A program made the position numbers and the translations under genes. Shown one piece after another: positions 1 through 64,000 of a stretch of 64,000 nucleotides of DNA; the stretch's first letter is position 1; the number at the start of each line of letters is the position of its first letter. The notes beneath the pieces were generated by a model. The model ran no database searches. It had not been told where the DNA came from and worked only from the letters and a program-made list of their open reading frames with translations. The stretch spans positions 8,386-72,385 of the forward strand of contig CBDUZS010000003.1 of assembly GCA_965371785.1 (NCBI GenBank). The letters are read 5' to 3'. The stretch is from an uncultured bacterium (GTDB taxonomy: Bacteria > Fermentibacterota > Fermentibacteria > Fermentibacterales > JCC-6).

Positions 1-674
1 TGACCGTCATCGATATCTCGACCCTTATGAAGAATCACAGGAACGTGGCAATCGCGTACTCGAACATTGGCAGGCTGTTCTCCGAGATGGGCAAGTACGA
101 GAGCGCAATCGACTGCTCTGAGACACTTGGAGATCTCTCGAAGGAGATTGAATTTCCATCTGGCGAAGCGTCTGCGCTCATGATCAAGTCAACATGCCTT
201 CATGGATTGAAGGAGTACGAACAGGCTCTCGAGACGATCAACCTGTCTCTGGAAAAGACAACAGAAATATCTGAGTGGAGAAAACTGCCGAACAGACTTG
301 TCAACAAAGCAATAATTCTTTTCGATATGAAGCAATCGAGGGCATCGTACAGAACTTTCGAGGATGCTCTTTCCGCCTCAATCAGATATGAGCAGCCCGG
401 GATCGAATTCATGGCAAGGGTTTACATGGCGGTCATCATGGCTCCAGAGAGGAAAGCGGAATCGATTCTGGCTATCGAAGAGCTGCTCGAAAAAGCTTCG
501 ACTCCCGAACAGGAGGCAAGCGCATGCTACCACCACTTCAGTATCTCGGGAGACAACGACTATCGCAGCAGGGCGCTCTATCTGTACCGCGGAATCCTGA
601 AAGCCAGAAAGCTCGAGAAAGCCAGGGAGAGAATCGACGAGCTGTCGAAAGAGCCCGGTTCGAACTTGCCCTGA
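1..674 (+). CDS. TPR-repeat protein, 5'-truncated at window edge
   Basis: The frame is open from position 3 with no upstream stop. Helical-repeat composition is typical of tetratricopeptide proteins (A-Y-x-N-x-G ... E-Y-E-x-A-L). The N-terminus lies outside the window. Confidence 0.6.
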   Translation, partial: TVIDISTLMKNHRNVAIAYSNIGRLFSEMGKYESAIDCSETLGDLSKEIEFPSGEASALMIKSTCLHGLKEYEQALETINLSLEKTTEISEWRKLPNRLVNKAIILFDMKQSRASYRTFEDALSASIRYEQPGIEFMARVYMAVIMAPERKAESILAIEELLEKASTPEQEASACYHHFSISGDNDYRSRALYLYRGILKARKLEKARERIDELSKEPGSNLP

Positions 675-733
675 TTCCCGCCCTTGCACATATATCGCTC
701 TTCCCGAAACGAAACGGGCATCGGAGGATCAGA

Positions 734-1288
734 ATGTTCGCAGTACTGCCCTCCATGTGGAGATGTGATCCACACGGGGGTGTCGACGTCCTGCTCCGGG
801 AAGCAGGTCAGAACGCATGTGAAGCCGTCAGGAACGCCCTCTCCGGCGGGGAAAGGAATTTCCTCTTCGGTACGGATGGTGCTGCTGATCACGTATGCTG
901 GCTAGTGGCCACGGATCACATCAGTCTGTTCGGAGACGGCCCCCTTGCGGGAAGGAACAGGGACGATCTCGGTCCCAGGTTCACTTCACTGGAAGGTCTC
1001 TACGCGGCTCCGGATGGTTGCTGGGAGCGCGGCGTGGTCTGCAGAGTGCCTGACTGGAAGGCTGCGACACCAGCCGAGCTGCGTTTCACCGGTGTGTCTG
1101 CACTGGTCTCGAGCGGGGTAGACGAAGCTATCGTTGCAGGTCACGGCGGGGGGAGTGTTACTCTCCTCGTAAGATGCCATGACTGGGAAGGGGCAATACC
1201 GGAAATACCACCCCTGGAAGTACTGGCACAAGCGATCCGGGAGTGTACTGATATGCTCTCCGAGCGTAATGGAGGAGGTGAGGAGTAG
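734..1288 (+). CDS. hypothetical protein
   Basis: Long ORF in GC-rich codon usage that ends in a TAG overlapping the ileS GTG start (taGTG). No recognisable domain. The upstream part of the same ORF (524-733) overlaps the TPR gene and is discounted. Confidence 0.35.
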   Translation: MFAVLPSMWRCDPHGGVDVLLREAGQNACEAVRNALSGGERNFLFGTDGAADHVCWLVATDHISLFGDGPLAGRNRDDLGPRFTSLEGLYAAPDGCWERGVVCRVPDWKAATPAELRFTGVSALVSSGVDEAIVAGHGGGSVTLLVRCHDWEGAIPEIPPLEVLAQAIRECTDMLSERNGGGEE

Positions 1289-4062
1289 TGAATTACAAGG
1301 ACACGATAAGATTGCCAAGAACCGCTTTCTCGATGAAAGGTAACCTGATTAACAGGGAGCCGGAACTGCTCCTCGAGTGGGAAGAAGGAAACCTGTACTC
1401 CAGGATACGGGAAGCCCGCAGGGGGATGCCTCTGTTCATACTCCACGACGGACCACCGTACGCAAATGGAAACGTCCACCTCGGTACGGCCCTGAACAAG
1501 ATCCTCAAGGATTTCATCATCAAATCACATACCATGATGGGATTCGATTCACCTTACGTTCCAGGCTGGGACTGCCACGGCATGCCAATAGAACACAAGG
1601 TCACTTCGCAGATGAGTGATTCTGATGCAGCTCCATCCCGGCTCGAGATAAGGAAGAGGTGCAGGGAGTATGCAGCGGGTTTCATTCCGATTCAACGTCG
1701 AGAATTCAAGAGGCTGGGTATCTTCGGAGACTGGGAGCACCCCTACCTGACGATGAGCAAATCTTATGAATCCGGTATCGTACGGGCTTTCGCCGAGCTT
1801 GCCAGGGGTGGTTACATCTACAAGGGACTTCGTCCGATCCACTGGTGTACGAGCTGTTCTACTGCCCTTGCCGAAGCCGAGGTGGAGTACGGGAATCACA
1901 GTTCACCATCCATCTACGTAGCATTTTCCATGTCCGATCCCGGTTCCTGGGATTCGAGGGGCGTACCGGAGGGAACAGAGGTCGTAGTATGGACGACCAC
2001 TCCCTGGACTCTTCCGGCTAACATGGCTGTTGCTCTCAATCCGCGGGAAAAGTACGTCGTAGTAGAGGTATCGGGCGACAGGAAATTCCTGGTTGCCGCC
2101 CACCGTGTGAATTCCTTTCTCGAGGACGCAGGCCTGGAGGGCGTGGTCGTTCCAGGTCTCTTCTTCGGTGGAAGCGAACTCGAAGGTCTACTTCTCGAGC
2201 ACCCGCTGTTCGATTCGAAGACTTCACTAATGATACTTGCAGAACATGTTACTATGGATGACGGAACGGGATGCGTTCATACTGCTCCCGGTCATGGCGC
2301 CGAGGACTTCCAGATCGCGGGACGCTATGGGCTGGATATCTTCAGCCCCGTTCTCGAGGACGGCGTTTTCTCCGAGGAAGCAGGCAAATACGCCGGTATG
2401 CATGTATTCATGGCGAATTCCGTTATTCTGGAGGATCTGGAAAAGACCGGCCACCTCGTTGCCAGCAGGACCGTTGAACACAGCTATCCGCATTGCTGGC
2501 GATGCAGGAACCCGCTGATCTTCAGGGCAACGAGACAGTTCTTCCTTGACCTTGACAGAAACTCTCTCAGGGACAGGATACTGAGTGAGGTGGATCGCGT
2601 CAGATGGCATCCTGCATGGGGATACGAACGGATGAAAAACATGATGTCCGTACGGCCTGACTGGTGCCTGTCCAGGCAACGGTACTGGGGTGTCGCTCTT
2701 CCCGTATTCACCTGTGATGACTGCCTCGAACCGGTCATCGATCCCTGCGTCATAGACGGTGTTGCCGAGCTGATTGCCGAGGAAGGGTCTGATGTATGGT
2801 TCGAACTCGAACCCTCGGAGCTCTTTGCAAGGGCTGGTAAGAGCTGTTCGTGCCCTTCCTGCGGATCTCCGAACATCTCCAGGGTGGATGACATCCTCGA
2901 CGTATGGTTCGACAGCTCCCTCAGCCATTACAACGTCCTCACAGATGAGTACGGTCTGTCACGCCCGGCAGCTGTCTATCTGGAAGCAACCGATCAGCAC
3001 AGAGGCTGGTTTGGTGTGAGCATGATAACCAGTGAAGCCCTCGGAATGAGCAGGCCTGCTGACAACATCATCACGCATGGTCTTGTCCAGGATAAATCGG
3101 GCAAGAAAATGTCCAAATCCCTGGGCAACATCATTTCACCTCTGGAGATCGTCGATCGGATGGGTGCCGATATTCTGAGGCTCTGGTTTGCAGGAATCGA
3201 CTACACTGCCGATTTCAGAGCTGACCTGACGCAACTCGGCGATTCCAGAGAGGCTTACAGAAAACTGAGGAATACACTCAGGTTCATGCTCGGGAACCTG
3301 GACGATGGATGCGGGACGGATTTCTCTCCGCAGAACCTCGAAGGTCTTGACAGGTACGTTTACCTCCGGTTCCGGGAGCTCTGCAGACTCTGCACAAGCG
3401 AGTACCGAAGTTTCGAGTTTCACAGGGTGTACAGGGAACTCCGCAATTTCGCTGTAATCGACCTCTCGGGTCTCTATCTCGATGTCCGGAAGGACAGGCT
3501 GTACTGTGATTCGAGTACATCGCCCGGAAGCGTTTCCACGAGAAGACTTCTCGCATGGATGACTCTGGAGCTGATAAAGCTTCTTGCGCCCGTGATACCG
3601 TTCACTGCAGAGGATGCCTGGCGTCAGCTGCCTGCCGCCCTCACGGAAGGGTGTGACAGCGTGCATCTGGCAATGTTCGAGGAAATCCCGGATTCAGGAG
3701 AGGACGAACGGCTCGAGCTGGAATCCTGGAAACCGTATCTGGAAGTTCGAAGATCGGTCCTGAAGGCACTCGAGGAAGCCAGGGCAGCAGGAGAGATCGG
3801 CGGCGGACTGGAGGCAGGAGTCAGGCTGACCTTGCCCGCGGAGATGGCCGGCAGCGCACTCGGTGAGGAATGGGCTGATTTCCTCATCGTCTCACAGGTC
3901 GAGGTGGACTCGGGGAGCCCGGTCTCCGTAGAGGTCACACCTGCCCGGGGAACAAAATGCCAGAGATGCTGGAGGATTCTTCCCGAAGTCGGATCGTGCA
4001 GTTTTGCAGACGATGTCTGTCACCGCTGCAATGACCTGCTCGAGAGTGAGCAAAGGGAATGA
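1288..4062 (+). CDS. ileS: isoleucyl-tRNA synthetase
   Basis: 924 aa. HIGH-type motif (PYANGNVHLGTA) and KMSKS motif (KMSKSLGN). C-terminal Zn-finger CxxC...CxxC. The ileS-lspA synteny is canonical. Confidence 0.95.
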   Translation: MNYKDTIRLPRTAFSMKGNLINREPELLLEWEEGNLYSRIREARRGMPLFILHDGPPYANGNVHLGTALNKILKDFIIKSHTMMGFDSPYVPGWDCHGMPIEHKVTSQMSDSDAAPSRLEIRKRCREYAAGFIPIQRREFKRLGIFGDWEHPYLTMSKSYESGIVRAFAELARGGYIYKGLRPIHWCTSCSTALAEAEVEYGNHSSPSIYVAFSMSDPGSWDSRGVPEGTEVVVWTTTPWTLPANMAVALNPREKYVVVEVSGDRKFLVAAHRVNSFLEDAGLEGVVVPGLFFGGSELEGLLLEHPLFDSKTSLMILAEHVTMDDGTGCVHTAPGHGAEDFQIAGRYGLDIFSPVLEDGVFSEEAGKYAGMHVFMANSVILEDLEKTGHLVASRTVEHSYPHCWRCRNPLIFRATRQFFLDLDRNSLRDRILSEVDRVRWHPAWGYERMKNMMSVRPDWCLSRQRYWGVALPVFTCDDCLEPVIDPCVIDGVAELIAEEGSDVWFELEPSELFARAGKSCSCPSCGSPNISRVDDILDVWFDSSLSHYNVLTDEYGLSRPAAVYLEATDQHRGWFGVSMITSEALGMSRPADNIITHGLVQDKSGKKMSKSLGNIISPLEIVDRMGADILRLWFAGIDYTADFRADLTQLGDSREAYRKLRNTLRFMLGNLDDGCGTDFSPQNLEGLDRYVYLRFRELCRLCTSEYRSFEFHRVYRELRNFAVIDLSGLYLDVRKDRLYCDSSTSPGSVSTRRLLAWMTLELIKLLAPVIPFTAEDAWRQLPAALTEGCDSVHLAMFEEIPDSGEDERLELESWKPYLEVRRSVLKALEEARAAGEIGGGLEAGVRLTLPAEMAGSALGEEWADFLIVSQVEVDSGSPVSVEVTPARGTKCQRCWRILPEVGSCSFADDVCHRCNDLLESEQRE

Positions 4063-4565
4063 GAATTCTGAATTCCAGACCCGGTGCATTCATTCTTGCC
4101 GCAGTTGTTGTGCTCATCGATCAGATCAGCAAGAGGATTGCCGTGAACTGCCTGGAACTGGGTGAACCCGTCAGGATTGCAGGTGAAGTGATCAGGTTTG
4201 CCCTCAGGTACAACGAAGGCGCAGCATTCAGCTTCTCATGGGGAGGACCTGTTTTCCTGACCGTTTTCAGCATTGCGGCTGCCGCACTCGTATCGGTTCT
4301 GATCAAAAGATGCCGGGATTGCACGCGGGGCTCATTCCTGGCCCTTGGTGCGATTCTGGGTGGTGCTCTGGGTAATCTGACGGACAGGATACTCTACGGA
4401 ATGGTAATCGATTTCATCGATATCGGAACACACTCCTGGAGGTGGCCCACTTTCAACGCTGCAGATATTGCCATCTGTATAGGAGGAATTTCACTTCTTC
4501 TGCTCTACCACGGCAGGAAGTCATCGGGCACTGGTTCCGGGAATGTCGGAGAGGAGCATCCGTGA
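4059..4565 (+). CDS. lspA: lipoprotein signal peptidase II
   Basis: 168-aa polytopic membrane protein. Overlaps ileS with ATGA. Conserved LspA blocks (NxGAAFS, FxDxxD-like region) and the canonical position after ileS. Confidence 0.85.
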   Translation: MRILNSRPGAFILAAVVVLIDQISKRIAVNCLELGEPVRIAGEVIRFALRYNEGAAFSFSWGGPVFLTVFSIAAAALVSVLIKRCRDCTRGSFLALGAILGGALGNLTDRILYGMVIDFIDIGTHSWRWPTFNAADIAICIGGISLLLLYHGRKSSGTGSGNVGEEHP

Positions 4566-5497
4566 AGAGAACGGTAGTGGCCATTGGAGGTAATTCCCTG
4601 ATAGAACCCGGCGCACGTAACGGGAACAGGGACACTCATGCTCTTGCACGCGAAGTGTGTGAAGAACTGGCAGTTCTTGCCAGGGATCGGGGGAGTCTCG
4701 TGATAACTCACGGTAACGGCCCCCAGGTCGGATTCGAACTGCTGCGTAATGCGATGGCAAGGGAGATCGTCCCTCCTGATGGTATGGACGTGAACGTTGC
4801 TGCAACACAGGGATACATTGGCTACCTGCTCCAGCAGGTTCTCGGTGACGTGCTCGAGGAGCTGAATGTTGACATACCGGTGACCAGTCTTATCACGCAG
4901 GTCGTGGTCGATGCGGACGATCCCGGGTTCGATAACCCGACCAAGCCCGTCGGACCATTCTACTCTTCTGAGGAAGCAAAGCAGTTCATCGGGGAAAAGG
5001 GCTGGATCATGAAAGAGGATTCAGGGCGTGGCTGGCGAAGGGTCGTTCCCTCACCGAAACCCAGGAAGATACTGGAACTTCCTGCTATCAGAACACTTGC
5101 AGACGCAGGGCAGATAGTGATCTGTAACGGCGGCGGCGGGGTTCCGGTTCTGAGAGACGGTTTCGTGGTCAGAGGAGTCGGTGCGGTCATCGATAAGGAC
5201 CATGCGAGTGCGCTGCTGGCGACCAAGCTGGAAGCGGACACCTACATTATTTCGACTACGGTTCCCGAGGTGTACACAGGCTTTGGTTCTCCCGAGCAGA
5301 CCCCCATCAGGAGTATTCACTCCGACGAACTCCGACAGCTTGTTTCCCGAAATAATTTCGCTACAGGATCGATGCTTCCGAAGATAAAGGCCTCTCTGGG
5401 TTTCCTGAAGCATGGCGGGAGAATGGTTGTAATAACCTCTCCCGGGAACATTCTGAGCGCACTCGAGGGAAAAGCGGGAACGACGATTCTTCCCTGA
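4562..5497 (+). CDS. arcC: carbamate kinase
   Basis: GTG start overlapping the lspA stop. N-terminal VVAIGGNSL and the ICNGGGGVPV glycine-rich motif fit the carbamate kinase/amino-acid kinase fold, and the length is about 311 aa. The longer ORF beginning at 4442 overlaps lspA and is discounted. Confidence 0.8.
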   Translation: MKRTVVAIGGNSLIEPGARNGNRDTHALAREVCEELAVLARDRGSLVITHGNGPQVGFELLRNAMAREIVPPDGMDVNVAATQGYIGYLLQQVLGDVLEELNVDIPVTSLITQVVVDADDPGFDNPTKPVGPFYSSEEAKQFIGEKGWIMKEDSGRGWRRVVPSPKPRKILELPAIRTLADAGQIVICNGGGGVPVLRDGFVVRGVGAVIDKDHASALLATKLEADTYIISTTVPEVYTGFGSPEQTPIRSIHSDELRQLVSRNNFATGSMLPKIKASLGFLKHGGRMVVITSPGNILSALEGKAGTTILP

Positions 5498-6181
5498 TCA
5501 GCCTTCCATCTGGAAGAGTGTCTTTATGGCGCCCCACGAATTCCTGTCGAAGGCATCCGTTGCGTAGATGTCGAAGAATGCGTCGGTGAACTCGCCGAAG
5601 GCATCGTATGTGCTCTCCCAGCCGCTGGATCCGTTTTTCCAGTACACCGTCTGCAGCAGTGAGTGATTCTGCACGAGCATGAGAGCATTGACATTGTTCA
5701 CTGCCTGTACTTCCAGCCAGTAATGGATATTTGCAGAAAGCTCGGGATTCAGATCGGGCGGAATACTGCATGAAGTCCTGCAGATATCGTAGCCTGAGAG
5801 AGTGTAACCGGTGGCGTAGTTGATACATGGTGCTGCAGCGCTCCAGATTGTTACTGCAGATGCGGGAGACGAATCTCCGTTGTCCTCCGCGATGGCCAGA
5901 TTTACCTGCTTGCTCGGTGATCCCAGGTAGATCATCCAGATGACTATCTCGCTGATTTCGATGTCATCATCCAGTGTGAAATCGTCAGTGATCCATCTAT
6001 CTTCTCCGGAGTAGTTACTGTAGCAGTCCAGAACATTCTGCGGAACAAATGTCTGTGAGTAAGCAATACCGCTGAGTCTGACGGGGCCGGTTCCGGAGGG
6101 ATGAACGGGACCGAGGTGTGTAATGCCGTCAGCGGGAGTCATGCATACTACCGTCAACAGAATGAGCAGGGATTTTCCCAA
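5498..6181 (-). CDS. secreted protein, divergent member of the tandem paralog family (member 1 of 7)
   Basis: N-terminal signal peptide. Shares the DDFT, GYxxxGYDI and YW blocks and the C-terminal NSWGAIKTLF motif with the six downstream paralogs. TGA stop. The start is assigned to the TTG at 6181 and is uncertain. Confidence 0.65.
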   Translation of the reverse strand: MGKSLLILLTVVCMTPADGITHLGPVHPSGTGPVRLSGIAYSQTFVPQNVLDCYSNYSGEDRWITDDFTLDDDIEISEIVIWMIYLGSPSKQVNLAIAEDNGDSSPASAVTIWSAAAPCINYATGYTLSGYDICRTSCSIPPDLNPELSANIHYWLEVQAVNNVNALMLVQNHSLLQTVYWKNGSSGWESTYDAFGEFTDAFFDIYATDAFDRNSWGAIKTLFQMEG

Positions 6182-6286
6182 GCAGGTACACCTTTCCCGG
6201 GATACATTGAGTAATATTCGATGCTAAACCCGCAACTCCGGCCGGTCAAGAACGGGAAGGGGGAGAAATCACTTGCCGATGATATC

Positions 6287-6958
6287 CTACTGGAACAGGG
6301 TCTTGACCATTCCCCATGTAGTTCGATCGAGGGCGACCGTACCCTCGATGATGTTGAACATGTCGGTGGGAGCATATCCCGTGCTCGCACCTGTCTGCCA
6401 TCCGGTGCCGACGTCTCTGTAACACTCCATGCCTTTAACTTCGTTATCGATCAGGCAGTACATGTTCAGTTCATCGGAGCGAAACGCAGTCATCCAGTAA
6501 GTGGACCCACCGTTGGCCGTGAAGTGATCGGCATTCGGCAGTTCAATTTCGCAGACGTAAATGTCGTAGCCTGCAAAAGTAAGTCCCGTTTCGGTCCAGG
6601 TGACATCTGTTGAGAGCTGCGTCCAGAGAAGCTCTCCGGGACCAGGGTCAGCATCGCTGTAGAAGCCTACTTCCATAGCTGACGGATTCGTGGTGATTGA
6701 AATCGTCCAGAGAGTGATGTACTCGACATCTGCAGTACTGATGGGAGTGAATTCGTCTGCGACACGGTAGTAGTAGCAGATCGGGAAGACAGTGATGTAC
6801 ACATGTGCTGCGTCAAACGGATTGGAGTAGATCACTTCATCCGCCAGTGGAAGCGGGAAGTGAACACCTTCGATATGTTCCTCCCATGCAGAGTCTGCCA
6901 GTGATACTGCAAGTATCATTGCATAAGATACAAACGCCAGTCTCATGATACACTTCAC
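6287..6958 (-). CDS. secreted protein, tandem paralog family (member 2)
   Basis: 223 aa. Signal peptide, then conserved WEEHIEGVHFPLP after the predicted cleavage site. Ends ALDRTTWGMVKTLFQ with a TAG stop. Confidence 0.8.
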   Translation of the reverse strand: MKCIMRLAFVSYAMILAVSLADSAWEEHIEGVHFPLPLADEVIYSNPFDAAHVYITVFPICYYYRVADEFTPISTADVEYITLWTISITTNPSAMEVGFYSDADPGPGELLWTQLSTDVTWTETGLTFAGYDIYVCEIELPNADHFTANGGSTYWMTAFRSDELNMYCLIDNEVKGMECYRDVGTGWQTGASTGYAPTDMFNIIEGTVALDRTTWGMVKTLFQ

Positions 6959-6980
6959 CTTTCATAGCCCTCTCAATGTC

Positions 6981-7652
6981 CTACCGGAACAGCGTCTTGA
7001 CCATTCCCCATGTAGTTCGATCGAGGGCACCGTAGATGGTTCCCCTCACCATCCTGAACATGTCTACGGGGTCGTAACCCGTCGAAGAACCGGGAACCCA
7101 CTCTCCTCCAGCGGTGATGATCCTGTAGGTCTCGTTACCGTTTACCTCATCGTCAAGGATCGCATACAGATTTGAGCCATCCTCTCGATGTGCCGTAATC
7201 CAGTACGTGGTTCCGGTCCAGACGTTCATGTAGTCAAGGTTTGGCAATTCAATGACACAGACGTAGATAGTATATCCCGCGAATGTAACGCCGCTGTCCT
7301 TCCAGATGATGTCGGATGCGAGATGTTGCCAGAGAATGGTACCCGGACCGGGATAACCATCCCCGAAGAAAGTGACCTCCAGACCGGCCGGATTCGTTGT
7401 CGTGGTTATCGTCCAGAAAGTCAGTTGTTCGATCTGCCCGTTAAGGGAGGGTGTGAAATCGTCTGCAATCCAGTAATCGCTGAAATTGGCGTATGCAGTG
7501 CCGTACACGTGATCGGGGTCGTACATATTGGAATCGAAAACGAAATCTGTCCCCGGCATAGGGATATGAACACCCTCGATGTGTCCCTCCCAGTTCGGGC
7601 TGGCAAAAACAGCCGAAGCAAGGAGACTGAGAAAAATGAATGTAAACCTCAT
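6981..7652 (-). CDS. secreted protein, tandem paralog family (member 3)
   Basis: 223 aa. Signal peptide, then WEGHIEGVHIPMP, a GYPGPGTILWQ block, and a C-terminal ALDRTTWGMVKTLFR. An AAAGGA RBS lies 7 nt upstream of the ATG. Confidence 0.85.
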   Translation of the reverse strand: MRFTFIFLSLLASAVFASPNWEGHIEGVHIPMPGTDFVFDSNMYDPDHVYGTAYANFSDYWIADDFTPSLNGQIEQLTFWTITTTTNPAGLEVTFFGDGYPGPGTILWQHLASDIIWKDSGVTFAGYTIYVCVIELPNLDYMNVWTGTTYWITAHREDGSNLYAILDDEVNGNETYRIITAGGEWVPGSSTGYDPVDMFRMVRGTIYGALDRTTWGMVKTLFR

Positions 7653-7774
7653 AATGGTATCCTTTCACTCAGATGATGATTTTCTATACATTTTAGTTAT
7701 TCAAATAATTGAATTCCCTTGTGAACACAAGTGCGAGGTTTAAAATGTGTATCCGGTCAGAATGGAGTAAGCCT

Positions 7775-8440
7775 CTAGAAAAGCGTCTTGAGTGCTCCCC
7801 AGGTATTGCGGTCGAGAGCAATCGTGCCCTCGATAATGCGGAACAGGTCGGTAGGATCGTAGCCGGTTGTAGAGCCAGGAACCCATGGACCACTTGCGGT
7901 AATGATCCTGTAGCATTCGGTTCCAGTAACCTCGTAGTCCATGATCGCGTAGAGACTCGTCCCGTCGTCGCGCTGAAAACCTGTCCAGTAGGTGACTCCC
8001 GGGCTTATGACGAAGTAATCCGTGTTGGGAAGATCCATCTCCGTGATATAAATCGGGTATCCGGCGAAAGTGACGCCGCTGTTGGTGAATACAAGGTCTC
8101 CGCCGGAAATTGATTCCGACCACAGCACCGCTCCTGGCCCCGGAGCGGCATCGTCCAGGAAGTAGACGAGTAAGCTGCTGGGCAAGCCGCCCGTGGTCAG
8201 TGACCAGTACGTCACCTTTTCGACCGTTGCCGTGAATGCCACGGTAAGGTCGTCGGCAACCCAGTAGTCCCCGAAGACGGCAAAGGCGGTCGAGTACATC
8301 GTCCCGCTCAACGGATTCGAGTCGATTATGTCATCGGTTGCAGGCCATGGAGTGATCGTGCCTTCCCAGTGACCTTCAATGCTCGAACTGGCACCAGCGT
8401 AAGCAGTGAGAATGGCGATGAAAACGCAACAAAGTTTCAT
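7775..8440 (-). CDS. secreted protein, tandem paralog family (member 4)
   Basis: 221 aa. Signal peptide, then the same conserved N- and C-terminal blocks, ending ALDRNTWGALKTLF. Confidence 0.8.
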   Translation of the reverse strand: MKLCCVFIAILTAYAGASSSIEGHWEGTITPWPATDDIIDSNPLSGTMYSTAFAVFGDYWVADDLTVAFTATVEKVTYWSLTTGGLPSSLLVYFLDDAAPGPGAVLWSESISGGDLVFTNSGVTFAGYPIYITEMDLPNTDYFVISPGVTYWTGFQRDDGTSLYAIMDYEVTGTECYRIITASGPWVPGSTTGYDPTDLFRIIEGTIALDRNTWGALKTLF

Positions 8441-8471
8441 TTCCGACTCCTTTCAGCATAAGCTGGGCTGG

Positions 8472-9128
8472 TCAGAAAAGTGTCTTGACCATCCCCCATG
8501 TAGCTCTGTCGAGCGTAACAGTGCCCTCGATGATGCGGAACATGTCACTGGGATCGAATCCGAAGTTCGAACCGGGCTGCCAGCCGCTGCCGGTGTCTCT
8601 GTAGCACTCCGTGCCTTCCACTTCGTCGTCTTGTATGCTGTACAGGTTAGAGCCATCGGAGCGGTGAGCGGTCACCCAGTAGGTGGAGCCGCCGTTGACC
8701 GTGAAGTAATCCGCGTTCGGCAGTTCCATCTCGCAGATGTAGATGGTGTAGCCGGCAAAAGTAACACCGCTGTCGGTCCAGATGATATCGGTCGTGAGCT
8801 GTGTCCAGAGAACAACACCCGGGCCGGGAGCGACATCGTTGTAGAAGAAAACTTCGAGTGCAACCGGATTCGTTGTCGTGGAAACCGTCCAGATGGTGAT
8901 GAACTCGACATCGGCCATGTAGTCTGGGGTGAAGTCGTCAGCAATCCAGTTGCTGCTGAAGATTGCGAAGGCAGTTGAGAATACGTGCTCCTCGTCGTAT
9001 GCATTCGTGTCGATGATATCATCCGTCGGAGGAAGTGGAATGTGGACACCTTCGGTATGTCCCTCCCATGTCGAGTCAGCCAGTGATACCGCCACGATTA
9101 CGGCAAGAGATACGAGTACAAGTTTCAT
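8472..9128 (-). CDS. secreted protein, tandem paralog family (member 5)
   Basis: 218 aa. Signal peptide, WEGHTEGVHIPLP, and C-terminal TLDRATWGMVKTLF. Confidence 0.85.
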   Translation of the reverse strand: MKLVLVSLAVIVAVSLADSTWEGHTEGVHIPLPPTDDIIDTNAYDEEHVFSTAFAIFSSNWIADDFTPDYMADVEFITIWTVSTTTNPVALEVFFYNDVAPGPGVVLWTQLTTDIIWTDSGVTFAGYTIYICEMELPNADYFTVNGGSTYWVTAHRSDGSNLYSIQDDEVEGTECYRDTGSGWQPGSNFGFDPSDMFRIIEGTVTLDRATWGMVKTLF

Positions 9129-9160
9129 ACGGCACGCCCCCTCTCAGGGCATTTGACACC

Positions 9161-9826
9161 CTACTGGAAAAGCGTCTTGACCATCCCCCAGGTAGCTCTG
9201 TCGAGAGCAACCGTACCCTCGATGATACGGAACATATCGACAGGATCGTAACCCGTTGAAGAACCGGGAACCCAGTCTCCTCCTCCTGCGAGAATCCTGT
9301 AGCTCTCGCTGCCGCTGACCTCATCGTCGACTATCGCGTACAGGTTTTCGCCATCCTCTCGATGTGCTGTGACCCAGTACGTTGTCCCCGCCCAGATATT
9401 CGGATAGTCCAGGTTCGGCAGATCTATGAAACAGATGTAGATAGGATAACCTGCGAACGTAACACCGCTGTTCGCCCAGATGATGTCGGATACCAGGTTC
9501 TGCCAGAGAATGGTTCCCGGACCGGGGTATCCGTCTCCGTAGATGGTGGCTTCAAGACCTGTTGGATTGGTTGTCGTGGATACGGTCCAGAAAGTCAGCA
9601 CAGTGATCTGTCCGCTGTAGGAGGGTGTAAAATCGTCGGCAATCCAGTAGTTGCCGAAGTTGCCGAATGCATTGCTGTACACGTGGGCAGGATCGTACGC
9701 ATTGGTGTCGAAGACAAAATCTGTCTCGGGCAAGGGAATATGAACACCCTCGACATGCCCCTCCCAGACCGGTCTGGCAACGACAATAGAAATGATGATG
9801 CTCAGAAAAATGAATGCAAACTTCAT
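9161..9826 (-). CDS. secreted protein, tandem paralog family (member 6)
   Basis: 221 aa. Closest paralog of member 3. Signal peptide, WEGHVEGVHIPLP, and C-terminal ALDRATWGMVKTLFQ. Confidence 0.85.
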   Translation of the reverse strand: MKFAFIFLSIIISIVVARPVWEGHVEGVHIPLPETDFVFDTNAYDPAHVYSNAFGNFGNYWIADDFTPSYSGQITVLTFWTVSTTTNPTGLEATIYGDGYPGPGTILWQNLVSDIIWANSGVTFAGYPIYICFIDLPNLDYPNIWAGTTYWVTAHREDGENLYAIVDDEVSGSESYRILAGGGDWVPGSSTGYDPVDMFRIIEGTVALDRATWGMVKTLFQ

Positions 9827-9954
9827 GGACGTATCCCTTCGATAACGAGTTTTCGCATTTACAGGATTTTGATAATCGAATTTGCCTGTGTGCGCAAGTG
9901 TGAAGGTCGTCAGGGCTATTTCGTTCCCGAAGAGAATCGAAAATCTTTCCTGCT

Positions 9955-10003
9955 AAAAAAAACACCTGCCCAGAAAAAGGGGAAGGACTCGAAGTCCTTC
10001 CCC
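9955..10003 (-). terminator. rho-independent terminator downstream of paralog 7
   Basis: Perfect 10-bp stem GGGGAAGGAC / GTCCTTCCCC with a 5-nt loop at 9979-10003. On the minus strand it is followed by TTTTT and then a T8 run (9955-9978). It lies 22 nt past the stop of the 10026-10703 gene. Confidence 0.7.
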
Positions 10004-10025
10004 TGAATCGTCGGATGACGCTTCT

Positions 10026-10703
10026 CTAGAAGAGGGTCTTGATAGTACCCCAGGTGTCGCGGTCGAGTGCAAGCGTACCTTCGATGATGCGGAACATGTC
10101 GGTAGCGGGGTATCCCGTTGTTGAACCGGGTACCCATCCGCTACCTATGTCTCTGTAGCTCTCCGTGCCTTCCACTTCGTCGTCTTGTATGCAGTAGAGG
10201 TTGGTGCCGTCAGTACGCTGGAAGGTAGTCCAGTAGGTTACACCGGATGTGGCCATGAAGTAATCGGTGTTGGGAAGGGCGGCTACCGTCATGTAAATCA
10301 TGTATCCAGCAAAGGTAATACCAGTGGCGTTGTGTACGAGGTCGCCACCACTGACGGTACCGTTCCAGAGTTCGGTTCCTGGACCGGGAGGTGCATCTTC
10401 CCAGAAGTAAGCGTCGACGGAAGTAGGCATTGCTCCCGTGCTGAGATCCCAGAGCGTGAGGATCTCGATGCTGTAATCATTAGAAGGTGTGAAGTCGTCT
10501 GCTACCCAGTAATCGGTGAAGATGGCAAACGCGGTGTTGAACGCATGCGCAGCATCGTAAGCGTTCGTGTCTACTATATCATCGGTGCCCGGCAGCGGAT
10601 TAGGCATGCCCTCGAACTCGCCCCTCATGGTCGAGCTGGCAAACGACATTGCGACGACGACAAGAAGAACAACAAGCAGCTTCATACTACACTTCCTTTC
10701 CAA
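10026..10703 (-). CDS. secreted protein, tandem paralog family (member 7)
   Basis: 225 aa. Signal peptide, conserved blocks, and C-terminal ALDRDTWGTIKTLF. Followed on the minus strand by a rho-independent terminator. Confidence 0.8.
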   Translation of the reverse strand: MERKCSMKLLVVLLVVVAMSFASSTMRGEFEGMPNPLPGTDDIVDTNAYDAAHAFNTAFAIFTDYWVADDFTPSNDYSIEILTLWDLSTGAMPTSVDAYFWEDAPPGPGTELWNGTVSGGDLVHNATGITFAGYMIYMTVAALPNTDYFMATSGVTYWTTFQRTDGTNLYCIQDDEVEGTESYRDIGSGWVPGSTTGYPATDMFRIIEGTLALDRDTWGTIKTLF

Positions 10704-10837
10704 ATGAGAAGCTGGATTAACACCTCGAAGGAATACTATTGACCCGGGCTCGTGTCAACACCGGCTCCCGGGCTAATATACCTTGACGGAATGGTGTATA
10801 CATGTATATCCTTCGGTCCGCAAATGAATGAAGCGGT

Positions 10838-10914
10838 GGGCGATTAGCTCAGTTGGCTAGAGTGCTTGCTTGACATGCAAGAAGTCACTGGTTCAAATCC
10901 AGTATCGCCCACCA
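10838..10914 (+). tRNA. tRNA-Val (anticodon GAC)
   Basis: Hand-folded cloverleaf. 7-bp acceptor stem GGGCGAT/ATCGCCC. D-arm GCTC...GAGT. Anticodon stem CTTGC/GCAAG around loop TTGACAT, giving anticodon GAC. T-arm ACTGG-TTCAAAT-CCAGT. Discriminator A and an encoded CCA. Confidence 0.85.
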
Positions 10915-10947
10915 TTATTCTGTTCGTGACCGAAGCCAGGAGGAGGT

Positions 10948-12891
10948 ATGCAATTGTTACGTATAGTATTTCCAGACAACAGTTCTGCCGAATTCGAGCC
11001 GGGCACGACCGGAATGGACATTGCTCTGTCGATCGCGCGAGGACTGGCAAAAAGGGCTCTTGCCTGCCGCTTCAACGGTGAATTGACAGGTCTCTCGGAG
11101 CCTCTGCAGGATGACGGGAAGATAGAAATACTCACCTTTTCCGATGATGAAGGAAAGAAAATCCTGCGCCATAGCGCTGCCCATGTAATGGCTGCTGCAG
11201 TGGAAAAGCTATTCCCGGGAACCAGGTTCGGTATCGGACCCGCCATCGACAACGGTTTCTACTACGATATGAGTATTCCCGACTTTCCGGGAAATTCCGC
11301 ACTCGACTCGATTGCCGCCGAGATGAGCAGGCAGATTGCAGACGATCTTCCATTCATCACCGGGAAAATGAACATCGATGAGGCCGCAGACCTGTTCTCA
11401 TCGAGGGGAGAGAGCTACAAGCTCGAACTCCTCGATGACCTGCGGCGTGAAGGTGTAGAGAGTGTCAGTATCTACTCTCATGGAGACTTCGTGGATCTCT
11501 GCCGTGGTCCTCATGTACCTTCAACAGGGTTTCTGAAGCATTTCAGGCTTCTCAGTGTAGCGGGGGCTTACTGGAGGGGTGACGAGAAGAACGAAATGCT
11601 GACCAGGATATATGGCACGGTCTTCGATTCATCCGCGAACCTGACCGATCACCTGGAGATGCTTGACGAGGCTCGAAAGAGGGATCACAGAAAACTCGGC
11701 CCCGAACTGGAGCTGTTCTCGATAGGTCCCGGCGGTCCGGGTCTCATCTACTGGCTGCCAAGGGGAACGGTTCTGAGAGAAGAGCTGGAGAACCACTGGA
11801 AGAAAGCTCACAGAGCAGCGGGCTACGAACTCGTCAACACTCCGCATATCGCACCGGTCGATCTCTGGGAGACCTCCTGTCATTGCTCCTACTACCGCTA
11901 GAGCATGTACTTCATGGACGTCGATAACCGCGAGTACGTCCTCAAACCGATGAACTGTCCCGGACACATCATCATCTACCAATCGAAAAAACGCTCTTAC
12001 CGGGAGCTTCCACTCAGGCTGGCCGAGCTCGGGATGGTCTACAGGTACGAAAAGAGCGGTGTTCTGCACGGTCTGATGAGAGTACGCGGATTCACCGTTG
12101 ACGACGGCCACATCTTCTGCACGGAGGATCAGATAGTAAGCGAGATCCAGGATGTCGTCAGGTTTGCTCTCTACTTTCTCAGGATATTCGATTTCGGGTA
12201 CGAGATCGAATTGTCCCTCATGGATCCTGAAAACCCCGGGCACTACGCCGGTAATCCCGATGAATGGAAACTGGTCGAACCTGCTCTTGCAAGAGCACTC
12301 GACGATATGGGAGAGCCCTACCGTACCGTCATCGGGGAAGCAGCATTCTACGGTCCAAAGATCGATATCAAGCTGAAGGACGCACTCGGAAGATTCTGGC
12401 AGGGACCGACGATACAATTCGATTTCAACATACCTTCCCGTTTCAACCTGACTTACGTCGGCAACGATGGATCCGAGCATCGGGTGTACATGGTACATCG
12501 TGCTCTTTTAGGCTCGGTGGAAAGGTTCATAGGCAATCTGATCGAACACTACGCCGGCAATTTCCCGAGTTGGCTTGCGCCCGTTCAGGTTGTTATATTA
12601 CCAGTTACCTCCTCACAGGTTGAGGGGGCAGAGGGAATTGCGGCTGAACTGACTGAAGCCGGTCTGCGAGTTGAAACTGATTCTCGCAACGAGACGGTTG
12701 GCTATAGGGTAAGGTCTGCTGAAAAAATGAAGGTTCCGTTCATGCTCGTCATCGGCGAGCGTGAAATGACATCAGGCAGTGTAGCCCTGCGGAAGCATGG
12801 AGAGGGTGACAAGGGAGTGTTTCCATTTGCGGAAGCTCTCGACTTTCTCATCAACGACTGTGAAACGCCTGCATTGCCGGAATGGGGGTAG
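10948..12891 (+). CDS. thrS: threonyl-tRNA synthetase, interrupted by a single in-frame TAG at 11899-11901 (both halves share one frame)
   Basis: N-terminal TGS domain and the second additional domain with the HxxxH motif (RHSAAHVMA). Class II core with NCPGH and DDGHIFC, and a C-terminal anticodon-binding domain. The ORF track splits it into 10948-11901 and 11905-12891, but these are in one frame separated only by a TAG at the position aligned to a conserved Asp/Glu. A GGAGG RBS precedes the ATG. The gene ends in TAG immediately before the infC TTG start. Confidence 0.8.
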
Positions 12892-13416
12892 TTGCCTATC
12901 AGAGAGACTACAAGGATCAACGGTGAGATAAGGAGCAAAGAAGTCAGGCTCATCGATGGTGACGGTAAACACGTTGGTGTCGTTGATCTTGCCAGGGCAC
13001 TCGACATGGCAGGCGATTCAGGTCTGGATCTCGTCGAGATATCCGCCGGTGCCGATCCACCTGTTGCCCGGATAATGGATTACGGCAAGTACAGATACGA
13101 GCAGAACAGGAAGGACAGGGAAGCCCGCAGAAAACAGCATACCGGCGGTCTCAAGGAGATCAAGTTCAGACCGAATACGGATGTCCATGACTACACGTAC
13201 AAAATGAAGCACACCAGGGAATTCCTTGAGTCCAGACATAAAGTCAAGGCAACTGTCGTATTCAGGGGTAGACAGCTCGTCTACAAAGACCAGGGTTTCC
13301 AGCTTCTTCAGAAGCTGGCAGAAGATGTTGATGATCTGGCGAACATCGAGCGGAAACCGGTTCTAGAGGGCAGGTTTCTCACGATGATACTGTCGCCGCG
13401 TAAGGAAAACAGCTAG
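12892..13416 (+). CDS. infC: translation initiation factor IF-3
   Basis: 174 aa with a non-ATG (TTG) start, as is typical for infC. Canonical thrS-infC-rpmI-rplT order. IF-3 N- and C-domain sequence. Confidence 0.9.
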   Translation: MPIRETTRINGEIRSKEVRLIDGDGKHVGVVDLARALDMAGDSGLDLVEISAGADPPVARIMDYGKYRYEQNRKDREARRKQHTGGLKEIKFRPNTDVHDYTYKMKHTREFLESRHKVKATVVFRGRQLVYKDQGFQLLQKLAEDVDDLANIERKPVLEGRFLTMILSPRKENS

Positions 13417-13434
13417 AAGCAGAGGGAATACAAG

Positions 13435-13626
13435 ATGCCCAAAATGAAAACACACAAGGGTGCGGCAAAGCGCCTGAAGAAGACCGGGTCAGGAAAGTTC
13501 AGACTCAGGCATTCTCACGCGGGTCACATCAAGACGAAGAAGAGCAGTAAACGAAAGCGCGGCCTGCGCAAATCCGGAATCGCATCACGAGCCGACGTGC
13601 GTAGGCTACGTCGAATGCTGCCCTGA
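13435..13626 (+). CDS. rpmI: 50S ribosomal protein L35
   Basis: 63 aa, very basic, begins [13 protein letters not shown]. Positioned between infC and rplT. Confidence 0.9.
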
Positions 13627-13642
13627 ACCTGGAGATTACAGC

Positions 13643-13996
13643 ATGAGCAGAACAAGAAATGCAGTTGCGCGCAGAAAGCGCCACAAGAAGGTTCTCAAAG
13701 CCGCCAGAGGTAAGGTTGGCGGCAGGAGGAAGCTCTACACCGTTGCATGCGAAGCCAACAGAAAGGCTCTCGAGTACCAGTACAGAGACCGCAGGACGAA
13801 GAAACGGGACTTCAGATCTCTCTGGATCACCAGGATAAATGCAGCTTCCAGGGAGAATGGACTGTCGTACAGCGACCTCATCAATGGCCTTGCCAGAGCA
13901 GGAATCAAGCTGAACAGGAAGGTCCTTGCCAGTCTTGCAGTGGGAGATCCCGATGCCTTCACAAGTATAGTCGAGACAGCGAAAGCTGCTTTGTAG
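13643..13996 (+). CDS. rplT: 50S ribosomal protein L20
   Basis: 117 aa, begins [23 protein letters not shown], a typical L20 N-terminus. Confidence 0.9.
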
Positions 13997-14026
13997 CGTT
14001 ACCGGGAAGGACATCGAGTCAGGAGC

Positions 14027-14293
14027 ATGTCTGTTGCTGACAATCTGGAGAGGTTGACTGAAGCTGTCGATCGTCTGATTATCAGACTGGAGACACTTCA
14101 GGCTCAGCGCAACAAGCTGACTCGAAGGGTCCAGGAGCTTGAGTACAGAATAGACAACAGTGTTGATTCTCCGGATTCTGAGGGTTATAACCTTCTCAGG
14201 ATCCACAGCGCCAGACTTCTGCGGGAAAGGCAGGATCTGAAGCAGAGGTTAACGGGGGTTCTGGAAAAAATGGAAAGAGAATTGCGGCGGTAA
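14027..14293 (+). CDS. small coiled-coil protein (ZapB-like?), function unassigned
   Basis: 88 aa, charged heptad-rich sequence immediately upstream of zapA. The association with zapA suggests a division-ring accessory coiled-coil protein. This is inference only. Confidence 0.5.
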   Translation: MSVADNLERLTEAVDRLIIRLETLQAQRNKLTRRVQELEYRIDNSVDSPDSEGYNLLRIHSARLLRERQDLKQRLTGVLEKMERELRR

Positions 14294-14305
14294 TAGAGGT
14301 AGACA

Positions 14306-14698
14306 ATGGTTGACCGACCCGAAAGCATCAGAGTTAACATTTACGGTCGGGAGTATTCAATCCGAGGTGACGACGATCCTGGCTACATTGCCGAGATCGC
14401 TCATTTCGTTGATATGAAGATGCGGCAGATGACCGACAACATCACCATGGCTTCCACCGCAAAGGTTGCCATTCTGACCGCGCTCAACATAGCAGACGAG
14501 TTATTTCAGAAGGAACAACAGGGCAAGGAACACGAAGAAACGCATAGCGCCATTCTCGCTGGGCTTGCAGAACGAATCGAGAAGATCCTGGCTGAACCTT
14601 CGCACGAACCCACCGCAAGTGATCAAACGAACGAAAAAGTTGTCGAAGTAACGTCTTTCCAGACATCCACTGCACCCGATAACACTTTCACAGGCTAG
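14306..14698 (+). CDS. zapA: cell division protein ZapA
   Basis: 130 aa. Conserved ZapA N-terminal block ([15 protein letters not shown] ... [15 protein letters not shown]). Synteny with rny and ymdB downstream. Confidence 0.75.
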
Positions 14699-14811
14699 TC
14701 GAGGGAACCGGTTCATCACCGGATCCGTGCGCAGGGATTCGGGTGCCTTTAACCGATAATACCGGTTTCCATTTATATAAACGATCTGCGCCTGAATCTG
14801 GAGCAGTTGCT

Positions 14812-16365
14812 ATGGAGCCATACCTTATCCCGGGGGTTGCTGCAATCGTAGCATTCAGCCTGGGTTTTTTATTACAGAAAGCGTTGGTAACCAAGGAGAT
14901 AAAGGGCGCAACCACGCAGGCCACCAGGATAATTGCCGATGCGGAGAGAGAAGCGGATACTCTCAGGAAAGAAGTCATTCTCGAGGGCAGGGACACGCTC
15001 TCCCGGGAGAAGGCGGAAATTCTTGAGGAGCAGCAGAGCAGACGAATGGAGCTCGACAGCAAGGAAACCGGGATAACCAGAGGTATGGAGCAGCTGGATC
15101 GGCTGAAGGATACTCTCGACAACAGAGCCGGCAGCATCAGCTTACTGGAGACCGGACTGGCGGAGAAGGAACAGGCTCTCAATGCCAAGCATCAACGGGT
15201 TAACAGGCTGATGGAGGAGCAGAACAGGCTCCTCGAGAAAATAGCAGTTCTTTCGCGGGATGAAGCAAAGAACCTTCTTCTCTCCAACCTCAGGGAAGAG
15301 GCCGGGCTGGAAGCATCCAGGATGACCCGCAGGATAATCGAGAATGCGGAGAGAACAGCCGAGGAACAGGCCAACCGGATTCTGTCATCAGCCGTTCAGA
15401 GATGTTCCGCATCTTTCGTAGTAGAGAATTGCGTATCGGTTGTAAATCTGGCGAACGATGATATGAAAGGCCGTATCATCGGTAGAGAAGGCAGGAACAT
15501 CCGTGCGTTCGAGACCGCAACGGGTGTTGATGTAGTTATCGATGATACTCCGGAGGCTGTTCTGCTCTCATGCTTCGATCCCGTTCGCAGGGAGGTTGCA
15601 AGGCAATCACTCGAGAAGCTGATATCCGATGGAAGGATACACCCTGGAAGAATCGAAGCCGTTGTCAGGAAAGTCAACGATGAGATGGAACGAAACATCA
15701 AGAAGCTTGGCAACGACCTCGCCATGGAGGTGAATGTATCGGGGCTCCACCCTCAGCTGATCCGGCACCTCGGGCGTCTCAGATACAGAACGAGTTATGG
15801 ACAGAACATGTACCAGCACTCACTCGAAGTGGCGCACATCTGTGGGCTGATCTCGGCCGAACTCAGGCTTGATGCGGCAGTTGCCAGCCGAATCGGTCTT
15901 CTTCATGACATCGGCAAGGCTTCCGATCAGGAACTCGAGGGATCTCATGCGATGGTCGGTATGGAGCTTGCACGGAAATATGACGAGCCGCAGGTTGTGT
16001 TCAACGCTATCGGGGCACATCACGAAGAGATAGAGCCCGAATCCCTTTACGCAATTCTTGTTCAGGCTGCTGACGCTGTAAGTAGTGCGCGTCCCGGAGC
16101 GCGAAAGGAAACGCTTGAACTCTACATCAGAAGGCTCCACAAACTCGAATCCATTGCCGATGCATACGACGGAGTCCGCAAATCCTACGCAATCCAGGCC
16201 GGAAGAGAACTGAGAATTGCCGTCAAACCGGAGATGGTCGACGATGCAGGCGCGGAAGAACTGGCAAGAACCGTTGCCCGGAAGATAGAGAACGAGATGG
16301 AGTACCCCGGACAGATCAGGGTTACCGTGATCAGAGAGGTCAGAGCATCGGAAATGGCAAAGTAG
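14812..16365 (+). CDS. rny: ribonuclease Y
   Basis: N-terminal TM helix, coiled-coil region, KH domain ([22 protein letters not shown]) and HD domain ([10 protein letters not shown]...LLHDIGKA). Start is assigned to the ATG at 14812 with a GGAG 8 nt upstream. The ORF track's GTG at 14743 lacks an RBS. Confidence 0.85.
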
Positions 16366-16372
16366 GTAAGCA

Positions 16373-17167
16373 ATGCGGATCCTGTTGCTCGGAGATGTAG
16401 TCGGAAGACCCGGCAGGAAAGCCCTTGCTTCCTTTCTCGCACGAGGGCAAGGGCAAGGGCAGGGGCAGGGCGAAAAATACGATCTGGTAGTTGCAAACGG
16501 CGAGAATGCTGCCGGAGGATTCGGCCTGACGAGAAGGACCTCCGATCAGTTGTTCAGCGCCGGTGTGGATATCATCACGTCCGGCAATCATATCTGGAAG
16601 CAGAAGGATATTTTCGAAGTCCTGGAGCAGGGAGATTCCAGGGTACTCAGACCTGCCAACGCTCCTCCGGGGAATCCTGGAACAGGTGTAGCAGGTTTTC
16701 TGGCAGGTCAGGTGAGTGTCACAGTGATCAACCTTTCCGGCAGGATTTTCATGGATGGTTTGTGGGACTGTCCCTTCAGGATGGTAGACCGGATCCTGAA
16801 CAATTGCGATTCCGACATCACGATAATCGACTTCCATGCAGAAGCCACGAGTGAGAAACAGGCACTCGGAAGGTACGTCGACGGCAGGGTGACTGTCGTC
16901 GCCGGCAGTCATACACATGTGCTCACTGCAGACGCACGGATTCTTCCGCATGGAACGGCCTACATAACAGACCTGGGAATGTGCGGTTCACATTCGGGAA
17001 TAATCGGCATGTCTTACGAACAGGCCAGGCTGAGATTTCTGACCGGAAGACCGGAGAAACTCTCGGTCTCCGATGGAGAAGAGCATGTCAATGGGCTCGA
17101 ACTGGTGCTCGATGATGAGCACTCGGTCGAATCACTGAGGATCATCAATGAACGGGTGCAGATCTGA
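16373..17167 (+). CDS. ymdB: YmdB-family 2',3'-cyclic-nucleotide phosphodiesterase (metallophosphoesterase, TIGR00282)
   Basis: Begins MRILLLGDVVGRPGR, with GNHIWK, GFGL and DFHAEATSEK motifs. Canonical position directly after rny. Contains an unusual GQGQGQGQG insertion. Confidence 0.8.
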   Translation: MRILLLGDVVGRPGRKALASFLARGQGQGQGQGEKYDLVVANGENAAGGFGLTRRTSDQLFSAGVDIITSGNHIWKQKDIFEVLEQGDSRVLRPANAPPGNPGTGVAGFLAGQVSVTVINLSGRIFMDGLWDCPFRMVDRILNNCDSDITIIDFHAEATSEKQALGRYVDGRVTVVAGSHTHVLTADARILPHGTAYITDLGMCGSHSGIIGMSYEQARLRFLTGRPEKLSVSDGEEHVNGLELVLDDEHSVESLRIINERVQI

Positions 17168-18038
17168 ACCACTGAAGGAAGCACTCAGGGAAGCCTCCGA
17201 CTGGGTTGAAGCGGGGCTTGGCCGACTGGCCATGTTCGAGGGAAGCCTGTCCCGTCTTCCGGAAATGGCTCGTTACTCTCTCTCCTCGGGAGGGAAGAGA
17301 ATCCGCCCATTTCTGGTGGCGCGTGCCTGCAGGGCAGGAGGGCGTTCTCTCGACAGAGCTCTTCCAGTGGCATGCGCTGTGGAGATGATTCACTCCTATT
17401 CTCTCGTTCACGACGATCTTCCTTCCCTGGACAACGATGATATCAGGAGGGGTAAACCAGCGCTTCACAGGGCATTTGACCCCGTCCAGGCAGTGCTTGC
17501 GGGAGATCTGCTCCTTTCGGAGGCCTTTCTGGAGGTCGTCAGAACACCCCTCGGACCGGGCCAGGTAGGCAAGATGCTGGGATGCCTTGCCGGAGCTGCC
17601 GGACCATCCTGCCTTGTGGGCGGCCAGTACATGGACATCTATCACCCGGACGATCCCTCGCTGGACTGGATAGATCAGATGATCAGCGGTAAGACTGCTG
17701 CGATGATCCGGGCTTCACTGGAACTTGGATCGATTGCCGGCGGTTTCGACGATGTGGTCATTTCGGAAGTATCTTCTGCCGGAGAAAGACTGGGATTCCT
17801 TTTCCAGCTCACTGATGACATCCTGGACAGATGTGGAACCGAGACCGAAATGGGAAAGAGGGTCGGCAAGGATGAAAGCCTGGACAAGGCCAACCTCGTG
17901 ACTCGGATGGGACTGGACGCGGCGATGGATAAAGCTGATGCCCTGTCGACTGAGATTGCGTACGAGTTCTCCGTTCTGCCCGGTGACTGGGAGATGGTCA
18001 GCGCCCTTGCCGGGTACCTTCCTCACAGGAGGAAGTGA
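17148..18038 (+). CDS. ispA: polyprenyl (farnesyl/geranylgeranyl) diphosphate synthase
   Basis: First aspartate-rich motif HDDLPSLDNDDIRRGKP and second FQLTDDILD. ispA-dxs synteny. The start is uncertain and overlaps the ymdB 3' end. Confidence 0.8.
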   Translation: MNGCRSEPLKEALREASDWVEAGLGRLAMFEGSLSRLPEMARYSLSSGGKRIRPFLVARACRAGGRSLDRALPVACAVEMIHSYSLVHDDLPSLDNDDIRRGKPALHRAFDPVQAVLAGDLLLSEAFLEVVRTPLGPGQVGKMLGCLAGAAGPSCLVGGQYMDIYHPDDPSLDWIDQMISGKTAAMIRASLELGSIAGGFDDVVISEVSSAGERLGFLFQLTDDILDRCGTETEMGKRVGKDESLDKANLVTRMGLDAAMDKADALSTEIAYEFSVLPGDWEMVSALAGYLPHRRK

Positions 18039-19900
18039 TGTCGCTGCTCGATGGAATATCGTCGCAGAGGGATATCCCGGCTCTCTCCATAGAGGACAGG
18101 ATGCAGCTTGCCGATGAAGTCCGTGAGCGGGTTATCCAGGTTGTCTGCCAGACAGGCGGTCACCTTGCCTCCAGTCTCGGAGTAGTCGAGCTGACCATTG
18201 CTCTGCTCTCGGTGTACAGCCCCCCCCGGGACAGGATCATCTGGGATGTCGGTCACCAGACCTATCCCTGGAAACTCCTCACCGGCAGATCGAGCAGGTT
18301 CCATACCATCAGGCAATCCGGCGGATTGAGCGGCTTTCCCAAGAGGAGCGAGAGCCCCGTTGACTGTTTCGGCACCGGTCACAGTTCGACATCGATATCG
18401 GCCGCTCTAGGGTTTGCCATTGCCAGAGATCTTTCCGGCTCGAACGGGAGAGTGGTGGCAGTGATTGGTGATGGTGCCATGGGCGGGGGAATAGCTCTCG
18501 AGGGCCTTAACAATCTCGGGCATGCCAATACGGATCTCACCGTGATTCTCAACGACAACGAAATGTCCATTTCCAGGAACGTTGGAGCCATGTCAGGGCA
18601 TTTCACGAAGCTGATCACGGATCCCAGATACAACAGACTCAGGAACGAGATCTGGAATGCCCTCGGAAGGATCCCATCACTGGGTGATCGCATGAGGAAG
18701 GCTGCTCACATAGTTTCATCTGCCCTCAAGATGACATTCGTGCCGGATACGCTGTTCGATGGATTCGGTATCAGGTACATCGGGCCAATTCCCGGGCACG
18801 ATCTCCCTTCGTTGACGGGAGTTCTTCAGAGAGTATCCCAGCTTCGAGGACCCGTTCTGGTGCACGTAGTTACAACAAAGGGGAAGGGTTACGAGCCAGC
18901 TGAATGCGATGCAACCAAGTACCACGGAATCTCAGGTGTACGAAAGCTGCCTGCCGAAAGGAAAACGTTTACGGCCAGTTTTTCCGATGCCCTGATGAGG
19001 CTTGCCGGGAAGGACGACAGAATTGTGGCGATAACCGCTGCGATGCCTGACGGTACCGGTCTGACAGATTTTGCAGAGCGGTTTCCGAAGAGGTTCTTCG
19101 ATGTCGGGATAGCAGAGCAACACGCAGTGACATTCGCCTGCGGTCTGGCCTTTGGCGGCCTGAAGCCGGTTGTTGCCATATACAGCACGTTCATGCAGCG
19201 GGCCGTTGATCAGGTAATACACGATGCAGCCCTTCAGAAAGCACCTGTGGTCATCATGATGGACAGGGCGGGGCTGGTTGGCGAGGATGGCCCTACGCAT
19301 CATGGATCGTTCGATATCTCACTCTTCAGACCGATTCCAGGTCTCAGGCTTGCAGCCCCGAGAGACTGCAGAATGCTCGAGAGGCTGCTGGAGAGAGCAA
19401 TCGATTTCAAGGAGTGCCCGACGGCAATACGCTATCCCAGGGGAGAGGAATCTCAAGTAAACACTCCTCCGCCCGATGTGCTCGAGCCTGGTACCGGTCA
19501 GGTCGTTCGAGAGGGAAGGGATGCAGTCATTCTAGCGGCGGGCACGATGATGCACACTGCCCTGGCGGCTGCAGAAGAGCTGAAGAAGAGGGGCATCTCG
19601 GTGATCGTGTACGATCCCATCTGGCTCAAGCCTCTTCCAGAGGAAGAAATCCTCGAACTCGGCAGGCGCACGGGTAAGGTAGTTACACTGGAAGAGGGAA
19701 GCATTGCCGGTGGGTTCGGCGAGGACGTGTGTCGCCTGTTTGCCCGCGAATCGGTGCACGTTCTGACCCTGGGCCTGCAGGATGTCTTTCAGCCTCATGG
19801 GACCAGAGCGGAGCTTCTCAGTGAGATGGGTCTTGACGTAAACGGTGTTGTCGAATCTGTCCTCCGGGAGTTCTGCACGGGTAAGGGAGGTGTATCGTGA
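18038..19900 (+). CDS. dxs: 1-deoxy-D-xylulose-5-phosphate synthase
   Basis: 620 aa. TPP-binding GDG...N motifs, transketolase-like pyrimidine and C-terminal domains. An AGGAGG RBS sits 6 nt upstream of the ATG at 18038. Confidence 0.9.
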   Translation: MSLLDGISSQRDIPALSIEDRMQLADEVRERVIQVVCQTGGHLASSLGVVELTIALLSVYSPPRDRIIWDVGHQTYPWKLLTGRSSRFHTIRQSGGLSGFPKRSESPVDCFGTGHSSTSISAALGFAIARDLSGSNGRVVAVIGDGAMGGGIALEGLNNLGHANTDLTVILNDNEMSISRNVGAMSGHFTKLITDPRYNRLRNEIWNALGRIPSLGDRMRKAAHIVSSALKMTFVPDTLFDGFGIRYIGPIPGHDLPSLTGVLQRVSQLRGPVLVHVVTTKGKGYEPAECDATKYHGISGVRKLPAERKTFTASFSDALMRLAGKDDRIVAITAAMPDGTGLTDFAERFPKRFFDVGIAEQHAVTFACGLAFGGLKPVVAIYSTFMQRAVDQVIHDAALQKAPVVIMMDRAGLVGEDGPTHHGSFDISLFRPIPGLRLAAPRDCRMLERLLERAIDFKECPTAIRYPRGEESQVNTPPPDVLEPGTGQVVREGRDAVILAAGTMMHTALAAAEELKKRGISVIVYDPIWLKPLPEEEILELGRRTGKVVTLEEGSIAGGFGEDVCRLFARESVHVLTLGLQDVFQPHGTRAELLSEMGLDVNGVVESVLREFCTGKGGVS

Positions 19901-20787
19901 CGGATGGTTCCAGTCCTTTGGTCGGCAGGATCTGCGTATACGTCGATCCCCGCTACCCGCCATATGCCGGTCTGATCAGACAGGTCATAGTCTCAGCCGA
20001 TGAAAGTGGGATAGAGCTGTTTGCCGCGCGGTGCTGCATGGAGGCATTGAGCGAATTCGGAATCATGGAAGGCGAGGATTGCCAGGCTGCACTCGTTCTG
20101 GGCGGTGATGGAACGATTCTCCGGGGATTGAAGTACTTCGGGAAGAGCAATGTCCCCGTTCTCGGGATCAACACCGGACACCTCGGCTTTCTTGCCTCCG
20201 CCGACATGAAGAACATCAGGGAAACGCTCGGCTCGCTTTCTTCGGGAAGCTATCGTATCGAGCGCTATCCTCTGCTCAAAGGCGAAACCTCCTCCGGACA
20301 GATTCTCACCGCAACAAACGATTTCTCCATCAACCGCTCCATTCTGGCAGGCATACTGCATTTCGATCTTTTTCTGGACCAGGATCTGGTTGCGTCCATT
20401 GCAGGTGATGGCGTGGTAATATCCACTCCCCTCGGCTCAACAGCATACGGACTGTCGTGCGGGGGACCGATTCTGGATCCCGCCCTGCCCGCGATGCTGG
20501 TGGTTCCGATCTGTGCGCATCAGCTTTCCCTGAGACCGCTTGTGGTTCCCGAATCCATGACCGTGACCGTGACGATCAGCCAGCTGCGCGGCGCGGCGCC
20601 ATTCATCTCCAGTGACGGCAAGCTAGAGGTTTCCCTCAGCGCCGGGGAATTTCTGAAAGTGACGAGGGGCGAAGGGTACAGCAGTATGATTCAAACCAGG
20701 GGACGCGGCAGTCACTACAGTCACCTCGGCCGGAAACTCGGCTGGGGGATTCGGGGGGACAAGAGTGCTGATCAGTCTCAGTCTTAA
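19897..20787 (+). CDS. nadK: NAD+ kinase
   Basis: GGDGTILRG and NxGxLGFL motifs. GTG start overlapping the dxs stop, with an AAGGGAGG RBS. Confidence 0.85.
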   Translation: MTDGSSPLVGRICVYVDPRYPPYAGLIRQVIVSADESGIELFAARCCMEALSEFGIMEGEDCQAALVLGGDGTILRGLKYFGKSNVPVLGINTGHLGFLASADMKNIRETLGSLSSGSYRIERYPLLKGETSSGQILTATNDFSINRSILAGILHFDLFLDQDLVASIAGDGVVISTPLGSTAYGLSCGGPILDPALPAMLVVPICAHQLSLRPLVVPESMTVTVTISQLRGAAPFISSDGKLEVSLSAGEFLKVTRGEGYSSMIQTRGRGSHYSHLGRKLGWGIRGDKSADQSQS

Positions 20788-22396
20788 AAATGTAGCTACT
20801 ATCAGTGACACTATTCTCGAGTTCGGTCCAGGTCTCAACGTTCTCACAGGTGAAACGGGCGCTGGAAAATCGGTGCTGATCGAGGGGCTTCTGCTCGCAC
20901 TGGGCGAGAGAGCTGACAGATCACTCGTAAGACCCGGAAGCAAGCTTGCCGTCATCGAAGCCCTCTTCGGTAATGCCGCGGGTGAAGAGACCATCGTCAG
21001 GAGAGAGGTACATGCAGCAGGCAGGAGCCGCATGTTCCTTAACGATGAACTGGTTACCCTCGATGAAGTAAGAAGAGAAGTGGGAGCGCTCGTAGACCTT
21101 CATACGCAGCAGTCGACTCCATCTCTTCTCCACCGCAGGAAGCAGCAGGAGTACCTGGATGAGTACGCAGGGGCTTCAGGAGTTGTTCTCGCCCTCCGAA
21201 GTAATATCGAGGATCACAGGGAGCTTTCGAGAAAACGTGAGGAACTGTCAAAAGCACTCGAGGATTCTGAGGAAGAGCGCGAATTGCTCGGGCACGAGAA
21301 GGAGCTGATCGAGAGACTCGGTCCTTCGGCCGAAGACTACACCTCACTCCATGCCGAGAGAAAATCAGTGGAGAAGATGGAACTCGAAGTGGAATCGACC
21401 TCCATACTGAGTGAACGGCTCAACAGCGATCACGGAATTTCGAGCGAGCTTTCCAGCCTGCTCTCCGAAGCGGAGAAACTCGGAACGGAAGGCTCCGAAC
21501 TCAGGGATCTCATTTTGCAGGCGGTTATTTCGATTCAGGAGGCTGCCAGTCTATGCTCTGAACGACTTGCCGGGCTCGAGTCGGCTCCGGGGAGGCTGAC
21601 GCAGATCGATTCCCGGCTTGACGATTACGCCAGACTGCTTTCCCGATGTGGAGGAGACATCAGGGATCTGATGGAGAGGAAGACCGCTCTCGACGGAAGG
21701 CTCGGGCAGCTGGATTCTTACGAGAGTGAGCTCGGGGAAATCGAGAGTACCCTTCCGGTTATCGCTGTGAAGATCGTCGAGTTGTCCGACAGGCTGACGG
21801 AAGCCAGAAAAAGAGCTTCAGCAGACCTCCAGGAGAAGTCGACAAGCGAGCTGCGCAGACTGAACATCCCCCATGCCGTATTCAGAATCATCATGGGAGA
21901 ACCTGCAGGAGAGAGAGTATTACTGCTGGACGGGAGGAGAATCTGCCCGGATGGCGCGGAGTTACCCGAGTTCTTTTTCAGTGCGAATCCCGGTGTGCCA
22001 CCTGCTGCCCTTTCATCAGTTGCCAGCGGCGGTGAGATGTCGAGAGTCAGCCTTGCGCTGAGGCTTGCTCTTTCCTCGACAGCCGATTCATCAGTGCTGG
22101 TCTTCGACGAGATCGACAGCGGAATCGGAGGGGAGACCGCCAGGCACCTTGCTGACTCACTCCGACGTGCTTCCGAATCAGGCAGACAGGTAATAGTTGT
22201 TACCCATCTGGCACGGATCGCCTCGCTCGCAACGACGCATCTTGCCGTCAGAAAATCACTGGATGCGGGACTTCCCGTGACCGAAGTAAGTGTGCTTTCC
22301 GGCAGCGGCAGGGTCGAGGAACTGACCAGAATACTGGGAGGCGGAGACGCGGCAAGAGAGCATGCTCTATCCCTGCTCTCCCAGGAGGATGGTTGA
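20765..22396 (+). CDS. recN: DNA repair protein RecN
   Basis: N-terminal Walker A (GETGAGKS), long coiled-coil middle, and C-terminal ABC signature and Walker B (LVFDEIDSGIGG). nadK-recN synteny. Confidence 0.9.
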   Translation: MLISLSLKNVATISDTILEFGPGLNVLTGETGAGKSVLIEGLLLALGERADRSLVRPGSKLAVIEALFGNAAGEETIVRREVHAAGRSRMFLNDELVTLDEVRREVGALVDLHTQQSTPSLLHRRKQQEYLDEYAGASGVVLALRSNIEDHRELSRKREELSKALEDSEEERELLGHEKELIERLGPSAEDYTSLHAERKSVEKMELEVESTSILSERLNSDHGISSELSSLLSEAEKLGTEGSELRDLILQAVISIQEAASLCSERLAGLESAPGRLTQIDSRLDDYARLLSRCGGDIRDLMERKTALDGRLGQLDSYESELGEIESTLPVIAVKIVELSDRLTEARKRASADLQEKSTSELRRLNIPHAVFRIIMGEPAGERVLLLDGRRICPDGAELPEFFFSANPGVPPAALSSVASGGEMSRVSLALRLALSSTADSSVLVFDEIDSGIGGETARHLADSLRRASESGRQVIVVTHLARIASLATTHLAVRKSLDAGLPVTEVSVLSGSGRVEELTRILGGGDAAREHALSLLSQEDG

Positions 22397-22983
22397 TGCA
22401 CATCAAGGGCAGGTTTCTCACCTGTGCAAACATGATCAGCATTGCAAGGATACCGCTTTCAGGTCTGGCTTGCCTGTTCATTGCCTCGGGCAACACATTG
22501 GCCGCGGGTCTCTGCATGTTCGTCGCAATTGCTTCGGATTCGCTCGACGGGATGATCGCAAGATTGACCGGAACCGAAAGCGATTGGGGGAGGATTCTCG
22601 ATCCCCTTGCCGACAAGATCGGGATTGGCGCGTTTCTCATCACTCTTCTCGTAATCGGGAGAATCCCACTGTGGTTTGCAGGAGGTATCATTCTCAGGGA
22701 CATTCTCATAGGCTCTTTCGGGCTGTACCTTGCCGGAAGATTTTCCTCTCCGCCGGCTTCCAGCATCTGGGGTAAGCTCTCCACCATGCTGGTTTCCATT
22801 TTTCTAGTCAGGCAGGCTCTATGGCCATCACTTCAGCTGTCAGGGGAGCTTCTTCCCGGAGCAGACGTCCTCGGAATCCTGGCCTTCTGCATGGCGATCA
22901 TCAGCCTGGTTTCGTATGCTTCTGACGCCGTCAGTGAACTGAGAAAAGATCCGAACAGCGAGGAGTACACATCTTGCATCTGA
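22396..22983 (+). CDS. CDP-alcohol phosphatidyltransferase (PgsA-like)
   Basis: Family motif D-G-x2-A-R-x8-G-x3-D-x3-D (DSLDGMIARLTG...GRILDPLADKIGI). Multi-TM. An AGGAGG RBS precedes the ATG. Confidence 0.75.
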   Translation: MHIKGRFLTCANMISIARIPLSGLACLFIASGNTLAAGLCMFVAIASDSLDGMIARLTGTESDWGRILDPLADKIGIGAFLITLLVIGRIPLWFAGGIILRDILIGSFGLYLAGRFSSPPASSIWGKLSTMLVSIFLVRQALWPSLQLSGELLPGADVLGILAFCMAIISLVSYASDAVSELRKDPNSEEYTSCI

Positions 22984-25900
22984 AACGACTCGAGATCGTC
23001 GGATTCAAATCCTTTGCTGACGCATTCGAACTGCAGTTCCAGAAGGGAATCTCCGCGATCGTCGGTCCGAACGGCTGCGGCAAGAGCAACATCGCCGATT
23101 CCATCAGATGGGTACTCGGCTCACAGAGCCCCAGGCAGCTTCGCGCCGACAGGATGGAAGATGTAATCTTCTCCGGGAGTGAGAGCCGCAAGCCTCTGGG
23201 TATGGCTGAAGTCGTGTTGACGTTTGACAACACCGAAAGGCATCTCGCGCTGGACTTCGACGAGGTTTCCGTGACCAGAAGGATATTCCGTTCGGGAGAC
23301 AGCGATTACAGGATAAATGGCAACAAGTGCCGTCTCATGGATGTCACGTATCTGTTTGCGGACAGGGGGCTCGGAAGCAGCGGCTACTGGATTCTCGAGG
23401 CGAAGATGATAGAGACGATTCTCTCCAGCAGACCCGAGGACAGGAGATTCCTCTTCGATGAGGCTGCAGGGATTGTCAAGTACAAGATCCAGAGGCACAG
23501 AGCCGAACTCAAACTCGATGCCACCAGCGCCGATCTCGAAAGACTCTATGACATCATCTCAGAGGTTGACAGGACCGTTGCGGCACTCAGGAAGCAGGTC
23601 TCGACGTTCCGACGCTTCGAGAAGGCGGAAACTCGAATAGGGGAACTCGAGGGCCTCAATACTCACCGGGAGCTGAAGACGGCATCGGCCCGTTCAGAAG
23701 AGCTGGCATCACTCGAGAAGGAGTACTCGGAGCTCGAGGAAGGGCTGTCCGCAGCCGTGTCCGCATCTGGAGCGAGACTGGCCGAATCACGGCTCGAGCT
23801 CGAGAATGCTCAGGTCAGGCTGGATGAAGCACACAGGAAATGCTCGGATACCGATGCTCGAATTGCCGAGCTCGATCGTGAGCATGCGGTCACAACGGAA
23901 CGAAGTAACGGAACTCTCGGAATGATCGAGGACACTCGAAGAAGAAGCGAGAGCCGGAAGAAAAGAGCGGAAGAACTCGAAACGCTATCGGTTGAAAAGA
24001 GATATGAGACTTCGGAGCTCGAGAAGGAGCTTGCCTCCATTGCGAAGGTCCGAAAGAAAGCGGGAAACGATGCTACGGCTGCCAGAAGAGAATACGAAAT
24101 CTCTGTAGACAGGCTCGATGAACAGAGGGATAAGAGAAGAACGCTTGAAAACTGCCTGGAAGAGCAGAGAAACGATTTCAATAGAAGTCTCCAGAAAAGG
24201 GAACGTCTTGGGCAGGAACTCGAGCACCTGATTTTCAGCAGAGAGCGCCTTGAGACTCGCAAGAATTCTCTCGAGGAAGAGCTCACCAGAATCTCCGACG
24301 AGAATGGAAGGCTGGCGGGAGAGAAGGAATCACTTACCGGGACGCTGTCTTCCGAGGAGAGCAGGCTCTCATCCGTTTCGGATGCTCTCGAAAAGAGCAG
24401 AGAGGCCCGTCATGGCCTGGAGCTCGATGCGGAAGCGCTCCGGACCAGAATTGAAGGGCTGCTCTCAGCAACTGCAGAAGCCCGCAGTTCAGAGAATGAA
24501 GCATCTACGAAACTCCGGGTCCGGAAGGGCATGGAGAAGGCAGTCGGAGCCTATCTGGACGGTTTCCAGGATGCTGTGCTGGTTTCGGATATCGGTGAAG
24601 TACCCGGCGGAGCCGGCGAACGCTACCTGCTCACTGGCAGATCCCGCCTGGAAGACCGTGTGCCCGATGGAGCGATCAGGCTGACGGATTGTCTCGAGAA
24701 CGATGAACCGGAGATTCGCAATTCACTCTCTGCTGCGATTCTGGCTCCCGATCGGAAGACAGCGATCGGGTGGTTTCTCGAGCAGAGCCCCTTTGATATC
24801 GTTACATCCGAAGGTGATCTTTTCCGTAGCGACGGTCTGGTCAGACTGGGAGTCCCGGTATCATCACAGGGCTCCATCGACAGAAGGGCTCTTGCATCCG
24901 ATGCCTCCGGGCAGCTCGCAGAAAGGGAGCGGGAGATTGAGAAGGCGGGAGTCAGTCTGTCTTCACTGGGTGGAGAGCGGGATTCCGTACTTGAATCTCT
25001 GGCCGGGCTCCGGCAGCTGGAGCGGGATCTGGAAAGGGATACCGCAGCCGTGAGTGCGAGGTTGTCGGTCACCCGAGACCAGCTTGCGCTCTGCACCGAT
25101 GAACTCGACCTGCTGAAGAAGAAGATACCATCACTGGAGAAAACGGTCAGCGAGGTTTCCGGTGAATCTCTCGGGCGGCAGATCGCGGAGACGATCGTGG
25201 AACTTGATGAGCGTACAGGTCTGCTTGCTGAGATCGAGACGGTTACTGCCTCGCTTGCCAGTGCCATGAACGATGTGGTCCAGAAAGAGAGTGAGATATC
25301 GTACCGTGCTCTAAATGCGGAAGACAGGCTGGAACATGCCCGGAATGAGATGGAGAGGCTTTGCGCAGAAGCCAGGGAAGCCCTGGAAACGGTCACGGAG
25401 CTGGATTGCAGGATTGCAGAATTGTCTGCCCTCGCAATCGACCTTGCAAAGAGAATAGAAGGATTCGCTTCCCTTCGGACGGGCTTACAGGAAGAGCGGA
25501 AAAAGGCTGAAGAGGAGAGAACCGGAGCCAGCATCAGACGAGCCAGTGTTCTGGACGGTACCGGTGAACTCGATACGGCCCTCCAGAAACAGAGAGAAGA
25601 ACTCTCGCTTCTCAGAGAGAAACGGGCCATCAACAGCAACGAGCTTTCTTCCGTCAACGATGTGATCGTCCGGCTCGAAAGCATGGAAATGCAGCTCCCC
25701 GACGATTCCAGCAGGTACTGGGACTGGGACGAGGAGAAAATAGCCTCCGAGCTCATCAGACAGAGAAACTTCAGGGAGAACATAGGGCCAGTCAATATGT
25801 TGGCTGTCACCGAGTACGAAGAGAGTCGGGGGAGACTCACATATCTCACCGAGCAGAAGAGCGATCTCGAGGAGGCAAGGGAGTCCCTCCGGACTGCAAT

Positions 25901-26402
25901 AGACGAGATCAACCTCACCGCGGCAAGAAAATTCTCCGAGACTTTCGTGGAAGTCAGGAGGAATTTCCAGGATCTCTTCGTATCGCTCTTCGGAGGAGGT
26001 GAAGCCGATCTTATATCACTCGAGGGAGATGATCCACTCGAGGGAGGAGTACAGATCCTTGCCCGCCCACAGGGGAAGAAGATGGAGAACGTGTCGGCAC
26101 TGTCCGGCGGGGAGAGAGCCCTGACCGCAGTCGCGCTGCTATTTGCTCTCTACCTGGTGAAACCCTCTCCGTTCTGTATTCTGGATGAGCTGGATGCTCC
26201 ACTCGATGATTCCAACATCGACCGTTTCATCGACCTTCTTCGTGGTTTTTCCGACCGCACTCAGTTCGTGATAATCACCCACAACAAGAGAACGATGGAG
26301 GCAGCTGACAGGCTTTTCGGCATAACCATGGTCGAGGACGGAGTCTCCGTTCTCACCACCGTAAGCCTTGAGGATGCGGTAACGGGGTTAGAAGAGCAAT
26401 GA
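22974..26402 (+). CDS. smc: chromosome segregation protein SMC
   Basis: 1142 aa. N-terminal Walker A (GPNGCGKSN), long coiled coils with a hinge, and C-terminal signature LSGGE and Walker B ILDELDAPLDD. smc-ftsY synteny. Confidence 0.9.
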   Translation: MHLKRLEIVGFKSFADAFELQFQKGISAIVGPNGCGKSNIADSIRWVLGSQSPRQLRADRMEDVIFSGSESRKPLGMAEVVLTFDNTERHLALDFDEVSVTRRIFRSGDSDYRINGNKCRLMDVTYLFADRGLGSSGYWILEAKMIETILSSRPEDRRFLFDEAAGIVKYKIQRHRAELKLDATSADLERLYDIISEVDRTVAALRKQVSTFRRFEKAETRIGELEGLNTHRELKTASARSEELASLEKEYSELEEGLSAAVSASGARLAESRLELENAQVRLDEAHRKCSDTDARIAELDREHAVTTERSNGTLGMIEDTRRRSESRKKRAEELETLSVEKRYETSELEKELASIAKVRKKAGNDATAARREYEISVDRLDEQRDKRRTLENCLEEQRNDFNRSLQKRERLGQELEHLIFSRERLETRKNSLEEELTRISDENGRLAGEKESLTGTLSSEESRLSSVSDALEKSREARHGLELDAEALRTRIEGLLSATAEARSSENEASTKLRVRKGMEKAVGAYLDGFQDAVLVSDIGEVPGGAGERYLLTGRSRLEDRVPDGAIRLTDCLENDEPEIRNSLSAAILAPDRKTAIGWFLEQSPFDIVTSEGDLFRSDGLVRLGVPVSSQGSIDRRALASDASGQLAEREREIEKAGVSLSSLGGERDSVLESLAGLRQLERDLERDTAAVSARLSVTRDQLALCTDELDLLKKKIPSLEKTVSEVSGESLGRQIAETIVELDERTGLLAEIETVTASLASAMNDVVQKESEISYRALNAEDRLEHARNEMERLCAEAREALETVTELDCRIAELSALAIDLAKRIEGFASLRTGLQEERKKAEEERTGASIRRASVLDGTGELDTALQKQREELSLLREKRAINSNELSSVNDVIVRLESMEMQLPDDSSRYWDWDEEKIASELIRQRNFRENIGPVNMLAVTEYEESRGRLTYLTEQKSDLEEARESLRTAIDEINLTAARKFSETFVEVRRNFQDLFVSLFGGGEADLISLEGDDPLEGGVQILARPQGKKMENVSALSGGERALTAVALLFALYLVKPSPFCILDELDAPLDDSNIDRFIDLLRGFSDRTQFVIITHNKRTMEAADRLFGITMVEDGVSVLTTVSLEDAVTGLEEQ

Positions 26403-27313
26403 GCCTTCGAGAGAAGCTGTCCAGAAGTCGAGAGACACTTGCCGTCAAGCTGGGTAAACTTTTCAGCGGAAGAGCGCTAGACGAGGATGTGCTCCGCAGG
26501 ATCGAAGAGGTCCTGCTTGGCTCGGACCTTGGATGGGAACTGACGGAACGGGTAATCGACAAGCTTCCCTCCAGTCTCAGGAAGGCTGAAGGCGACTGGA
26601 GAAAAGCTCTTGCCGGTCTGCTGCTGGAATGTTTTCCCATTCCCGATCGGGACAGGGAAGACAATGTAACTCCCAGAATTGTCGTCGTGGTCGGCGTGAA
26701 CGGTTCAGGAAAGACGACCAGCATCGCCAGGCTTGCTTCGAGAAGCATTGAAAAGGGGGAGAAGGTTCTCCTCGCATGTGCGGATACGTTCAGACCTGCT
26801 GCCGCCGAGCAGCTTGCCCACTGGGGGGAAAGACTCGGTATCCCCGTACTGACACAGCTTCCCGGTTCCGACCCCGGGGCGGTTGCCTTCGATGCAGTGA
26901 AGAGGGGGCTCAGCAGGGGTTACGATGCGGTGTTCGTCGATACGGCAGGCCGCCTGCCGAACAGGACGGGGTTGATGGACGAACTGTCGAAGATCCACAG
27001 AGTCATCGGAAAGGCTATGCCCGGTGCGCCACACAGTGTGCTGCTCGTTCTGGATGCTACCGTGGGACAGAACGCAATTTCCCAGGCCGAACAGTTTTCT
27101 TCTGCCATACCTGTAACGGGTCTTATTATCACCAAACTGGACGGAACGGCAAGGGGAGGGTCCGTAATGGCCATGGCACACAGCCTTGGTATTCCCGTAG
27201 AGTACATAGGAACCGGGGAATCACGGAAGGACCTGGAGCCCTTCGATCAGAAAACCTTCGTAGATGCCCTCCTCGATACGGAAACTCAGGATCTGGATGC
27301 TGACCCTCAGTAA
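26399..27313 (+). CDS. ftsY: signal recognition particle receptor FtsY
   Basis: NG domain with GVNGSGKTT, DTAGR and TKLDG motifs. Overlaps the smc stop (ATGA). Confidence 0.9.
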   Translation: MSLREKLSRSRETLAVKLGKLFSGRALDEDVLRRIEEVLLGSDLGWELTERVIDKLPSSLRKAEGDWRKALAGLLLECFPIPDRDREDNVTPRIVVVVGVNGSGKTTSIARLASRSIEKGEKVLLACADTFRPAAAEQLAHWGERLGIPVLTQLPGSDPGAVAFDAVKRGLSRGYDAVFVDTAGRLPNRTGLMDELSKIHRVIGKAMPGAPHSVLLVLDATVGQNAISQAEQFSSAIPVTGLIITKLDGTARGGSVMAMAHSLGIPVEYIGTGESRKDLEPFDQKTFVDALLDTETQDLDADPQ

Positions 27314-28046
27314 AGTATGTAAATCCTATTCGGATACACCCGCAGTCAGGGATCTGGATCTCAGCATAAGGCCGGGAGAGATCTACGGGCTTCTCGGACC
27401 GAACGGCGCGGGGAAGACCACCACTCTGAAAATGATTTCCGGGCTGGTCATTCCCGATTCGGGGAAGATTCTACTCGACGGAGAGCCGGTCTCGAACTGC
27501 AGGCATCGAATGGCATACGTTCCAGACGAACCGACCATCTACGACAAGCTCACCGGGCGGGAATTCCTTCGGTTCATAGGCAGGCTCCGCCGGATCGAAT
27601 CACCAGTTATCGAGAGACGGATAACGTACCATTCGGAGCTCTTCGAGATGGACGACTGGCTTGATAACAGGGCTGAATCCTATTCCCACGGAATGATCCA
27701 GAGAGTCGTTCTCTCCTCAGCATTCATGGCCATGCCCGATCTGTACATCGTTGATGAACCCATCGTCGGTCTCGATCCGGCAACCGCAGAAACATTCCAT
27801 CTGATGGCATCTGCTGCAGCCGAGGCAGAAGCAGCCGTCCTTATTTCTACGCACACACTTCCGGTGGCAGAGAAACTCTGTGACAGGCTTGGTATAATCC
27901 ACAAAGGGGAACTGGTTGCCGAGCTGAACAGGAACCAGTTCGAAGAACTTGAGTTGCAGGACCTTTTCTTCGATATTACCGGTACCGGTCCCGCACAGGT
28001 AAAGAGTTACTTCAACCGAGAGGAGGACAGGCTGTGCAAATCCTGA
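27297..28046 (+). CDS. ABC transporter ATP-binding protein (ABC-2 exporter type, no adjacent permease)
   Basis: Walker A GPNGAGKTT, signature YSHGMIQR and Walker B LYIVDEP. Start is placed at the internal ATG at 27297; the alternative at 27264 overlaps ftsY. Confidence 0.75.
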   Translation: MLTLSKVCKSYSDTPAVRDLDLSIRPGEIYGLLGPNGAGKTTTLKMISGLVIPDSGKILLDGEPVSNCRHRMAYVPDEPTIYDKLTGREFLRFIGRLRRIESPVIERRITYHSELFEMDDWLDNRAESYSHGMIQRVVLSSAFMAMPDLYIVDEPIVGLDPATAETFHLMASAAAEAEAAVLISTHTLPVAEKLCDRLGIIHKGELVAELNRNQFEELELQDLFFDITGTGPAQVKSYFNREEDRLCKS

Positions 28047-28447
28047 TCGCCTTGATGACAGCCCTTTTCATTGGCCAGGGAGAACACTCTCCCCAGGAGA
28101 TGGGTGGCCCCTCAGAGATCCACAATCTGACGGCAACGGATCCATCTGCAGTGATAGAAGCAGTGGTGGGCGGTTCCTTCGAGATAGTCCTCAAAGCCAA
28201 CCCCTCCACAGGCTACCAGTGGAAGCTAGTTTCCATGCCGTCTGACCAACTGCTGCAGGACGGGTCTCAGGAGTACGTGAGAGCGCAGGACATAGGTGAT
28301 ATTGTCGGTATCGGAGGTCACGAGATATGGCGATTCTCGGTGATCGGACCCGGTTCGGCACTGGTTGTCTTCGGTTACTTTCCTCCAGGTGCCTACGGTG
28401 AAGGAGTGCCGGAGGAGACTTTGTCGTTCTCGATCTCGATCATCTGA
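28034..28447 (+). CDS. chagasin-family (I42) cysteine-protease inhibitor, secreted
   Basis: 137 aa with a signal peptide. Contains the family-defining NPSTGYQW motif (consensus NPTTGYxW) and the following beta-strand-rich Ig-like region. Overlaps the 3' end of the ABC ATPase gene. Confidence 0.65.
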   Translation: MQILIALMTALFIGQGEHSPQEMGGPSEIHNLTATDPSAVIEAVVGGSFEIVLKANPSTGYQWKLVSMPSDQLLQDGSQEYVRAQDIGDIVGIGGHEIWRFSVIGPGSALVVFGYFPPGAYGEGVPEETLSFSISII

Positions 28448-28982
28448 TTTCGATACCGTGGGCTTCCAGCCAGGCTCTGGTGGGGGAAGACATGATGTCA
28501 TTGCAGATCCTGTACGACGCGAACCCGTACGAACTGCTGTGATGCCCCGGTGAGCCGGAAAGCGGCATCCTGCTGAGCAATTCGCGGTGCAGGGCCAGGT
28601 TCCATTCGTCCAGGCTGCGAAGCAGTGTTTCCCAGATTCCTCTGAAGCGTTCAGGCCGTCCCTTCTTGTGTTCTTGTCCGGTGAGGAAGGAGATAACTTC
28701 ACCCGGGTCGAACCTCCTGCTCCTGAGGGGAAGAAGGTGGAGTCTGGCGGTATGCCCATCCGGATCTATCACCTGAAGGGCTTCGGTGCCCGGTTCGCAG
28801 CGATCGGACAGCCCGAACCACTCCTTGGTGAATTCCGAAGCGAACCTTACCGGATTATCCAGCAGGTGATCCCCTCCGAACACAGCCTGTGATACCAGCT
28901 TGTAGACATCCTGCTCGGTGAGACCCGGATGGAGTTCCCTCTCCCTCGCGAGAATTTCCCTCAGCGAATGATCAGTCATCAA
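28440..28982 (-). CDS. hypothetical protein
   Basis: 180-aa ORF with gene-like codon usage. No domain recognised. Confidence 0.45.
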   Translation of the reverse strand: MMTDHSLREILARERELHPGLTEQDVYKLVSQAVFGGDHLLDNPVRFASEFTKEWFGLSDRCEPGTEALQVIDPDGHTARLHLLPLRSRRFDPGEVISFLTGQEHKKGRPERFRGIWETLLRSLDEWNLALHRELLSRMPLSGSPGHHSSSYGFASYRICNDIMSSPTRAWLEAHGIEIR

Positions 28983-29778
28983 TACACTTTACAATGTCTC
29001 GGTAATCCGCGGCAATTGCGTTGAACTCCTCGAGGGGCATGTACTCCTCCAGTCCTGTGGCCTGATAGGAATCGGCTGTGAGGGCCGAACCATCCCAGTC
29101 CGGAACGGTCCAGAATTCGGGAAGATGGTCGAAGAGCCTTGCCGCGCCTTCCTGGTCACCGGTACTGCAAAGCTCGATTGCCTCCGCGTGTGCGGCCCTG
29201 AGAAAACTGCAGAACATCTCCTCTCCCCGGTAGTAGTGATGCGGGTAGAAGATGTCGTACAACACGCTCTCAGCCTGTTCGATCTCTCCCGCTGCAAGGA
29301 GGATCTCTATCTCCGCGATTGCATCCCACGATGGATCACCGGATTCGCAGGCCACGAGGAGCAGATCGTCCTCTCCGAAGTCCCATGAGTATTCGGCGCT
29401 GTACCATGTGGCTGAGCCAGGCATCTGCCAGATGATCTCTATCAGTCCGGTGATCTCGTCGAAGGCAGCCCAGGACTTGGCAAAGTTGTACATCCCCGAG
29501 TATCCGCCCGATGCCAGGAGCAGAGGGGTGCCTTCGGTCAGCCCGATCAGGCAGACATCGAGCGAATCGAAACCCCGTTCGACACCTCCGAACCTGATCT
29601 CAATGATGCGTAAGTCTTCGCTCAATTCCTGCACGGGGAAGTGCTGGACCGTGGGAAAGATGTAGCCCAGCCCGTTCTCCCATTCATCTCTCAGCTCGCC
29701 CGAGATGGGTTCGAATTGACCAAGGCATGTTCCAGAGGAAAGAAATACAGACAGAATAACGGCAAACGTCAGTTTCAT
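28972..29778 (-). CDS. secreted hypothetical protein
   Basis: Start is set at the MKLTFAVILSVFLSSGTCLG signal peptide (ATG at 29778), with GGGAGGG 7 nt upstream. The longer ORF reaching 30099 has no RBS and no signal peptide. Confidence 0.55.
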   Translation of the reverse strand: MKLTFAVILSVFLSSGTCLGQFEPISGELRDEWENGLGYIFPTVQHFPVQELSEDLRIIEIRFGGVERGFDSLDVCLIGLTEGTPLLLASGGYSGMYNFAKSWAAFDEITGLIEIIWQMPGSATWYSAEYSWDFGEDDLLLVACESGDPSWDAIAEIEILLAAGEIEQAESVLYDIFYPHHYYRGEEMFCSFLRAAHAEAIELCSTGDQEGAARLFDHLPEFWTVPDWDGSALTADSYQATGLEEYMPLEEFNAIAADYRDIVKCIDD

Positions 29779-29914
29779 GTGTACCCTCCCGTTTAACCAA
29801 AGATAAAATCCTTTTGGGCTCGAGGAAACCGGGAGATGAATGTGTAACGTTCGGGATAGCTTGACGTCTGTGTTGATGAAAAAGATGTCAACATGAAATG
29901 GAAGGAGCAGGGAC

Positions 29915-30310
29915 ATGGGTGCAGGAGAAGTGATGATTCCTCTGATGGCAATCATTTTGTCGATTGGCGGTCCGTTGGTCATACTGCTGGTGATCCTGAT
30001 GAACAGACACAGGCTTTCACTGCAGAAGTACAATAGAATACAGGAAGCTCTCGAATCCGGGAAAACACCGGAAGAAGTCGAGCGGATGATCGATATCATC
30101 GAGAAGGCTCACTTCAAGCCAAAAAGAAAGAGAAACGGATACCTGAGGGCAGGCGTCGTAATGATAGGCATGGGCTTTGCCTCGGCAGTCGTTGGAGCCA
30201 GCATTGGTGTGAGTGAATGCCTGGCTGCAGCCGGAGGTGCGGTCGTCCTTGGTCTCTCACTGGTAGCCGTCTGGTTCATCGTGGACCGCAAGCAGGAAAC
30301 AGCAGAGTAA
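29915..30310 (+). CDS. small membrane protein (2 TM)
   Basis: 131 aa with two hydrophobic helices flanking a charged loop. Sits directly upstream of the ECF sigma gene. Confidence 0.5.
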   Translation: MGAGEVMIPLMAIILSIGGPLVILLVILMNRHRLSLQKYNRIQEALESGKTPEEVERMIDIIEKAHFKPKRKRNGYLRAGVVMIGMGFASAVVGASIGVSECLAAAGGAVVLGLSLVAVWFIVDRKQETAE

Positions 30311-30311
30311 C

Positions 30312-30875
30312 TTGATCACCGATCCGGAGAAACTCAGGGACGTGAAGTGTGCCGCAGAAGGCGATAAGCAGGCCTTTGGCAGGCTTGTCGACAGCTATGG
30401 CGGGCTCGTTCACACCCTGCTCCTCCGAATGGTTCACGACAGTGATACCGCAAGGGATCTTTCTCAGGAGACCTTCCTGAAAGCCTGGGTGAAGCTGAAG
30501 ACGCTGAGGAAGCAGTCCAGCTTCCCGTCGTGGATCTGTTCCACCGCAAGGCGAACCGCTCTGGATCACTTCAGAAAGAGAAAGGTGCGAAAGGAGGTTT
30601 CGATGCCCGAAGAGACCTTCGTAGAGGAAGGCGGCAGAGAACCGGAACTGTCTGCAGAGGGGGTCATGCTCCTCGAGCAGGCCGTCTTCAGACTGGGTGA
30701 ACGGGACAGGCAGCTGGTTACCCTTGCCTACTTCAACGAGCTGAGCCTTGTCGAGGTCGGCCGAATTATGGGAATTCCGGAGGCAAACGTGAGGGTATAC
30801 ATTCACCGGGCCAGGAAGAGATTGAGAGAACTTCTGAGAGGACACGAGGATGAGCTCCTGCAGCAGATCGGATAG
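30312..30875 (+). CDS. ECF-type RNA polymerase sigma factor
   Basis: Sigma-70 region 2 (DLSQETFLKAWVKL) and region 4 (LSLVEVGRIMGIPEANVRVYIHRARKRL). TTG start. Confidence 0.85.
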   Translation: MITDPEKLRDVKCAAEGDKQAFGRLVDSYGGLVHTLLLRMVHDSDTARDLSQETFLKAWVKLKTLRKQSSFPSWICSTARRTALDHFRKRKVRKEVSMPEETFVEEGGREPELSAEGVMLLEQAVFRLGERDRQLVTLAYFNELSLVEVGRIMGIPEANVRVYIHRARKRLRELLRGHEDELLQQIG

Positions 30876-31320
30876 GGTCCTTTCCTATCTGATGGAAGAG
30901 ATGACAGGACAGGAAACAAGGCTCTTCGAAGAACACCTTGCGCAGTGCAGCGCCTGCATACATGAGCTTGCGCTCGAACAGGCTTTGCAGAGAGGGCTCG
31001 AGGAGTGCACTCATCCCGATGCGATTCCTTCGGGCCTCAGATCGGAGATACTCCTGAAGCTCATGGCAATGCGTCATCCGGTATTTCCCTTCTGGCAGAT
31101 CGCCGCAACGATCGCAACGGGAATTGTGGCTCTATTTGCAGTCCTTCACGTTATCGGGGACAGCAGTCTTCCGGATGCAGGACTCGGTTTCATTACCGGT
31201 ATTGGCCGCGATCTTCCGGAATTTCTCGGACGGGTCGGATCGCTTCCCGTGATATTCGGTGTCGGTCTTGTCATGGTTGTCATTGCGTCGATTGTCGCAT
31301 CCCTCGTACCCGAGGAATAG
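30850..31320 (+). CDS. zinc-binding (ZAS-type) anti-sigma factor, membrane-anchored
   Basis: N-terminal H-x3-C-x2-C motif (EHLAQCSACIHEL). C-terminal TM helices. Overlaps the sigma factor gene. Confidence 0.75.
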   Translation: MSSCSRSDRVLSYLMEEMTGQETRLFEEHLAQCSACIHELALEQALQRGLEECTHPDAIPSGLRSEILLKLMAMRHPVFPFWQIAATIATGIVALFAVLHVIGDSSLPDAGLGFITGIGRDLPEFLGRVGSLPVIFGVGLVMVVIASIVASLVPEE

Positions 31321-31326
31321 CCGTGG

Positions 31327-33528
31327 CTAGAGCGGAAGGAACCAGGTCATCTTGCCGTAAACGGTGAACTCGGGATCGCTGTACCATCCATCCTCATCGG
31401 GATCAGCATTCTCTCCAGCCATGACGTACAGCATACTTCCAGGTCTGAATCGCCATCCAAGGAGAACGTTCATCCAGTGTGCGTTGCTGGAGTCACCTCC
31501 GGTCTGATCCCAGGTCGATTGAAATCTGGATATCTGAGAGGTGAGCCGGAGGCTGAGATCGTTGCTGAACATCCAGGTCCCACCCAGCTGAATCGATCGC
31601 CAGTCCGTGTCCTGTATGTCCCATGCTTCGATGTCCCAGTTGTATTTTCTGCCGTTCTCCGTGACTCGCCAGTTGAGGTCGGCGTCGAAGGAGATATACG
31701 ATGCGGGTTTGAAAGCCAGCCAGCTTCCGAACCTCGTACTCGATCCCTCGTACCAGGAACCTCCACCCGCCCAGAACATTGCATAGAGTTTTCTTCGTGA
31801 ATCCAGCGAACAGCTGCCGCCCCAGTTCAGACCGCCGTCGTATTCGGTTCCATCGGGGCCTTCGTATCTGTCGGTCCACGATCCGGAATATCCAAGGTCG
31901 GCATTGATGTGGTACCTGTTCCGGAAGACGACCCCGGCATCCATGTTGAATCCTCGACCGGTGACTACCCCACCTGGAACTCTGTTGTAATACCCCCGGA
32001 GTTCCAGCCAGCCGTGTTGCAGCGTTCTGCTATCGAAGGGGTGAAAGAGGCCGGCTCCCGCCCAGGTGTTGACATCCCCGGTGGAAGAGGTGTAGCCGAT
32101 CATGTTGGCGTTGAAATCTTCCTCCTTGTAGTCGAATCCTGTCCTGCAGTCGAACCTGTCGCCACCGTACGAGTACGAGGCTCTGTAGGCCATGTTGTTC
32201 TTCCAGACACTGTCCGCCGAATTCCATGTTCCAGCAGATGCTGCATTCAGTGTATGGTTTCCCAGGAATCTGATCTGCCAGTCGACCGCGCCCGAACGGC
32301 CGTATGAATACTCCGTACCGGTCTGTGAGGGAACATCCGTGCTCGTAAGGCTTGCTCCCATGTAAGACCCTTCACCGAATTCCCTTACGATTCTGAGCGC
32401 AGAATAATTCGTGGCAGGGGAGCACAGCTCACCTTCCTCGGATACCCGTCCGGTGAAAGCATCCATGAGTCCGAACCGGAAGCCGCCGGCGGTTCCCGTC
32501 AGCTTGCCACCCCCGATAATCGGGATTATCTCGCCGTTCGATGCGACCGCACCGATCCTCCTGGAGTAGAACAGTGAGAAAGGCATCTGAAAGAGGTCAG
32601 AGCCCTCCAGAAAGAAGGGGCGCTTCTCCCTGAGGAAGCTCTCCCAGTGCGAGAGATTCACCTCGTCGGGATCGGCTTCGATCTGACCGAAATCCGGATT
32701 CAGGGTAAGATCGATTACGGCGCTCGAAGAAATTCCGATCTTAGCGTCGAGCCCGGCATTTGCCCAAGGATCCCATTCGTCCTCGCTATCTGGAGCGTAC
32801 CCCATCCTGGCAGCACCGTACGGTAGAAGCTCGATCTGCCTGCTTGCGGGAAGATCCCGTAACCCCTGCAGGTCTCCGAAATCCTCGATTCTCACATGAC
32901 CGTTGTCAGCCATACGGAAGAGGTACGCGCTCTCGTTCGTGCGGGTGATCGTTCTCTTGAAATTGACTCCCCACAGCTGCTGGTCCACTGAGGGATACCT
33001 GATGGCAGTGAACGGAATGGCGAATTCGGCGCTCCAGCCGCTCTCCGACGTGCTCGTGCCGCTCTCCCATACCGCATCCCAGCTTGTATCCCAGCCTCCG
33101 ACCTCGCTGAGCCTGCCGTCCTGCTGCACGTTCTCGATGCTTGCGAAGAACATGTAGCAGTTGTTGTCGTCGTTGAACGTGTCGAGCCAGATTCCAACCC
33201 ATTCCGTAGACACATCGTAATCCCTGGGAGTCAGAGCACGCAGAAAAAGTTCGGGAAAGGAGTCGTACATGATGAGCCCGAAGTAGATGGCATCGTCGTC
33301 GTATAGAATCCTGATCTCGGTTGCCTCGGTCATGGGTTTGCCGCAGTCCGGTCTGTGCTGGATGAAGTCGTCCGTTATCGGAAACGCCTGCTCCCACACA
33401 GGCTCGTCCAGTACGCCATCGATTACGGGAGGTGTTTCCGTTCTGCAGGCGGAGATTTCTGTACCTGTAGCAACCGATAGGGTGGCTGATGTAGCCAGAA
33501 GAGCTGTAACGAATCGCCTGACAGACAT
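31327..33528 (-). CDS. outer-membrane beta-barrel protein with N-terminal CBM9-like domain (DUF5916-like)
   Basis: Signal peptide beginning at MSVRRFVTALLATSATLSVATG. IDGVLDEPVWEQA motif typical of the carbohydrate-binding family 9-like fold. Long beta-strand-rich C-terminal part ending in an aromatic/hydrophobic ...WFLPL. Confidence 0.65.
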   Translation of the reverse strand: MSVRRFVTALLATSATLSVATGTEISACRTETPPVIDGVLDEPVWEQAFPITDDFIQHRPDCGKPMTEATEIRILYDDDAIYFGLIMYDSFPELFLRALTPRDYDVSTEWVGIWLDTFNDDNNCYMFFASIENVQQDGRLSEVGGWDTSWDAVWESGTSTSESGWSAEFAIPFTAIRYPSVDQQLWGVNFKRTITRTNESAYLFRMADNGHVRIEDFGDLQGLRDLPASRQIELLPYGAARMGYAPDSEDEWDPWANAGLDAKIGISSSAVIDLTLNPDFGQIEADPDEVNLSHWESFLREKRPFFLEGSDLFQMPFSLFYSRRIGAVASNGEIIPIIGGGKLTGTAGGFRFGLMDAFTGRVSEEGELCSPATNYSALRIVREFGEGSYMGASLTSTDVPSQTGTEYSYGRSGAVDWQIRFLGNHTLNAASAGTWNSADSVWKNNMAYRASYSYGGDRFDCRTGFDYKEEDFNANMIGYTSSTGDVNTWAGAGLFHPFDSRTLQHGWLELRGYYNRVPGGVVTGRGFNMDAGVVFRNRYHINADLGYSGSWTDRYEGPDGTEYDGGLNWGGSCSLDSRRKLYAMFWAGGGSWYEGSSTRFGSWLAFKPASYISFDADLNWRVTENGRKYNWDIEAWDIQDTDWRSIQLGGTWMFSNDLSLRLTSQISRFQSTWDQTGGDSSNAHWMNVLLGWRFRPGSMLYVMAGENADPDEDGWYSDPEFTVYGKMTWFLPL

Positions 33529-34040
33529 TACGGCTTCTCGAACACCGACTCGATTTCGCCGATGTAGAGCCTGTGGTAATCGGATTCCGGGTAGCATTGC
33601 TCGATGGAGTCATCGATGAAAGAGGAGGGATCCAGATCGCTTGCGTATATTTTCCTGCAGACGAGCACGAGCCTTGCTTCATCGAATGCAACGGTATCTT
33701 TTCCAGGTTGTACGACCGTAAGACCGGTTGCAGCTACCTTATCGACGTCTCGACCGGACCGGCTTCCACAGAAATCGAGCACGTTCCTGTGACTGCCGGG
33801 AAAAAAACTGAGGGTGAACCGCTCCGATCTCTCCATGAAGCCGAAGGTGTAGCGTTGAGGGCGAACGAAGACGAAGACGACCTTCCTGCTCCAGAGCTCA
33901 CCCATGGCCCCCCAGCTTGCTGTCATCGTATTGAAGGAATCCAGCGAGCCTGCGGTGAGAAGCATCCAGTCGTCAGCTATCAGTCTGAACACGTTGTCGG
34001 TTACGTCGGAGGGGTTAATACTCAGGAAGCCATCCAGCAT
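33528..34040 (-). CDS. flavin reductase-like FMN-binding (split-barrel) protein
   Basis: 170 aa, flavin reductase-like domain pattern (...LLTAGS...NTMTASWG...). Preceded on the minus strand by a consensus sigma-70 promoter. Confidence 0.6.
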   Translation of the reverse strand: MLDGFLSINPSDVTDNVFRLIADDWMLLTAGSLDSFNTMTASWGAMGELWSRKVVFVFVRPQRYTFGFMERSERFTLSFFPGSHRNVLDFCGSRSGRDVDKVAATGLTVVQPGKDTVAFDEARLVLVCRKIYASDLDPSSFIDDSIEQCYPESDYHRLYIGEIESVFEKP

Positions 34041-34090
34041 TTTTTACGGAATTCCTTTCGCAGGGGTGATCGAGCCGTTTTGACGGGCAA

Positions 34091-34119
34091 ATTATATACC
34101 AAAATGATATATTTGTCAA
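34091..34119 (-). promoter_or_regulatory. consensus sigma70-type promoter (TTGACA-17-TATAAT) upstream of the flavin-reductase-like and OM-barrel genes
   Basis: The minus strand reads TTGACAAATATATCATTTTGGTATATAAT: a perfect -35, a 17-nt spacer and a perfect -10. It lies about 50 nt upstream of the ATG at 34040. Confidence 0.6.
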
Positions 34120-34179
34120 AATCGTATCAGACGATTTTCTGGTAAAGGAAGTCTTGTGCGTCTCACAGGGCGGCTCTGC

Positions 34180-35262
34180 TCAGGATTTGAAGTAGCTTCT
34201 CAGTGCTCTTCCGAACACTCTCAGAGATTGAATAGGGTCGTACACGAGGGACATGTTGATTGCGCACTCCCAGGTGCAGAAACACTTCTTTATTTCCTTT
34301 TTCTTGAGCTCTCGGGCTTTCCTGGTCTTTAGAATCCTGCACAGATCGTAGTCGTATTCTCTTATGTTACCCAGCATTTGATCTTCCAGCAGTTCACACG
34401 GGTAGACCTCTCCCCGGGCGTTGATCACTGCGAACTTGCCGGCCGCCAGGCATCTGAAGCAGCTCTTCTCCTTCTCTTTCGTCTCCACGATCGTGTCAAC
34501 CGTTATGGCTGTCATTGCCTCGAGAATCCTGTGAGCGGGGTGCCTTCGTACCCTGAAGGCCTCGATCAGTTTTCTGCTGCTCTCCCGGTACAGCTCGAGA
34601 TCGATATCGAGGAGTTCCAGGTCCTGCGGCCGTCCACGGATGAAGAGGATGGCGATCGAGTCGAAGAGGCCGAGAGATTTTATCTTGGCCGCGAGGTCGT
34701 CCACGCCGTCCTGCGTGTTCTTGCTGAAAACTATGTTAGCCTCTACGAAGAAGTTCGTGTGCTCCTTCTTCAGTTCTTTCAGCCGTGTAACGGTTTCGAT
34801 GACCTTCGCGAACCCGTTCCTGTGTCGCCTGATGCGATCATGTTCTTCCTCCCAGCCGTCCAGAGACACACCAAGGCGGAAGAAAACATCCGGATTCTCT
34901 CGAAAAATGCGCTCGAGTTGATCTACGGTCCGATCCGGCAGAAAAGCATTCGTCGGAATCGTGACGTACTTCACTCCCGTATGTTCTCTGAACAGCGCAA
35001 CGATGTCGGCAAGGTCTTCCCTCATGAAGGGCTCACCGCCACAGAGGTTGACCAGGAGCATGGGCGGCAGCTTCCTCACGATCTGCTCGATCTCGGAAAG
35101 GGTGAGCTCGTCTTCACCTTTGCCCCCGGAAAGCTGTGTATTGCGCCAGTTGAAGCAGTGCTCACAGGCAGCGTTGCACCTGCTGGTGACGTGGAAGATA
35201 AGATAGCTCACACGTCTTCCCCACAGTCTCTGCAGCAAACCTGGAAGAGCGTCGATTCTCAT
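34180..35262 (-). CDS. radical SAM protein with C-terminal SPASM/twitch Cys-rich domain
   Basis: CxxxCxxC (CNAACEHC) with GGEPF, and a C-terminal Cys cluster (CFRC...C...CFCTWEC). Start is the ATG at 35262 with a GGAAAGGAG RBS. The 470-aa ORF extension has no support. Confidence 0.8.
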   Translation of the reverse strand: MRIDALPGLLQRLWGRRVSYLIFHVTSRCNAACEHCFNWRNTQLSGGKGEDELTLSEIEQIVRKLPPMLLVNLCGGEPFMREDLADIVALFREHTGVKYVTIPTNAFLPDRTVDQLERIFRENPDVFFRLGVSLDGWEEEHDRIRRHRNGFAKVIETVTRLKELKKEHTNFFVEANIVFSKNTQDGVDDLAAKIKSLGLFDSIAILFIRGRPQDLELLDIDLELYRESSRKLIEAFRVRRHPAHRILEAMTAITVDTIVETKEKEKSCFRCLAAGKFAVINARGEVYPCELLEDQMLGNIREYDYDLCRILKTRKARELKKKEIKKCFCTWECAINMSLVYDPIQSLRVFGRALRSYFKS

Positions 35263-35282
35263 CCGATACTCCTTTCCATGAT

Positions 35283-36287
35283 TCACTCCTGATCGGGAGA
35301 GTGCGTTAGAATTCTGGAGACCCTGCCTGCCACAACACCTGCCATCGCCGCAACGGCTGTGATGTTCAGCATGAAGAAACAATAGACATTGAAGAGGATA
35401 CCGCGTTCCTTCGTGGTGAACCTGAAGAAATACCTGTGATGCACTAGCTTGAGGATGACCAGGAATCCGGGAAGGAACCAGGAATAACCGGCACAGGGTA
35501 ATCCCAGACCATAGGCCACCGGAACCAGGAGTGCAGCCAGTGTGAGCAGAGCGGACAGCAGAAAGCCTGCCTTTCTGTGGGGGGAGACCCATGTCTTCGT
35601 ATCGTATGTGGAGATGACCCTTGTCGATCTCGCGAAGAGTAGTGATCTGTGGAACACCTTCCAGAGCACGATCCGGTTGCCCGGGTAGTAGTGATGGAAC
35701 GTCAGCTGCTCATCGTAGAACACCTTCGTGTGCTTCAATATGCCGATGGCTAGCTCATGATCCTCGATGTCCGCTCCCTTGTAGGATTCGTTGAACCCCC
35801 CTATTCTGAAGAACAGTGCTTTGCTGACTGCTCCCAGCGTGGAGCTCCAGCAATTTACGAACCCCGTCTCGACTCCGCCGTAGTGGCAGACCTCCCGTTC
35901 CTCACTGAGCCAGTAGTTCCCGATGGAGGTATTGCGGAGAGGTGGGAACTCGAGCTTTCCGAAGAGTGCCTGGACATCGTCCTTCCCGAACCTGTCGCTG
36001 ATGCGCTGGAGCCCGCCGGGATCGATTGTGATATCCGAATCGCAGAAGACCAGAACATCTCCGTGAGCGATCCTGGCAGCTGCGTTCCTGCTCGCTGCGG
36101 GGCCGAGGTTCTCTTCGTTCTCGATAAGCTTGCAGGGATACTGCAGGGCAATCCCGACTGAGTCATCCGACGAGCCGTCATCAACGAAGATCAGCTCGTA
36201 ATCCTCGAATCCGTTGTTGGTGATGGACCTGAAGAATTAGTGAAGCAGGTCGGCCTTGTTGTAGTTGACGGCGATTATAGACAGCAT
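35283..36287 (-). CDS. family-2 glycosyltransferase with an in-frame TAA at 36237-36239
   Basis: Manual minus-strand translation gives MLSIIAVNYNKADLLH*FFRSITNNGFEDYELIFVDDGSSDD...FCDSD... (GT2 DxD motifs). It continues in the same frame into the ORF 35283-35738, which has C-terminal TM helices. A single TAA interrupts an otherwise intact ~334-codon frame. Confidence 0.65.
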
Positions 36288-36428
36288 GACGTTGGCAAGC
36301 CTGTTTGCCTCAGCAGATTGCGTTTACAGGGAAGATATAGCTCATTTCAGCCCAGCCTTCACAGAATACGGTAGCATAACCGGGTGCGGTTTTCCTTGCC
36401 AGAGAGTGATTCCACTGCTTTCCGATGT

Positions 36429-37043
36429 TCACCAGTCTTTGAAAAAGCACTTCTTCTCTGAAACCCGTCCCGTTGCATCGAAGAAGACACCCTCCATCTC
36501 GAGCAGAGAACGCTTCATCCCGGCTCCGCCCCGGTATCCGCCGGGTGAGCCATCGGATCGTATTGTCCTGTGGCAAGGTATCAGAAGTGGAAAGGGATTG
36601 TTTGCCAGTGCCGCTCCCGTCGCTCGGGCAGCCCTGTCATTCCCGATAAATTCCGCGATGGAGCCATACGTGCTGACACATCCCCGGGGAATGCCATGTT
36701 CAGTATGCAGGACTTTCTGCTGAAACCGTGAGCACGTATCCAGACGGGTGATGTCGAGTGAAAAGCGGATATCATCCCCGCTCAGGAATGAAACAATCCT
36801 TTCTGCGACAGCGTCTATTTCGGCACAGGAGGAAGAAATCGATTCCGGAAAGAATTCGGTTACGAGCCGTTCTGCAGAGGATCCTTCCCCGGAAAGGAAG
36901 ACACGAAGTATTTCCGGTCGACCCCGGTCCAGGGACCAGAGGACTGCAACCGGACCGAACCGGGTCTCACGGTAACAGCAGGATCGAGCAGAGTCGTGCC
37001 GTGATTCCAGATTCAACTGGCTGACAGGGCAGTTCATACTCAT
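36429..37043 (-). CDS. ogt: methylated-DNA-protein-cysteine methyltransferase (Ogt/MGMT family)
   Basis: Active-site PCHR motif (LLIPCHRTIRSDGSPGGYRGG) in the C-terminal domain. Confidence 0.7.
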   Translation of the reverse strand: MSMNCPVSQLNLESRHDSARSCCYRETRFGPVAVLWSLDRGRPEILRVFLSGEGSSAERLVTEFFPESISSSCAEIDAVAERIVSFLSGDDIRFSLDITRLDTCSRFQQKVLHTEHGIPRGCVSTYGSIAEFIGNDRAARATGAALANNPFPLLIPCHRTIRSDGSPGGYRGGAGMKRSLLEMEGVFFDATGRVSEKKCFFKDW

Positions 37044-37152
37044 TTATCCGCCGGTCACCTCCTGTTTTTCTATATATCCAGTACACCTCTCGGTGTCATC
37101 CGGATCTCCCGGGGGGGGGTTGACCCTGCCGATTGGTCTGTATTGAATACAC

Positions 37153-38076
37153 TTGCTGGCAGGGAGGGTAAACGTGAGACTGCCCGGGGATCTGGACGCA
37201 GGTTTTCTTGACAGCCTCTTCGAGGCGGCATGTGTCCTCGATCTGGATCAGACCATACTGTTCTGGAACAATGCCGCGATGGAGATCACTGGAATCTCCG
37301 CGGATACGGTGACGGGGCTTAAATGCGCCGATTCCAGGCTCGAGCCTGTTGATATGGACGGAAAACAGCTTTACTGCGATGATTCCTGTCCCGCGGTCGA
37401 AGCCATCCGCAGCGGTTCCGAAGTGAGGAAGCAGGTCTTCCTGATGCACAGGGAAGGTCATCGCATCCCGATCAGGATGAAGGTCATTCCCCTCGGCGGG
37501 AAAGAAGACGTCGAGGGTGCTCTCATCCTGTTCCGCGAGGATGCGCTTCTCGAAGAGCTTCGTGAACGTCTGCGCGAACTGGAGAAGCTTTCCTGCGTGG
37601 ACAGTATCACTGGTGTTGCGAACAGGCGTCATGCGGTCCATCACATACAGTCGAAAAAGGCGGAGCTGGAGAGGTATGGAAACAGCTTTGCATTGTTCCT
37701 GGTCGATGTGGATGGATTCGATGCCATCAACAGGGAATTCGGACACTTTACGGGAGACAGGGTACTTCGCATGGTTGCGAACTCCGTTATCTGTACGCTC
37801 AGACCCTTCGATCTGCTTGCCCGGTGGGGGGCAGATGAGTTCATCGTATCCGTCTGGCACACGTGCGAGGACGATCTGAAAGGTATAGGGGAAAGGATAC
37901 GGATGATCGTGAGTTCCTCGACACTGACTTCTCCGGGGGGACCGGTGAGCACATCCGTCTCGATTGCAGGTGCCGTTGCCAGGGCAGATGAGACGACGGA
38001 TGATCTCATCGAGCGGATGGAGGATCTCTTGAGACGGGCGAAGAAAGAGGGAGGCAACAGAGTCCTGACGGAATAG
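37153..38076 (+). CDS. PAS-sensor diguanylate cyclase with variant GADEF active-site motif
   Basis: N-terminal PAS-like region, then a GGDEF-fold domain (ITGVANRR...FLVDVDGFDAINREFGH...RWGADEFIV). The start is uncertain: TTG at 37153 or GTG at 37174. Confidence 0.75.
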   Translation: MLAGRVNVRLPGDLDAGFLDSLFEAACVLDLDQTILFWNNAAMEITGISADTVTGLKCADSRLEPVDMDGKQLYCDDSCPAVEAIRSGSEVRKQVFLMHREGHRIPIRMKVIPLGGKEDVEGALILFREDALLEELRERLRELEKLSCVDSITGVANRRHAVHHIQSKKAELERYGNSFALFLVDVDGFDAINREFGHFTGDRVLRMVANSVICTLRPFDLLARWGADEFIVSVWHTCEDDLKGIGERIRMIVSSSTLTSPGGPVSTSVSIAGAVARADETTDDLIERMEDLLRRAKKEGGNRVLTE

Positions 38077-38088
38077 AGGGCTGGATCG

Positions 38089-39405
38089 ATGCAACTGAGC
38101 AGAAAACCATTAACGGGTATGCGGCAGCGCTACCCCGACACGATGCGGATAGAGAATTACGTTCTGGACGCCATCAGGAGAGCCGGTCTGTCTTACGGCT
38201 TCGAGGAGTATGACGCTCCCATTCTCGAACCGCTCGAGCTGTTCCTTGCCAAATCTGGAACCGAGCTTGCCAGGGAGCAGAGTTATAACTTCATCGACAA
38301 GGGTGATCGCGAGATAATACTGAGACCTGAATTGACCCCCTCTCTTGCACGAATGGTGGCTGCTGGAGGTGAACTCCTCTGGCCTCTCAGATGGATGTCT
38401 TTCCCTCTCTGTTACAGGTACGAGCGTCCCCAACGCGGTCGCGCACGAGAATTCCTGCAGTTCAACTGTGACGTATTGGGGTGTGAAGAACCACAGGCTG
38501 AACTGGATGTTTTTCTGGTTCTCAACCGCATCATGGGCAATCTTGGTGCAGATCTGAACACTTTCAGGATTGCCTGGTCCAGCAGACAGCTGGTTTCGTG
38601 CTGCCTCGAGAGAGCCGGGCTTACCCCGGGGGAACTGTCCGGAGCATTTGCAGCGATCGACAGGAAGGCGAAGATGGAGCCTCCCGTATGGGCTGACTTC
38701 CTGTCCGACAGGTTTGACGACCAGAGCAAGGTGTCTGCCATCAGGAAATTTGCAGAGATCGAGGATCTCGAAGATCCATGGGTGGCCTCCCTGGTTGGTG
38801 ATGAGGAATTCTACATCGAACTGTGCAAGTTCCAGCGCATGCTGGTCGAAAGCGGTCTCGATGCCGCCGTCTTCGATCCGGTTATCGTACGCGGTCTCGA
38901 TTACTACACCGGAATCGTCTTCGAGCTCGTGGACACCGGATCGCAGAACAGGAGGTCTCTGTGCGGGGGAGGACGATACGACGATCTCGTTGGTCTTTTC
39001 GGTGGTAAGAATGTGTCGGGCGTGGGCTTCGGGCTGGGTATCCTTACCCTCACTCTCTTTCTGGAGACTTACGGTCTGATCCCGGGAGACGTGGGCCGAT
39101 CACGTGAAGCGCAGTTGTTCATGACCGTCTACAGCCCCGACGTGAGAGGTGCTGCTCTGAGCTCAGCCGAGGTGCTCAGGAATGGTGGTATTGCAGTCGA
39201 GATGTACCTGGGAAAAAAGGATCTCTCTAAACAGTTCAGACTTGCATCAAGGCTTGGAATACCATGGGTTGCCGTAATCGGTCCTGACGAGGTGGGAACT
39301 TCCACCATCAATCTGAAGAACATGGAAACCGGACAGCAGTACAACGTACCCCTGGAAGACGTCCCGGCAATACTTGCGGTCCGCGATTCGACACACCTTT
39401 GCTGA
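38089..39405 (+). CDS. hisS: histidyl-tRNA synthetase
   Basis: Class II motifs (RPELTPS, FQFNCDVLG, GGGRYDDL, GFGLG) and a C-terminal anticodon-binding domain. Confidence 0.9.
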   Translation: MQLSRKPLTGMRQRYPDTMRIENYVLDAIRRAGLSYGFEEYDAPILEPLELFLAKSGTELAREQSYNFIDKGDREIILRPELTPSLARMVAAGGELLWPLRWMSFPLCYRYERPQRGRAREFLQFNCDVLGCEEPQAELDVFLVLNRIMGNLGADLNTFRIAWSSRQLVSCCLERAGLTPGELSGAFAAIDRKAKMEPPVWADFLSDRFDDQSKVSAIRKFAEIEDLEDPWVASLVGDEEFYIELCKFQRMLVESGLDAAVFDPVIVRGLDYYTGIVFELVDTGSQNRRSLCGGGRYDDLVGLFGGKNVSGVGFGLGILTLTLFLETYGLIPGDVGRSREAQLFMTVYSPDVRGAALSSAEVLRNGGIAVEMYLGKKDLSKQFRLASRLGIPWVAVIGPDEVGTSTINLKNMETGQQYNVPLEDVPAILAVRDSTHLC

Positions 39406-39442
39406 TGTCCGTTATTCTACATGGATCAGACGGCAGGATCAG

Positions 39443-41770
39443 ATGCAGGCTGAAGTAAGACCGATTCTCAAGGCGCCGAGATCAAGGCTTGTATGGGTGC
39501 TGGCATCGGTTATTGCTGCCGCTCTTCTCTTCGTACCCCGTCTTCTGCCCGATCTCGTCATGTACGCCGCTTTCACTGCGGCACTTGCCGGGTCGATGTT
39601 GTACATCGGTCTTGCCGGTCAGTTCTCCGGACTGAGTCTCTCCCGCCGGCTTGGTCTGGTTCTTCTGACCGTACTCGTAATGTGGCTCCTGTCCGTACTG
39701 CTGCCGTCACTTGAAACGGTGCCCGTTTCCCCCGACTCCGTTGAAGCCGCAGAAACGGAGGAAGCCGCGCAGCAGGAATCCCTGATCCTGCCCGATTCCT
39801 CAATGCATCTCAGGGACTCCATCGACCGTCTATCGATGAGCAGCCGGCACTTCTTCAGTGATGTCATGACCATCGAATCGGCAGGTCCTTTCAGTGAGAT
39901 TCTGGGTGTGCTGGGAGACGCAACGGGTGCAACCGCAGGAGTCTTTGTGGAAACGGTCTTTTCCGCATCCAATATCGGTTACTCCGACAGCATTCATCAG
40001 GCAGCACCCGAGAGGCTCCGCAACCCGAGACTGCTCCTGATCACCCTGTCGGGCGCGGCTTCCGCCGTACTGCTTCTTGTTCTCCTGAGGGGTCTGGTAA
40101 TGGTAGACAGAAAGGGGAGCACCCTCAGGACGTTCAGAGTCCTCGTTATCCTCGTCTTTCTCCAGGTTTTCTACGTTGCTCTCGGGCTCGAGAACCTTGC
40201 GATAATGAGCAGGACGTACATTGTCGATCTACAGATCAACATCCCCTACGTGCTGGTGATCCTGTGGGCGGTGGTCAACGGATTCAGAAACAAGTGGATC
40301 AATTACCTCAACAGGTCGTCGAAGTACCTGCTCCTTCTTGGCAGCGGTGTGGTTGCGGTCCTTTCATGGAATATTCTGCAGGACTATATGAACGGGCAGC
40401 TCACGATGGCGGGAGTTGCCGCCGGCACACTGTGGGGAACGGTTGCGACCGTAATTACCATTTACAGTGGAATGGCATTCATCTCACTGCTCATGCAGCT
40501 TCCTGCTGCCAAGCTGCTGGACAAGAAGTTCAACGAACTCCGAACACTGCAGGGGCTCAGTCAGATTGTCCATTCGACGATTAACAGGGAGAGACTCTCC
40601 TCCATTGCCGTGGATCTGGGGAGGAATCTGATAGGAGCTGACCTCAGCTGGATCGTTCTTCTTCGAAAGGACTCGGGGTTCGAACTGAAGGCTGCGGCCG
40701 GGACCGATGCGGTTCGTCTCGAAGTACTGTCGGATGACTGGTATCGCAACCTGATGGACAGGCTGGTCAATTCCAACGGCTGCCTGCTGTTGAACAACTT
40801 CCCCAGGAGTCAGCTCGGCAGAACCGTTGGGAAGGGATTCCCGAGGACAGGCTCTCTTATCGCTTCGATAATCGAACTCCAGGGGGAGAAGATCGGTATC
40901 CTCCTTTCTGCGGGCACCAAACAGTTCGCTTTTACCGATGACATCAGAGAGGTGTACAGTACCTTTGCCAGGCAGATAGCAGTCGCATTCAGCACATCCC
41001 GTCTCATCGAATCAAGCATAGAAAGGGAAAGACTCGAGGAAGAGCTCAGCCTTGCCCGGGGCATTCAGATGAGCCTTCTTCCGGCGGAACTCCCGGTTAT
41101 AAAGGGATACGATATCTCTGCGATAAGTGTGCCGAGCAGGAAGGTCGGAGGTGATTTCTACGATGCCATCCACATGGCCGATGGCAGGTGCGCAATAGCC
41201 ATTGCGGACGTTGCGGGCAAGGGAGCTTCCGCTGCTCTTCTGATGGCAGCGCTCCAGGCCGGCCTTCATGCTCTGCTGGAGGATTCTGTCAGCGTTACCG
41301 GTATCGTCACGAAACTGAACCAGCTTGCTTTCAACAGAATGCCCGAGGACAAATTCATTACTTTCTTTCTCGGTTTCCTCGATCCTGTCGAGCATACGTT
41401 TACTTACTGCAGTGCGGGACATGATTATCCACTTCTGGTCAGGTCCGATGGATCCGTAATCGAACTCGGTCAAGGAGGGCTTGTTCTCGGTGTTCTCGAG
41501 CGAGTGGACTACGAACACGGGAAGGTCAGTTTTCATCCGGGAGACAGGTTGATTCTCTACACCGACGGGATAACCGAGACCTTTGACTCAGAAGGCAAAG
41601 AGGAGTTCGGAAGGGAAAGGCTGCTCAACATCCTCAGGAACCACCCCTCCTTTTCCGCGTCTGAGTTACTGGAAAGGGTGATCTACCTGGTCGATTCGTA
41701 CAGGGGAGACTCTTCCCAGGCTGACGACATGACTCTTGTGATCGTTACTGGATTGGAAAATAATGTCTGA
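39443..41770 (+). CDS. membrane sensor with GAF domain and PP2C-type (SpoIIE/RsbU) Ser/Thr phosphatase domain
   Basis: About 8 N-terminal TM helices and a GAF-like middle. C-terminal PP2C motifs (GGDFYD, IADVAGKG, FTYCSAGH, LYTDGITE). Start is ambiguous (39374 or 39443); 39443 avoids overlap with hisS. Confidence 0.75.
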   Translation: MQAEVRPILKAPRSRLVWVLASVIAAALLFVPRLLPDLVMYAAFTAALAGSMLYIGLAGQFSGLSLSRRLGLVLLTVLVMWLLSVLLPSLETVPVSPDSVEAAETEEAAQQESLILPDSSMHLRDSIDRLSMSSRHFFSDVMTIESAGPFSEILGVLGDATGATAGVFVETVFSASNIGYSDSIHQAAPERLRNPRLLLITLSGAASAVLLLVLLRGLVMVDRKGSTLRTFRVLVILVFLQVFYVALGLENLAIMSRTYIVDLQINIPYVLVILWAVVNGFRNKWINYLNRSSKYLLLLGSGVVAVLSWNILQDYMNGQLTMAGVAAGTLWGTVATVITIYSGMAFISLLMQLPAAKLLDKKFNELRTLQGLSQIVHSTINRERLSSIAVDLGRNLIGADLSWIVLLRKDSGFELKAAAGTDAVRLEVLSDDWYRNLMDRLVNSNGCLLLNNFPRSQLGRTVGKGFPRTGSLIASIIELQGEKIGILLSAGTKQFAFTDDIREVYSTFARQIAVAFSTSRLIESSIERERLEEELSLARGIQMSLLPAELPVIKGYDISAISVPSRKVGGDFYDAIHMADGRCAIAIADVAGKGASAALLMAALQAGLHALLEDSVSVTGIVTKLNQLAFNRMPEDKFITFFLGFLDPVEHTFTYCSAGHDYPLLVRSDGSVIELGQGGLVLGVLERVDYEHGKVSFHPGDRLILYTDGITETFDSEGKEEFGRERLLNILRNHPSFSASELLERVIYLVDSYRGDSSQADDMTLVIVTGLENNV

Positions 41771-42113
41771 TAGTACGTTACGGGACTTTTTGAAAGACAG
41801 GCAGAAACTCGATGAAACCGTGCTAGGCTACGCTGACAGTACGGTGAAGCGCTTCTACAGCCTGGATGCCGCCGCGTACAGGGATGGTTCACTTTCATCA
41901 CGCTCGAAAGAGCTCCTCGGACTCGTGGCCTCTCTTGTCCTGAGATGTGACGACTGCATTACATGGCATCTTTCCAGATGTTACGAGGAGGGCGTCTCAA
42001 CGGAGGAACTGGTCGAAACGCTAGGCATCGGTATGCTGGTCGGTGGCTCCGTAACAATTCCACATGTCCGGAAGCTTCTGGATCACTGGAGCAGACTGCT
42101 GGAGGAAAAATGA
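41763..42113 (+). CDS. carboxymuconolactone decarboxylase / AhpD-like family protein
   Basis: 116 aa with a CxxC-x3-H motif (RCDDCITWH), typical of the AhpD core. Confidence 0.7.
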   Translation: MSDSTLRDFLKDRQKLDETVLGYADSTVKRFYSLDAAAYRDGSLSSRSKELLGLVASLVLRCDDCITWHLSRCYEEGVSTEELVETLGIGMLVGGSVTIPHVRKLLDHWSRLLEEK

Positions 42114-42625
42114 TCGCTTCCTCGAGGAGGGAAGAGGTCCTCAGGGAACTGCGGAAGAGAACACGGAACATTCTGGCCGAATCCCTGACGGCAGAAGAAG
42201 GGCTGGAGGAGTTGTGTAAAATGCTCCGGTCTGCCGGTCTCGATTACGACTGGGTCGGTTTCTACCTCGTTAGTCCGGCAGAGAAGGATACTCTTTTCCT
42301 TGGCCCCTTCGCGGGGGAACCAACGGACCACGTCGTGATTCCTTTCGGAAGCGGAATATGCGGACAGGCTGCCGCGGCGGAAGAGACATGCGTAGTGGCC
42401 GATGTGGCAGCAGAATCGAACTATCTGTCATGCAGCTCGTCGGTGAGATCTGAAGCGGTCATCCCGCTCTTCTCCGATGGAAGGCTGGTGGGAGAGCTGG
42501 ATATCGATTCGCATACCCCCAACGCATTCAAAAGGATCGATATGGAGTTTCTTACCGGTGTAGCCGAGCTGGCTTCGAGTGCCGCAGCAGAAATGCTGGC
42601 AGGACATGACCGTCCCGGAAGCTGA
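42110..42625 (+). CDS. GAF-domain protein (free methionine-R-sulfoxide reductase/MsrC-like)
   Basis: 171 aa with a single GAF fold (...DWVGFYLV...ICGQAA...VIPL...GELDIDS). GGAGG RBS, and an ATGA overlap with the upstream gene. Confidence 0.65.
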   Translation: MIASSRREEVLRELRKRTRNILAESLTAEEGLEELCKMLRSAGLDYDWVGFYLVSPAEKDTLFLGPFAGEPTDHVVIPFGSGICGQAAAAEETCVVADVAAESNYLSCSSSVRSEAVIPLFSDGRLVGELDIDSHTPNAFKRIDMEFLTGVAELASSAAAEMLAGHDRPGS

Positions 42626-44108
42626 TCCTTCCGGCCCGGGCAGGTCGGGATTCAGGGGAGCGTTCAGCTCCCGTGCCGTAACTGCAGGTCTCCTGGTCCT
42701 TTCAATCCTCTTCGTTGCCGGCATTCTTCTCGAAGGCTTTCTTCCCGTTGCTGCCGTACTCGCCGTGTTGATGATTCTCTTCATGATCAGCGGTTCAGGT
42801 GTGCGGATTCTCGCTCTCGTTCTCGGGCTGCATATCGTTCTCACGCTTTCCCAGCTCCAGTTCTACAGTGTATACCTCGGTTTTCTCAGGATAAGACCAG
42901 ACGATATGCTCGTACTGTGGCTGGGTATTGTCTGGATCGGTGCAGTTATCGATGGCAGAACTTGCGGCATCAGGTACGGTTTCTCAGGCAGGCTGATAGT
43001 CGTTTTCCTGCTCCTGATCGGAATCGCCTCGCTGAGAGGTCTTGCCGGGAACGTTGAATCGTCTGCCGTGGCCATACAGGTAAAGACCTTCGGAGGGTAC
43101 CTCTTCTTCTTTCCCGCTATGTGGATTGTCAGGAACGGAAAGGCACGGAGAATCCTGTGGATCGTGATTCTCTCAGCGGGAATTATTGCCGCGCTGATCT
43201 TCATGATGAAGGGTATCACCGGTATTGGAGAGGGAGTCTACTACCGGGCAACGACAGGTCTCCGGATCGCAACCAAGCAGCCGAATGCAATTGCCGCGAC
43301 CATGCTGGTTCTGATAGCAATGCTGTGGAAAGCACGGAAGAAACCAGCTCTTCTGATAGCAATTCCCGCGCTGGTTGCGATGATCGGTGCAATCATAATA
43401 TCACAGACCAGGGCGTTATGGATCGGTGTCATCCTGTCCCTGGCCGCAGCCTGGGTTCTCAACATGTTCAGGCGAGAGGAGGGTGTCTCACTCCGCAGGA
43501 AACTGGTAGTAACGGCGGGAGCGGCCCTTCTCATTCTCCTGCTGTCGATTTTCGTGATCTCTCAGCTTGGAATCATCTCGGGAGAGGATATCGCGGAGAG
43601 GACCGAATCCGAATCGGGGAATTACCTCAGGGATACATCGGTGCTGGCCAGACTGCTGTCCTGGAGTGCGGTAGCCGAGGAGATGACGGGCGCATCCGTA
43701 CTCTTTGGCCGTGGGTTCGGAGCAACGATAACTTACTACAGACCCGATTACTACTCGGTGAGGACTCTTTTCTACGTGGACGGATCCTTCTTTCAGACGG
43801 CTCTCAACATGGGGCTGCTGGGCTGCCTGATACTCGGGCTGATATGGGCAGTTGCCATCGGAGGTTCCGCAAAGCTCTTCCTGCGAACCAGGGATCCGGA
43901 TAGAGCAGCATCGGCTCTCGGTATATTCTGTGCCCTCTCCGCCATCCTGGTCGCCTCGGTTACGGCGTCCCCGATCACCAGTTATCGCTACACCGTGTTC
44001 TGGGCTCTGCTGATGGCTCTTCTGCAAACGGAGCTGAACATCGAGAAGGATCAGGCTCATCTCCCGGCTCACGCTACCGGTAAACCTTCACAGAATGTTG
44101 TATATTAA
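42606..44108 (+). CDS. O-antigen ligase/polymerase-like (Wzy_C) polytopic membrane protein
   Basis: About 12 TM helices with a Wzy_C-like loop (IISQTRALWIGVILSL). Start is ambiguous (42579 or 42606). Confidence 0.65.
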   Translation: MTVPEADPSGPGRSGFRGAFSSRAVTAGLLVLSILFVAGILLEGFLPVAAVLAVLMILFMISGSGVRILALVLGLHIVLTLSQLQFYSVYLGFLRIRPDDMLVLWLGIVWIGAVIDGRTCGIRYGFSGRLIVVFLLLIGIASLRGLAGNVESSAVAIQVKTFGGYLFFFPAMWIVRNGKARRILWIVILSAGIIAALIFMMKGITGIGEGVYYRATTGLRIATKQPNAIAATMLVLIAMLWKARKKPALLIAIPALVAMIGAIIISQTRALWIGVILSLAAAWVLNMFRREEGVSLRRKLVVTAGAALLILLLSIFVISQLGIISGEDIAERTESESGNYLRDTSVLARLLSWSAVAEEMTGASVLFGRGFGATITYYRPDYYSVRTLFYVDGSFFQTALNMGLLGCLILGLIWAVAIGGSAKLFLRTRDPDRAASALGIFCALSAILVASVTASPITSYRYTVFWALLMALLQTELNIEKDQAHLPAHATGKPSQNVVY

Positions 44109-44155
44109 CCACTGATCTCCAGGTAGTACTGACTCCGAAGGGATACCGGTCAGAC

Positions 44156-47100
44156 GTGCGAGTTTCGTGCTTTTTCCTGCTGTTCTGTCTTCTGTTGACT
44201 GTGCAGGCCGAGGTGCCTTCCTACCTCGTCTCCTGCAGCGAGGAAGAGTTTCAGTACATGAACAGTCACTGGCAGGAAGAGATCGAGATCGAATGCACCG
44301 TTGTCAGGGAAGACACGGTTTACACCGGCTGCCTGATGCGGATACGCGGAGACAGCTCTCGTGGTTTTCCGAAGAAATCCTACCGCATCACTTTTTCGAT
44401 AACCGATCCACTGGATGGAAGATCCAGATGGAACTTCAATGCGGAATATCTCGATGAATCCTACATGCATACCTGGCTCTTTGCCAGGGTACTGGACGAA
44501 CTCGATTATCCCTGTTTCGATGTCGAATACGGAATGCTCTACGTCAACGACAACTACCGCGGACTCTACGTCAGATGTGAGCCGGTCGACGAGCAGTTCC
44601 TCCTGGAAAACGCTCTGGACCCGGATGGCAATCTCTACAAGGCTGCCGTCGATGGCTCCTGTCTCAGCATCTGGGACAACGTCACGGAAGTCTGGGAAAA
44701 ACGAACCAACGAGGGTCAGGGGTGGAACGACCTCTTCGAGCTGATCGCGGACATCGAGAGTTCACCGCCGGACAGCGTACTGGATCTCGTCTCGAACAGA
44801 TTCCACCTGAACGATCTGCTCACGATCTCGGCAGTCAACCTTCTCACAAGCAACACGAGCACGTACTACCACAATTATTTTCTTCACCACGACATCTGGG
44901 GATCGAACAGATGGACAATGCTTCCCTGGGATGTAGACAAGACTTTCTGGAGTACCGGCTGGCCGTACTACTTTCCGAACAACCAGCACTGGCACGACAA
45001 CCCTCTCCACAGGAAGCTCATGCTCGATCCGTTCTATCTCGAGATGCTCTTTGCGAGGATGAACGCAATCTGCGAGTCAGTGCTCAACGGCACCTTCGTC
45101 GATCCACTGCTGGATTCCCTTCAGGTCGAACTCTCAGCGGCCGTCGATGCGGATACGCTCGATAATACCGATCTCGCCGGTTTTCTTGCCTCATCAGACT
45201 CCATCGGCAGCTGGTTCATTCCGGGCAGGATGGCAGCACTCCAGTACGAGTACGACCATACATGTCGTCCATTTTCGGCAAACAGGGGGGATTCCTCAGG
45301 GGTAGCGGGTTACTCCGCATCCTGGGCAACGGCTTACGATCCCGACGGCGACCCCGTTACCTACAAGGTAACCGTGTCCACCGCACTCTGGGATCCCGAT
45401 TCGATTGTTGCCGTCTACGAGGATCTCACCGACACCTGTCTCACGATAACCGGGCTCGAACCCGGCAGCTACATCTGGAAGGTACAGGTCGAGCAGGGAT
45501 GGAGAATCATCGAAGCCTACGATCGCTGCAATCGGTTCGAGATATCTGAAGGAACACCTCTGTCCGGTGTGCTGCAGGGAACCACATACCTGACCTTTGA
45601 CGATTCACCATATCTCGTTACCGGGGATATCACCGTTCCCTCCGGCTCCGCTCTATTCATAGAGGCAGGTGTCGAACTTCGTTTCTCGGCAGGAACCAGG
45701 CTCACATGCAACGGCTCCATGCAGACCACGGGCAATTCACAGGACTCCGTGAGATTCTGTTCGGATATCCAATCGGAGTCATGGGCAGGGATGCTGCTCA
45801 GTGGAGGTCCGAAATCGCTCTTCGAGTACGCGGTGTTCTCTGGAACGACAGGATACGGAGAGCTGCCGCAGCACCAGGCAGGTTTATGTGTGCTGAACAA
45901 CGATATCGACCTCCTGAACTGTTCTTTCAGAGATAACCTGAATTGCGTAAAGGTCATAGACGGAAACGTCACCATAAGGTATTGCGATTTCTCGGGTGGG
46001 AATTCGGGTGAGCTCTTCATCATAGGAGACGGAAGGGGAGCTCTCATCGAGGATTCAAGCTTCGGTAATCTCATCGATCCTCCGAGTGACGTATTCGATG
46101 CCGTCGAGTTCGTGAACTGCACCGATGGTGATTTCATCGTCCGGCGGTGCCATATCTGGAACATCTACGGTGACGGAATAGATTCGAATGGAAGTGACAT
46201 ATCCTGTTCCGATAACATCGTACACGACATTCTGGACAAGGGGATATCCCTGGGAACATGGACGGGAGGGATGGGGATTCCGTTCGAGGCCGAGCTTACC
46301 GGCAACATCATCTATTCCTGCTCGACCGGGATCGCGGTCAAGGACGGTATCGTTGCCCTGCTGGACCGCACGACCGTCTCGATGTGCGGGACTGGAATCA
46401 GTCTCTACGAGAAGACGCCCGGATACGGCGGCGGGTATGCAGAAGTCGTCAATTCCATATTCTGGGACAACGACACGACCGCCCTGGTCGATCCCTTTTC
46501 GACTCTGTACATCGACTACACCCTTACGGGAAGCGAGGAGCCCTGGCCGGGAACGGGGAACATCGCAGCCGATCCCGTCTTCCTGGACCAGCTCGATGGG
46601 GATTTCCACCTGAGATTCGATTCCCCATGCATCGATGCCGGTATTCCAGGAGACCTGGACCCTGACGGAACAAGGGCAGATATGGGGGCAATCTTCTTCC
46701 CACAGGTGTTCGATCAGCTCTTCATCAACGAGCTGCAGGCATCGAACCTGACCACGATAGCCGATGCCTGGGGAGATTATGGAGACTGGCTGGAAATACA
46801 CAACAGCGCCCGCTGGGACGCTGATCTCAGCTGGGTCTACCTCTCAGATGATCCATCCGAACCTGACATGTGGAGATTCCCCAGCGGTACCCTCGTTCCC
46901 GCAAACGGATTCCTGCTCGTCTGGGCAGATGATGACTACTGGAAAGCGGGGCTTCACCTTCCATGGAGACTTGCAGCATCGGGAGACAGCATCTACCTGT
47001 CCGTGGCGGTAGCGGAAAACGGGCGAACGATAGTTTCACGGATCGATGAAATCGAGTTCGGGAGCATGCCTCCCGACAGTTCCTTCGGCAGAATACCCGA

Positions 47101-47461
47101 CGGCGGCTCCGAATGGCGTTTATTCGTAACCCCTACACCGGGATACTCAAACGGAGGAGTCGGCCCCTCTCCAGGATTTCTTGCCGCGGGTTACCCGTTT
47201 CCCAATCCATGTTTCGGAAGTGTTCTGGCTCTCGATCTCGAGATCGACCAGGGATGGACGACCGTTTCTGTGTACGATCTCTCGGGAAGGCTCATACGGA
47301 TTCTTGACAATCGAATGATGGTTTCCGGGCTGCACAGGATCTGGTGGGATCTTCTGACCGCCGACGGAATCAGGGTGCCGGATGGTGTCTACCTGATCCT
47401 TTCCGAACATGCGGGAGCGATTCCCGTGGCCAGGAAAGTAGTTGTCCTTCAACAGCAGTAG
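44156..47461 (+). CDS. large secreted protein: CotH-kinase-like domain, FN3, parallel beta-helix repeats, lamin-tail domain, T9SS-type C-terminal sorting domain
   Basis: Signal peptide, then a CotH-like block (FPKKSYRITF...YLDESYMHTWLFARVL...YVNDNYRGLYV). Right-handed beta-helix repeats (NosD/pectate-lyase-like). LTD block (DWLEIHNSA...VYLSDD...LVWADDD). C-terminus VSVYDLSGRLIRIL...GVYLIL, typical of por-secretion tails. Confidence 0.8.
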   Translation: MRVSCFFLLFCLLLTVQAEVPSYLVSCSEEEFQYMNSHWQEEIEIECTVVREDTVYTGCLMRIRGDSSRGFPKKSYRITFSITDPLDGRSRWNFNAEYLDESYMHTWLFARVLDELDYPCFDVEYGMLYVNDNYRGLYVRCEPVDEQFLLENALDPDGNLYKAAVDGSCLSIWDNVTEVWEKRTNEGQGWNDLFELIADIESSPPDSVLDLVSNRFHLNDLLTISAVNLLTSNTSTYYHNYFLHHDIWGSNRWTMLPWDVDKTFWSTGWPYYFPNNQHWHDNPLHRKLMLDPFYLEMLFARMNAICESVLNGTFVDPLLDSLQVELSAAVDADTLDNTDLAGFLASSDSIGSWFIPGRMAALQYEYDHTCRPFSANRGDSSGVAGYSASWATAYDPDGDPVTYKVTVSTALWDPDSIVAVYEDLTDTCLTITGLEPGSYIWKVQVEQGWRIIEAYDRCNRFEISEGTPLSGVLQGTTYLTFDDSPYLVTGDITVPSGSALFIEAGVELRFSAGTRLTCNGSMQTTGNSQDSVRFCSDIQSESWAGMLLSGGPKSLFEYAVFSGTTGYGELPQHQAGLCVLNNDIDLLNCSFRDNLNCVKVIDGNVTIRYCDFSGGNSGELFIIGDGRGALIEDSSFGNLIDPPSDVFDAVEFVNCTDGDFIVRRCHIWNIYGDGIDSNGSDISCSDNIVHDILDKGISLGTWTGGMGIPFEAELTGNIIYSCSTGIAVKDGIVALLDRTTVSMCGTGISLYEKTPGYGGGYAEVVNSIFWDNDTTALVDPFSTLYIDYTLTGSEEPWPGTGNIAADPVFLDQLDGDFHLRFDSPCIDAGIPGDLDPDGTRADMGAIFFPQVFDQLFINELQASNLTTIADAWGDYGDWLEIHNSARWDADLSWVYLSDDPSEPDMWRFPSGTLVPANGFLLVWADDDYWKAGLHLPWRLAASGDSIYLSVAVAENGRTIVSRIDEIEFGSMPPDSSFGRIPDGGSEWRLFVTPTPGYSNGGVGPSPGFLAAGYPFPNPCFGSVLALDLEIDQGWTTVSVYDLSGRLIRILDNRMMVSGLHRIWWDLLTADGIRVPDGVYLILSEHAGAIPVARKVVVLQQQ

Positions 47462-47492
47462 TTGGTAAAAAATAACCGGAGGTTAAAAGAGA

Positions 47493-49754
47493 ATGTCCAT
47501 CACACGAGAAGAAGCACTGGAATACCATACGACTGGTAAACCCGGGAAAATCGAAGTCGTTTCCACGAAGAGGTGCATAACCCAGCGTGATCTCTCCATG
47601 GCGTACACCCCCGGAGTAGCCGAGCCGTGCAGAGAAATCGAGAAGAATCCCTCGGATATATACAAGTACACGGCAAAGGGAAATCTCGTAGCGGTCGTGT
47701 CGAACGGTACTGCTGTCCTCGGTCTGGGTGATATAGGCGCAGGCGCAGGCAAGCCCGTCATGGAGGGCAAGGGTGTACTGTTCAAACGGTTTGCGGATAT
47801 CGATGTCTTCGACCTCGAACTCGACACGAAGGACCCGGCTGAGATCATACGCACGGTAGAACTGCTCGAGCCCACTTTCGGCGGGATCAACCTCGAGGAT
47901 ATCGCCTCACCAGATTGCTTCATCATCGAGGATGAGCTGAAGAAGAGAATGAATATTCCAGTATTCCATGATGATCAGCATGGCACGGCGATCATATCCG
48001 GAGCCGCCTTGCTGAACGCCCTCGAAATAAACGGTAAGAACATCGAAGACATCAGGCTCGTCATCAGCGGAGCGGGAGCTTCGGCTATCGCGTGCACTAA
48101 GTACTACATCAGCCTCGGTGTCCTGCCCGAGAACGTCCTCATGTGCGACAGCAAGGGAGTGATATACAAGGGCCGCAAGAAGGGGATGAACGAATACAAG
48201 GAGCAGTTCGCGGTGGAAACCGAGCGAAGGACTCTTGCCGATGCGATGAAAGGTGCCGATGTGTTCCTGGGTCTCTCCGTTGCCGGGCTGGTATCCAAGG
48301 ACATGGTTCGCTCGATGGCATCGGACCCGATCGTTTTTGCGATGGCCAACCCGGACCCGGAGATAAGCTACAGCGATGCAAAGGCTGCCAGAGAAGACGT
48401 GATAATGGCTACCGGAAGATCCGACACTCCCAACCAGGTCAACAACGTTCTCGGTTTTCCCTTCATCTTCAGGGGCGCGCTCGATGTCCGGGCAACCGTC
48501 ATCAACGAGGAGATGAAGCATGCCGCAACGACGGCTCTCGCAGAGCTGGCAAAGGAGGATGTCCCCGATGCCGTATGCAAGGCATACGGTGTCGAAAGGC
48601 TCTCCTTCGGCCGCGAGTACCTCATTCCCAAGCCATTCGATCACAGGGTGCTGCTCCGGGAAGCGACCGCAGTTGCCAGAGCGGCCATGGAAACGGGAGT
48701 CGCCGGAATCCAGCTCGACCTGGACCAGTACGTTCGGGATCTCGAGGCAAGGCTGGGCAAGAGCCGCAGTGTCATGCGCGAGGTGATCTCGAAAGCGAAA
48801 ATGCATCCGAAGAAAATTGCCTTTCCCGAGGGAGAGGAGGACTGCATCCTCAGGGCATGCTCGATCATTCTGGAGGAAGGTATCGCTACCCCGATCCTGC
48901 TGGGCAGAGCTGAATTCATCAGGAAACGTATCGATGAACTCGGTCTGAACCTCGAGGGGGCAGAGATAATCAACCCGTCGGAATCACCACTCCTCGAGGA
49001 GTATTCTCTGGAGTACTACAGGCTCAGACAGAGAAAGGGAAGAACTCTCGAACACTGCCGCGAGCTGATGAGAACGGGGCGTGTTTACGCTCCCATGATG
49101 GTTCACATGGATGACGCCGACAGTGAGCTCGGCGGTGTCAGCCTGCACTACGCGGAGATGGTCCGCCCGGCGATCAGGGTCATCGGCATCGATGATGAAA
49201 TCGCTACCCTTACGGGAATGCACATGCTTGTTTTCTCGGACAGGGTATTTTTCTTTGCGGATACCACTGTGAACATCGATCCTTCTGCGGAAGAACTTGC
49301 TTCAATAGCAAGGATAACTGCTCAGTACGTCCGCGGACTGGGGTTCGAACCGAGAATAGCAATGCTCTCGTTTTCCGATTTCGGAAGTGCAAAGCATGAG
49401 AAGAGCCTTCGGGTAAAAAGGGCAACCGAGATAGTCAAACGGCTCGAGCCTGACCTGATGGTCGATGGAGAGATGCAGGCCGATACGGCTGTCCTGCCCG
49501 ATATTATCAGCACTACTTACCCCTTCTCGTCACTCAAGGGGGGTGCCAACGTGCTGATATTCCCCGATCTACAGTCGGCGAATATAGCATACAAGCTCTG
49601 CTCCAGACTTGGGAAGGCAGATGCAATCGGTCCGATTCTCATGGGTCTCCGGAAATCCGCTCACGTCCTCTCTCACGGTTGCGAAGTGGATGATGTAGTG
49701 AACATGGCCGCGATAGCCGTTGCGGAAATATCGGAGAAGTCCAAGATCGATTAA
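47493..49754 (+). CDS. maeB: NADP-dependent malic enzyme with C-terminal phosphotransacetylase-like domain
   Basis: 753 aa. Malic-enzyme N-terminal and NAD(P)-binding domains (AYTPGVA, GAGAAG-type) plus the PTA-like C-terminal half typical of MaeB. GGAGG RBS. Confidence 0.9.
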
Positions 49755-49795
49755 CTCTGAACCGATCTACAACCACTGAAAGGTTCTGATACCAC

Positions 49796-52117
49796 ATGGC
49801 TGAAATTCATGAGATCCTGCGCAGGACCCCGCTGTTCTGCAGCCTGTCGGCACATGAAGTCGAGAAGCTCGTAGAGAACAGCGACCTGAGGATCATCAGC
49901 GCGGGCGAAGAGATCATCAGGTTCGGACAGAAAGGCAGGTTTCTGGGCGTAATACTGTCCGGAGAAGTCGAAGTGACGGAAAAGGACGAAGATGGAGAAC
50001 ATCATCTCCTTGCCACCCTTGGGGATGGTGATTTCTTTGGAGAGATGTCACTGATGACGGGTGAGCCGGCCTGTGCATACGTTACGGCTTTGAAAGAGTC
50101 TCATGTCATCCTGATTCCCTATCATTTTTGCTCCATGGTGCTCAGTGATAAGCCTGAGATCATCACCGTGATAGTGAGGGCCATCAGCAGCAGGCTCAGA
50201 AATCGAAGGCAGGATGAGAAGGCTCGCCTTCGGGTCGAGGATGCCTGGCGCGCAGCTCCCGACAGGTACGGGCTCGATCTGACGTCTGCCACCCCCGCCA
50301 GGATTCTCGTTATCAACTGTGGCAGTTCCTCGCTCAAGTACAGCTACTTCGACACCATGGATGAATCGAATAACCGGGAAGGTCTCGTCGAGAGGATAGG
50401 CGGTGAGCAAGGACGCCTCGTCTACGGGGCAGGCGGTGAGCGCAGGAAACGGGATCTGGGCAGAATAGACCATGACATGGCTTTCGAAGCCGTCGTTTCG
50501 ATTCTTACCGACGATGAGGACGGTGTGATAGAGGATCTGAGTGATCTCACCGGTGTCGGGCACAGGGTCGTTCATGGTGGATCGAAGTACAGCAGTTCGG
50601 TCTTCATAGATGACGATGTAATCAGGGAGATCGATGAACTGTCCAGCCTCGCTCCGCTTCACAACCCCCCGAATCTCATCGCGATAAAGAAGAGCAGAGC
50701 TCTGATGCCGGAGGTTCCGCAGGTTGCGGTTTTCGACACCGCTTTTCACCAGAAGATGCCGAAGCAGGCTTTCCTCTACGGCCTTCCCCTCAGGTACTTC
50801 GAGGAGGAAGGGATTCGCAGGTATGGTTTTCACGGGATATCTCACAACTTCCTGGCCCTGAAAGCAGCCTCTGCTCTTAAAGTAGGGTTCAGGGATCTGA
50901 AGGTCATCACCTGCCATCTCGGTAACGGCGCCTCCATATGCGCAATAGATCACGGCAGGTCCGTGGACACCAGTATGGGGCTTACTCCGCTCGAGGGTCT
51001 TGTCATGGGAACCAGATGCGGCGATCTCGATCCGGGAGCGGTTCTTCATCTCGTTCGGAAGAATGGGATGTCTGCTGAAGAGATCGACAACATGCTGAAT
51101 CGGGAGAGCGGCGTGAAAGGTATTTCCGGTATCTCGAACGATTTCAGGGAACTGGAGGATGCGGCAAGCCAGGGTGATCATGATGCTCTTCTTGCCCTGC
51201 ACGTCTTCTGCTACAGGATCAGGAAATACATCGGTGCCTACATGGCCGCCATGGGCGGTCTCGATGTCCTTGTCTTTGCCGGCGGAATAGGGGAGCGCAG
51301 CCCATGGGTGAGGGGGCTGTCATGCCAGGGTCTTTCAGGGATGGGCATCGACATAGATGACCTCGTGAACCGGGGCATCTTCCTCTCACCGGGAGATGAC
51401 CTGGTCGATATCTCGACCCACGATTCCAGAGTAAAGGTGATGGTCATACCCACTGACGAGGGAAGAATGATCGCCAGGGAGACAATACGTACGCTCGGCT
51501 ACCATACTGCAGGAGAAGTGATCCGAAGCAAGAAGGTGATGATCCCTATCAGGGTCTCCGTTCATCACGTTCACCTCTCGAAAGAGGATGCTGCCCTGCT
51601 CTTCGGCAGGGAGCACGAGTTCGAGTACAGAAAACACCTTTCCCAGCCTGGGCTGTATTCCTGCGAGGAAAAAGTCGATCTGGAAGGCCCCAGGGGAACT
51701 GTTAGTGGCGTAAGTATTTATGCTCCATTCAGAAAGAGCACACAGGTCGAGGTCTCGGTGTCCGATGAATCTCTGCTGGGAATAAGGGCGCCGATCCGCC
51801 GCTCCGGTGATCTCGGGGGAACTCCGGGAGTCATGCTTCGGGGTCCGGAAGGTGTTCTCAAACTCTCCGGTGGTGTGATTCGTATTCTACGGCACATACA
51901 TGCCACGCCTGAAGATGCGTTCCACCAGGGGTTGAAGGATGGAGACCGTGTGATGGTCCGCACCGGTGGTGAGCGAGGTCTGATCTTCGATAACGTTCTC
52001 GTCCGGGTCGATCCCGATTACAAGCTGTGTATGCACATCGACATCGATGAGGCAAACGCGGCCAACGTCAGGTCCGATACGGAGGGTGAATTCGTTGGCA
52101 TTCAGGATCGGAAGTAA
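49796..52117 (+). CDS. three-domain fusion: cNMP-binding domain + acetate/propionate kinase + PduL-type phosphotransacylase
   Basis: Residues ~1-140 form a cyclic-nucleotide-binding fold (FGEMSLMTGEPACAYV). Residues ~165-580 are acetate kinase (VINCGSSSLKYS, HRVVHGG, VFDTAFHQ, GFHGISH, ITCHLGNGASICAI, GLTPLEGLVMGTRCGDLDPG). Residues ~585-773 carry PduL/EutD twin repeats (VSVHHVHLS, SGDLGGTPGV, RHIHATPEDA, GLIFDNVLVRVDPDYKLCMHIDIDEANAA). Confidence 0.85.
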   Translation: MAEIHEILRRTPLFCSLSAHEVEKLVENSDLRIISAGEEIIRFGQKGRFLGVILSGEVEVTEKDEDGEHHLLATLGDGDFFGEMSLMTGEPACAYVTALKESHVILIPYHFCSMVLSDKPEIITVIVRAISSRLRNRRQDEKARLRVEDAWRAAPDRYGLDLTSATPARILVINCGSSSLKYSYFDTMDESNNREGLVERIGGEQGRLVYGAGGERRKRDLGRIDHDMAFEAVVSILTDDEDGVIEDLSDLTGVGHRVVHGGSKYSSSVFIDDDVIREIDELSSLAPLHNPPNLIAIKKSRALMPEVPQVAVFDTAFHQKMPKQAFLYGLPLRYFEEEGIRRYGFHGISHNFLALKAASALKVGFRDLKVITCHLGNGASICAIDHGRSVDTSMGLTPLEGLVMGTRCGDLDPGAVLHLVRKNGMSAEEIDNMLNRESGVKGISGISNDFRELEDAASQGDHDALLALHVFCYRIRKYIGAYMAAMGGLDVLVFAGGIGERSPWVRGLSCQGLSGMGIDIDDLVNRGIFLSPGDDLVDISTHDSRVKVMVIPTDEGRMIARETIRTLGYHTAGEVIRSKKVMIPIRVSVHHVHLSKEDAALLFGREHEFEYRKHLSQPGLYSCEEKVDLEGPRGTVSGVSIYAPFRKSTQVEVSVSDESLLGIRAPIRRSGDLGGTPGVMLRGPEGVLKLSGGVIRILRHIHATPEDAFHQGLKDGDRVMVRTGGERGLIFDNVLVRVDPDYKLCMHIDIDEANAANVRSDTEGEFVGIQDRK

Positions 52118-52315
52118 ACCTGCGTATAAGGGGATGCCATGCAATTGGTTCATCTTCGGGAACACGCTGCCGTCCGGCGGGGTTCTGAAGACAGTCTGGA
52201 CGAGTAATCAGGAAATTGTATTCTTAATGCTTCGAATGGTCTGAACCGGTCCCGATTCATGGTTTGATCGATACGGAATCAGGACAGGTTTTTTAAGCTT
52301 CTGAAAGGATGACCC

Positions 52316-53782
52316 ATGAACGAAGGGCTGTTGAAGGATCTCGAGAATATCGTAGGGGTTGATAACGTCAGGGCCGATCCTGGCAATCTCTCCGCGTACG
52401 GCTCGGATTCTTCCGTACATTCCGCTCAGCCTTCCGTGGTCGTACGACCGGAGAAGGTCGAGCAGGTTCAGGAGATATTGCGATATGCGAACAGTAATCT
52501 GATTCCCGTGATTGCGCGGGGTGCGGGAACGGGAATGTCCGGACAGGCAATCCCCATAAACGGCGGGATCGTCATGGACATGAAACTGATGAACCACATC
52601 CTTGACATCCGTCCCGAAGACACGCTCTGCGTGGTCGAGCCGGGGGTCGTAGACGACGATCTCAACCGTGCTCTGAAACCGACAGGCTTTTTCTTCTCGC
52701 CCACACCTGCATCCAGTCGGCTCGCAACCATCGGCGGCGAGATTGCCAACAACGCCAGTGGGCTCCGTTCGGTGAAGTACGGTGCCACCCGTGATTCAGT
52801 GCTCGGAATGAAGGTTGTCCTTGCCAACGGTGATCTGGTGAATCTGGGCGCTAACACCAGAGTCGAGGCATCCGGATATCAGATCGACAGACTCATGGTC
52901 GGCTCGGAGGGTACGCTTGGCGTAATCGTCGAAGCGACCCTCAAGATTGTACCGATTCCGAAATTCAGATGCATGGCCGTTGCATGTTTCAACACGCTCG
53001 AAGATGCGGGTAGTACGATCTGCGATGTCATGAAGAGTGGAGCGGTTCCCTCCGTTCTCGAGCTCATGGACAACGTTGCCATAAAGGCAGTGAACACCGC
53101 TCTCGATATGGGGCTTCCGGATGTGGAAGCCATCCTCTTCTTCGAGGCGGACGGCAACGTGAAGGAAGCAATCGATTACGAACTCGCCAAGATCAGGGAA
53201 ATCTGCGAGAAGCATGACTCTTTCGGAATCGAGATGAGCTACGATGCCAAGGAGAGAACACGACTCTTCTCCGGTCGGAAGAAACTCTTTGCCGCCCTGT
53301 CCCGTTACCAGGAGGGTCTTTCCTGCATGTCTCTTGCAGACGACATGGCCGTTCCCTACTCCAAGATGGCAGAGTGCGCAAGTAAGATCCACGAGATTGC
53401 CGATCGTAACAACGTCGTCATGTCGGCTTATGGGCACTGCGGTTCAGGTTGTGTCCATACGAAGATACTCATGGATCCCACGAAGGAAACGCAGTGGGAT
53501 GATGCCCGTAAGGCGGTTTCCGAAGTCTACGAGTTCGTGCGCTCCGTCGGAGGAACGACTTCAGCCGAGCACGGGATCGGCCTCTCGAAGGCACCGGCCT
53601 TCAAGAAGGAGAAGGCTGACTCGCTCGGAATCATCAGAGCCATCAAGCATGCTCTCGACCCGAACAACATTCTCAACCCATCCAAGATGCAGGATGCGCC
53701 GGATGACTGGGTTACTGCCACCGATCTGAGGTACCCGGTGGACACTCACACTTCCGGCAGTCGGGAAGGATTGGAGAAGTGA
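52316..53782 (+). CDS. FAD-linked oxidase (GlcD / D-lactate dehydrogenase family)
   Basis: PCMH-type FAD-binding domain (VVRPEKVEQVQEILRYAN...IPVIARGAGTGMSG) plus a C-terminal FAD-oxidase domain. 488 aa. Confidence 0.85.
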   Translation: MNEGLLKDLENIVGVDNVRADPGNLSAYGSDSSVHSAQPSVVVRPEKVEQVQEILRYANSNLIPVIARGAGTGMSGQAIPINGGIVMDMKLMNHILDIRPEDTLCVVEPGVVDDDLNRALKPTGFFFSPTPASSRLATIGGEIANNASGLRSVKYGATRDSVLGMKVVLANGDLVNLGANTRVEASGYQIDRLMVGSEGTLGVIVEATLKIVPIPKFRCMAVACFNTLEDAGSTICDVMKSGAVPSVLELMDNVAIKAVNTALDMGLPDVEAILFFEADGNVKEAIDYELAKIREICEKHDSFGIEMSYDAKERTRLFSGRKKLFAALSRYQEGLSCMSLADDMAVPYSKMAECASKIHEIADRNNVVMSAYGHCGSGCVHTKILMDPTKETQWDDARKAVSEVYEFVRSVGGTTSAEHGIGLSKAPAFKKEKADSLGIIRAIKHALDPNNILNPSKMQDAPDDWVTATDLRYPVDTHTSGSREGLEK

Positions 53783-54339
53783 TGATACCGGAGTTCAAAA
53801 GGTTGAAGACCTGGAAAAAGGAACTTAACATCTGCATCCGCTGCGGTTACTGCTACGAACTCTGCCACCTCTTCAAGTCGAAATTCTGGGAAGTCGACAC
53901 ACCCAGGGCAAAACTCATTCTTCTCTACCGCCTGATGAACGGTGAGATTGAATGCACGGATGAGATTGCGGACAAGATCGCCGAGTGCTTCCATTGCAGG
54001 AACTGCGAACGCAGCTGCGCGGCCAAGATCCCGGTAACCGACATCATTCAGGATGCGAAAGCCGACCTTGCCGATGCAGGTTTCGAGTTCCGTGGTACGG
54101 CTGCTCTTGTCGATGACGACATCTGTGGCCACTGCGGGATGTGCTCATCCGTATGCAAGGTCGAGGCCATAACGATCGATGAGGATATGAAACGGATAGT
54201 AGACCCCGTCATATGCGTGAGCTGCGGTGTCTGTGTTGCGTCATGCCCATCCGGAGCCATTACCCAGAAGGAAGGCTTCGGCATACTGGAAAGCGATCTC
54301 AGAGAGAGTATGCTCTCCTCACTCGCTGGAGGTGCGTAA
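53779..54339 (+). CDS. iron-sulfur protein with four Cys motifs
   Basis: Four CxxCxxCxxxC motifs (CIRCGYCYELC, CFHCRNCERSC, CGHCGMCSSVC, CVSCGVCVASCP). Translationally coupled to the flanking genes. Confidence 0.8.
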   Translation: MMIPEFKRLKTWKKELNICIRCGYCYELCHLFKSKFWEVDTPRAKLILLYRLMNGEIECTDEIADKIAECFHCRNCERSCAAKIPVTDIIQDAKADLADAGFEFRGTAALVDDDICGHCGMCSSVCKVEAITIDEDMKRIVDPVICVSCGVCVASCPSGAITQKEGFGILESDLRESMLSSLAGGA

Positions 54340-54752
54340 TGAGCGGGAAACCGAAGGTTGTCGTTTTCTGCTGCAACTGGTCGGTCTATCCGGGGCTGCA
54401 GCTCTCGCGAATGCTGAACAAGGGGAGCGATGCCACTATCGAGCCCATCGTAACCATGTGCTCCGGCCGGGTGAGCCCCGAGCTCGTAATCGAGGCGTTC
54501 TCCAGCGGCGCATGGGGTGTCATGGTAACAGGCTGCCCTCCCGAAGAGTGTGATCACGATGGCAATTACAACGCACGGAGGAGAATGACATTGCTCAGGG
54601 CGACGCTTGCACAACTGGGGATATCCCCTGAGCGGATTGCTATGGACTGGTTCTCCCCTGGGGAATCGGCAAAGCTCAAGAGCGCCGTGAGCTCTTTTGC
54701 CGAACAGATCTCACAGCTGGGTCCGATGAAGTCGGTCCAGGAACTGGCATGA
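54339..54752 (+). CDS. mvhD: MvhD/FlpD-like hydrogenase iron-sulfur subunit
   Basis: Begins KPKVVVFCCNWSVY, followed by conserved Cys residues (PF02662-like). Start is the internal ATG at 54339 with a GGAGGTG RBS. The longer ORF starting at 54213 is rejected. Confidence 0.75.
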   Translation: MSGKPKVVVFCCNWSVYPGLQLSRMLNKGSDATIEPIVTMCSGRVSPELVIEAFSSGAWGVMVTGCPPEECDHDGNYNARRRMTLLRATLAQLGISPERIAMDWFSPGESAKLKSAVSSFAEQISQLGPMKSVQELA

Positions 54753-54758
54753 GGTGAA

Positions 54759-55736
54759 ATGATGAGTAAACCAAAAGTTGCCCTGTACTGGTGCGCTTCA
54801 TGCGGCGGTTGTGAAGAAGCGGTAATCGACCTGGCCGAAGATCTGCTGAAGGTAACAGAGGCCGTGGATATCGTCTTCTGGCCCGTCGCGCTGGATTTCA
54901 AGAAGAAGGACGTCGAAGCCCTGGAGGACGGCGAGATAGCCCTGACCTTCATCAACGGCGCCGTCCGTACCGAAGAACAGAAGGAAATGGTAGAGCTGCT
55001 TCGGCGCAAATCCGGTCTGGTCATAGCCTTCGGCTCATGTGCCCATATTGGCGGCATACCCGGCCTGGCCAATTTCTACGACCGCGAGAAAGCCTTTGAA
55101 CGGGCTTACATCACCACTCCTTCCACCGTAAATCCGGAGGGGGTCCTTCCCTCTACCGAAACGGATGTCGACGGATACAGGCTGACACTGCCCGAATTCT
55201 GGAACACCGTGCATACACTTGATCAGGTTATCGATGTTGACTACTACCTGCCTGGCTGTGCTCCGCCGCCCGACCTCATCATGGATGCGATCACGGCCGT
55301 TCTCACGGATAGCCTGCCGGAAAAGGGAGCGGTGCTCGCACCGGTTAAATCCCTTTGCGATACGTGCCCCAGATCCGATTCGAAACCTCTGAAAATTTCC
55401 ATCAGCAGCCTGAAAAGACCACACGAGGTGATGCCCGATCCGGAGAAGTGCTTCCTCGAGGAAGGGCTGATCTGCCTCGGAATGTCCACGAGGTCAGGGT
55501 GCGGGGAACGCTGTATCAACGCAAACATGCCCTGTCGAGGCTGCTTCGGTCCCCTGGACGGTGTGTTCGACGGTGGCGCGAAAGCGTTGTCGGCTATTGC
55601 TTCGATCCTCGAACTGGAAGACGAGGAGAACGCAACCGAAGAGGACCTGCTCAAACTGTTGAAGCCTATTGCCGACCCGGCGGGCCTGTTCTACATGTAC
55701 AGCCTGCCATCGTCTCTGCTGAGAAGGAGCCAGTAA
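54759..55736 (+). CDS. mvhG: [NiFe]-hydrogenase small subunit (group 3, MvhG-like)
   Basis: N-terminal CASCGGCEE proximal-cluster motif, GSCA motif, and C-terminal Cys clusters. GAGGTGA RBS. Confidence 0.85.
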   Translation: MMSKPKVALYWCASCGGCEEAVIDLAEDLLKVTEAVDIVFWPVALDFKKKDVEALEDGEIALTFINGAVRTEEQKEMVELLRRKSGLVIAFGSCAHIGGIPGLANFYDREKAFERAYITTPSTVNPEGVLPSTETDVDGYRLTLPEFWNTVHTLDQVIDVDYYLPGCAPPPDLIMDAITAVLTDSLPEKGAVLAPVKSLCDTCPRSDSKPLKISISSLKRPHEVMPDPEKCFLEEGLICLGMSTRSGCGERCINANMPCRGCFGPLDGVFDGGAKALSAIASILELEDEENATEEDLLKLLKPIADPAGLFYMYSLPSSLLRRSQ

Positions 55737-55737
55737 G

Positions 55738-57198
55738 ATGGCAAAGCAGATCACAATCGACCCGATTACCAGACTCGAGGGCCACGGCAAGATCGAGATA
55801 TTCCTCGATGACAACGGAAACGTCGACAAAGCCTTTCTCCAGGTTCCGGAGTTCAGAGGCTTCGAGAAGTTCTGTGAAGGCCGTATGGCCGAAGAGCTGC
55901 CCCGAATCACACCCAAGATATGTGGTGTCTGTCCGACCACTCATCACATGGCTTCCGGCAAGGCTCTCGATGACCTCTACAAAGTCGAAGTCCCACCCGC
56001 AGGAAAGAAGATAAGGGAACTGGTCAACTCGGCCTTCATGGCGGAGGATCACACCCTCCACTTCTTCTTCCTCGGCGGTCCGGATTTCATCGTGGGGCCC
56101 ACGGCGCCTGCGGGCAGCAGGAACATCCTCGGAGTCATCGAGAAAGTCGGCCTGGAGGCCGGCAAACAGGTGATTTCCATAAGAAAGCGGCTTCGCGAAG
56201 TAATCACGAAGCAGGGTGGAAGGGTGATACATCCGGTCTGCAACCTTCCCGGGGGGGTATCGAAAGGTGTTACTCCCGAGGACAGGGAGGAGTACATCGC
56301 GACCGGCAAGGCAGCAGTCGAGTTCTCACAGTTCGCCCTGAAAGCCTTTGCCGACATCGTCCTGGAAAACAAGTCGTACGTCGACCTGATAGTGGGGGAC
56401 GTCTACAAGCACAGCACGTACTACATGGGGCTCGTCGACTCGAACAACAAGGTGAATTTCTACGAGGGCGATGTTCGTGTAGTGGATCCCGACGGAGTCG
56501 AGTACGCGAAGTTCGGACCGAAGGATTACCTGAAGCACATCGCCGAGCACGTCGAGCCCTGGAGCTACATCAAGTTTCCCTACCTCAGGAACGTCGGATG
56601 GAAGGGGTTCGTCGATGGGAAAGACAGCGGTATCTACCGTGTCGCCCCCCTCGCGAGACTCAACGTATCCGACGGAATGGCCACACCGGAAGCCCAGGAG
56701 GCGTACGAAAAGATGTACTCCGTTCTCGGGGGAAAGCCTGCCCACAACACCCTCGCCTACCACTGGGCAAGACTCATCGAGCTGCTCTACGCGTCCGAAC
56801 GGCTTTTAGAGCTTGCTGAGGACGAGGAGATTCTCGACCCGAACGTAAGGGCCATCCCTACGGCTACGCCTTCGGAGGGAATCGGAATCGTCGAAGCACC
56901 CAGAGGTACACTGATCCACCATTACCTGACCGACAGCAACGGTGTTATCACGGGAGTCAACCTGATAGTAGCCACCGTGAACAACGCCGCCGCCATCAGC
57001 ATGTCGATATCGAAGGCTGCAAAGGGTTTGATAAAGAACGGAGAAGTATCCGAAGGGCTTCTCAACATGGTCGAGATGGCCTTCAGAGCTTACGACCCCT
57101 GTCTTGCCTGTGCCAGCCATTCCCTGCCGGGTGAAACCCCGCTGGAAGTGAGCGTTATCGATTCTTCGGGCAGCCTCTTGAAGAAGATCAGGTCCTGA
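55738..57198 (+). CDS. mvhA: [NiFe]-hydrogenase large subunit (group 3, MvhA-like)
   Basis: N-terminal RxCGVC motif (PKICGVCPTTHH) and C-terminal DPCLACASH Ni-binding motif. Confidence 0.9.
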   Translation: MAKQITIDPITRLEGHGKIEIFLDDNGNVDKAFLQVPEFRGFEKFCEGRMAEELPRITPKICGVCPTTHHMASGKALDDLYKVEVPPAGKKIRELVNSAFMAEDHTLHFFFLGGPDFIVGPTAPAGSRNILGVIEKVGLEAGKQVISIRKRLREVITKQGGRVIHPVCNLPGGVSKGVTPEDREEYIATGKAAVEFSQFALKAFADIVLENKSYVDLIVGDVYKHSTYYMGLVDSNNKVNFYEGDVRVVDPDGVEYAKFGPKDYLKHIAEHVEPWSYIKFPYLRNVGWKGFVDGKDSGIYRVAPLARLNVSDGMATPEAQEAYEKMYSVLGGKPAHNTLAYHWARLIELLYASERLLELAEDEEILDPNVRAIPTATPSEGIGIVEAPRGTLIHHYLTDSNGVITGVNLIVATVNNAAAISMSISKAAKGLIKNGEVSEGLLNMVEMAFRAYDPCLACASHSLPGETPLEVSVIDSSGSLLKKIRS

Positions 57199-57253
57199 CC
57201 GTTATGGGGGGCAGTCTTCCGGCTGCCCCCATCCCGTCCGCCGGGGAATTACA

Positions 57254-57730
57254 ATGAATAGAATCCTTGTACTGGGTCTCGGGAATCCCATTCTCTCCGA
57301 TGATGGTGTCGGCCTGTGGATTGCCCGCAGGCTGGGGGAGAGGCTGCCCGAAATCGAAGTGAGGGAGGAAGCCATTGCCGGCATTTCGATTCTCGACGTG
57401 GTGCAGGGCTTTTCCAGGCTCGTTATCATCGATTCGATCATGACTGAAGACGGTCTTCCCGGGCAGCTTCACAGGCTCACTCTCGAAGATCTTGGTCCCG
57501 CAGTGGCTGCGGTATCACACCATGGAACGGGGCTGGCTTCGACGTTCGAAGTGGGCAGGCTGATGGGGTACGAACTCCCGGAATCGGTTGAGATCTATGC
57601 CGTCGAGATAGAGAACAACACCGAATTCGGAGAGTGCTTCAGTCCCGAAGTCGAGAAACGGCTGCCAGGGATAGTGGAGACGATTCTAAGAGATTCCTTC
57701 GGTGGCCGGAGTTTCCGTTCCGATTCCTAA
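57254..57730 (+). CDS. hydrogenase maturation endopeptidase (HycI/HyaD family)
   Basis: 158 aa, begins ILVLGLGNPILSDDGVGL, then a conserved His/Asp block. Immediately after the large subunit. Confidence 0.8.
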   Translation: MNRILVLGLGNPILSDDGVGLWIARRLGERLPEIEVREEAIAGISILDVVQGFSRLVIIDSIMTEDGLPGQLHRLTLEDLGPAVAAVSHHGTGLASTFEVGRLMGYELPESVEIYAVEIENNTEFGECFSPEVEKRLPGIVETILRDSFGGRSFRSDS

Positions 57731-58968
57731 CCGATCTTCGGTACGGACATGGAACCGCTCATCAGTACGACCACGTGAGCCTGTGGACCCATGACGGACA
57801 GCGCTTCGTCGACCGCTGCCTGCAGATCGCTCCAGGGCCTGATGAAGCATGAATTCAGTACGTCATCATCCAGGTCGGTGTAACCCCACATCTCACCCCG
57901 GATAGCGATCTCCGCCATCTTTCCCGCCTTGTGCCAGCCCAGTTCGTACCCGTCGTCGAGCAGCCTGAGAGTCTCCCCGGGCGTATCGCATGACGCGAGA
58001 AGCTTCACGAAGGCTTCCTCTCCGATGCCGTCTCGGCACTTCGAAACCATGAGCAGTATTCCACCATCGACCAGAGCCAGCTTCCCGTTGTCCAGGGCTT
58101 TCTGGGACTGGTAGAGGTCGATGTCCATCGGGTAGGGGGCGATGCTGATGACCAGTTCAGCCTTTCTGGAAACCGGAACGCAGTAGACATCGTTGGCTTT
58201 TTCGATGGCCGCATAGAAGCTTCCATGAATGTGTCCTGCCGTTGCCGCGTAGATGCGGTGATCTCCATCCAGCACCGTCATTATGGAGAAGATAGGCTTC
58301 TTCGAGATCGTTTTGAGGGCATCGATCATGTCGTCATGAACAGGATTTCCATCCAGGGCAAGGGCAGAAGATTCCGGTCTGAGAGCGTATTTGTGATTCT
58401 GCTCGATGGTCCTGAAGGATGCGATTCCCGGCAGGAAGGCTTTTCGTCCACCCGTGTAACCAGCGAAGTAGTGGGGTTCGACGGAACCGATTATGACGAA
58501 CTCGTCTGCTTCGACACCGGCCCTGTTGACGTACATCTCGGTACCGTTCTTCGATGTGCCGATGTGGATCATGTCACGGTCTTTCCGGGCATCATGCATG
58601 ATCACGTTGTCCTGGACTTCTTCGTACAGGTCACCGAAGATTTCCTTTAGCTCCTCCTCGGTGGATGCTCGGTGTACTCCCGTTGCAACGATGAATTTGT
58701 GGGGAATCTTCTTGAGATCGTTCCAAATGAGCGAGAGAACTCTTGCGGTTGGCGTAGGACGTGTGGCGTCGTTGACTATGACGAGAGTGTTGCCGCACGC
58801 GCTCACGAACTCGGAGAAACTGGGGGAATCGACGGGGTTCTCGAGTGCGGAACGAAGGACCTCTTCCTCATCGCCGGAGGGAACGGAGTTCGGGTACACA
58901 ACTTCGGCGCTGTCGGGTAATTCCAGCGGGATACTGCCGTCTCTTCCGTAGGGAACGTCTATTCTCAT
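57727..58968 (-). CDS. larA: LarA-family nickel-pincer 2-hydroxyacid racemase/epimerase (lactate racemase-like)
   Basis: 413 aa. DUF2088/LarA N-terminal region (NDATRPTP) and the catalytic block EPHYFAGYTGGRKAFLPG. Its start is fused (ATGA-type overlap) to the upstream aconitase gene. Confidence 0.75.
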   Translation of the reverse strand: MRIDVPYGRDGSIPLELPDSAEVVYPNSVPSGDEEEVLRSALENPVDSPSFSEFVSACGNTLVIVNDATRPTPTARVLSLIWNDLKKIPHKFIVATGVHRASTEEELKEIFGDLYEEVQDNVIMHDARKDRDMIHIGTSKNGTEMYVNRAGVEADEFVIIGSVEPHYFAGYTGGRKAFLPGIASFRTIEQNHKYALRPESSALALDGNPVHDDMIDALKTISKKPIFSIMTVLDGDHRIYAATAGHIHGSFYAAIEKANDVYCVPVSRKAELVISIAPYPMDIDLYQSQKALDNGKLALVDGGILLMVSKCRDGIGEEAFVKLLASCDTPGETLRLLDDGYELGWHKAGKMAEIAIRGEMWGYTDLDDDVLNSCFIRPWSDLQAAVDEALSVMGPQAHVVVLMSGSMSVPKIG

Positions 58969-60908
58969 TATCGGTCTCCATCTCCGCAGCGAATCCAGTT
59001 GAGCAGCCCACCTGCCAGGATAATTTCGATATCCCGCCCCGAGAGAGTGTGGCCGACTTCGAACCTGTGACCGGTCGTGTGATCGATTACACTCAATTTC
59101 TTATCCACCGACAGGTACTGCCGAGGATTCACGATCTCAAGCTCGTGTCCTGTCTTCAGAGCCCGGTAATCCTCCTCGGTCTCGAGCAGCAGAGGGAGAA
59201 TACCGGAATTGACGAGATTGGCAGTGTGAATCCGTTCGAACGAGCGTGCGAAAATTGCTTTGACACCCAGATGCATGGGGCAGATTGCCGCATGTTCACG
59301 GCTGGAGCCCTGTCCATAGCTCTCGCCGCCGACGATGAAATTGAACGAGCCGCCCGAGAGGTTCTCACGGCATCTTGCCGGAAAAGCCGGGTCGATTCCC
59401 TCGAACACGAAATCGGAGTACCTGTCTATGTTGGATCGGTAGATCAGACGTTTCCCGGCGGGCATGATGTGGTCGGTTGTTATCTTGTCACCCACGACCA
59501 GCTGTACCTTTCCCGTCAGCTTCTCGGGAAGGCTTTCGTTTACGGGGGGTGGGCCGATGTTAGGGCCTCTGATCGGTTCGAATGCTGGATCGTGCTCCAT
59601 TATCGTCATGCTGTCGTCAACCGGGAAGGAATCGGGTACGGTGATGGATGGGCAGGCTATCCCCAGTTCCCGCGGATCCGTGATTTCCCCGGTTATAGCA
59701 GCTGCCGCCGCAACCTCCGGGCTCACCAGGAAAACCTGTGCGCTTGCCGTTCCCGATCTGCCTTCGAAATTCCTGTTGGCCGTTCTGAGGGATATTGCAT
59801 CGGTGGCAGGAGCCATGCCGTTGCCGATACAGAACCCGCACGTGCTCTCTGCTATTCTTGCTCCGCTGTCGATGAGGGACTCGAGATGACCGGACCGTGC
59901 GATCATTGTCAGGACCTGCCTCGAGCCGGGTCCTATCGTGAGCCCTGTGTTTTTGTTCACCCTTTGTCCTGCGAGAATCTCCGCAGCCATTGCGAGATCC
60001 CTGAAGGAAGAGTTCGTACAGGAGCCGATGCAAACCTGATCCACCCGCGTACCGATCAATTCAGTGAGTGGAACAACGTTTCCAGGGGAGTGGGGGCAGG
60101 CTGCCATGGGCTCGATGCCGCACAGATCGAGTTCGATCTCCCTGTGATAAACGGCATCCGGATCGGCGTGCAGGGAGCGCCATCCATCCTCCCGGCCCTG
60201 GGCCCTGAGGAATGAGCGGGTGATTTCATCGGATGGGAAAAGCGATGTGGTCGCACCCGTTTCCGCTCCCATGTTCGTGATAGTCGCCCGGTCCTGCGCG
60301 AGCAGGTGAACAAGACCGTCACCGTAATACTCGTTGATTGTCCCGACGTTGCCTTTTGTCGTGAGGATGGACAGGATCTTCAGGATCAGATCCTTTGCCG
60401 AGACGAAATCCTGCAGCTTCCCGGTCAGTCTGATACCCGTAACCTTCGGGTAGGTCAGCCAGAATGGCTCTCCCGCCATCGCAACTGCCACGTCGAGACC
60501 CCCCGCGCCCATGGCCAGCATTCCCAGCCCACCTGCCGTCGGAGTGTGGCTGTCGGAACCGAGAAGTGTTTTTCCGGGAAGCGCGAATCTCTCGAAGTGG
60601 ACCTGGTGGCAGATGCCGTTGCCCGGGCGTGAGAAGCGGACTCCGTAGCGTTTCGCGACCGACTGGAGATACCTGTGGTCGTCGGCATTCTCGAACCCGC
60701 TCTGAACCATGTTGTGATCTACGTAGGAAAGAGAAAGCTCCGTCCGGATGCTATCCACACCGAGGGCTTCGAGCTGGAGAAAAGCCATCGTGCCGGTGGC
60801 GTCCTGTGTCAGGGTCTGATCTATCCTGATGGCTACTCTTTCACCCGGAACTGGTCTGCCCTCTACGAGATGCTCGTGTATGATCTTTTCTGCAGCCGTG
60901 AGGCTCAT
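58968..60908 (-). CDS. acn: aconitate hydratase (aconitase family, single-chain ~646 aa form)
   Basis: Aconitase catalytic domains (GSDSHT, Fe-S-ligating Cys, SREH/SR motif region) and a fused swivel domain. Confidence 0.8.
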   Translation of the reverse strand: MSLTAAEKIIHEHLVEGRPVPGERVAIRIDQTLTQDATGTMAFLQLEALGVDSIRTELSLSYVDHNMVQSGFENADDHRYLQSVAKRYGVRFSRPGNGICHQVHFERFALPGKTLLGSDSHTPTAGGLGMLAMGAGGLDVAVAMAGEPFWLTYPKVTGIRLTGKLQDFVSAKDLILKILSILTTKGNVGTINEYYGDGLVHLLAQDRATITNMGAETGATTSLFPSDEITRSFLRAQGREDGWRSLHADPDAVYHREIELDLCGIEPMAACPHSPGNVVPLTELIGTRVDQVCIGSCTNSSFRDLAMAAEILAGQRVNKNTGLTIGPGSRQVLTMIARSGHLESLIDSGARIAESTCGFCIGNGMAPATDAISLRTANRNFEGRSGTASAQVFLVSPEVAAAAAITGEITDPRELGIACPSITVPDSFPVDDSMTIMEHDPAFEPIRGPNIGPPPVNESLPEKLTGKVQLVVGDKITTDHIMPAGKRLIYRSNIDRYSDFVFEGIDPAFPARCRENLSGGSFNFIVGGESYGQGSSREHAAICPMHLGVKAIFARSFERIHTANLVNSGILPLLLETEEDYRALKTGHELEIVNPRQYLSVDKKLSVIDHTTGHRFEVGHTLSGRDIEIILAGGLLNWIRCGDGDR

Positions 60909-60986
60909 CTCGACCTCCCTGTATACTCAACTGCCGTCGGAACCCGATGTCTTCCGGGTTCCGACGGCAGCCTTCACTCCGTTCGG

Positions 60987-62258
60987 CTAGATCTGATCCT
61001 TGAGCCAGCCGGTCTCGACCGATTTGGGTCTGGTTATTGCTTCCATCATCCCCCTGGATATGACTGACTGCGCGCACAAGCCCATTGCGCGGGAGACTGC
61101 GAACAGGACGGTGTAGTAACCGAACTCGGTCATACCGTAGTGGTAGAGCAGGGCTCCCGAGGCGGCATCGACGTTGGGCCAGGGGTTCTTTGCCTTACCG
61201 TGTTCCTTGAGTATGTCGGGAACGACGGCGAAAAGACGGTTCACGAGCTTCAGTACCGGATCTTTGGGGAAATGCTTCATCTCGAATGCCCTGAAGGCTT
61301 CGAAACGAGGATCCGTAACCCTGAGGACGGCATGGCCGTAGCCGGGGATGACACGCCCCGAATGAAGCGTCTCCCAGACCTCTTCCTTCAGTTGCTCGTC
61401 ATCGGGTACCCCGGCGAATCTGTCCAGAATCCAGAGAACGAACTTGAGGCATTCCTGGTTTGCCAGACCGTGCAATGGACCGGCAAGCCCGTTCAACCCG
61501 GCCGAGACGGCGTAGTAGAGATCCGACAGCGCCGAGTTGACCACATGGCAGCTGAAGGCGCTGACGTTTCCACCCTCGTGATCGCAGTGGAGGGTGAGGT
61601 AGAGACGGATCATATCGGCGAAAACAGGGTCGTCTTCCCCCATGCCCAGCATCCTTGCGAAGTTGGCTCCCCAGTCGAGGTTGGGATCCCTCTCTATCCG
61701 TGGCCCCTTCTTGTACCTCAGCCTGTAGATTCCTGCGGCAATTCCCGGGAGTTTCGCGAGAAGGTCGAGTGCATCCTCGAGAGTCGAGACCCAGTAGTTG
61801 GGTTTCTTGACGCCGGAGTCATAGGCTTTCTTGAATTTGGATTCCCGCTGCATCGAGAGAATGGCCAGGTTGAACATGGTCATTGGATGCGAATCCTCTG
61901 GCATCTCCTCGAGGATATCCCATACGTACGATGGAACATCACCTCTCTCGGAGAACTCTCCCTGGAGCTTTTTCATGGCTGCGCTGTCCGGGAGCTCTCC
62001 CGTCAGGAGCAGGAAGAATATTTCTTCGGGAAGTTTATCCGTCAGGTCGCTGATGGGTATTCCTCTGACGATGAGACCTTTGTCCGGCTCGACCAGAGAA
62101 GTGTTGCAGAGCAGGCTCTTCACCCCTCGCATACCTCCGTAGACCTGTGCTATCGTCACTTCGGAGACTACGGTGTCACTGTTCTCCTTGACCATTTCCC
62201 GCAGCTCTGTCGCCCAGACAGGTATTTTTCTTCCGAGAATGTCCCTCAGGTTAGGCAA
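60987..62258 (-). CDS. gltA: citrate synthase
   Basis: Catalytic His/Asp blocks (LHCDHEGGNVS, GPLHGLANQE, GYGHAVLRVTDPR). 423 aa. Confidence 0.85.
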   Translation of the reverse strand: MPNLRDILGRKIPVWATELREMVKENSDTVVSEVTIAQVYGGMRGVKSLLCNTSLVEPDKGLIVRGIPISDLTDKLPEEIFFLLLTGELPDSAAMKKLQGEFSERGDVPSYVWDILEEMPEDSHPMTMFNLAILSMQRESKFKKAYDSGVKKPNYWVSTLEDALDLLAKLPGIAAGIYRLRYKKGPRIERDPNLDWGANFARMLGMGEDDPVFADMIRLYLTLHCDHEGGNVSAFSCHVVNSALSDLYYAVSAGLNGLAGPLHGLANQECLKFVLWILDRFAGVPDDEQLKEEVWETLHSGRVIPGYGHAVLRVTDPRFEAFRAFEMKHFPKDPVLKLVNRLFAVVPDILKEHGKAKNPWPNVDAASGALLYHYGMTEFGYYTVLFAVSRAMGLCAQSVISRGMMEAITRPKSVETGWLKDQI

Positions 62259-62459
62259 TTCGAACCTCCTAGTTACTTATTTTTCCATCCGGAAAGGTTG
62301 TTTCTCGATCTGTTATGTCTCTGATAATATGAGCGGGGAACGGGTGGTGCAAGCCTTGAAAACCACTGTCCCGGCATGAACAGAAAAGCAATCTTGTAAC
62401 CTCTGAGCCGTTCGGTCTATATTGCTTCATCACATCCGTAGAGCTTTTCCCCAGGGAGG

Positions 62460-63809
62460 ATGAAAGTGCCCGATTTCAAGGAAGTCATAATACCCGAAGG
62501 AGACCTGATAGAGGTCAGAGATGGCCGGCTGCTCATAGGTGATCACCCCATTATCGGAGTCCTTCGCGGCGACGGTATAGGGCTCGATATCACACCCCCG
62601 ATGCAGCAGGTAGTGGAATCGGCTGTGCGGAAGGCATACGGAGACTCCCGCGGAATTGTCTGGTGCCCGCTGTACGCCGGTCTCGAAGGTCTGCATCGTT
62701 ACGGAAGCGAGTTTCCCGAGGAGACTGTCGAAGCCATACGGTACCTCAAAATCGCCATCAAGGGTCCCTTCACAACACCAATAGGCGAGGAGACCCACGT
62801 CTGTCTTCACTGTGCTCACCAGCAGTACCACCCGGGCAGCTGCGACAAATGCGGCAAGGAAGATGGTGTCTGCGAGCGATTCCGCTCCATCAACGTCAGG
62901 TTCAGGCAGTATCTCGATCTGTTTGCATGCGTTAGACCTGTCAGGTATTTCGAGGGTGTTCCCTCACCCAACAAGTACGCCGACAGAGTCAACTTCGTAA
63001 TCTTCCGCGAGAACACCGAGGATGTCTACGCCGGTTTCGACTTCGAGCGGGGCGGCGATATCGCCATGGCGATAATCGCTCTTATAAAGGAGAAGACGGG
63101 GCGGCAGATCCGTGAGGATTCGGGCATCGGCATAAAACCGATCTCCCATTTCGGCACCACACGGCTCGTTCGCAAGGCCCTTCAGTGGGCTGTGAGTCAC
63201 AAGCTCCCATCCATCACAATCGTTCACAAGGGCAACATCATGAAGTTCACCGAAGGATCATTCTGCAAGTGGGGGTACGAACTTGCCGCAAGCGAGTTCG
63301 CAGATGAAACGATCTCCGAGAAAGTACTCTGGGATGATTTCGACGGTAGAATGCCCGAGGGCAAGATCCTGGTGAAGGATCGCATCGCCGATTCGATCTT
63401 CCAGCAGATACAGACACGTCCCGAAGAGTACAGCGTGCTCGCCCTGCCCAATCTGAACGGCGATTACATCTCCGATGCGGCAATAGCACTGGTAGGCGGG
63501 CTGGGCCTGGGCCCGGGGGCGAACATGTCCGACGACATAGCCCTGTTCGAAGCCACGCATGGAACCGCTCCGAAGTACACGGGGATGGACAAGGTCAACC
63601 CGGGATCACTTATCCTTTCCGCCGTGATGATGCTCAACCACATGGGCTGGGACGAGGCCGCTGAACTGATCATCCATGGAATGGAGCGCTCCATCCTTGA
63701 CGGATTCGTCACCTACGACCTGGCGCGCATGATGAAGAGAGAGGGCAGGGAGGATGTCACGGAAGTCTCCTGCTCAGGTTTCGGTGAGGCAATAATTGCC
63801 CGGATGTAG
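62460..63809 (+). CDS. icd: NADP-dependent isocitrate dehydrogenase with Cys-rich insertion
   Basis: Prokaryotic homodimeric IDH blocks (NLNGDYISDA, GPGANMSD, ATHGTAPKY). GGGAGG RBS. A ~30-aa CxxC...CxxC...C insertion interrupts the phosphorylation loop; it aligns to E. coli GGGIRSLNV. Confidence 0.85.
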   Translation: MKVPDFKEVIIPEGDLIEVRDGRLLIGDHPIIGVLRGDGIGLDITPPMQQVVESAVRKAYGDSRGIVWCPLYAGLEGLHRYGSEFPEETVEAIRYLKIAIKGPFTTPIGEETHVCLHCAHQQYHPGSCDKCGKEDGVCERFRSINVRFRQYLDLFACVRPVRYFEGVPSPNKYADRVNFVIFRENTEDVYAGFDFERGGDIAMAIIALIKEKTGRQIREDSGIGIKPISHFGTTRLVRKALQWAVSHKLPSITIVHKGNIMKFTEGSFCKWGYELAASEFADETISEKVLWDDFDGRMPEGKILVKDRIADSIFQQIQTRPEEYSVLALPNLNGDYISDAAIALVGGLGLGPGANMSDDIALFEATHGTAPKYTGMDKVNPGSLILSAVMMLNHMGWDEAAELIIHGMERSILDGFVTYDLARMMKREGREDVTEVSCSGFGEAIIARM

Positions 63810-63814
63810 GTACG

Positions 63815-64000
63815 ATGATAAGAGCCCACAGTGATCTCACTGGACTGATCGGAGGGACACCCCTCCTCAGGCTGGAGAGACTTGTTCCGGATCGGGATAT
63901 CTACGCCAAGTGTGAATTCATGAATCCGCTGAGTATCAAGGACCGCCCCGTGCTCAGGATAATCTCCGACGCCGAGAAGGAGGGCCGCCTGAAACCAGGT
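63815..64000 (+). CDS. cysteine synthase / PLP-dependent Trp-synthase-beta-fold enzyme, 3'-truncated at window edge
   Basis: N-terminus IGGTPLLRLERL...KCEFMNPLSIKDR matches the O-acetylserine sulfhydrylase family. The gene runs off the window. Confidence 0.6.
   Translation, partial: MIRAHSDLTGLIGGTPLLRLERLVPDRDIYAKCEFMNPLSIKDRPVLRIISDAEKEGRLKPG

What the first reader, a model, noticed from the sequence alone, without database searches (positions are those of the whole stretch)
5498..10703. Head-to-tail array of seven diversified paralogs encoding ~220-aa secreted proteins, of a family I cannot place
Seven consecutive minus-strand genes occupy 5.3 kb between arcC and tRNA-Val.

All seven proteins have a signal peptide. 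The mature N-terminus is conserved (W-E-G-H-x-E-G-V-H-I-P-L-P-x-T-D) and so is the extreme C-terminus (G-T-[IVL]-[AT]-L-D-R-x-T-W-G-x-[VI]-K-T-L-F). Internal blocks (ADDFTP, PGPG-x-LW, GVTFAGY-x-IY, TYW, DDEV-x-G-x-E-x-YR) are separated by highly variable stretches. By eye, pairwise identity ranges from low (member 1) to high (members 3 and 6); this is not computed.

I do not recognise the family and cannot map the ends to known sorting signals. This genome's T9SS tail is visible on the CotH protein and looks different, and I see no LPXTG, PEP-CTERM or OMP-type signature.

Members 3 and 6 are each preceded by an AT-rich upstream region carrying a related TGTG-n-C-n-CAAGTG-n-GAGG element, and member 7 by its own terminator, which suggests the members are transcribed individually rather than as one operon. 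Conserved termini around a hypervariable core are consistent with a diversifying surface/secreted repertoire. A novel C-terminal sorting tag is a further speculative possibility.

This is the strongest candidate in the window for an undescribed system.
Basis: seen in the sequence. Interest (0 to 1): 0.8.

Follow-up and report, generated by a model that had tools for sequence, protein, structure and literature searches.

The report
Secreted lectin-like paralogs sharing a C-terminal tag
Seven neighbouring genes in an uncultured Fermentibacteria genome encode secreted sugar-binding-type proteins that all end in the same 13-residue tag; the same tag ends many unrelated secreted proteins in other uncultured bacteria, so it is probably an undescribed address label for the cell envelope.

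Summary
Seven minus-strand genes (5498-10703) encode 218-227 aa proteins with Sec-type signal peptides. They arose by duplication of a three-gene block, plus one divergent copy. A near-identical strain has eight copies at the same site.

The interesting part is the tail: [LVI]-[ED]-x-x-[ST]-W-G-x-[IV]-K-x-x-F-COOH. The Lys is present in 151 of 152 proteins, and the tail ends 0-1 residue before the stop in 139 of 152. It also follows a Big_5 domain, a choice-of-anchor E domain, LTD and F5/8-C domains, and about 19 unrelated secreted protein bodies in metagenomes.

The tail meets five of Haft's seven criteria for a small C-terminal sorting signal. It has no transmembrane helix and no Arg cluster. 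No Pfam, NCBIfam, PDB or literature match to the tail was found.

My best reading is a modular envelope-targeting or docking tag on a strain-variable set of glycan-binding surface proteins. The partner and the final location are unknown.

The parts
10026..10703 (-). Member 7 (W7). The likely true start is the ATG at 10685, giving 219 aa. Signal peptide MKLLVVLLVVVAMSFA|SS.
   Evidence: ORF. An SD-like GGAAAGGAAG lies upstream of ATG 10685. The ortholog J1 in L001 is 93% identical.
9978..10004 (-). Intrinsic-terminator-like hairpin (12-bp stem, 7 GC pairs, then a T-run) after member 7.
   Evidence: the sequence is visible.
9161..9826 (-). Member 6 (W6), 221 aa.
   Evidence: 74% identical to W3; 96% to ortholog J2.
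8472..9128 (-). Member 5 (W5), 218 aa. This is the protein whose structure was modelled.
   Evidence: AlphaFold2 gave pLDDT 92.2 and pTM 0.85: a beta-sandwich over residues 20-204 and a tail at 208-217 at lower confidence.
7775..8440 (-). Member 4 (W4), 221 aa. It is duplicated in the near-strain L001 (J4 and J5).
6981..7652 (-). Member 3 (W3), 223 aa.
6287..6958 (-). Member 2 (W2). The likely true start is the ATG at 6946.
5498..6181 (-). Member 1 (W1), 227 aa, TTG start. It is the divergent copy (21-28% identical to the others) and gives the best, still sub-threshold, hit to choice_anch_R.
10029..10070 (-). Tail-coding segment of W7: ALDRDTWGTIKTLF, then stop.
9164..9208 (-). Tail-coding segment of W6: ALDRATWGMVKTLFQ, then stop.
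8475..8516 (-). Tail-coding segment of W5: TLDRATWGMVKTLF, then stop.
7778..7819 (-). Tail-coding segment of W4: ALDRNTWGALKTLF, then stop.
6984..7028 (-). Tail-coding segment of W3: ALDRTTWGMVKTLFR, then stop.
6290..6334 (-). Tail-coding segment of W2: ALDRTTWGMVKTLFQ, then stop.
5501..5554 (-). Tail-coding segment of W1: AFDRNSWGAIKTLFQMEG, then stop. It has an atypical 4-residue extension after the Phe.
6293..7666 (-). Duplicated block (W2 + W3 + the start of the W3 upstream region). It is 74% identical in DNA to 8475-9840 (W5 + W6 + upstream). Together with 7773-8164 ~ 10024-10409 (W4 ~ W7), this shows that the three-gene unit [W7 W6 W5] was duplicated to give [W4 W3 W2].
   Evidence: Self-BLAST; reciprocal best paralog pairs 7-4, 6-3 and 5-2; upstream alignment.

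Best explanation
The seven genes encode Sec-exported proteins of about 200 aa. Each is a single lectin-like jelly-roll beta-sandwich, a distant relative of the 'choice-of-anchor R' domain. Each is followed by a short modular C-terminal tag with the consensus A-[LVI]-[ED]-[RP]-x-[ST]-W-G-x-[IV]-K-[ATS]-L-F-COOH.

Proposed mechanism:
1. Sec export and signal peptidase I cleavage. This is inferred from the signal peptides.
2. The beta-sandwich folds in the envelope. The fold is shown by a confident model.
3. A conserved envelope partner recognises the exposed tag sequence-specifically and retains or routes the protein to the cell surface. The partner is not identified; it could be a receptor, a docking protein or a processing enzyme. 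The tag would play the role that PEP-CTERM or the T9SS CTD plays for homologous domains in other lineages. This step is inferred from modularity, terminal position and anchor substitution.

The array itself is a strain-variable set of glycan-binding or adhesive surface proteins. It was built by duplication of a three-gene block. It diverges between strains faster than the flanking genes while staying under purifying selection.
For: Fold:
- AlphaFold2 on a 101-sequence alignment gave pLDDT 92.2 and pTM 0.85.

Domain kinship:
- NF041539 choice_anch_R scores below threshold: 18.9 bits for W1 and 15.2 bits for W5.
- The family profile matches P0106 residues 939-1074 at E = 2e-8. That same segment hits NF041539 at 44 bits, above its cut-off of 30.

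Anchor substitution:
- Distant relatives of the core end in PEP-CTERM (11 proteins by inspection of their C-termini; confirmed by TIGR02595 for the two scanned, P0121 and P0133).
- Others end in T9SS CTDs (8 proteins; confirmed for P0089 and P0106) or in dockerin-like tails.

The tag is separable from the body:
- It follows a Big_5 domain in P0074, P0077, P0081 and P0082.
- In one Zixibacteria locus, two secreted proteins (zA, zB) that are unrelated to the family member P0150 and to each other share only the last ~16 residues with it.
- A metagenome scan for the tag's DNA pattern gave 80 loci. 23 ORFs carry the core domain. 44 ORFs of >=100 aa lack it and fall into 20 clusters, 19 of them genuine, most with signal peptides.
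- Among these are a full choice-of-anchor E domain (E = 7e-40), an LTD and an F5/8 type C domain.

Positional constraint and conservation:
- Lys is present in 151/152 tails, W in 124/152 and G in 127/152. The tail ends 0 or 1 residue before the stop in 139/152.
- Within the array the tail is the most conserved segment, at 0.36 versus about 1.0 bits.

Sorting-signal criteria: five of Haft's seven attributes are met.

Strain variation: 7 versus 8 copies at the same locus. Orthologs are 80-96% identical in protein while IleS is 97.9% identical. dS is 0.40-0.48 for W2-W4 against 0.09 for ileS.
Against: - No partner or machinery was found. The neighbourhood survey gave only a recurrent PpiD/SurA-like gene and a few TPR proteins, which is not decisive.
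- The tag has no transmembrane helix and no basic cluster, unlike every established small C-terminal sorting signal. Its function as a sorting signal is inference by analogy.
- There is no localisation, cleavage or expression data.
- Glycan binding is inferred from the fold class only; identity to any characterised lectin or CBM is about 10%.
- No model coordinates were available, so I could not see whether the tail packs onto the domain.
- Gene-wide dN/dS below 1 does not show diversifying selection.
- The elevated dS could reflect recombination among alleles or paralogs and need not reflect selection.
Confidence: 0.55

Rival explanations
1. The tag is a self-sufficient membrane anchor. A short C-terminal amphipathic helix lies in the plane of a membrane leaflet, as in E. 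coli PBP5/PBP6 or MinD, and tethers the exported proteins without dedicated machinery.
For: AlphaFold predicts residues 208-217 as a helix with pLDDT about 72-80. The tail is rich in W, I, L and F, with one invariant Lys that could snorkel. For the window's own tails, extended by the preceding Arg, the helical moment exceeds the strand moment (0.47-0.50 versus 0.25-0.32).
Against: Across 143 tails the helical hydrophobic moment is 0.27, the same as shuffled controls (0.27, with 47% of shuffles at or above it), and lower than the strand-periodicity moment of 0.34. Residue-specific conservation (W-G-x-I-K, Lys in 151/152) and a fixed distance to the carboxyl end are more than a physicochemical anchor needs. 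The L-type variant (SLGKVKALF) has a helical moment of 0.18.
Confidence: 0.17
2. The tag is a C-terminal ligand for a periplasmic PDZ-domain or chaperone protein (Prc/Ctp, DegP/Q-type, or a SurA/PpiD-like chaperone). It would then act in folding, quality control or regulated proteolysis, with no role in surface sorting.
For: The fixed distance to the free carboxylate and the terminal aromatic residue (F, Y or W in 125/152) resemble PDZ ligands. Position -2 is T or S in 41% of tails, which fits a class-I-like S/T-x-Phi motif. A PpiD/SurA-like gene (weak Rotamase_2 match) lies directly beside tag-bearing genes of different body types in 10 metagenome loci, and a Rotamase_2 gene lies beside P0150 in Zixibacteria.
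Against: About a quarter of tails carry an extra R, K, Q or H after the aromatic residue, and W1 carries four extra residues. This fits poorly with strict carboxylate recognition. The 10 loci may come from related organisms and so reflect shared synteny. No such gene lies near the array in the window. A degradation tag on dozens of stable-looking lectin-like or adhesin-like domains has no obvious rationale. Replacement of PEP-CTERM and T9SS anchors points to anchoring.
Confidence: 0.13
3. The tail is just the conserved last structural element of one protein family. It is shared by descent, has no addressing role, and the array is an ordinary family of secreted hypothetical proteins.
For: Within the window every tail sits on the same domain. 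The family's deep alignment keeps the tail.
Against: The tail follows unrelated domains: Big_5, choice-of-anchor E, LTD, F5/8-C, beta-propeller-like bodies and others. Core-domain relatives exist without it, carrying PEP-CTERM or T9SS tails in its place. In the model it lies outside the confident sandwich.
Confidence: 0.05
4. The tail is an outer-membrane-protein beta-signal and the proteins are BAM substrates.
For: The terminal residue is aromatic, mostly Phe.
Against: The model is a soluble beta-sandwich and shows no barrel. The canonical pattern, recalled from the literature, is polar-x-G-x-x-hydrophobic-x-hydrophobic-COOH, and it does not fit. Gly is at -6 where -5 is expected. Position -2 is A, T or S where a hydrophobic or aromatic residue is expected. 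An invariant Lys sits at -3.
Confidence: 0.03

Closest known systems
Small C-terminal protein-sorting signals (LPXTG/sortase, PEP-CTERM/exosortase, GlyGly-CTERM/rhombosortase, MYXO-CTERM/myxosortase), as defined by Haft (bioRxiv 10.1101/2023.06.07.544157)
   Same: The tag lies at the extreme C-terminus and occurs several times per genome. It has at least three near-invariant signature residues. Its carriers have N-terminal signal peptides, and it is shared by proteins with no other similarity. It occupies the position that PEP-CTERM occupies on homologous 'choice-of-anchor' domains.
   Different: It has no transmembrane helix and no Arg/Lys cluster, and is only about 13 residues long. It therefore cannot be a substrate of an intramembrane sortase-type enzyme in the same way. 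No cognate enzyme is known.
NCBIfam NF041539 'choice-of-anchor R' domain (and Pfam DUF7901, PF25470)
   Same: The body of the seven proteins is a distant relative of this domain, shown by sub-threshold direct hits and a transitive link through P0106. Like other choice-of-anchor domains, its relatives carry alternative C-terminal anchors.
   Different: Scores are below the curated cut-offs (15-19 bits against 30). The window proteins form a distinct subfamily whose anchor is none of the catalogued ones.
T9SS C-terminal domain (TIGR04183 / PF18962)
   Same: It is a C-terminal export and anchoring signal used by the same group of bacteria. It is present in the same genome (CotH protein, 44156-47461) and on distant relatives of the core domain.
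   Different: The T9SS CTD is a folded Ig-like domain of 70-100 residues. The tag has 13 residues and no sequence similarity to it. Both coexist in one genome, so the tag is a separate label.
Short C-terminal peptides that dock to a receptor: peroxisomal PTS1 with the PEX5 TPR domain, and the secretin S-domain with its pilotin (from general knowledge)
   Same: A short peptide at the very C-terminus, with a fixed register to the carboxyl end, is recognised by a protein partner and decides localisation. This is the kind of mechanism proposed here.
   Different: There is no homology, these systems work in different compartments and organisms, and no receptor has been identified here.
Lectin-like or receptor-binding jelly-roll modules (Cwp84 lectin-like domain 4ci7; phage phi812 and Bxb1 gp29 baseplate/tail-spike domains; PHR domains; CBM6/32/35)
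   Different: Sequence identity is 5-15%. The ligand is unknown. Here the domain is free-standing, where the known examples are parts of larger proteins.

Membership tests
Tripartite small C-terminal sorting signals (Haft criteria, 10.1101/2023.06.07.544157) | [quoted passage not shown] | tested here: met
   The tail ends 0-1 residue before the stop in 139/152 proteins. In 1.6 M ORF residues of fetched loci, all 19 C-terminal matches lie in tag-bearing loci and the 12 internal matches are at chance level.
Tripartite small C-terminal sorting signals (Haft criteria, 10.1101/2023.06.07.544157) | 2. Multiple occurrences in one genome | tested here: met
   7 in the window, 8 in L001, and 3 within 6 kb in Zixibacteria locus L087.
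Tripartite small C-terminal sorting signals (Haft criteria, 10.1101/2023.06.07.544157) | 3. [quoted passage not shown] | tested here: met
   [ST] 152/152 (required by the search pattern), W 124/152, G 127/152, I/V 145/152, K 151/152.
Tripartite small C-terminal sorting signals (Haft criteria, 10.1101/2023.06.07.544157) | 4. Hydrophobic stretch long enough for a transmembrane helix | tested here: not met
   Only 8 residues follow the [ST], among them an invariant Lys.
Tripartite small C-terminal sorting signals (Haft criteria, 10.1101/2023.06.07.544157) | 5. Cluster of 2-5 basic residues at the end | tested here: not met
   There is at most one R or K after the terminal aromatic residue, in about a sixth of the tails.
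Tripartite small C-terminal sorting signals (Haft criteria, 10.1101/2023.06.07.544157) | 6. N-terminal signal peptides on most carriers | tested here: met
   By inspection of the seven window proteins and of most metagenome carriers. No SignalP-type tool was available.
Tripartite small C-terminal sorting signals (Haft criteria, 10.1101/2023.06.07.544157) | 7. Carriers include many pairs with no other sequence similarity | tested here: met
   19 genuine unrelated body clusters; pairs such as zA/zB/zC; Big_5, LTD, F5/8-C and choice-of-anchor E bodies.
Tripartite small C-terminal sorting signals (Haft criteria, 10.1101/2023.06.07.544157) | A cognate processing enzyme that co-occurs across genomes | not testable with these tools
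   This needs whole-genome phylogenetic profiling. Only flanks of up to 10 kb were available, and the neighbour survey was inconclusive.
NCBIfam NF041539 choice-of-anchor R domain | Score at or above the curated cut-off (30 bits) | tested here: not met
   W1 18.9 bits, W5 15.2 bits, other members no hit. A transitive link exists through P0106.
NCBIfam NF041539 choice-of-anchor R domain | Homologous domain found with alternative C-terminal anchors | tested here: met
   PEP-CTERM, T9SS CTD and dockerin-like tails occur on relatives of the core.
T9SS type A C-terminal domain (TIGR04183 / PF18962) | Folded CTD of about 70-100 aa that matches the model | tested here: not met
   None of the seven proteins hits it. 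The same libraries detect it on P0089 and P0106, and the CotH protein's tail looks different.
Outer-membrane-protein beta-signal | Beta-barrel body and a C-terminal polar-x-G-x-x-hydrophobic-x-hydrophobic pattern | tested here: not met
   The model is a soluble sandwich. The register of the Gly and the -2 residue do not fit. The pattern itself is recalled from the literature.
Galactose-binding-like / lectin-like jelly-roll fold | Structural similarity to solved members | tested here: met
Galactose-binding-like / lectin-like jelly-roll fold | Carbohydrate binding | not testable with these tools
   Needs glycan arrays or binding assays.

The most novel reading that the evidence does not exclude
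The 13-residue tail ([ED]-x-x-[ST]-W-G-x-[IV]-K-x-x-F-COOH) is the address label of an undescribed cell-envelope sorting or anchoring pathway. The pathway would operate in Fermentibacteria, Zixibacteria and other uncultured diderm lineages. It would be distinct from the T9SS and from all sortase/exosortase-type systems, would work without a transmembrane segment, and would have a dedicated receptor or enzyme still to be found.
Probability: 0.4. Interest if true: 0.85.

Novelty: new variant of a known kind. Interest (0 to 1): 0.68.

Why it matters
Every small C-terminal sorting signal described so far shares one design: a motif, a transmembrane helix and a basic cluster. Each of those discoveries pointed to a new sorting enzyme. 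A widespread modular tag that lacks the last two elements implies a different recognition mechanism.

The lineages involved are known only from metagenomes: Fermentibacteria, common in anaerobic digesters and sediments, Zixibacteria and others. Their surface biology is essentially unknown.

The tag offers three practical gains:
- It is a simple handle, a 15-column HMM, for listing the probable surface or secreted proteome of these organisms.
- It can be used to search for the partner by phylogenetic profiling.
- It allows dozens of 'hypothetical protein' families to be annotated.

The array itself is a compact example of a strain-variable surface-lectin set, with 7 versus 8 copies and 4-5-fold higher synonymous divergence (dS) in W2-W4 than in the flanking ileS.

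Tried and rejected
- Pfam and NCBIfam on all seven proteins gave no hit above threshold.
- The first word-index protein search found only 7 close relatives. The exhaustive profile search was needed to see the family.
- The first AlphaFold run, on member 1 with 7 sequences, was unusable at pLDDT 49.
- A GTDB genome scan with the tail's peptide pattern found no relative. The nine closest Fermentibacteria genomes have no family member within 10 kb of ileS.
- The afdb50 fold library was unavailable.
- A tail-only search of the 5.8-billion-protein database was not possible. The E-value cap is 10 and the minimum query is 40 aa, and the padded query gave 17 candidates and no hit. I used a metagenome DNA-pattern scan in its place.
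- PDB has no chain with the tail at its C-terminus, only internal chance matches at E > 1, and no sequence relative of the family.
- Literature searches for the motif and for novel sorting signals in these phyla found nothing relevant.
- The amphipathic-helix anchor idea failed the hydrophobic-moment test, with a moment equal to shuffled controls.
- OMP beta-signal was rejected on pattern and fold.
- 'Hypervariable core under diversifying selection' was rejected: dN/dS is 0.09-0.41 and variability is spread evenly over strands and loops.
- A Pfam survey of 112 neighbouring genes for a partner gave TPR proteins (7) and T9SS cargo (5-6), with nothing decisive.
- A prophage or phage origin, suggested by the phage structural matches, was rejected. 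The array is flanked by ileS-lspA-arcC and tRNA-Val-thrS and is syntenic in two strains.

Full report
OBSERVATION

They lie between an AA_kinase (arcC-like) gene that ends at 5497 and tRNA-Val(GAC) at 10838-10914, which is followed by thrS. I call them W1 to W7, with W1 next to arcC.

- The seven align end to end.
- Identity is 21-28% for W1 against the rest and 46-74% among W2-W7. W3 and W6 are the closest pair at 74%.
- Each starts with M-K/R, a hydrophobic stretch of 12-15 residues and a small-x-small site (for example SLA|DS, VFA|SP, SFA|SS). None has a credible lipobox. These are signal peptidase I-type signal peptides by inspection.
- W7 and W2 probably start at internal ATGs (10685 and 6946), each preceded by a GAAAGG-type Shine-Dalgarno motif. 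All seven genes have such a motif.
- A strong terminator-like hairpin follows W7 at 10004-9978.
- Gaps of 22-32 bp (W6-W5, W5-W4, W3-W2) and of 105-199 bp (W7-W6, W4-W3, W2-W1) suggest three or four transcription units, not seven.

ORGANISM AND LOCUS HISTORY

IleS from the window is 63-71% identical to IleS of Candidatus Fermentibacteria, Aegiribacteria and Hyd24-12 MAGs, and at most 48% identical to anything else in GTDB. The window therefore comes from an uncultured Fermentibacteria-lineage bacterium. The CotH protein at 44156-47461 has an ordinary T9SS-type C-terminal domain.

A JGI metagenome contig (L001) is a near-strain, with IleS 97.9% identical. It carries eight copies between thrS and arcC.
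- The order is colinear with one-to-one orthologs: W7-J1 93%, W6-J2 96%, W5-J3 91%, W3-J6 86%, W2-J7 85%, W1-J8 95%.
- W4 is represented twice (J4 82%, J5 80%) through an extra 696 bp.

Self-comparison of the array shows 6293-7666 matching 8475-9840 at 74% over 1378 bp, and 7773-8164 matching 10024-10409. Together with the reciprocal best pairs 7-4, 6-3 and 5-2, this means a three-gene unit was duplicated in tandem, with W1 as an older, divergent member. It also explains the 'related upstream elements' of W3 and W6.

Between the two strains the array diverges faster than its flanks:
- dS is 0.40-0.48 for W2-W4 and 0.10-0.20 for the other members, against 0.09 for ileS and 0.16 for lspA.
- dN/dS is 0.09-0.41 throughout.

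Selection is therefore purifying overall. The excess synonymous divergence fits recombination or old alleles better than simple positive selection.

The nine closest GTDB Fermentibacteria have no family member within 10 kb of ileS.

WHAT THE BODY IS

Pfam finds nothing. NCBIfam gives only sub-threshold hits to NF041539 'choice-of-anchor R': W1 at 18.9 bits and W5 at 15.2 bits, against a cut-off of 30.

The word-index search saw only seven close relatives. An exhaustive profile search of 1.84 billion representatives found 189 clusters at E <= 1e-3, of which 84 were at E <= 1e-10. Most are 190-245 aa and match through to the last residue.

A 101-sequence alignment (A3) gave a confident AlphaFold model of W5 (pLDDT 92.2, pTM 0.85). 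It shows a beta-sandwich over residues 20-204 at pLDDT 95-98, followed by residues 208-217 predicted as a helix at pLDDT about 72-80.

Foldseek agrees. There is no sequence-level PDB relative.

The body is thus an ordinary lectin-like jelly roll. Its link to choice-of-anchor R is supported transitively. The family profile hits P0106 residues 939-1074 at E = 2e-8, and that same segment scores 44 bits on NF041539. DUF7901 (PF25470) is a second borderline relative.

More distant relatives of the core carry PEP-CTERM tails (11 proteins by inspection of their C-termini). TIGR02595 confirmed this for the two I scanned, P0121 and P0133. Others carry T9SS CTDs (8 proteins, confirmed for P0089 and P0106) or dockerin-like ends. 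This is the behaviour that defines a 'choice-of-anchor' domain.

WHAT THE TAIL IS

Across 152 proteins the C-terminus reads A-[LVI]-[ED]-[RP]-x-[TS]-[W, rarely L/F]-[G, rarely A]-x-[I, less often V]-K-[ATS]-[L and others]-[F, less often Y]. Lys is present in 151/152. The stop follows 0 residues after the aromatic residue in 99 proteins and 1 residue after it in 40.

Within W2-W7 and their orthologs the tail is by far the most conserved segment (0.36 bits entropy, 71% invariant columns). The core is at about 1.0 bits, and the mature N-terminus (1.08 bits, 0% invariant) is not special.

Four results show that the tail is a separable module.

(i) In P0074, P0077, P0081 and P0082 a Big_5 Ig-like domain sits between the core and the tail.

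(ii) In a Zixibacteria genome (L087), the family member P0150 and two other secreted proteins within 6 kb share only their last ~16 residues...PTSLGKIKSLYK and ...PASLGRVKALYR. These two proteins, zA and zB, have no detectable similarity to P0150 or to each other elsewhere.

(iii) A scan of 241 million metagenome records used the back-translated pattern [DE]-x-x-[ST]-W-G-x-I-K-x-L-F-stop. It returned 91 stretches, of which 80 were read as loci. About six of these are chance matches (very short or junk ORFs).
- 23 ORFs carry the core domain.
- 44 ORFs of >=100 aa do not. They fall into 20 clusters, 19 of them genuine and mutually unrelated, most with signal peptides.
- The largest are a beta-propeller-like family of 280-300 aa (10 loci) and a Cys-rich family of about 195 aa (9 loci).

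(iv) Among these carriers are a full-length choice-of-anchor E domain (NF033208, E = 7e-40) with the tail directly after it, a Lamin-tail domain protein and an F5/8 type C protein.

In 1.6 million ORF residues of fetched loci, all 19 C-terminal matches to the motif are in tag-bearing loci, and the 12 internal matches are at chance level.

No Pfam or NCBIfam model hits the tail on any of the 27 carriers scanned. The same scans readily detect the 24-residue PEP-CTERM model on non-carrier relatives. No PDB chain ends in the tail. Full-text searches for the motif found nothing relevant.

HOW IT PROBABLY WORKS

Haft lists seven attributes of small C-terminal sorting signals (bioRxiv 10.1101/2023.06.07.544157).
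- The tail meets five: C-terminal position, several copies per genome, at least three near-invariant residues, signal peptides on carriers, and unrelated carriers.
- It fails two: there is no transmembrane helix and no basic cluster.

It therefore cannot be handled like LPXTG, PEP-CTERM or GlyGly-CTERM signals, which intramembrane or membrane-anchored enzymes cleave next to a membrane-spanning segment.

I tested the obvious physical alternative, an in-plane amphipathic helix. The mean helical hydrophobic moment of 143 tails is 0.27, identical to shuffled tails and lower than the strand-periodicity moment of 0.34. AlphaFold's helix is of only moderate confidence. An OMP beta-signal does not fit the register or the soluble fold.

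Residue-specific conservation across phyla and the fixed register to the carboxyl end point to recognition by a protein partner. My best reading (0.55) has four steps:
1. Sec export (inferred from the signal peptides).
2. Folding of the lectin-like domain (fold shown by the model).
3. Sequence-specific capture of the exposed C-terminal tag by a conserved envelope component (inferred).
4. Retention or routing of the protein to the cell surface, functionally replacing the PEP-CTERM or T9SS anchors used by homologous domains elsewhere (inferred).

The mechanism would work like PTS1-PEX5 or secretin S-domain-pilotin docking, without being related to either.

I could not identify the partner. A PpiD/SurA-like gene with a weak Rotamase_2 match lies directly beside tag-bearing genes of two different body types in 10 metagenome loci. 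A Rotamase_2 gene and a TPR gene flank P0150 in Zixibacteria. However, those loci may come from related organisms, no such gene is near the array here, and a Pfam survey of 112 neighbours showed only TPR proteins (7) and T9SS cargo (5-6).

The rivals are a self-anchoring helix (0.17), a PDZ or chaperone ligand for folding or proteolysis (0.13), 'just a family feature' (0.05) and an OMP beta-signal (0.03).

NOVELTY AND VERDICT

It is a modular tag found on many unrelated secreted proteins of uncultured bacteria, with no model in current Pfam or NCBIfam and no literature that I could find.

I rate it a new variant of a known kind (C-terminal addressing signals), with interest 0.68. Function as a sorting signal, the partner, the final location and sugar binding all remain inferences.

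Noticed in passing
window 11902-11904 (thrS, 10948-12891 +): thrS is split by an in-frame TAG (…CHCSYYR*SMYF…) where the near-strain L001 has GAG (…GHCSYYRENMYF…). ThrS is essential, so this is probably an assembly or sequencing error or a minor allele, not a true pseudogene.
   Followed up: partly
L083, L104, L112, L114, L119, L126, L128, L142, L150, L158 (metagenome loci); L087 7828-9645: A PpiD/SurA-like protein of about 450-590 aa (weak Rotamase_2 match) is encoded directly beside tag-bearing genes of two different body types (beta-propeller-like and the core family), in several orientations. In Zixibacteria a Rotamase_2 gene lies just upstream of P0150 and a 729-aa TPR gene just downstream. 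It is a candidate chaperone or receptor for the tag, or simply shared synteny.
   Followed up: partly
L087 13539-14357 (-) and 14550-15476 (-): Two Zixibacteria secreted proteins of unknown family (272 and 308 aa, no Pfam hit) carry an L-type variant of the tag (P-[AT]-S-L-G-[KR]-[IV]-K-[AS]-L-Y-[KR]). The tag therefore has at least two lineage-specific forms, W-G and L-G.
   Followed up: partly
window 5497/5498: The arcC-like gene (+) ends at 5497 and the stop codon of W1 (-) occupies 5498-5500. The two convergent genes abut with no spacer and no recognisable terminator between them.
   Followed up: no
window 49796-52117 (+): One ORF fuses a cyclic-nucleotide-binding domain, a full acetate kinase and a PTAC phosphate propanoyltransferase domain. 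It lies next to a malic-enzyme/PTA fusion at 47493-49754.
   Followed up: no
window 44156-47461 (+): A protein of 1101 aa combines a CotH kinase domain, a Lamin-tail domain and a T9SS-type C-terminal domain. It shows that the T9SS label and the new tag coexist in one genome. An LTD protein in a metagenome (L092) carries the new tag in place of a T9SS CTD.
   Followed up: partly
L117 261-2045 (-): One tag-bearing gene of the Cys-rich 195-aa family lies immediately downstream of, and in the same open frame as, an integrase/transposase-like ORF (judged by eye; not scanned against any family library). This hints that some carriers sit next to mobile elements.
   Followed up: no
window 13529-14206 (-): A 225-aa ORF, similar in size to the family members, has no Pfam hit. 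It lacks the tag and does not match the family profile, so it is not an eighth member.
   Followed up: partly

What the first reader, a model, noticed from the sequence alone, without database searches (positions are those of the whole stretch)
52316..58968. [NiFe]-hydrogenase (MvhDGA type) partnered with a GlcD-like FAD oxidase and poly-ferredoxin instead of heterodisulfide reductase, next to a LarA racemase: putative lactate-H2 module
Gene order:
- FAD-linked oxidase (D-lactate dehydrogenase/GlcD family);
- Fe-S protein with four Cys motifs;
- MvhD-like subunit;
- hydrogenase small subunit (CASCGGCEE);
- large subunit (RxCGVC...DPCLACASH);
- maturation protease.

All are tightly spaced or overlapping on one strand. 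MvhADG normally docks to HdrABC. Here the only flavoenzyme candidate is a 2-hydroxyacid dehydrogenase.

A LarA-family racemase lies immediately downstream, convergent. The Ack-PduL fusion and malic enzyme lie immediately upstream.

Together this suggests lactate (both isomers via LarA) to pyruvate coupled to H2 cycling, then to acyl-phosphate and ATP. The coupling of an Mvh-type hydrogenase to a lactate dehydrogenase is inference from gene order. It would be unusual energetically unless it is a confurcating or bifurcating arrangement.
Basis: inference. Interest (0 to 1): 0.65.

Follow-up and report, generated by a model that had tools for sequence, protein, structure and literature searches.

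The report
Hydrogenase wired to hydroxyacid dehydrogenase
A tightly packed operon joins a nickel-iron hydrogenase to a flavin enzyme that oxidises D-2-hydroxyacids (probably D-malate, not lactate) through a dedicated iron-sulfur adaptor; the flavoenzyme-adaptor unit recurs in over 300 mostly uncultured species with different redox partners, and I found no description of it in the literature I could search.

Summary
Window 52316-57730 holds GlcD-like flavoenzyme, a 4x[4Fe-4S] protein, MvhD, MvhG, MvhA and a maturation protease. Their junctions overlap or lie 1-6 nt apart. A LarA homologue is convergent downstream, and malic enzyme and Ack-PduL lie upstream. No Hdr, Etf or NAD(P)-binding partner occurs in the 64 kb.

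Comparative data change the picture. The conserved unit is GlcD-FeS-MvhD. In 41 of 80 related loci FeS and MvhD are one polypeptide. GlcD sits directly upstream in 62 of 73 loci. The window's MvhD belongs to the FeS-bound MvhD clade, not the hydrogenase-type clade.

The unit appears with at least four alternative partners:
- Mvh-type hydrogenase, as here
- HdrA/HdrABC
- a Tfr-like fumarate reductase
- MetVF

The substrate is more likely D-malate/oxaloacetate than lactate. The racemase has malate-racemase signature residues. All module GlcDs have an invariant Lys in the side-chain pocket. Recurrent neighbours are malic enzyme, fumarase, malate dehydrogenase, pyruvate carboxylase subunit B and fumarate reductase.

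Best reading: a non-bifurcating H2:2-oxoacid oxidoreductase, analogous in principle to hydrogen-dependent CO2 reductase. It is a new variant built from known parts. Substrate and direction are inferred, not shown.

The parts
47493..49754 (+). NADP-malic-enzyme-type protein with a C-terminal PTA domain (MaeB architecture). Context gene that links the cluster to L-malate and pyruvate.
   Evidence: Pfam malic, Malic_M and PTA_PTB. NCBIfam NF009501 scores 814 bits, below its cutoff of 1178. The same gene lies next to the module in L003, L014, L017, L019 and L021.
49796..52117 (+). Triple fusion of a cNMP-binding domain, acetate kinase and PduL phosphotransacylase. Context gene.
   Evidence: Pfam cNMP_binding, Acetate_kinase (7e-144) and PTAC (4e-64). 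An AckA-PduL fusion occupies the same position in Fermentibacteria locus L014.
52316..53782 (+). GlcD/LDHD-family FAD-dependent D-2-hydroxyacid dehydrogenase (488 aa). It belongs to a distinct subfamily with an invariant Lys383 in the side-chain pocket and a conserved C-terminal tail, DAPDDWVTATDLRY.
   Evidence: Pfam. TIGR00387 scores 396 bits, below its cutoff of 568. Closest solved relatives are a glycolate oxidase (9qgz, 265 bits), LctD (264), mouse LDHD (211) and D2HGDH (152). Catalytic residues R321, H374, H381, E418 and H419 are kept. The H-T-K motif is invariant in all 72 GlcDs of the related loci. E. coli GlcD has Leu at that position.
53782..54339 (+). Adaptor protein with four [4Fe-4S] clusters (185 aa). 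The N-terminal half resembles the N-terminal dicluster domain of GlcF/HdrC. The C-terminal half resembles the C-terminal ferredoxin domain of HdrA.
   Evidence: 16 invariant Cys. The N-half aligns to E. coli GlcF residues 21-94 (E 2e-11). The C-half aligns to HdrA residues 562-635 of 5odc_A and to HdrA2 564-626. AlphaFold2 gives pLDDT 89.6 and pTM 0.84; no full-length solved analogue was found by Foldseek. The family is compact: 22 representatives at E<=1e-30 among 1.84 billion clusters.
54339..54752 (+). MvhD-type [2Fe-2S] subunit (137 aa) of the FeS-associated paralogue group.
   Evidence: FlpD 2.1e-39. Full-length match to MvhD 5odc_D at 102 bits. It falls in a pure NJ clade of 81 FeS-fused or FeS-adjacent MvhDs. 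Mean identity is 50% to that clade and 35% to hydrogenase-type MvhDs. In 41 of 80 loci this domain is fused to the Fe-S protein.
54759..55736 (+). [NiFe]-hydrogenase small subunit, MvhG/VhuG type (325 aa).
   Evidence: Oxidored_q6. NF045875 VhuG scores 220 bits over the full length, below its cutoff of 450.
55738..57198 (+). [NiFe]-hydrogenase large subunit, group-3c-like (MvhA type, 486 aa), with KICGVC and DPCLACASH metal-site motifs and a cleavable C-terminal tail.
   Evidence: MvhA 5odc_F scores 405 bits. HydABCSL large subunit 7t2r_D scores 403. NAD-reducing 5xf9 scores 329. Frh and sulfhydrogenase relatives score about 90-115. NF041785 VhuA scores 403 bits. It clusters with other MvhAs that follow FeS-MvhD, apart from the HdrABC-linked archaeal clade.
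57254..57730 (+). Hydrogenase maturation endopeptidase (158 aa).
   Evidence: TIGR00072 scores 95 bits, above its cutoff of 47. Pfam HycI.
57727..58968 (-). Nickel-pincer (LarA-family) 2-hydroxyacid racemase homologue with a malate-racemase-like substrate signature (413 aa).
   Evidence: Lar_N and LarA_C. The NF052593 malate racemase LarAH6 model scores 358 bits and the LarA model 279, both below cutoff. The motifs PHYF, YQSQK and GWHK are conserved in all 30 module-adjacent homologues and match the Mar2 determinants Q293 and K351.
58968..63809 (.). Context only: aconitase (58968-60908, -), citrate synthase (60987-62258, -) and isocitrate dehydrogenase (62460-63809, +). These enzymes act at the oxaloacetate node. 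Membership in the system is uncertain.
   Evidence: Pfam. The same trio follows the module in L009 and L010, and occurs in L038 and L052.

Best explanation
**What it is.** The six translationally coupled genes most likely encode one soluble complex. In it, a group-3c-like [NiFe]-hydrogenase (MvhA/MvhG) is wired to the FAD of a GlcD-family D-2-hydroxyacid dehydrogenase.

**Proposed electron path (inferred).** NiFe site, then three [4Fe-4S] clusters in MvhG, then the [2Fe-2S] cluster in MvhD, then four [4Fe-4S] clusters in the adaptor, then FAD. The adaptor's HdrA-like ferredoxin half would face MvhD and its GlcF-like half would face GlcD.

**What is shown.**
- GlcD-FeS-MvhD is a conserved, portable module.
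- The hydrogenase is one of at least four alternative partner modules. The others are HdrA/HdrABC, a Tfr-like fumarate reductase and MetVF.

**Chemistry (inferred).** No second flavin, Hdr or Etf is present, so the complex would be a simple, non-bifurcating H2:2-oxoacid oxidoreductase. It works on the same principle as hydrogen-dependent CO2 reductase.

**Substrate (inferred).** Most likely oxaloacetate/D-malate. The adjacent nickel-pincer racemase would interconvert D- and L-malate, connecting the module to NADP-malic enzyme, then to pyruvate and acetyl-phosphate, and to the citrate synthase node.

**Direction (inferred).** Under standard conditions the favoured direction is H2 + oxaloacetate -> D-malate, about -47 kJ/mol from textbook potentials of -414 and -172 mV. 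That would amount to an H2-fed 'malate shunt' yielding NADPH. The reverse reaction, malate -> oxaloacetate + H2, is conceivable only at very low H2 and very low oxaloacetate.

**Sub-confidences.**
- Physical and functional coupling of GlcD-FeS-MvhD: about 0.85.
- Coupling of that module to this hydrogenase: about 0.7.
- Malate rather than lactate: about 0.6.
- H2 uptake as the physiological direction: about 0.5.
For: **Operon structure.** Junctions are TGATG, TAATG, 6 nt and 1 nt, each with a Shine-Dalgarno-like GGAG upstream.

**Gene fusion.** About 20 of 52 protein homologues and 41 of 80 genomic loci have FeS and MvhD as one polypeptide.

**Synteny.**
- MvhD is fused or adjacent in 78 of 78 loci.
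- GlcD lies directly upstream in 54 of 73 loci, and upstream with one CCG protein in between in a further 8.
- MvhG-MvhA directly follows FeS-MvhD in 21 of 81 loci. Eleven of these, including the window, have GlcD and no HdrA, HdrB or SdhA in the held flanks.
- Two archaeal loci carry a second, dedicated hydrogenase right after the module.

**MvhD identity.** The window's MvhD lies in a pure clade of 81 FeS-type MvhDs. It is the only MvhD in the window.

**Adaptor domains.** The N-half resembles GlcF. The C-half resembles the HdrA C-terminal ferredoxin domain, which precedes the MvhD domain in HdrA2.

**No alternative partner.** No Hdr, Etf or NAD(P) partner occurs in 64 kb.

**Substrate.**
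- LarA homologue signature and model scores.
- Desguin 2020 Table S1 lists a LarAH group associated with COG0277 and COG1908 (MvhD), which the authors call 'putative malate racemases'.
- GlcD Lys383 is invariant. It occupies the position of I407 in mouse LDHD and N443 in D2HGDH, which line the side-chain pocket.
- Eleven Chloroflexota loci read PycB-GlcD-FeS-MvhD-racemase-fumarase-HdrCB-SdhBA-fumarase beta, with no other enzyme for the oxaloacetate-malate step.
- Cloacimonadota and Armatimonadota loci add two bona fide malate dehydrogenases.
Against: - No biochemical or expression data exist. Complex formation is inferred from gene order, fusions and phylogeny only.
- By overall similarity, the GlcD is closer to lactate- and glycolate-acting enzymes (LctD 264 bits, glycolate oxidase 265) than to the D-malate-active D2HGDH (152).
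- The racemase's best solved hit by score is a lactate racemase apoprotein (204 vs 188 bits). Its loop is HYF, not the HYK of Mar2.
- The role of Lys383 is read from an alignment, not from a structure.
- Pta/Ack neighbours fit lactate-to-acetate as well as malate-to-acetate.
- In most hydrogenase-containing relatives HdrA is nearby (14 of 19). The genome outside this window, and about 10 kb of the source contig, are unseen.
- Close relatives such as L014 carry an extra CCG-domain protein between GlcD and FeS. Its role is unexplained.
- GlcD-family enzymes usually act as oxidising dehydrogenases, which argues against the H2-uptake direction.
Confidence: 0.55

Rival explanations
1. The flavoenzyme is a D-lactate dehydrogenase and the LarA homologue is a lactate racemase. 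The complex couples lactate/pyruvate to H2, and pyruvate then goes on to acetyl-phosphate and ATP.
For: - The closest characterised GlcD relatives act on lactate or glycolate (LctD 264 bits, mouse LDHD 211).
- The best solved hit for the racemase is a lactate racemase apoprotein.
- Acetate kinase, PduL and a PTA domain lie immediately upstream.
- The wiring evidence is the same as for the best explanation.
Against: - The racemase lacks the lactate-specific FF loop, V297 and W358. It has the Q and HK of malate racemases in all 30 homologues.
- The LarA model scores 279 bits, below its cutoff of 460 and below the malate racemase model's 358.
- The GlcD side-chain pocket carries an invariant Lys instead of the hydrophobic I, L or Y found in lactate and glycolate enzymes.
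- The same orthologues sit in operons made only of C4-dicarboxylate enzymes. The 'Ldh'-family neighbours are malate dehydrogenases.
Confidence: 0.2
2. The GlcD-FeS-MvhD module and the hydrogenase are both clients of an HdrA flavoprotein encoded elsewhere in the genome. The real machine would then be a flavin-based bifurcating or confurcating complex. One version is H2 -> ferredoxin + 2-oxoacid, with the oxoacid couple replacing the heterodisulfide. The reverse version is hydroxyacid + reduced ferredoxin -> H2.
For: - HdrA is adjacent in 14 of 19 well-flanked hydrogenase-containing loci.
- Seven loci have HdrA-MvhD-GlcD-FeS-MvhD with neither HdrBC nor a hydrogenase.
- MvhD is the known docking adaptor for HdrA in the Mvh, Fdh, Elp and MetFV complexes.
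- The oxoacid couples, about -170 to -190 mV, are close to the heterodisulfide couple (textbook values).
Against: - No HdrA occurs in 64 kb, nor within +/-10 kb in the window-type relatives L014, L017, L019 and L021.
- Only one MvhD is present, and it is translationally coupled on one side to FeS and followed 6 nt later by MvhG.
- The MvhAs that follow FeS-MvhD form their own clade, apart from the HdrABC-linked ones.
- The adaptor already carries an HdrA-like ferredoxin domain, which could substitute for the HdrA interface.
Confidence: 0.15
3. The two enzymes are neighbours but not partners. FeS-MvhD-MvhGA would be a ferredoxin-type (polyferredoxin-linked) hydrogenase. GlcD would deliver electrons to some other acceptor, and adjacency would reflect only co-regulation.
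For: - A few loci have FeS-MvhD-MvhGA without GlcD in the held sequence, for example L037, L071, L012 and L013.
- The Fe-S protein shows weak similarity to polyferredoxins VhuB, MvhB and FwdF.
Against: - GlcD sits directly upstream of FeS in 85% of loci, including many with no hydrogenase at all.
- The GlcD stop overlaps the FeS start.
- The FeS N-terminal half is the GlcF-type domain that partners GlcD-family flavoproteins.
- The window holds no other acceptor for GlcD, such as a CCG protein, Etf or cytochrome.
Confidence: 0.07

Closest known systems
MvhADG-HdrABC, the H2:heterodisulfide/ferredoxin bifurcating complex of methanogens (PDB 5ODC)
   Same: The large, small and MvhD subunits are clear homologues: 405 bits to MvhA and 102 bits to MvhD. 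The same maturation protease is present. MvhD acts as the bridge to the partner, and the adaptor's C-terminal half resembles the HdrA ferredoxin domain.
   Different: There is no HdrA, HdrB or HdrC in the window, so there is no bifurcating flavin and no disulfide-reducing CCG site. The partner is a GlcD-family flavoenzyme reached through a new four-cluster protein. The MvhD belongs to a separate paralogue clade.
Hydrogen-dependent CO2 reductase (HDCR: hydrogenase + formate dehydrogenase + small Fe-S subunits; PDB 7QV7). Comparison by working principle, from my own knowledge.
   Same: A hydrogenase is wired directly, through small Fe-S subunits, to a substrate oxidoreductase. This allows H2 to reduce a carbon substrate without NAD(P) or ferredoxin and without bifurcation.
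   Different: HDCR uses an [FeFe]-hydrogenase and a Mo/W formate dehydrogenase. Here the parts are a [NiFe] group-3c-like enzyme and an FAD-dependent 2-hydroxyacid dehydrogenase. The only sequence relation is generic ferredoxin-domain similarity.
Other MvhD-bridged complexes: FdhAB-MvhD-HdrABC (7BKB), Elp-Hdr (8RVU) and MetFV-MvhD-HdrABC of Moorella
   Same: MvhD serves as a portable connector between a substrate module and a redox partner. Five Acidobacteriota/Myxococcales loci even place the GlcD-FeS-MvhD module next to MetV-MetF.
   Different: In all known cases MvhD connects to HdrA. In the window it would connect a hydrogenase to a non-Hdr flavoenzyme. A GlcD-family donor is not among the 12 bifurcating enzyme types catalogued by Poudel et al. 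2018.
Lactate dehydrogenase-EtfAB complex LctBCD of Acetobacterium woodii (PDB 7QH2)
   Same: LctD is one of the two closest solved relatives of the flavoenzyme (264 bits). It is a GlcD-family enzyme embedded in a multi-subunit soluble electron-transfer complex of an anaerobe.
   Different: The partner there is EtfAB with NAD and ferredoxin (confurcation). Here there are no Etf genes. The pocket residue is Tyr in LctD and Lys here.
GlcDEF glycolate dehydrogenase, and the GlcD + Fe-S/CCG D-lactate dehydrogenases of sulfate reducers and archaea (HdrD/GlcD)
   Same: A GlcD flavoprotein hands electrons to a subunit whose N-terminal dicluster domain is homologous to the adaptor's N-half. Relatives of the window keep such a CCG protein (L003, L014), and a GlcD-CCG fusion exists (P0305).
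   Different: The window's adaptor has no CCG domain, so it has no quinone or disulfide site. Instead it carries a 2x[4Fe-4S] ferredoxin domain followed by MvhD. GlcD scores below the GlcD equivalog cutoff (396 < 568). There is no GlcE.
Malate racemase Mar2/LarAH6 and the 'group 4 putative malate racemases' of Desguin et al. 2020
   Same: The NPN-binding and catalytic residues are present, as are Q before the catalytic Lys and the G-x-H-K motif. That paper tabulated an association of group 4 with COG0277 and COG1908.
   Different: The loop is H-Y-F rather than H-Y-K. The score is below the model cutoff (358 < 500). Activity is untested. I could not verify that the window protein belongs to their group 4.

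Membership tests
Group 3c [NiFe]-hydrogenase (Mvh/Vhu type) | Large subunit with N- and C-terminal CxxC Ni-Fe ligand motifs and a protease-cleaved C-terminus | tested here: met
   The motifs KICGVC and DPCLACASH are present, followed by a 25-residue tail, and a maturation protease gene is adjacent.
Group 3c [NiFe]-hydrogenase (Mvh/Vhu type) | Large subunit closest to MvhA/VhuA rather than to groups 3a, 3b, 3d, 1 or 2 | tested here: inconclusive
   MvhA 5odc_F scores 405 bits. The NAD-reducing 3d-type 5xf9 scores 329, Frh about 105-114 and sulfhydrogenase about 90. However, the HydABCSL large subunit 7t2r_D scores equally at 403. NF041785 gives 403 bits against a cutoff of 800. No HydDB or reference phylogeny was run.
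Group 3c [NiFe]-hydrogenase (Mvh/Vhu type) | MvhG-type small subunit and MvhD [2Fe-2S] subunit encoded alongside | tested here: met
   VhuG model scores 220 bits over the full length. MvhD 5odc_D scores 102 bits over the full length. The MvhD is, however, a distinct FeS-associated paralogue.
Mvh-Hdr electron-bifurcating complex | HdrA (bifurcating FAD) and HdrBC encoded with, or available to, the hydrogenase | tested here: not met
   No HdrA, HdrB or HdrC homologue occurs in the 64 kb window (Pfam scans). None occurs within +/-10 kb in the window-type relatives L014, L017, L019 and L021. The rest of the genome cannot be tested.
GlcD/LDHD/D2HGDH subfamily of VAO/PCMH flavoproteins (D-2-hydroxyacid dehydrogenases) | FAD_binding_4 plus FAD-oxidase_C domains, and the metal/substrate residues of subsite A (R347, H398, H405, E442, H443 of mouse LDHD) | tested here: met
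   Both domains are present. R321, H374, H381, E418 and H419 align to those residues and are invariant in 72 relatives.
Glycolate oxidase subunit GlcD (equivalog) | Score above the curated cutoff; GlcE and GlcF partners | tested here: not met
   TIGR00387 scores 396 against a cutoff of 568. NF008408 scores 295 against 897. There is no GlcE and no CCG-containing GlcF in the window.
D-lactate-specific dehydrogenase (LDHD/LctD type) | Hydrophobic side-chain pocket (V101, W351, S365, I407 in mouse LDHD) | tested here: not met
   The aligned residues are M74, F325, A341 and K383. A Lys replaces I407 and is invariant in the subfamily. This is alignment-based; no structure with ligand is available.
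Lactate racemase LarA | NPN-binding and catalytic residues (D72, R75, H108, H174, K184, K298 equivalents) | tested here: met
   The motifs NDATRPT, TGVHRAS, EPHYF, GGRKAF and YQSQK are conserved in all 30 homologues.
Lactate racemase LarA | Lactate-specific determinants F175-F176, V297 and W358; score above the equivalog cutoff | tested here: not met
   The residues are Y-F, Q and H-K instead. NF033504 scores 279 against a cutoff of 460.
Malate racemase (Mar2/LarAH6) | Y172-K173 loop, Q293, K351 (G-x-H-K); score above cutoff | tested here: inconclusive
   Q and G-W-H-K are present. The loop is Y-F rather than Y-K. NF052593 is the best-scoring model, but at 358 bits against a cutoff of 500. Enzyme activity cannot be tested here.
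Lactate dehydrogenase-Etf confurcating complex | EtfA and EtfB encoded with the GlcD-family dehydrogenase | tested here: not met
   No ETF-domain protein appears among the window ORFs scanned with Pfam.

The most novel reading that the evidence does not exclude
GlcD-FeS-MvhD, usually with a nickel-pincer malate racemase, is a previously unrecognised redox cassette. It is widespread: at least 302 species-level genomes across more than 10 bacterial and archaeal phyla. It would link the D-malate/oxaloacetate couple to whichever partner is plugged into MvhD: a hydrogenase, HdrA, a fumarate reductase or methylene-THF reductase.

In this window it would form a new enzyme, a hydrogen-dependent oxaloacetate reductase (equivalently, a malate:H+ hydrogen-lyase). 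That enzyme would give fermenters and syntrophs an NAD-independent link between H2 and the C4-dicarboxylate pool. It would also supply the missing physiological role for the abundant malate racemases.
Probability: 0.4. Interest if true: 0.82.

Novelty: new variant of a known kind. Interest (0 to 1): 0.68.

Why it matters
Mvh-type hydrogenases and MvhD are thought of almost exclusively as feeders of heterodisulfide reductase. If this reading is right, several things follow.

- MvhD would have been co-opted into a second, very conserved cassette. The module GlcDs compared are 66-72% identical between bacteria and archaea.
- A [NiFe]-hydrogenase could be wired straight to a central-metabolite dehydrogenase. 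That is a NiFe/flavin counterpart of hydrogen-dependent CO2 reductase.
- It would give a concrete, testable role to malate racemases. The people who discovered them regard their in vivo function as an open question.
- It would offer a candidate enzyme for the thermodynamically awkward malate/oxaloacetate step in H2-linked fermentations and in syntrophic succinate or propionate metabolism. The lineages involved (Fermentibacteria, Cloacimonadota, Dehalococcoidia, Thermoplasmatota, WOR-3, KSB1) are known only from metagenomes.
- It cautions against annotating every mvhDGA cluster as 'Hdr-linked, bifurcating'.

Tried and rejected
**Attempts that led nowhere**
- Retrieving the source contig and organism by exact look-up of the window's MvhA and GlcD failed. 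The Fe-S protein look-up returned only two short contigs.
- Foldseek of the confident Fe-S model against the PDB gave only single ferredoxin-domain hits (TM <= 0.34). It therefore gave no help on quaternary arrangement.
- The promoter and terminator scan was uninformative: fewer promoter-like sites than in shuffled sequence.
- Literature searches found HdrD/GlcD and Hdr/Mvh discussions but no description of the GlcD-FeS-MvhD cassette. The term pairs and triples were MvhADG+GlcD, MvhD+lactate racemase, MvhD+D-lactate dehydrogenase, MvhD+glycolate oxidase, MvhD+fumarate reductase+malic enzyme, and MetV+MvhD+lactate. The papers read were. The library is incomplete, so this is absence of evidence only.
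- P0057, a 561-aa apparent fusion of the adaptor's N-half, carries FliG and GNAT domains. I dismissed it as a chimera or irrelevant.

**Ideas considered and rejected**
- Glycolate as substrate: it is achiral, so a co-conserved racemase would be pointless.
- Tartrate dehydratase instead of fumarase in the Chloroflexota operons: the fumarate hydratase model scores above its cutoff and the tartrate model below.
- An Etf-type confurcation: there are no Etf genes.
- An alternative genetic code suggested by the in-frame TAG in ThrRS: it is a single case, and all other genes are intact.

**Not possible**
- A multimer structure prediction could not be run. The tool folds single chains and refuses artificial fusions.

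Full report
**1. What is in the window**

| Coordinates | Product |
|---|---|
| 52316-53782 | GlcD-family FAD-linked oxidase |
| 53782-54339 | 185-aa Fe-S protein |
| 54339-54752 | MvhD |
| 54759-55736 | MvhG-type small subunit |
| 55738-57198 | [NiFe] large subunit |
| 57254-57730 | Maturation protease |
| 57727-58968 (-) | LarA homologue, convergent |

- Upstream lie a malic-enzyme/PTA fusion and a cNMP-binding/acetate-kinase/PduL fusion.
- Downstream of the racemase lie aconitase, citrate synthase and isocitrate dehydrogenase.
- The junctions are TGATG (GlcD/FeS), TAATG (FeS/MvhD), 6 nt (MvhD/MvhG) and 1 nt (MvhG/MvhA), each preceded by a GGAG-like motif. This is the signature of a translationally coupled operon.
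- Public gene calls on other contigs use the same starts, giving 185 aa and 137 aa.
- The rest of the window is bacterial housekeeping: RNase Y, IF-3, SMC, FtsY, DXS and tRNA synthetases. It contains no Hdr, Etf, NAD(P)-binding hydrogenase subunit, hyp or larBCE genes.

**2. The individual parts**

- *Large subunit.* Its best solved relatives are MvhA of the Mvh-Hdr complex (405 bits) and the large subunit of the HydABCSL NiFe hydrogenase (403 bits). These are ahead of an NAD-reducing enzyme (329) and far ahead of Frh or sulfhydrogenase types. It is therefore group-3c-like. I could not run HydDB.
- *MvhD.* It matches solved MvhD over its full length.
- *Fe-S protein.* It has 16 invariant cysteines in four CxxCxxCxxxC motifs.
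  - Its N-terminal half aligns to the N-terminal dicluster domain of E. coli GlcF (E 2e-11).
  - Its C-terminal half aligns to the C-terminal ferredoxin domain of HdrA (5odc_A 562-635). In HdrA2 that stretch immediately precedes the fused MvhD domain.
  - AlphaFold2 gives a confident two-domain model (pLDDT 89.6, pTM 0.84). Foldseek finds no full-length analogue in the PDB.
  - An exhaustive profile search of 1.84 billion cluster representatives finds only 22 at E <= 1e-30, of which four or five are full length. The family is compact and sharply defined.

**3. The conserved unit is GlcD-FeS-MvhD, not MvhDGA**

- A protein search with the Fe-S protein found 52 homologues at 50-90% identity. About 20 of them are single polypeptides of FeS plus MvhD.
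- A scan of one genome per GTDB species found 302 loci. I analysed the best 80. They come from Thermoplasmatota, Fermentibacteria, Dehalococcoidia/Chloroflexota, Cloacimonadota, WOR-3, Marinimicrobia, KSB1, Acidobacteriota, Coatesbacteria, Armatimonadota, Gemmatimonadota, Spirochaetia and others.
- I mapped genes in these loci with phmmer, using seeds taken from the window and from annotated loci.
  - MvhD is fused or immediately downstream in 78 of 78 loci (41 fused).
  - GlcD is immediately upstream in 54 of 73 loci, and upstream with one CCG-domain protein in between in a further 8.
- In an NJ tree of 138 MvhD domains, the 81 that are fused to or directly follow the Fe-S protein form a pure clade that includes the window's MvhD.
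- The window's MvhD is on average 50% identical to that clade, 35% to the MvhDs that follow the hydrogenase protease in Thermoplasmatota, and 37% to HdrA-adjacent ones.

**4. Alternative partners**

The cassette occurs in recurrent contexts.

| Context | Where |
|---|---|
| (a) MvhG-MvhA-protease directly downstream, no Hdr in the held flanks | The window type: window, L009, L010, L014, L017, L019, L021, L028, L032, L046, L075. MvhGA is direct in 21 of 81 loci overall. |
| (b) HdrA-HdrC-HdrB-MvhG-MvhA-protease-MvhD-GlcD-FeS-MvhD-MvhD-HdrA | Thermoplasmatota |
| (c) HdrA-MvhD-GlcD-FeS-MvhD, with neither HdrBC nor hydrogenase | Seven loci |
| (d) PycB-GlcD-FeS-MvhD-racemase-fumarase alpha-HdrC-HdrB/SdhE-like-SdhB-TfrA-like-fumarase beta | Eleven Chloroflexota loci |
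| (e) SdhBA-GlcD-FeS-MvhD-(CCG)-MvhGA-protease-fumarase-two malate dehydrogenases-(racemase) | Cloacimonadota, Armatimonadota |
| (f) GlcD-FeS-MvhD-racemase-MetV-MetF | Five Acidobacteriota/Myxococcales loci |

- MvhA sequences that follow FeS-MvhD cluster together. They are separate from the archaeal HdrABC-linked clade.
- Two archaeal loci, L046 and L048, have a second, very divergent hydrogenase placed right after the cassette.
- The hydrogenase coupling seen in the window is thus one recurrent way of using a portable module.

**5. Which substrate?**

*Points toward lactate or glycolate.* By overall similarity the flavoenzyme is nearest to a glycolate oxidase (265 bits), LctD (264) and mouse LDHD (211). 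It is less close to D2HGDH (152).

*Points toward D-malate/oxaloacetate.* Four independent lines of evidence.

1. *Racemase determinants.* Desguin et al. define three substrate-determining regions. LarA has F175-F176, V297 and W358. Malate racemase Mar2 has Y172-K173, Q293 and K351.
   - The window protein and all 29 other module-adjacent homologues have H-Y-F, YQ[SA]QK and G[YW]HK. That is malate-type in two regions and half in the third.
   - The best NCBIfam model is the LarAH6 malate racemase (358 bits vs 279 for LarA). Both are below cutoff.
   - Their Table S1 already lists a LarAH group associated with COG0247, COG0277 (GlcD) and COG1908 (MvhD). Table S3 calls that group 'putative malate racemases'. 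I could not verify that the window's protein is in that group.
2. *GlcD pocket.* I aligned it to mouse LDHD and human D2HGDH using the residue lists in PMC10589216.
   - The catalytic subsite A is intact: R321, H374, H381, E418, H419.
   - The side-chain pocket position is I407 in LDHD, N443 in D2HGDH, Tyr in LctD and Leu in E. coli GlcD. Here it is Lys383, within an H-T-K motif invariant in all 72 GlcDs of the loci.
   - A cationic residue there suggests a second carboxylate on the substrate.
3. *Neighbours.* These are malic enzyme, Fe-S fumarase (above cutoff), malate dehydrogenases (above cutoff, so not lactate dehydrogenases), pyruvate carboxylase subunit B/oxaloacetate decarboxylase alpha, Tfr-like fumarate reductase, and in the window citrate synthase.
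4. *Pathway completeness.* In the Chloroflexota operon the only candidates for the oxaloacetate-malate step are GlcD plus the racemase.

*Judgement.* I put malate at about 0.6, lactate at about 0.25 and other 2-hydroxyacids at the remainder. The Lys argument rests on an alignment, not on a structure.

**6. Mechanism and direction**

- The window has one flavin, no Hdr or Etf, and an uninterrupted series of predicted clusters: three in MvhG, one in MvhD and four in the adaptor. The simplest reading is a non-bifurcating electron wire between the NiFe site and the GlcD FAD.
- Using textbook potentials (my knowledge: H+/H2 -414 mV, oxaloacetate/malate about -172 mV, pyruvate/lactate about -190 mV), H2-driven oxoacid reduction is exergonic by roughly 43-47 kJ/mol. 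The reverse needs very low H2 and a very low oxoacid/hydroxyacid ratio.
- In window-type loci, the racemase, NADP-malic enzyme, Ack-PduL and the cassette form one co-directional cluster (L014, L003, L017, L019, L021).
- A linear route therefore uses every gene: oxaloacetate + H2 -> D-malate -> L-malate -> pyruvate + CO2 + NADPH -> (acetyl-CoA) -> acetyl-P -> acetate + ATP. This would be an H2-fed version of the malate shunt. It is inference.
- The oxidative direction cannot be excluded. It would dispose of malate electrons as H2, with oxaloacetate pulled away by decarboxylation or by citrate synthase. It fits the usual oxidising role of GlcD-family enzymes.
- In the Chloroflexota operons the natural reading is oxidative: D-malate oxidation feeding fumarate reduction, a malate dismutation.

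**7. Rivals**

- *Lactate version.* It keeps the wiring but fails the racemase and pocket tests.
- *Hidden HdrA.* An HdrA encoded elsewhere could make the system bifurcating. This is suggested by the frequent HdrA neighbours in other lineages (14 of 19 well-flanked hydrogenase loci). There is no support for it in 64 kb or in the closest well-flanked relatives, and the single MvhD is tightly coupled on both sides.
- *Mere co-location.* This is contradicted by the GlcD-FeS overlap, the 85% adjacency including hydrogenase-less loci, and the GlcF-like domain.
- *An unexplained point.* Close relatives such as L014 and L003 insert a TfrB/HdrD-like CCG protein between GlcD and the adaptor, and a GlcD-CCG fusion exists. 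The window lineage lacks it.

**8. Comparison with the known, and novelty**

- All domains are known. The working principle resembles hydrogen-dependent CO2 reductase. The connector logic resembles the Fdh-, Elp- and MetFV-MvhD-Hdr complexes.
- Three things appear to be new:
  - an MvhD paralogue bound to a GlcF/HdrA-hybrid four-cluster protein;
  - its obligatory pairing with a distinct GlcD subfamily and, often, a nickel-pincer racemase;
  - its direct pairing with a hydrogenase in the absence of Hdr.
- Six full-text searches and ten papers yielded no description of this cassette (22, 26-28, 40, 42, 45, 46, 79, 96, 97).
- Poudel et al.'s catalogue of MvhD-containing bifurcating systems lists only Mvh, Fdh and Met.
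- The searchable library is incomplete, so prior description elsewhere cannot be excluded.
- I rate it a new variant of a known kind, with interest 0.68. The genomic evidence for the cassette is strong and broad. The enzymology (substrate, direction, whether bifurcation occurs) is entirely inferred.

**9. Likely organism**

- The closest loci are L009 (89% Fe-S identity), L010 (74%, uncultured bacterium) and L011 and L014 (Candidatus Fermentibacteria). The MvhA tree groups the window with these.
- L009 is labelled Thermoplasmatota but is syntenic with this clearly bacterial window. It is probably misbinned.
- A Fermentibacteria-like bacterium is the best guess. I did not test this further.

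Noticed in passing
window 10948-12891 (+): The threonyl-tRNA synthetase reading frame is interrupted by a single in-frame TAG at 11899-11901. This splits it into a TGS+SAD part and a catalytic+anticodon part. It could be an assembly error, a pseudogene or a recoding event.
   Followed up: partly
window 5498-10703 (-): Six tandem paralogous ORFs of about 220 aa lie at 6287-10703. They are 46-74% identical, have signal-peptide-like N-termini and share a C-terminal motif, LDRTTWGxVKTLFQ. A distant seventh copy lies at 5498-6181. None has a Pfam hit.
   Followed up: partly
window 49796-52117 (+): An unusual triple fusion joins a cyclic-nucleotide-binding domain, acetate kinase and PduL phosphotransacylase in one 773-aa protein. 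An AckA-PduL fusion occupies the same position in Fermentibacteria locus L014.
   Followed up: no
window 44156-47461 (+): A 1101-aa protein carries a CotH kinase domain and a lamin-tail domain. It lies next to an O-antigen-ligase-like (Wzy_C) gene.
   Followed up: no
L083-L087, about 8500-14000: In Acidobacteriota and Myxococcales MAGs the cassette and racemase are followed by MetV and MetF (methylene-THF reductase). This suggests a hydroxyacid-linked methylene-THF reductase without HdrABC.
   Followed up: partly
L022, L026, L036, L041, L045, L053, L062, L082 (e.g. L036 6822-17638): Chloroflexota operons read PycB/OadA-like, GlcD, FeS-MvhD, racemase, fumarase alpha, HdrC-like, HdrB/SdhE-like, SdhB-like, TfrA-like, fumarase beta. 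This looks like a self-contained malate dismutation or reductive C4 branch.
   Followed up: partly
L046 and L048: These archaeal loci carry two MvhG-MvhA sets. One follows HdrABC. The other is very divergent and lies directly after GlcD-FeS-MvhD.
   Followed up: partly
L009 (JAJISI010000029.1): This contig is labelled Thermoplasmatota archaeon. Yet it is 89% identical in the Fe-S protein and syntenic with this window, which encodes bacterial-type genes (RNase Y, IF-3, SpoIIE, FtsY). It is probably a misbinned contig.
   Followed up: no
P0305 (831 aa); L003 6774-7832; L014: A GlcD-Fer4_8-CCG fusion protein exists at 71% identity. Several relatives insert a TfrB/HdrD-like CCG protein between GlcD and the adaptor. 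Its role alongside the adaptor is unexplained.
   Followed up: partly
L014 15782-20041; L004 10378-12239; L008 607-2490: A pair of genes recurs near the cassette in some lineages: a Fer4_22 protein and an FAD/NAD-binding protein with a DHODB-type Fe-S domain, resembling sulfhydrogenase beta/gamma or AsrAB. In L014 it precedes membrane-bound group-4-like hydrogenase genes. It is absent from the window.
   Followed up: no
L007 10331-11074: A PF04029 (2-phosphosulfolactate phosphatase) gene lies directly after the racemase in one locus. This is a weak hint that sulfolactate-type substrates might deserve a look.
   Followed up: no
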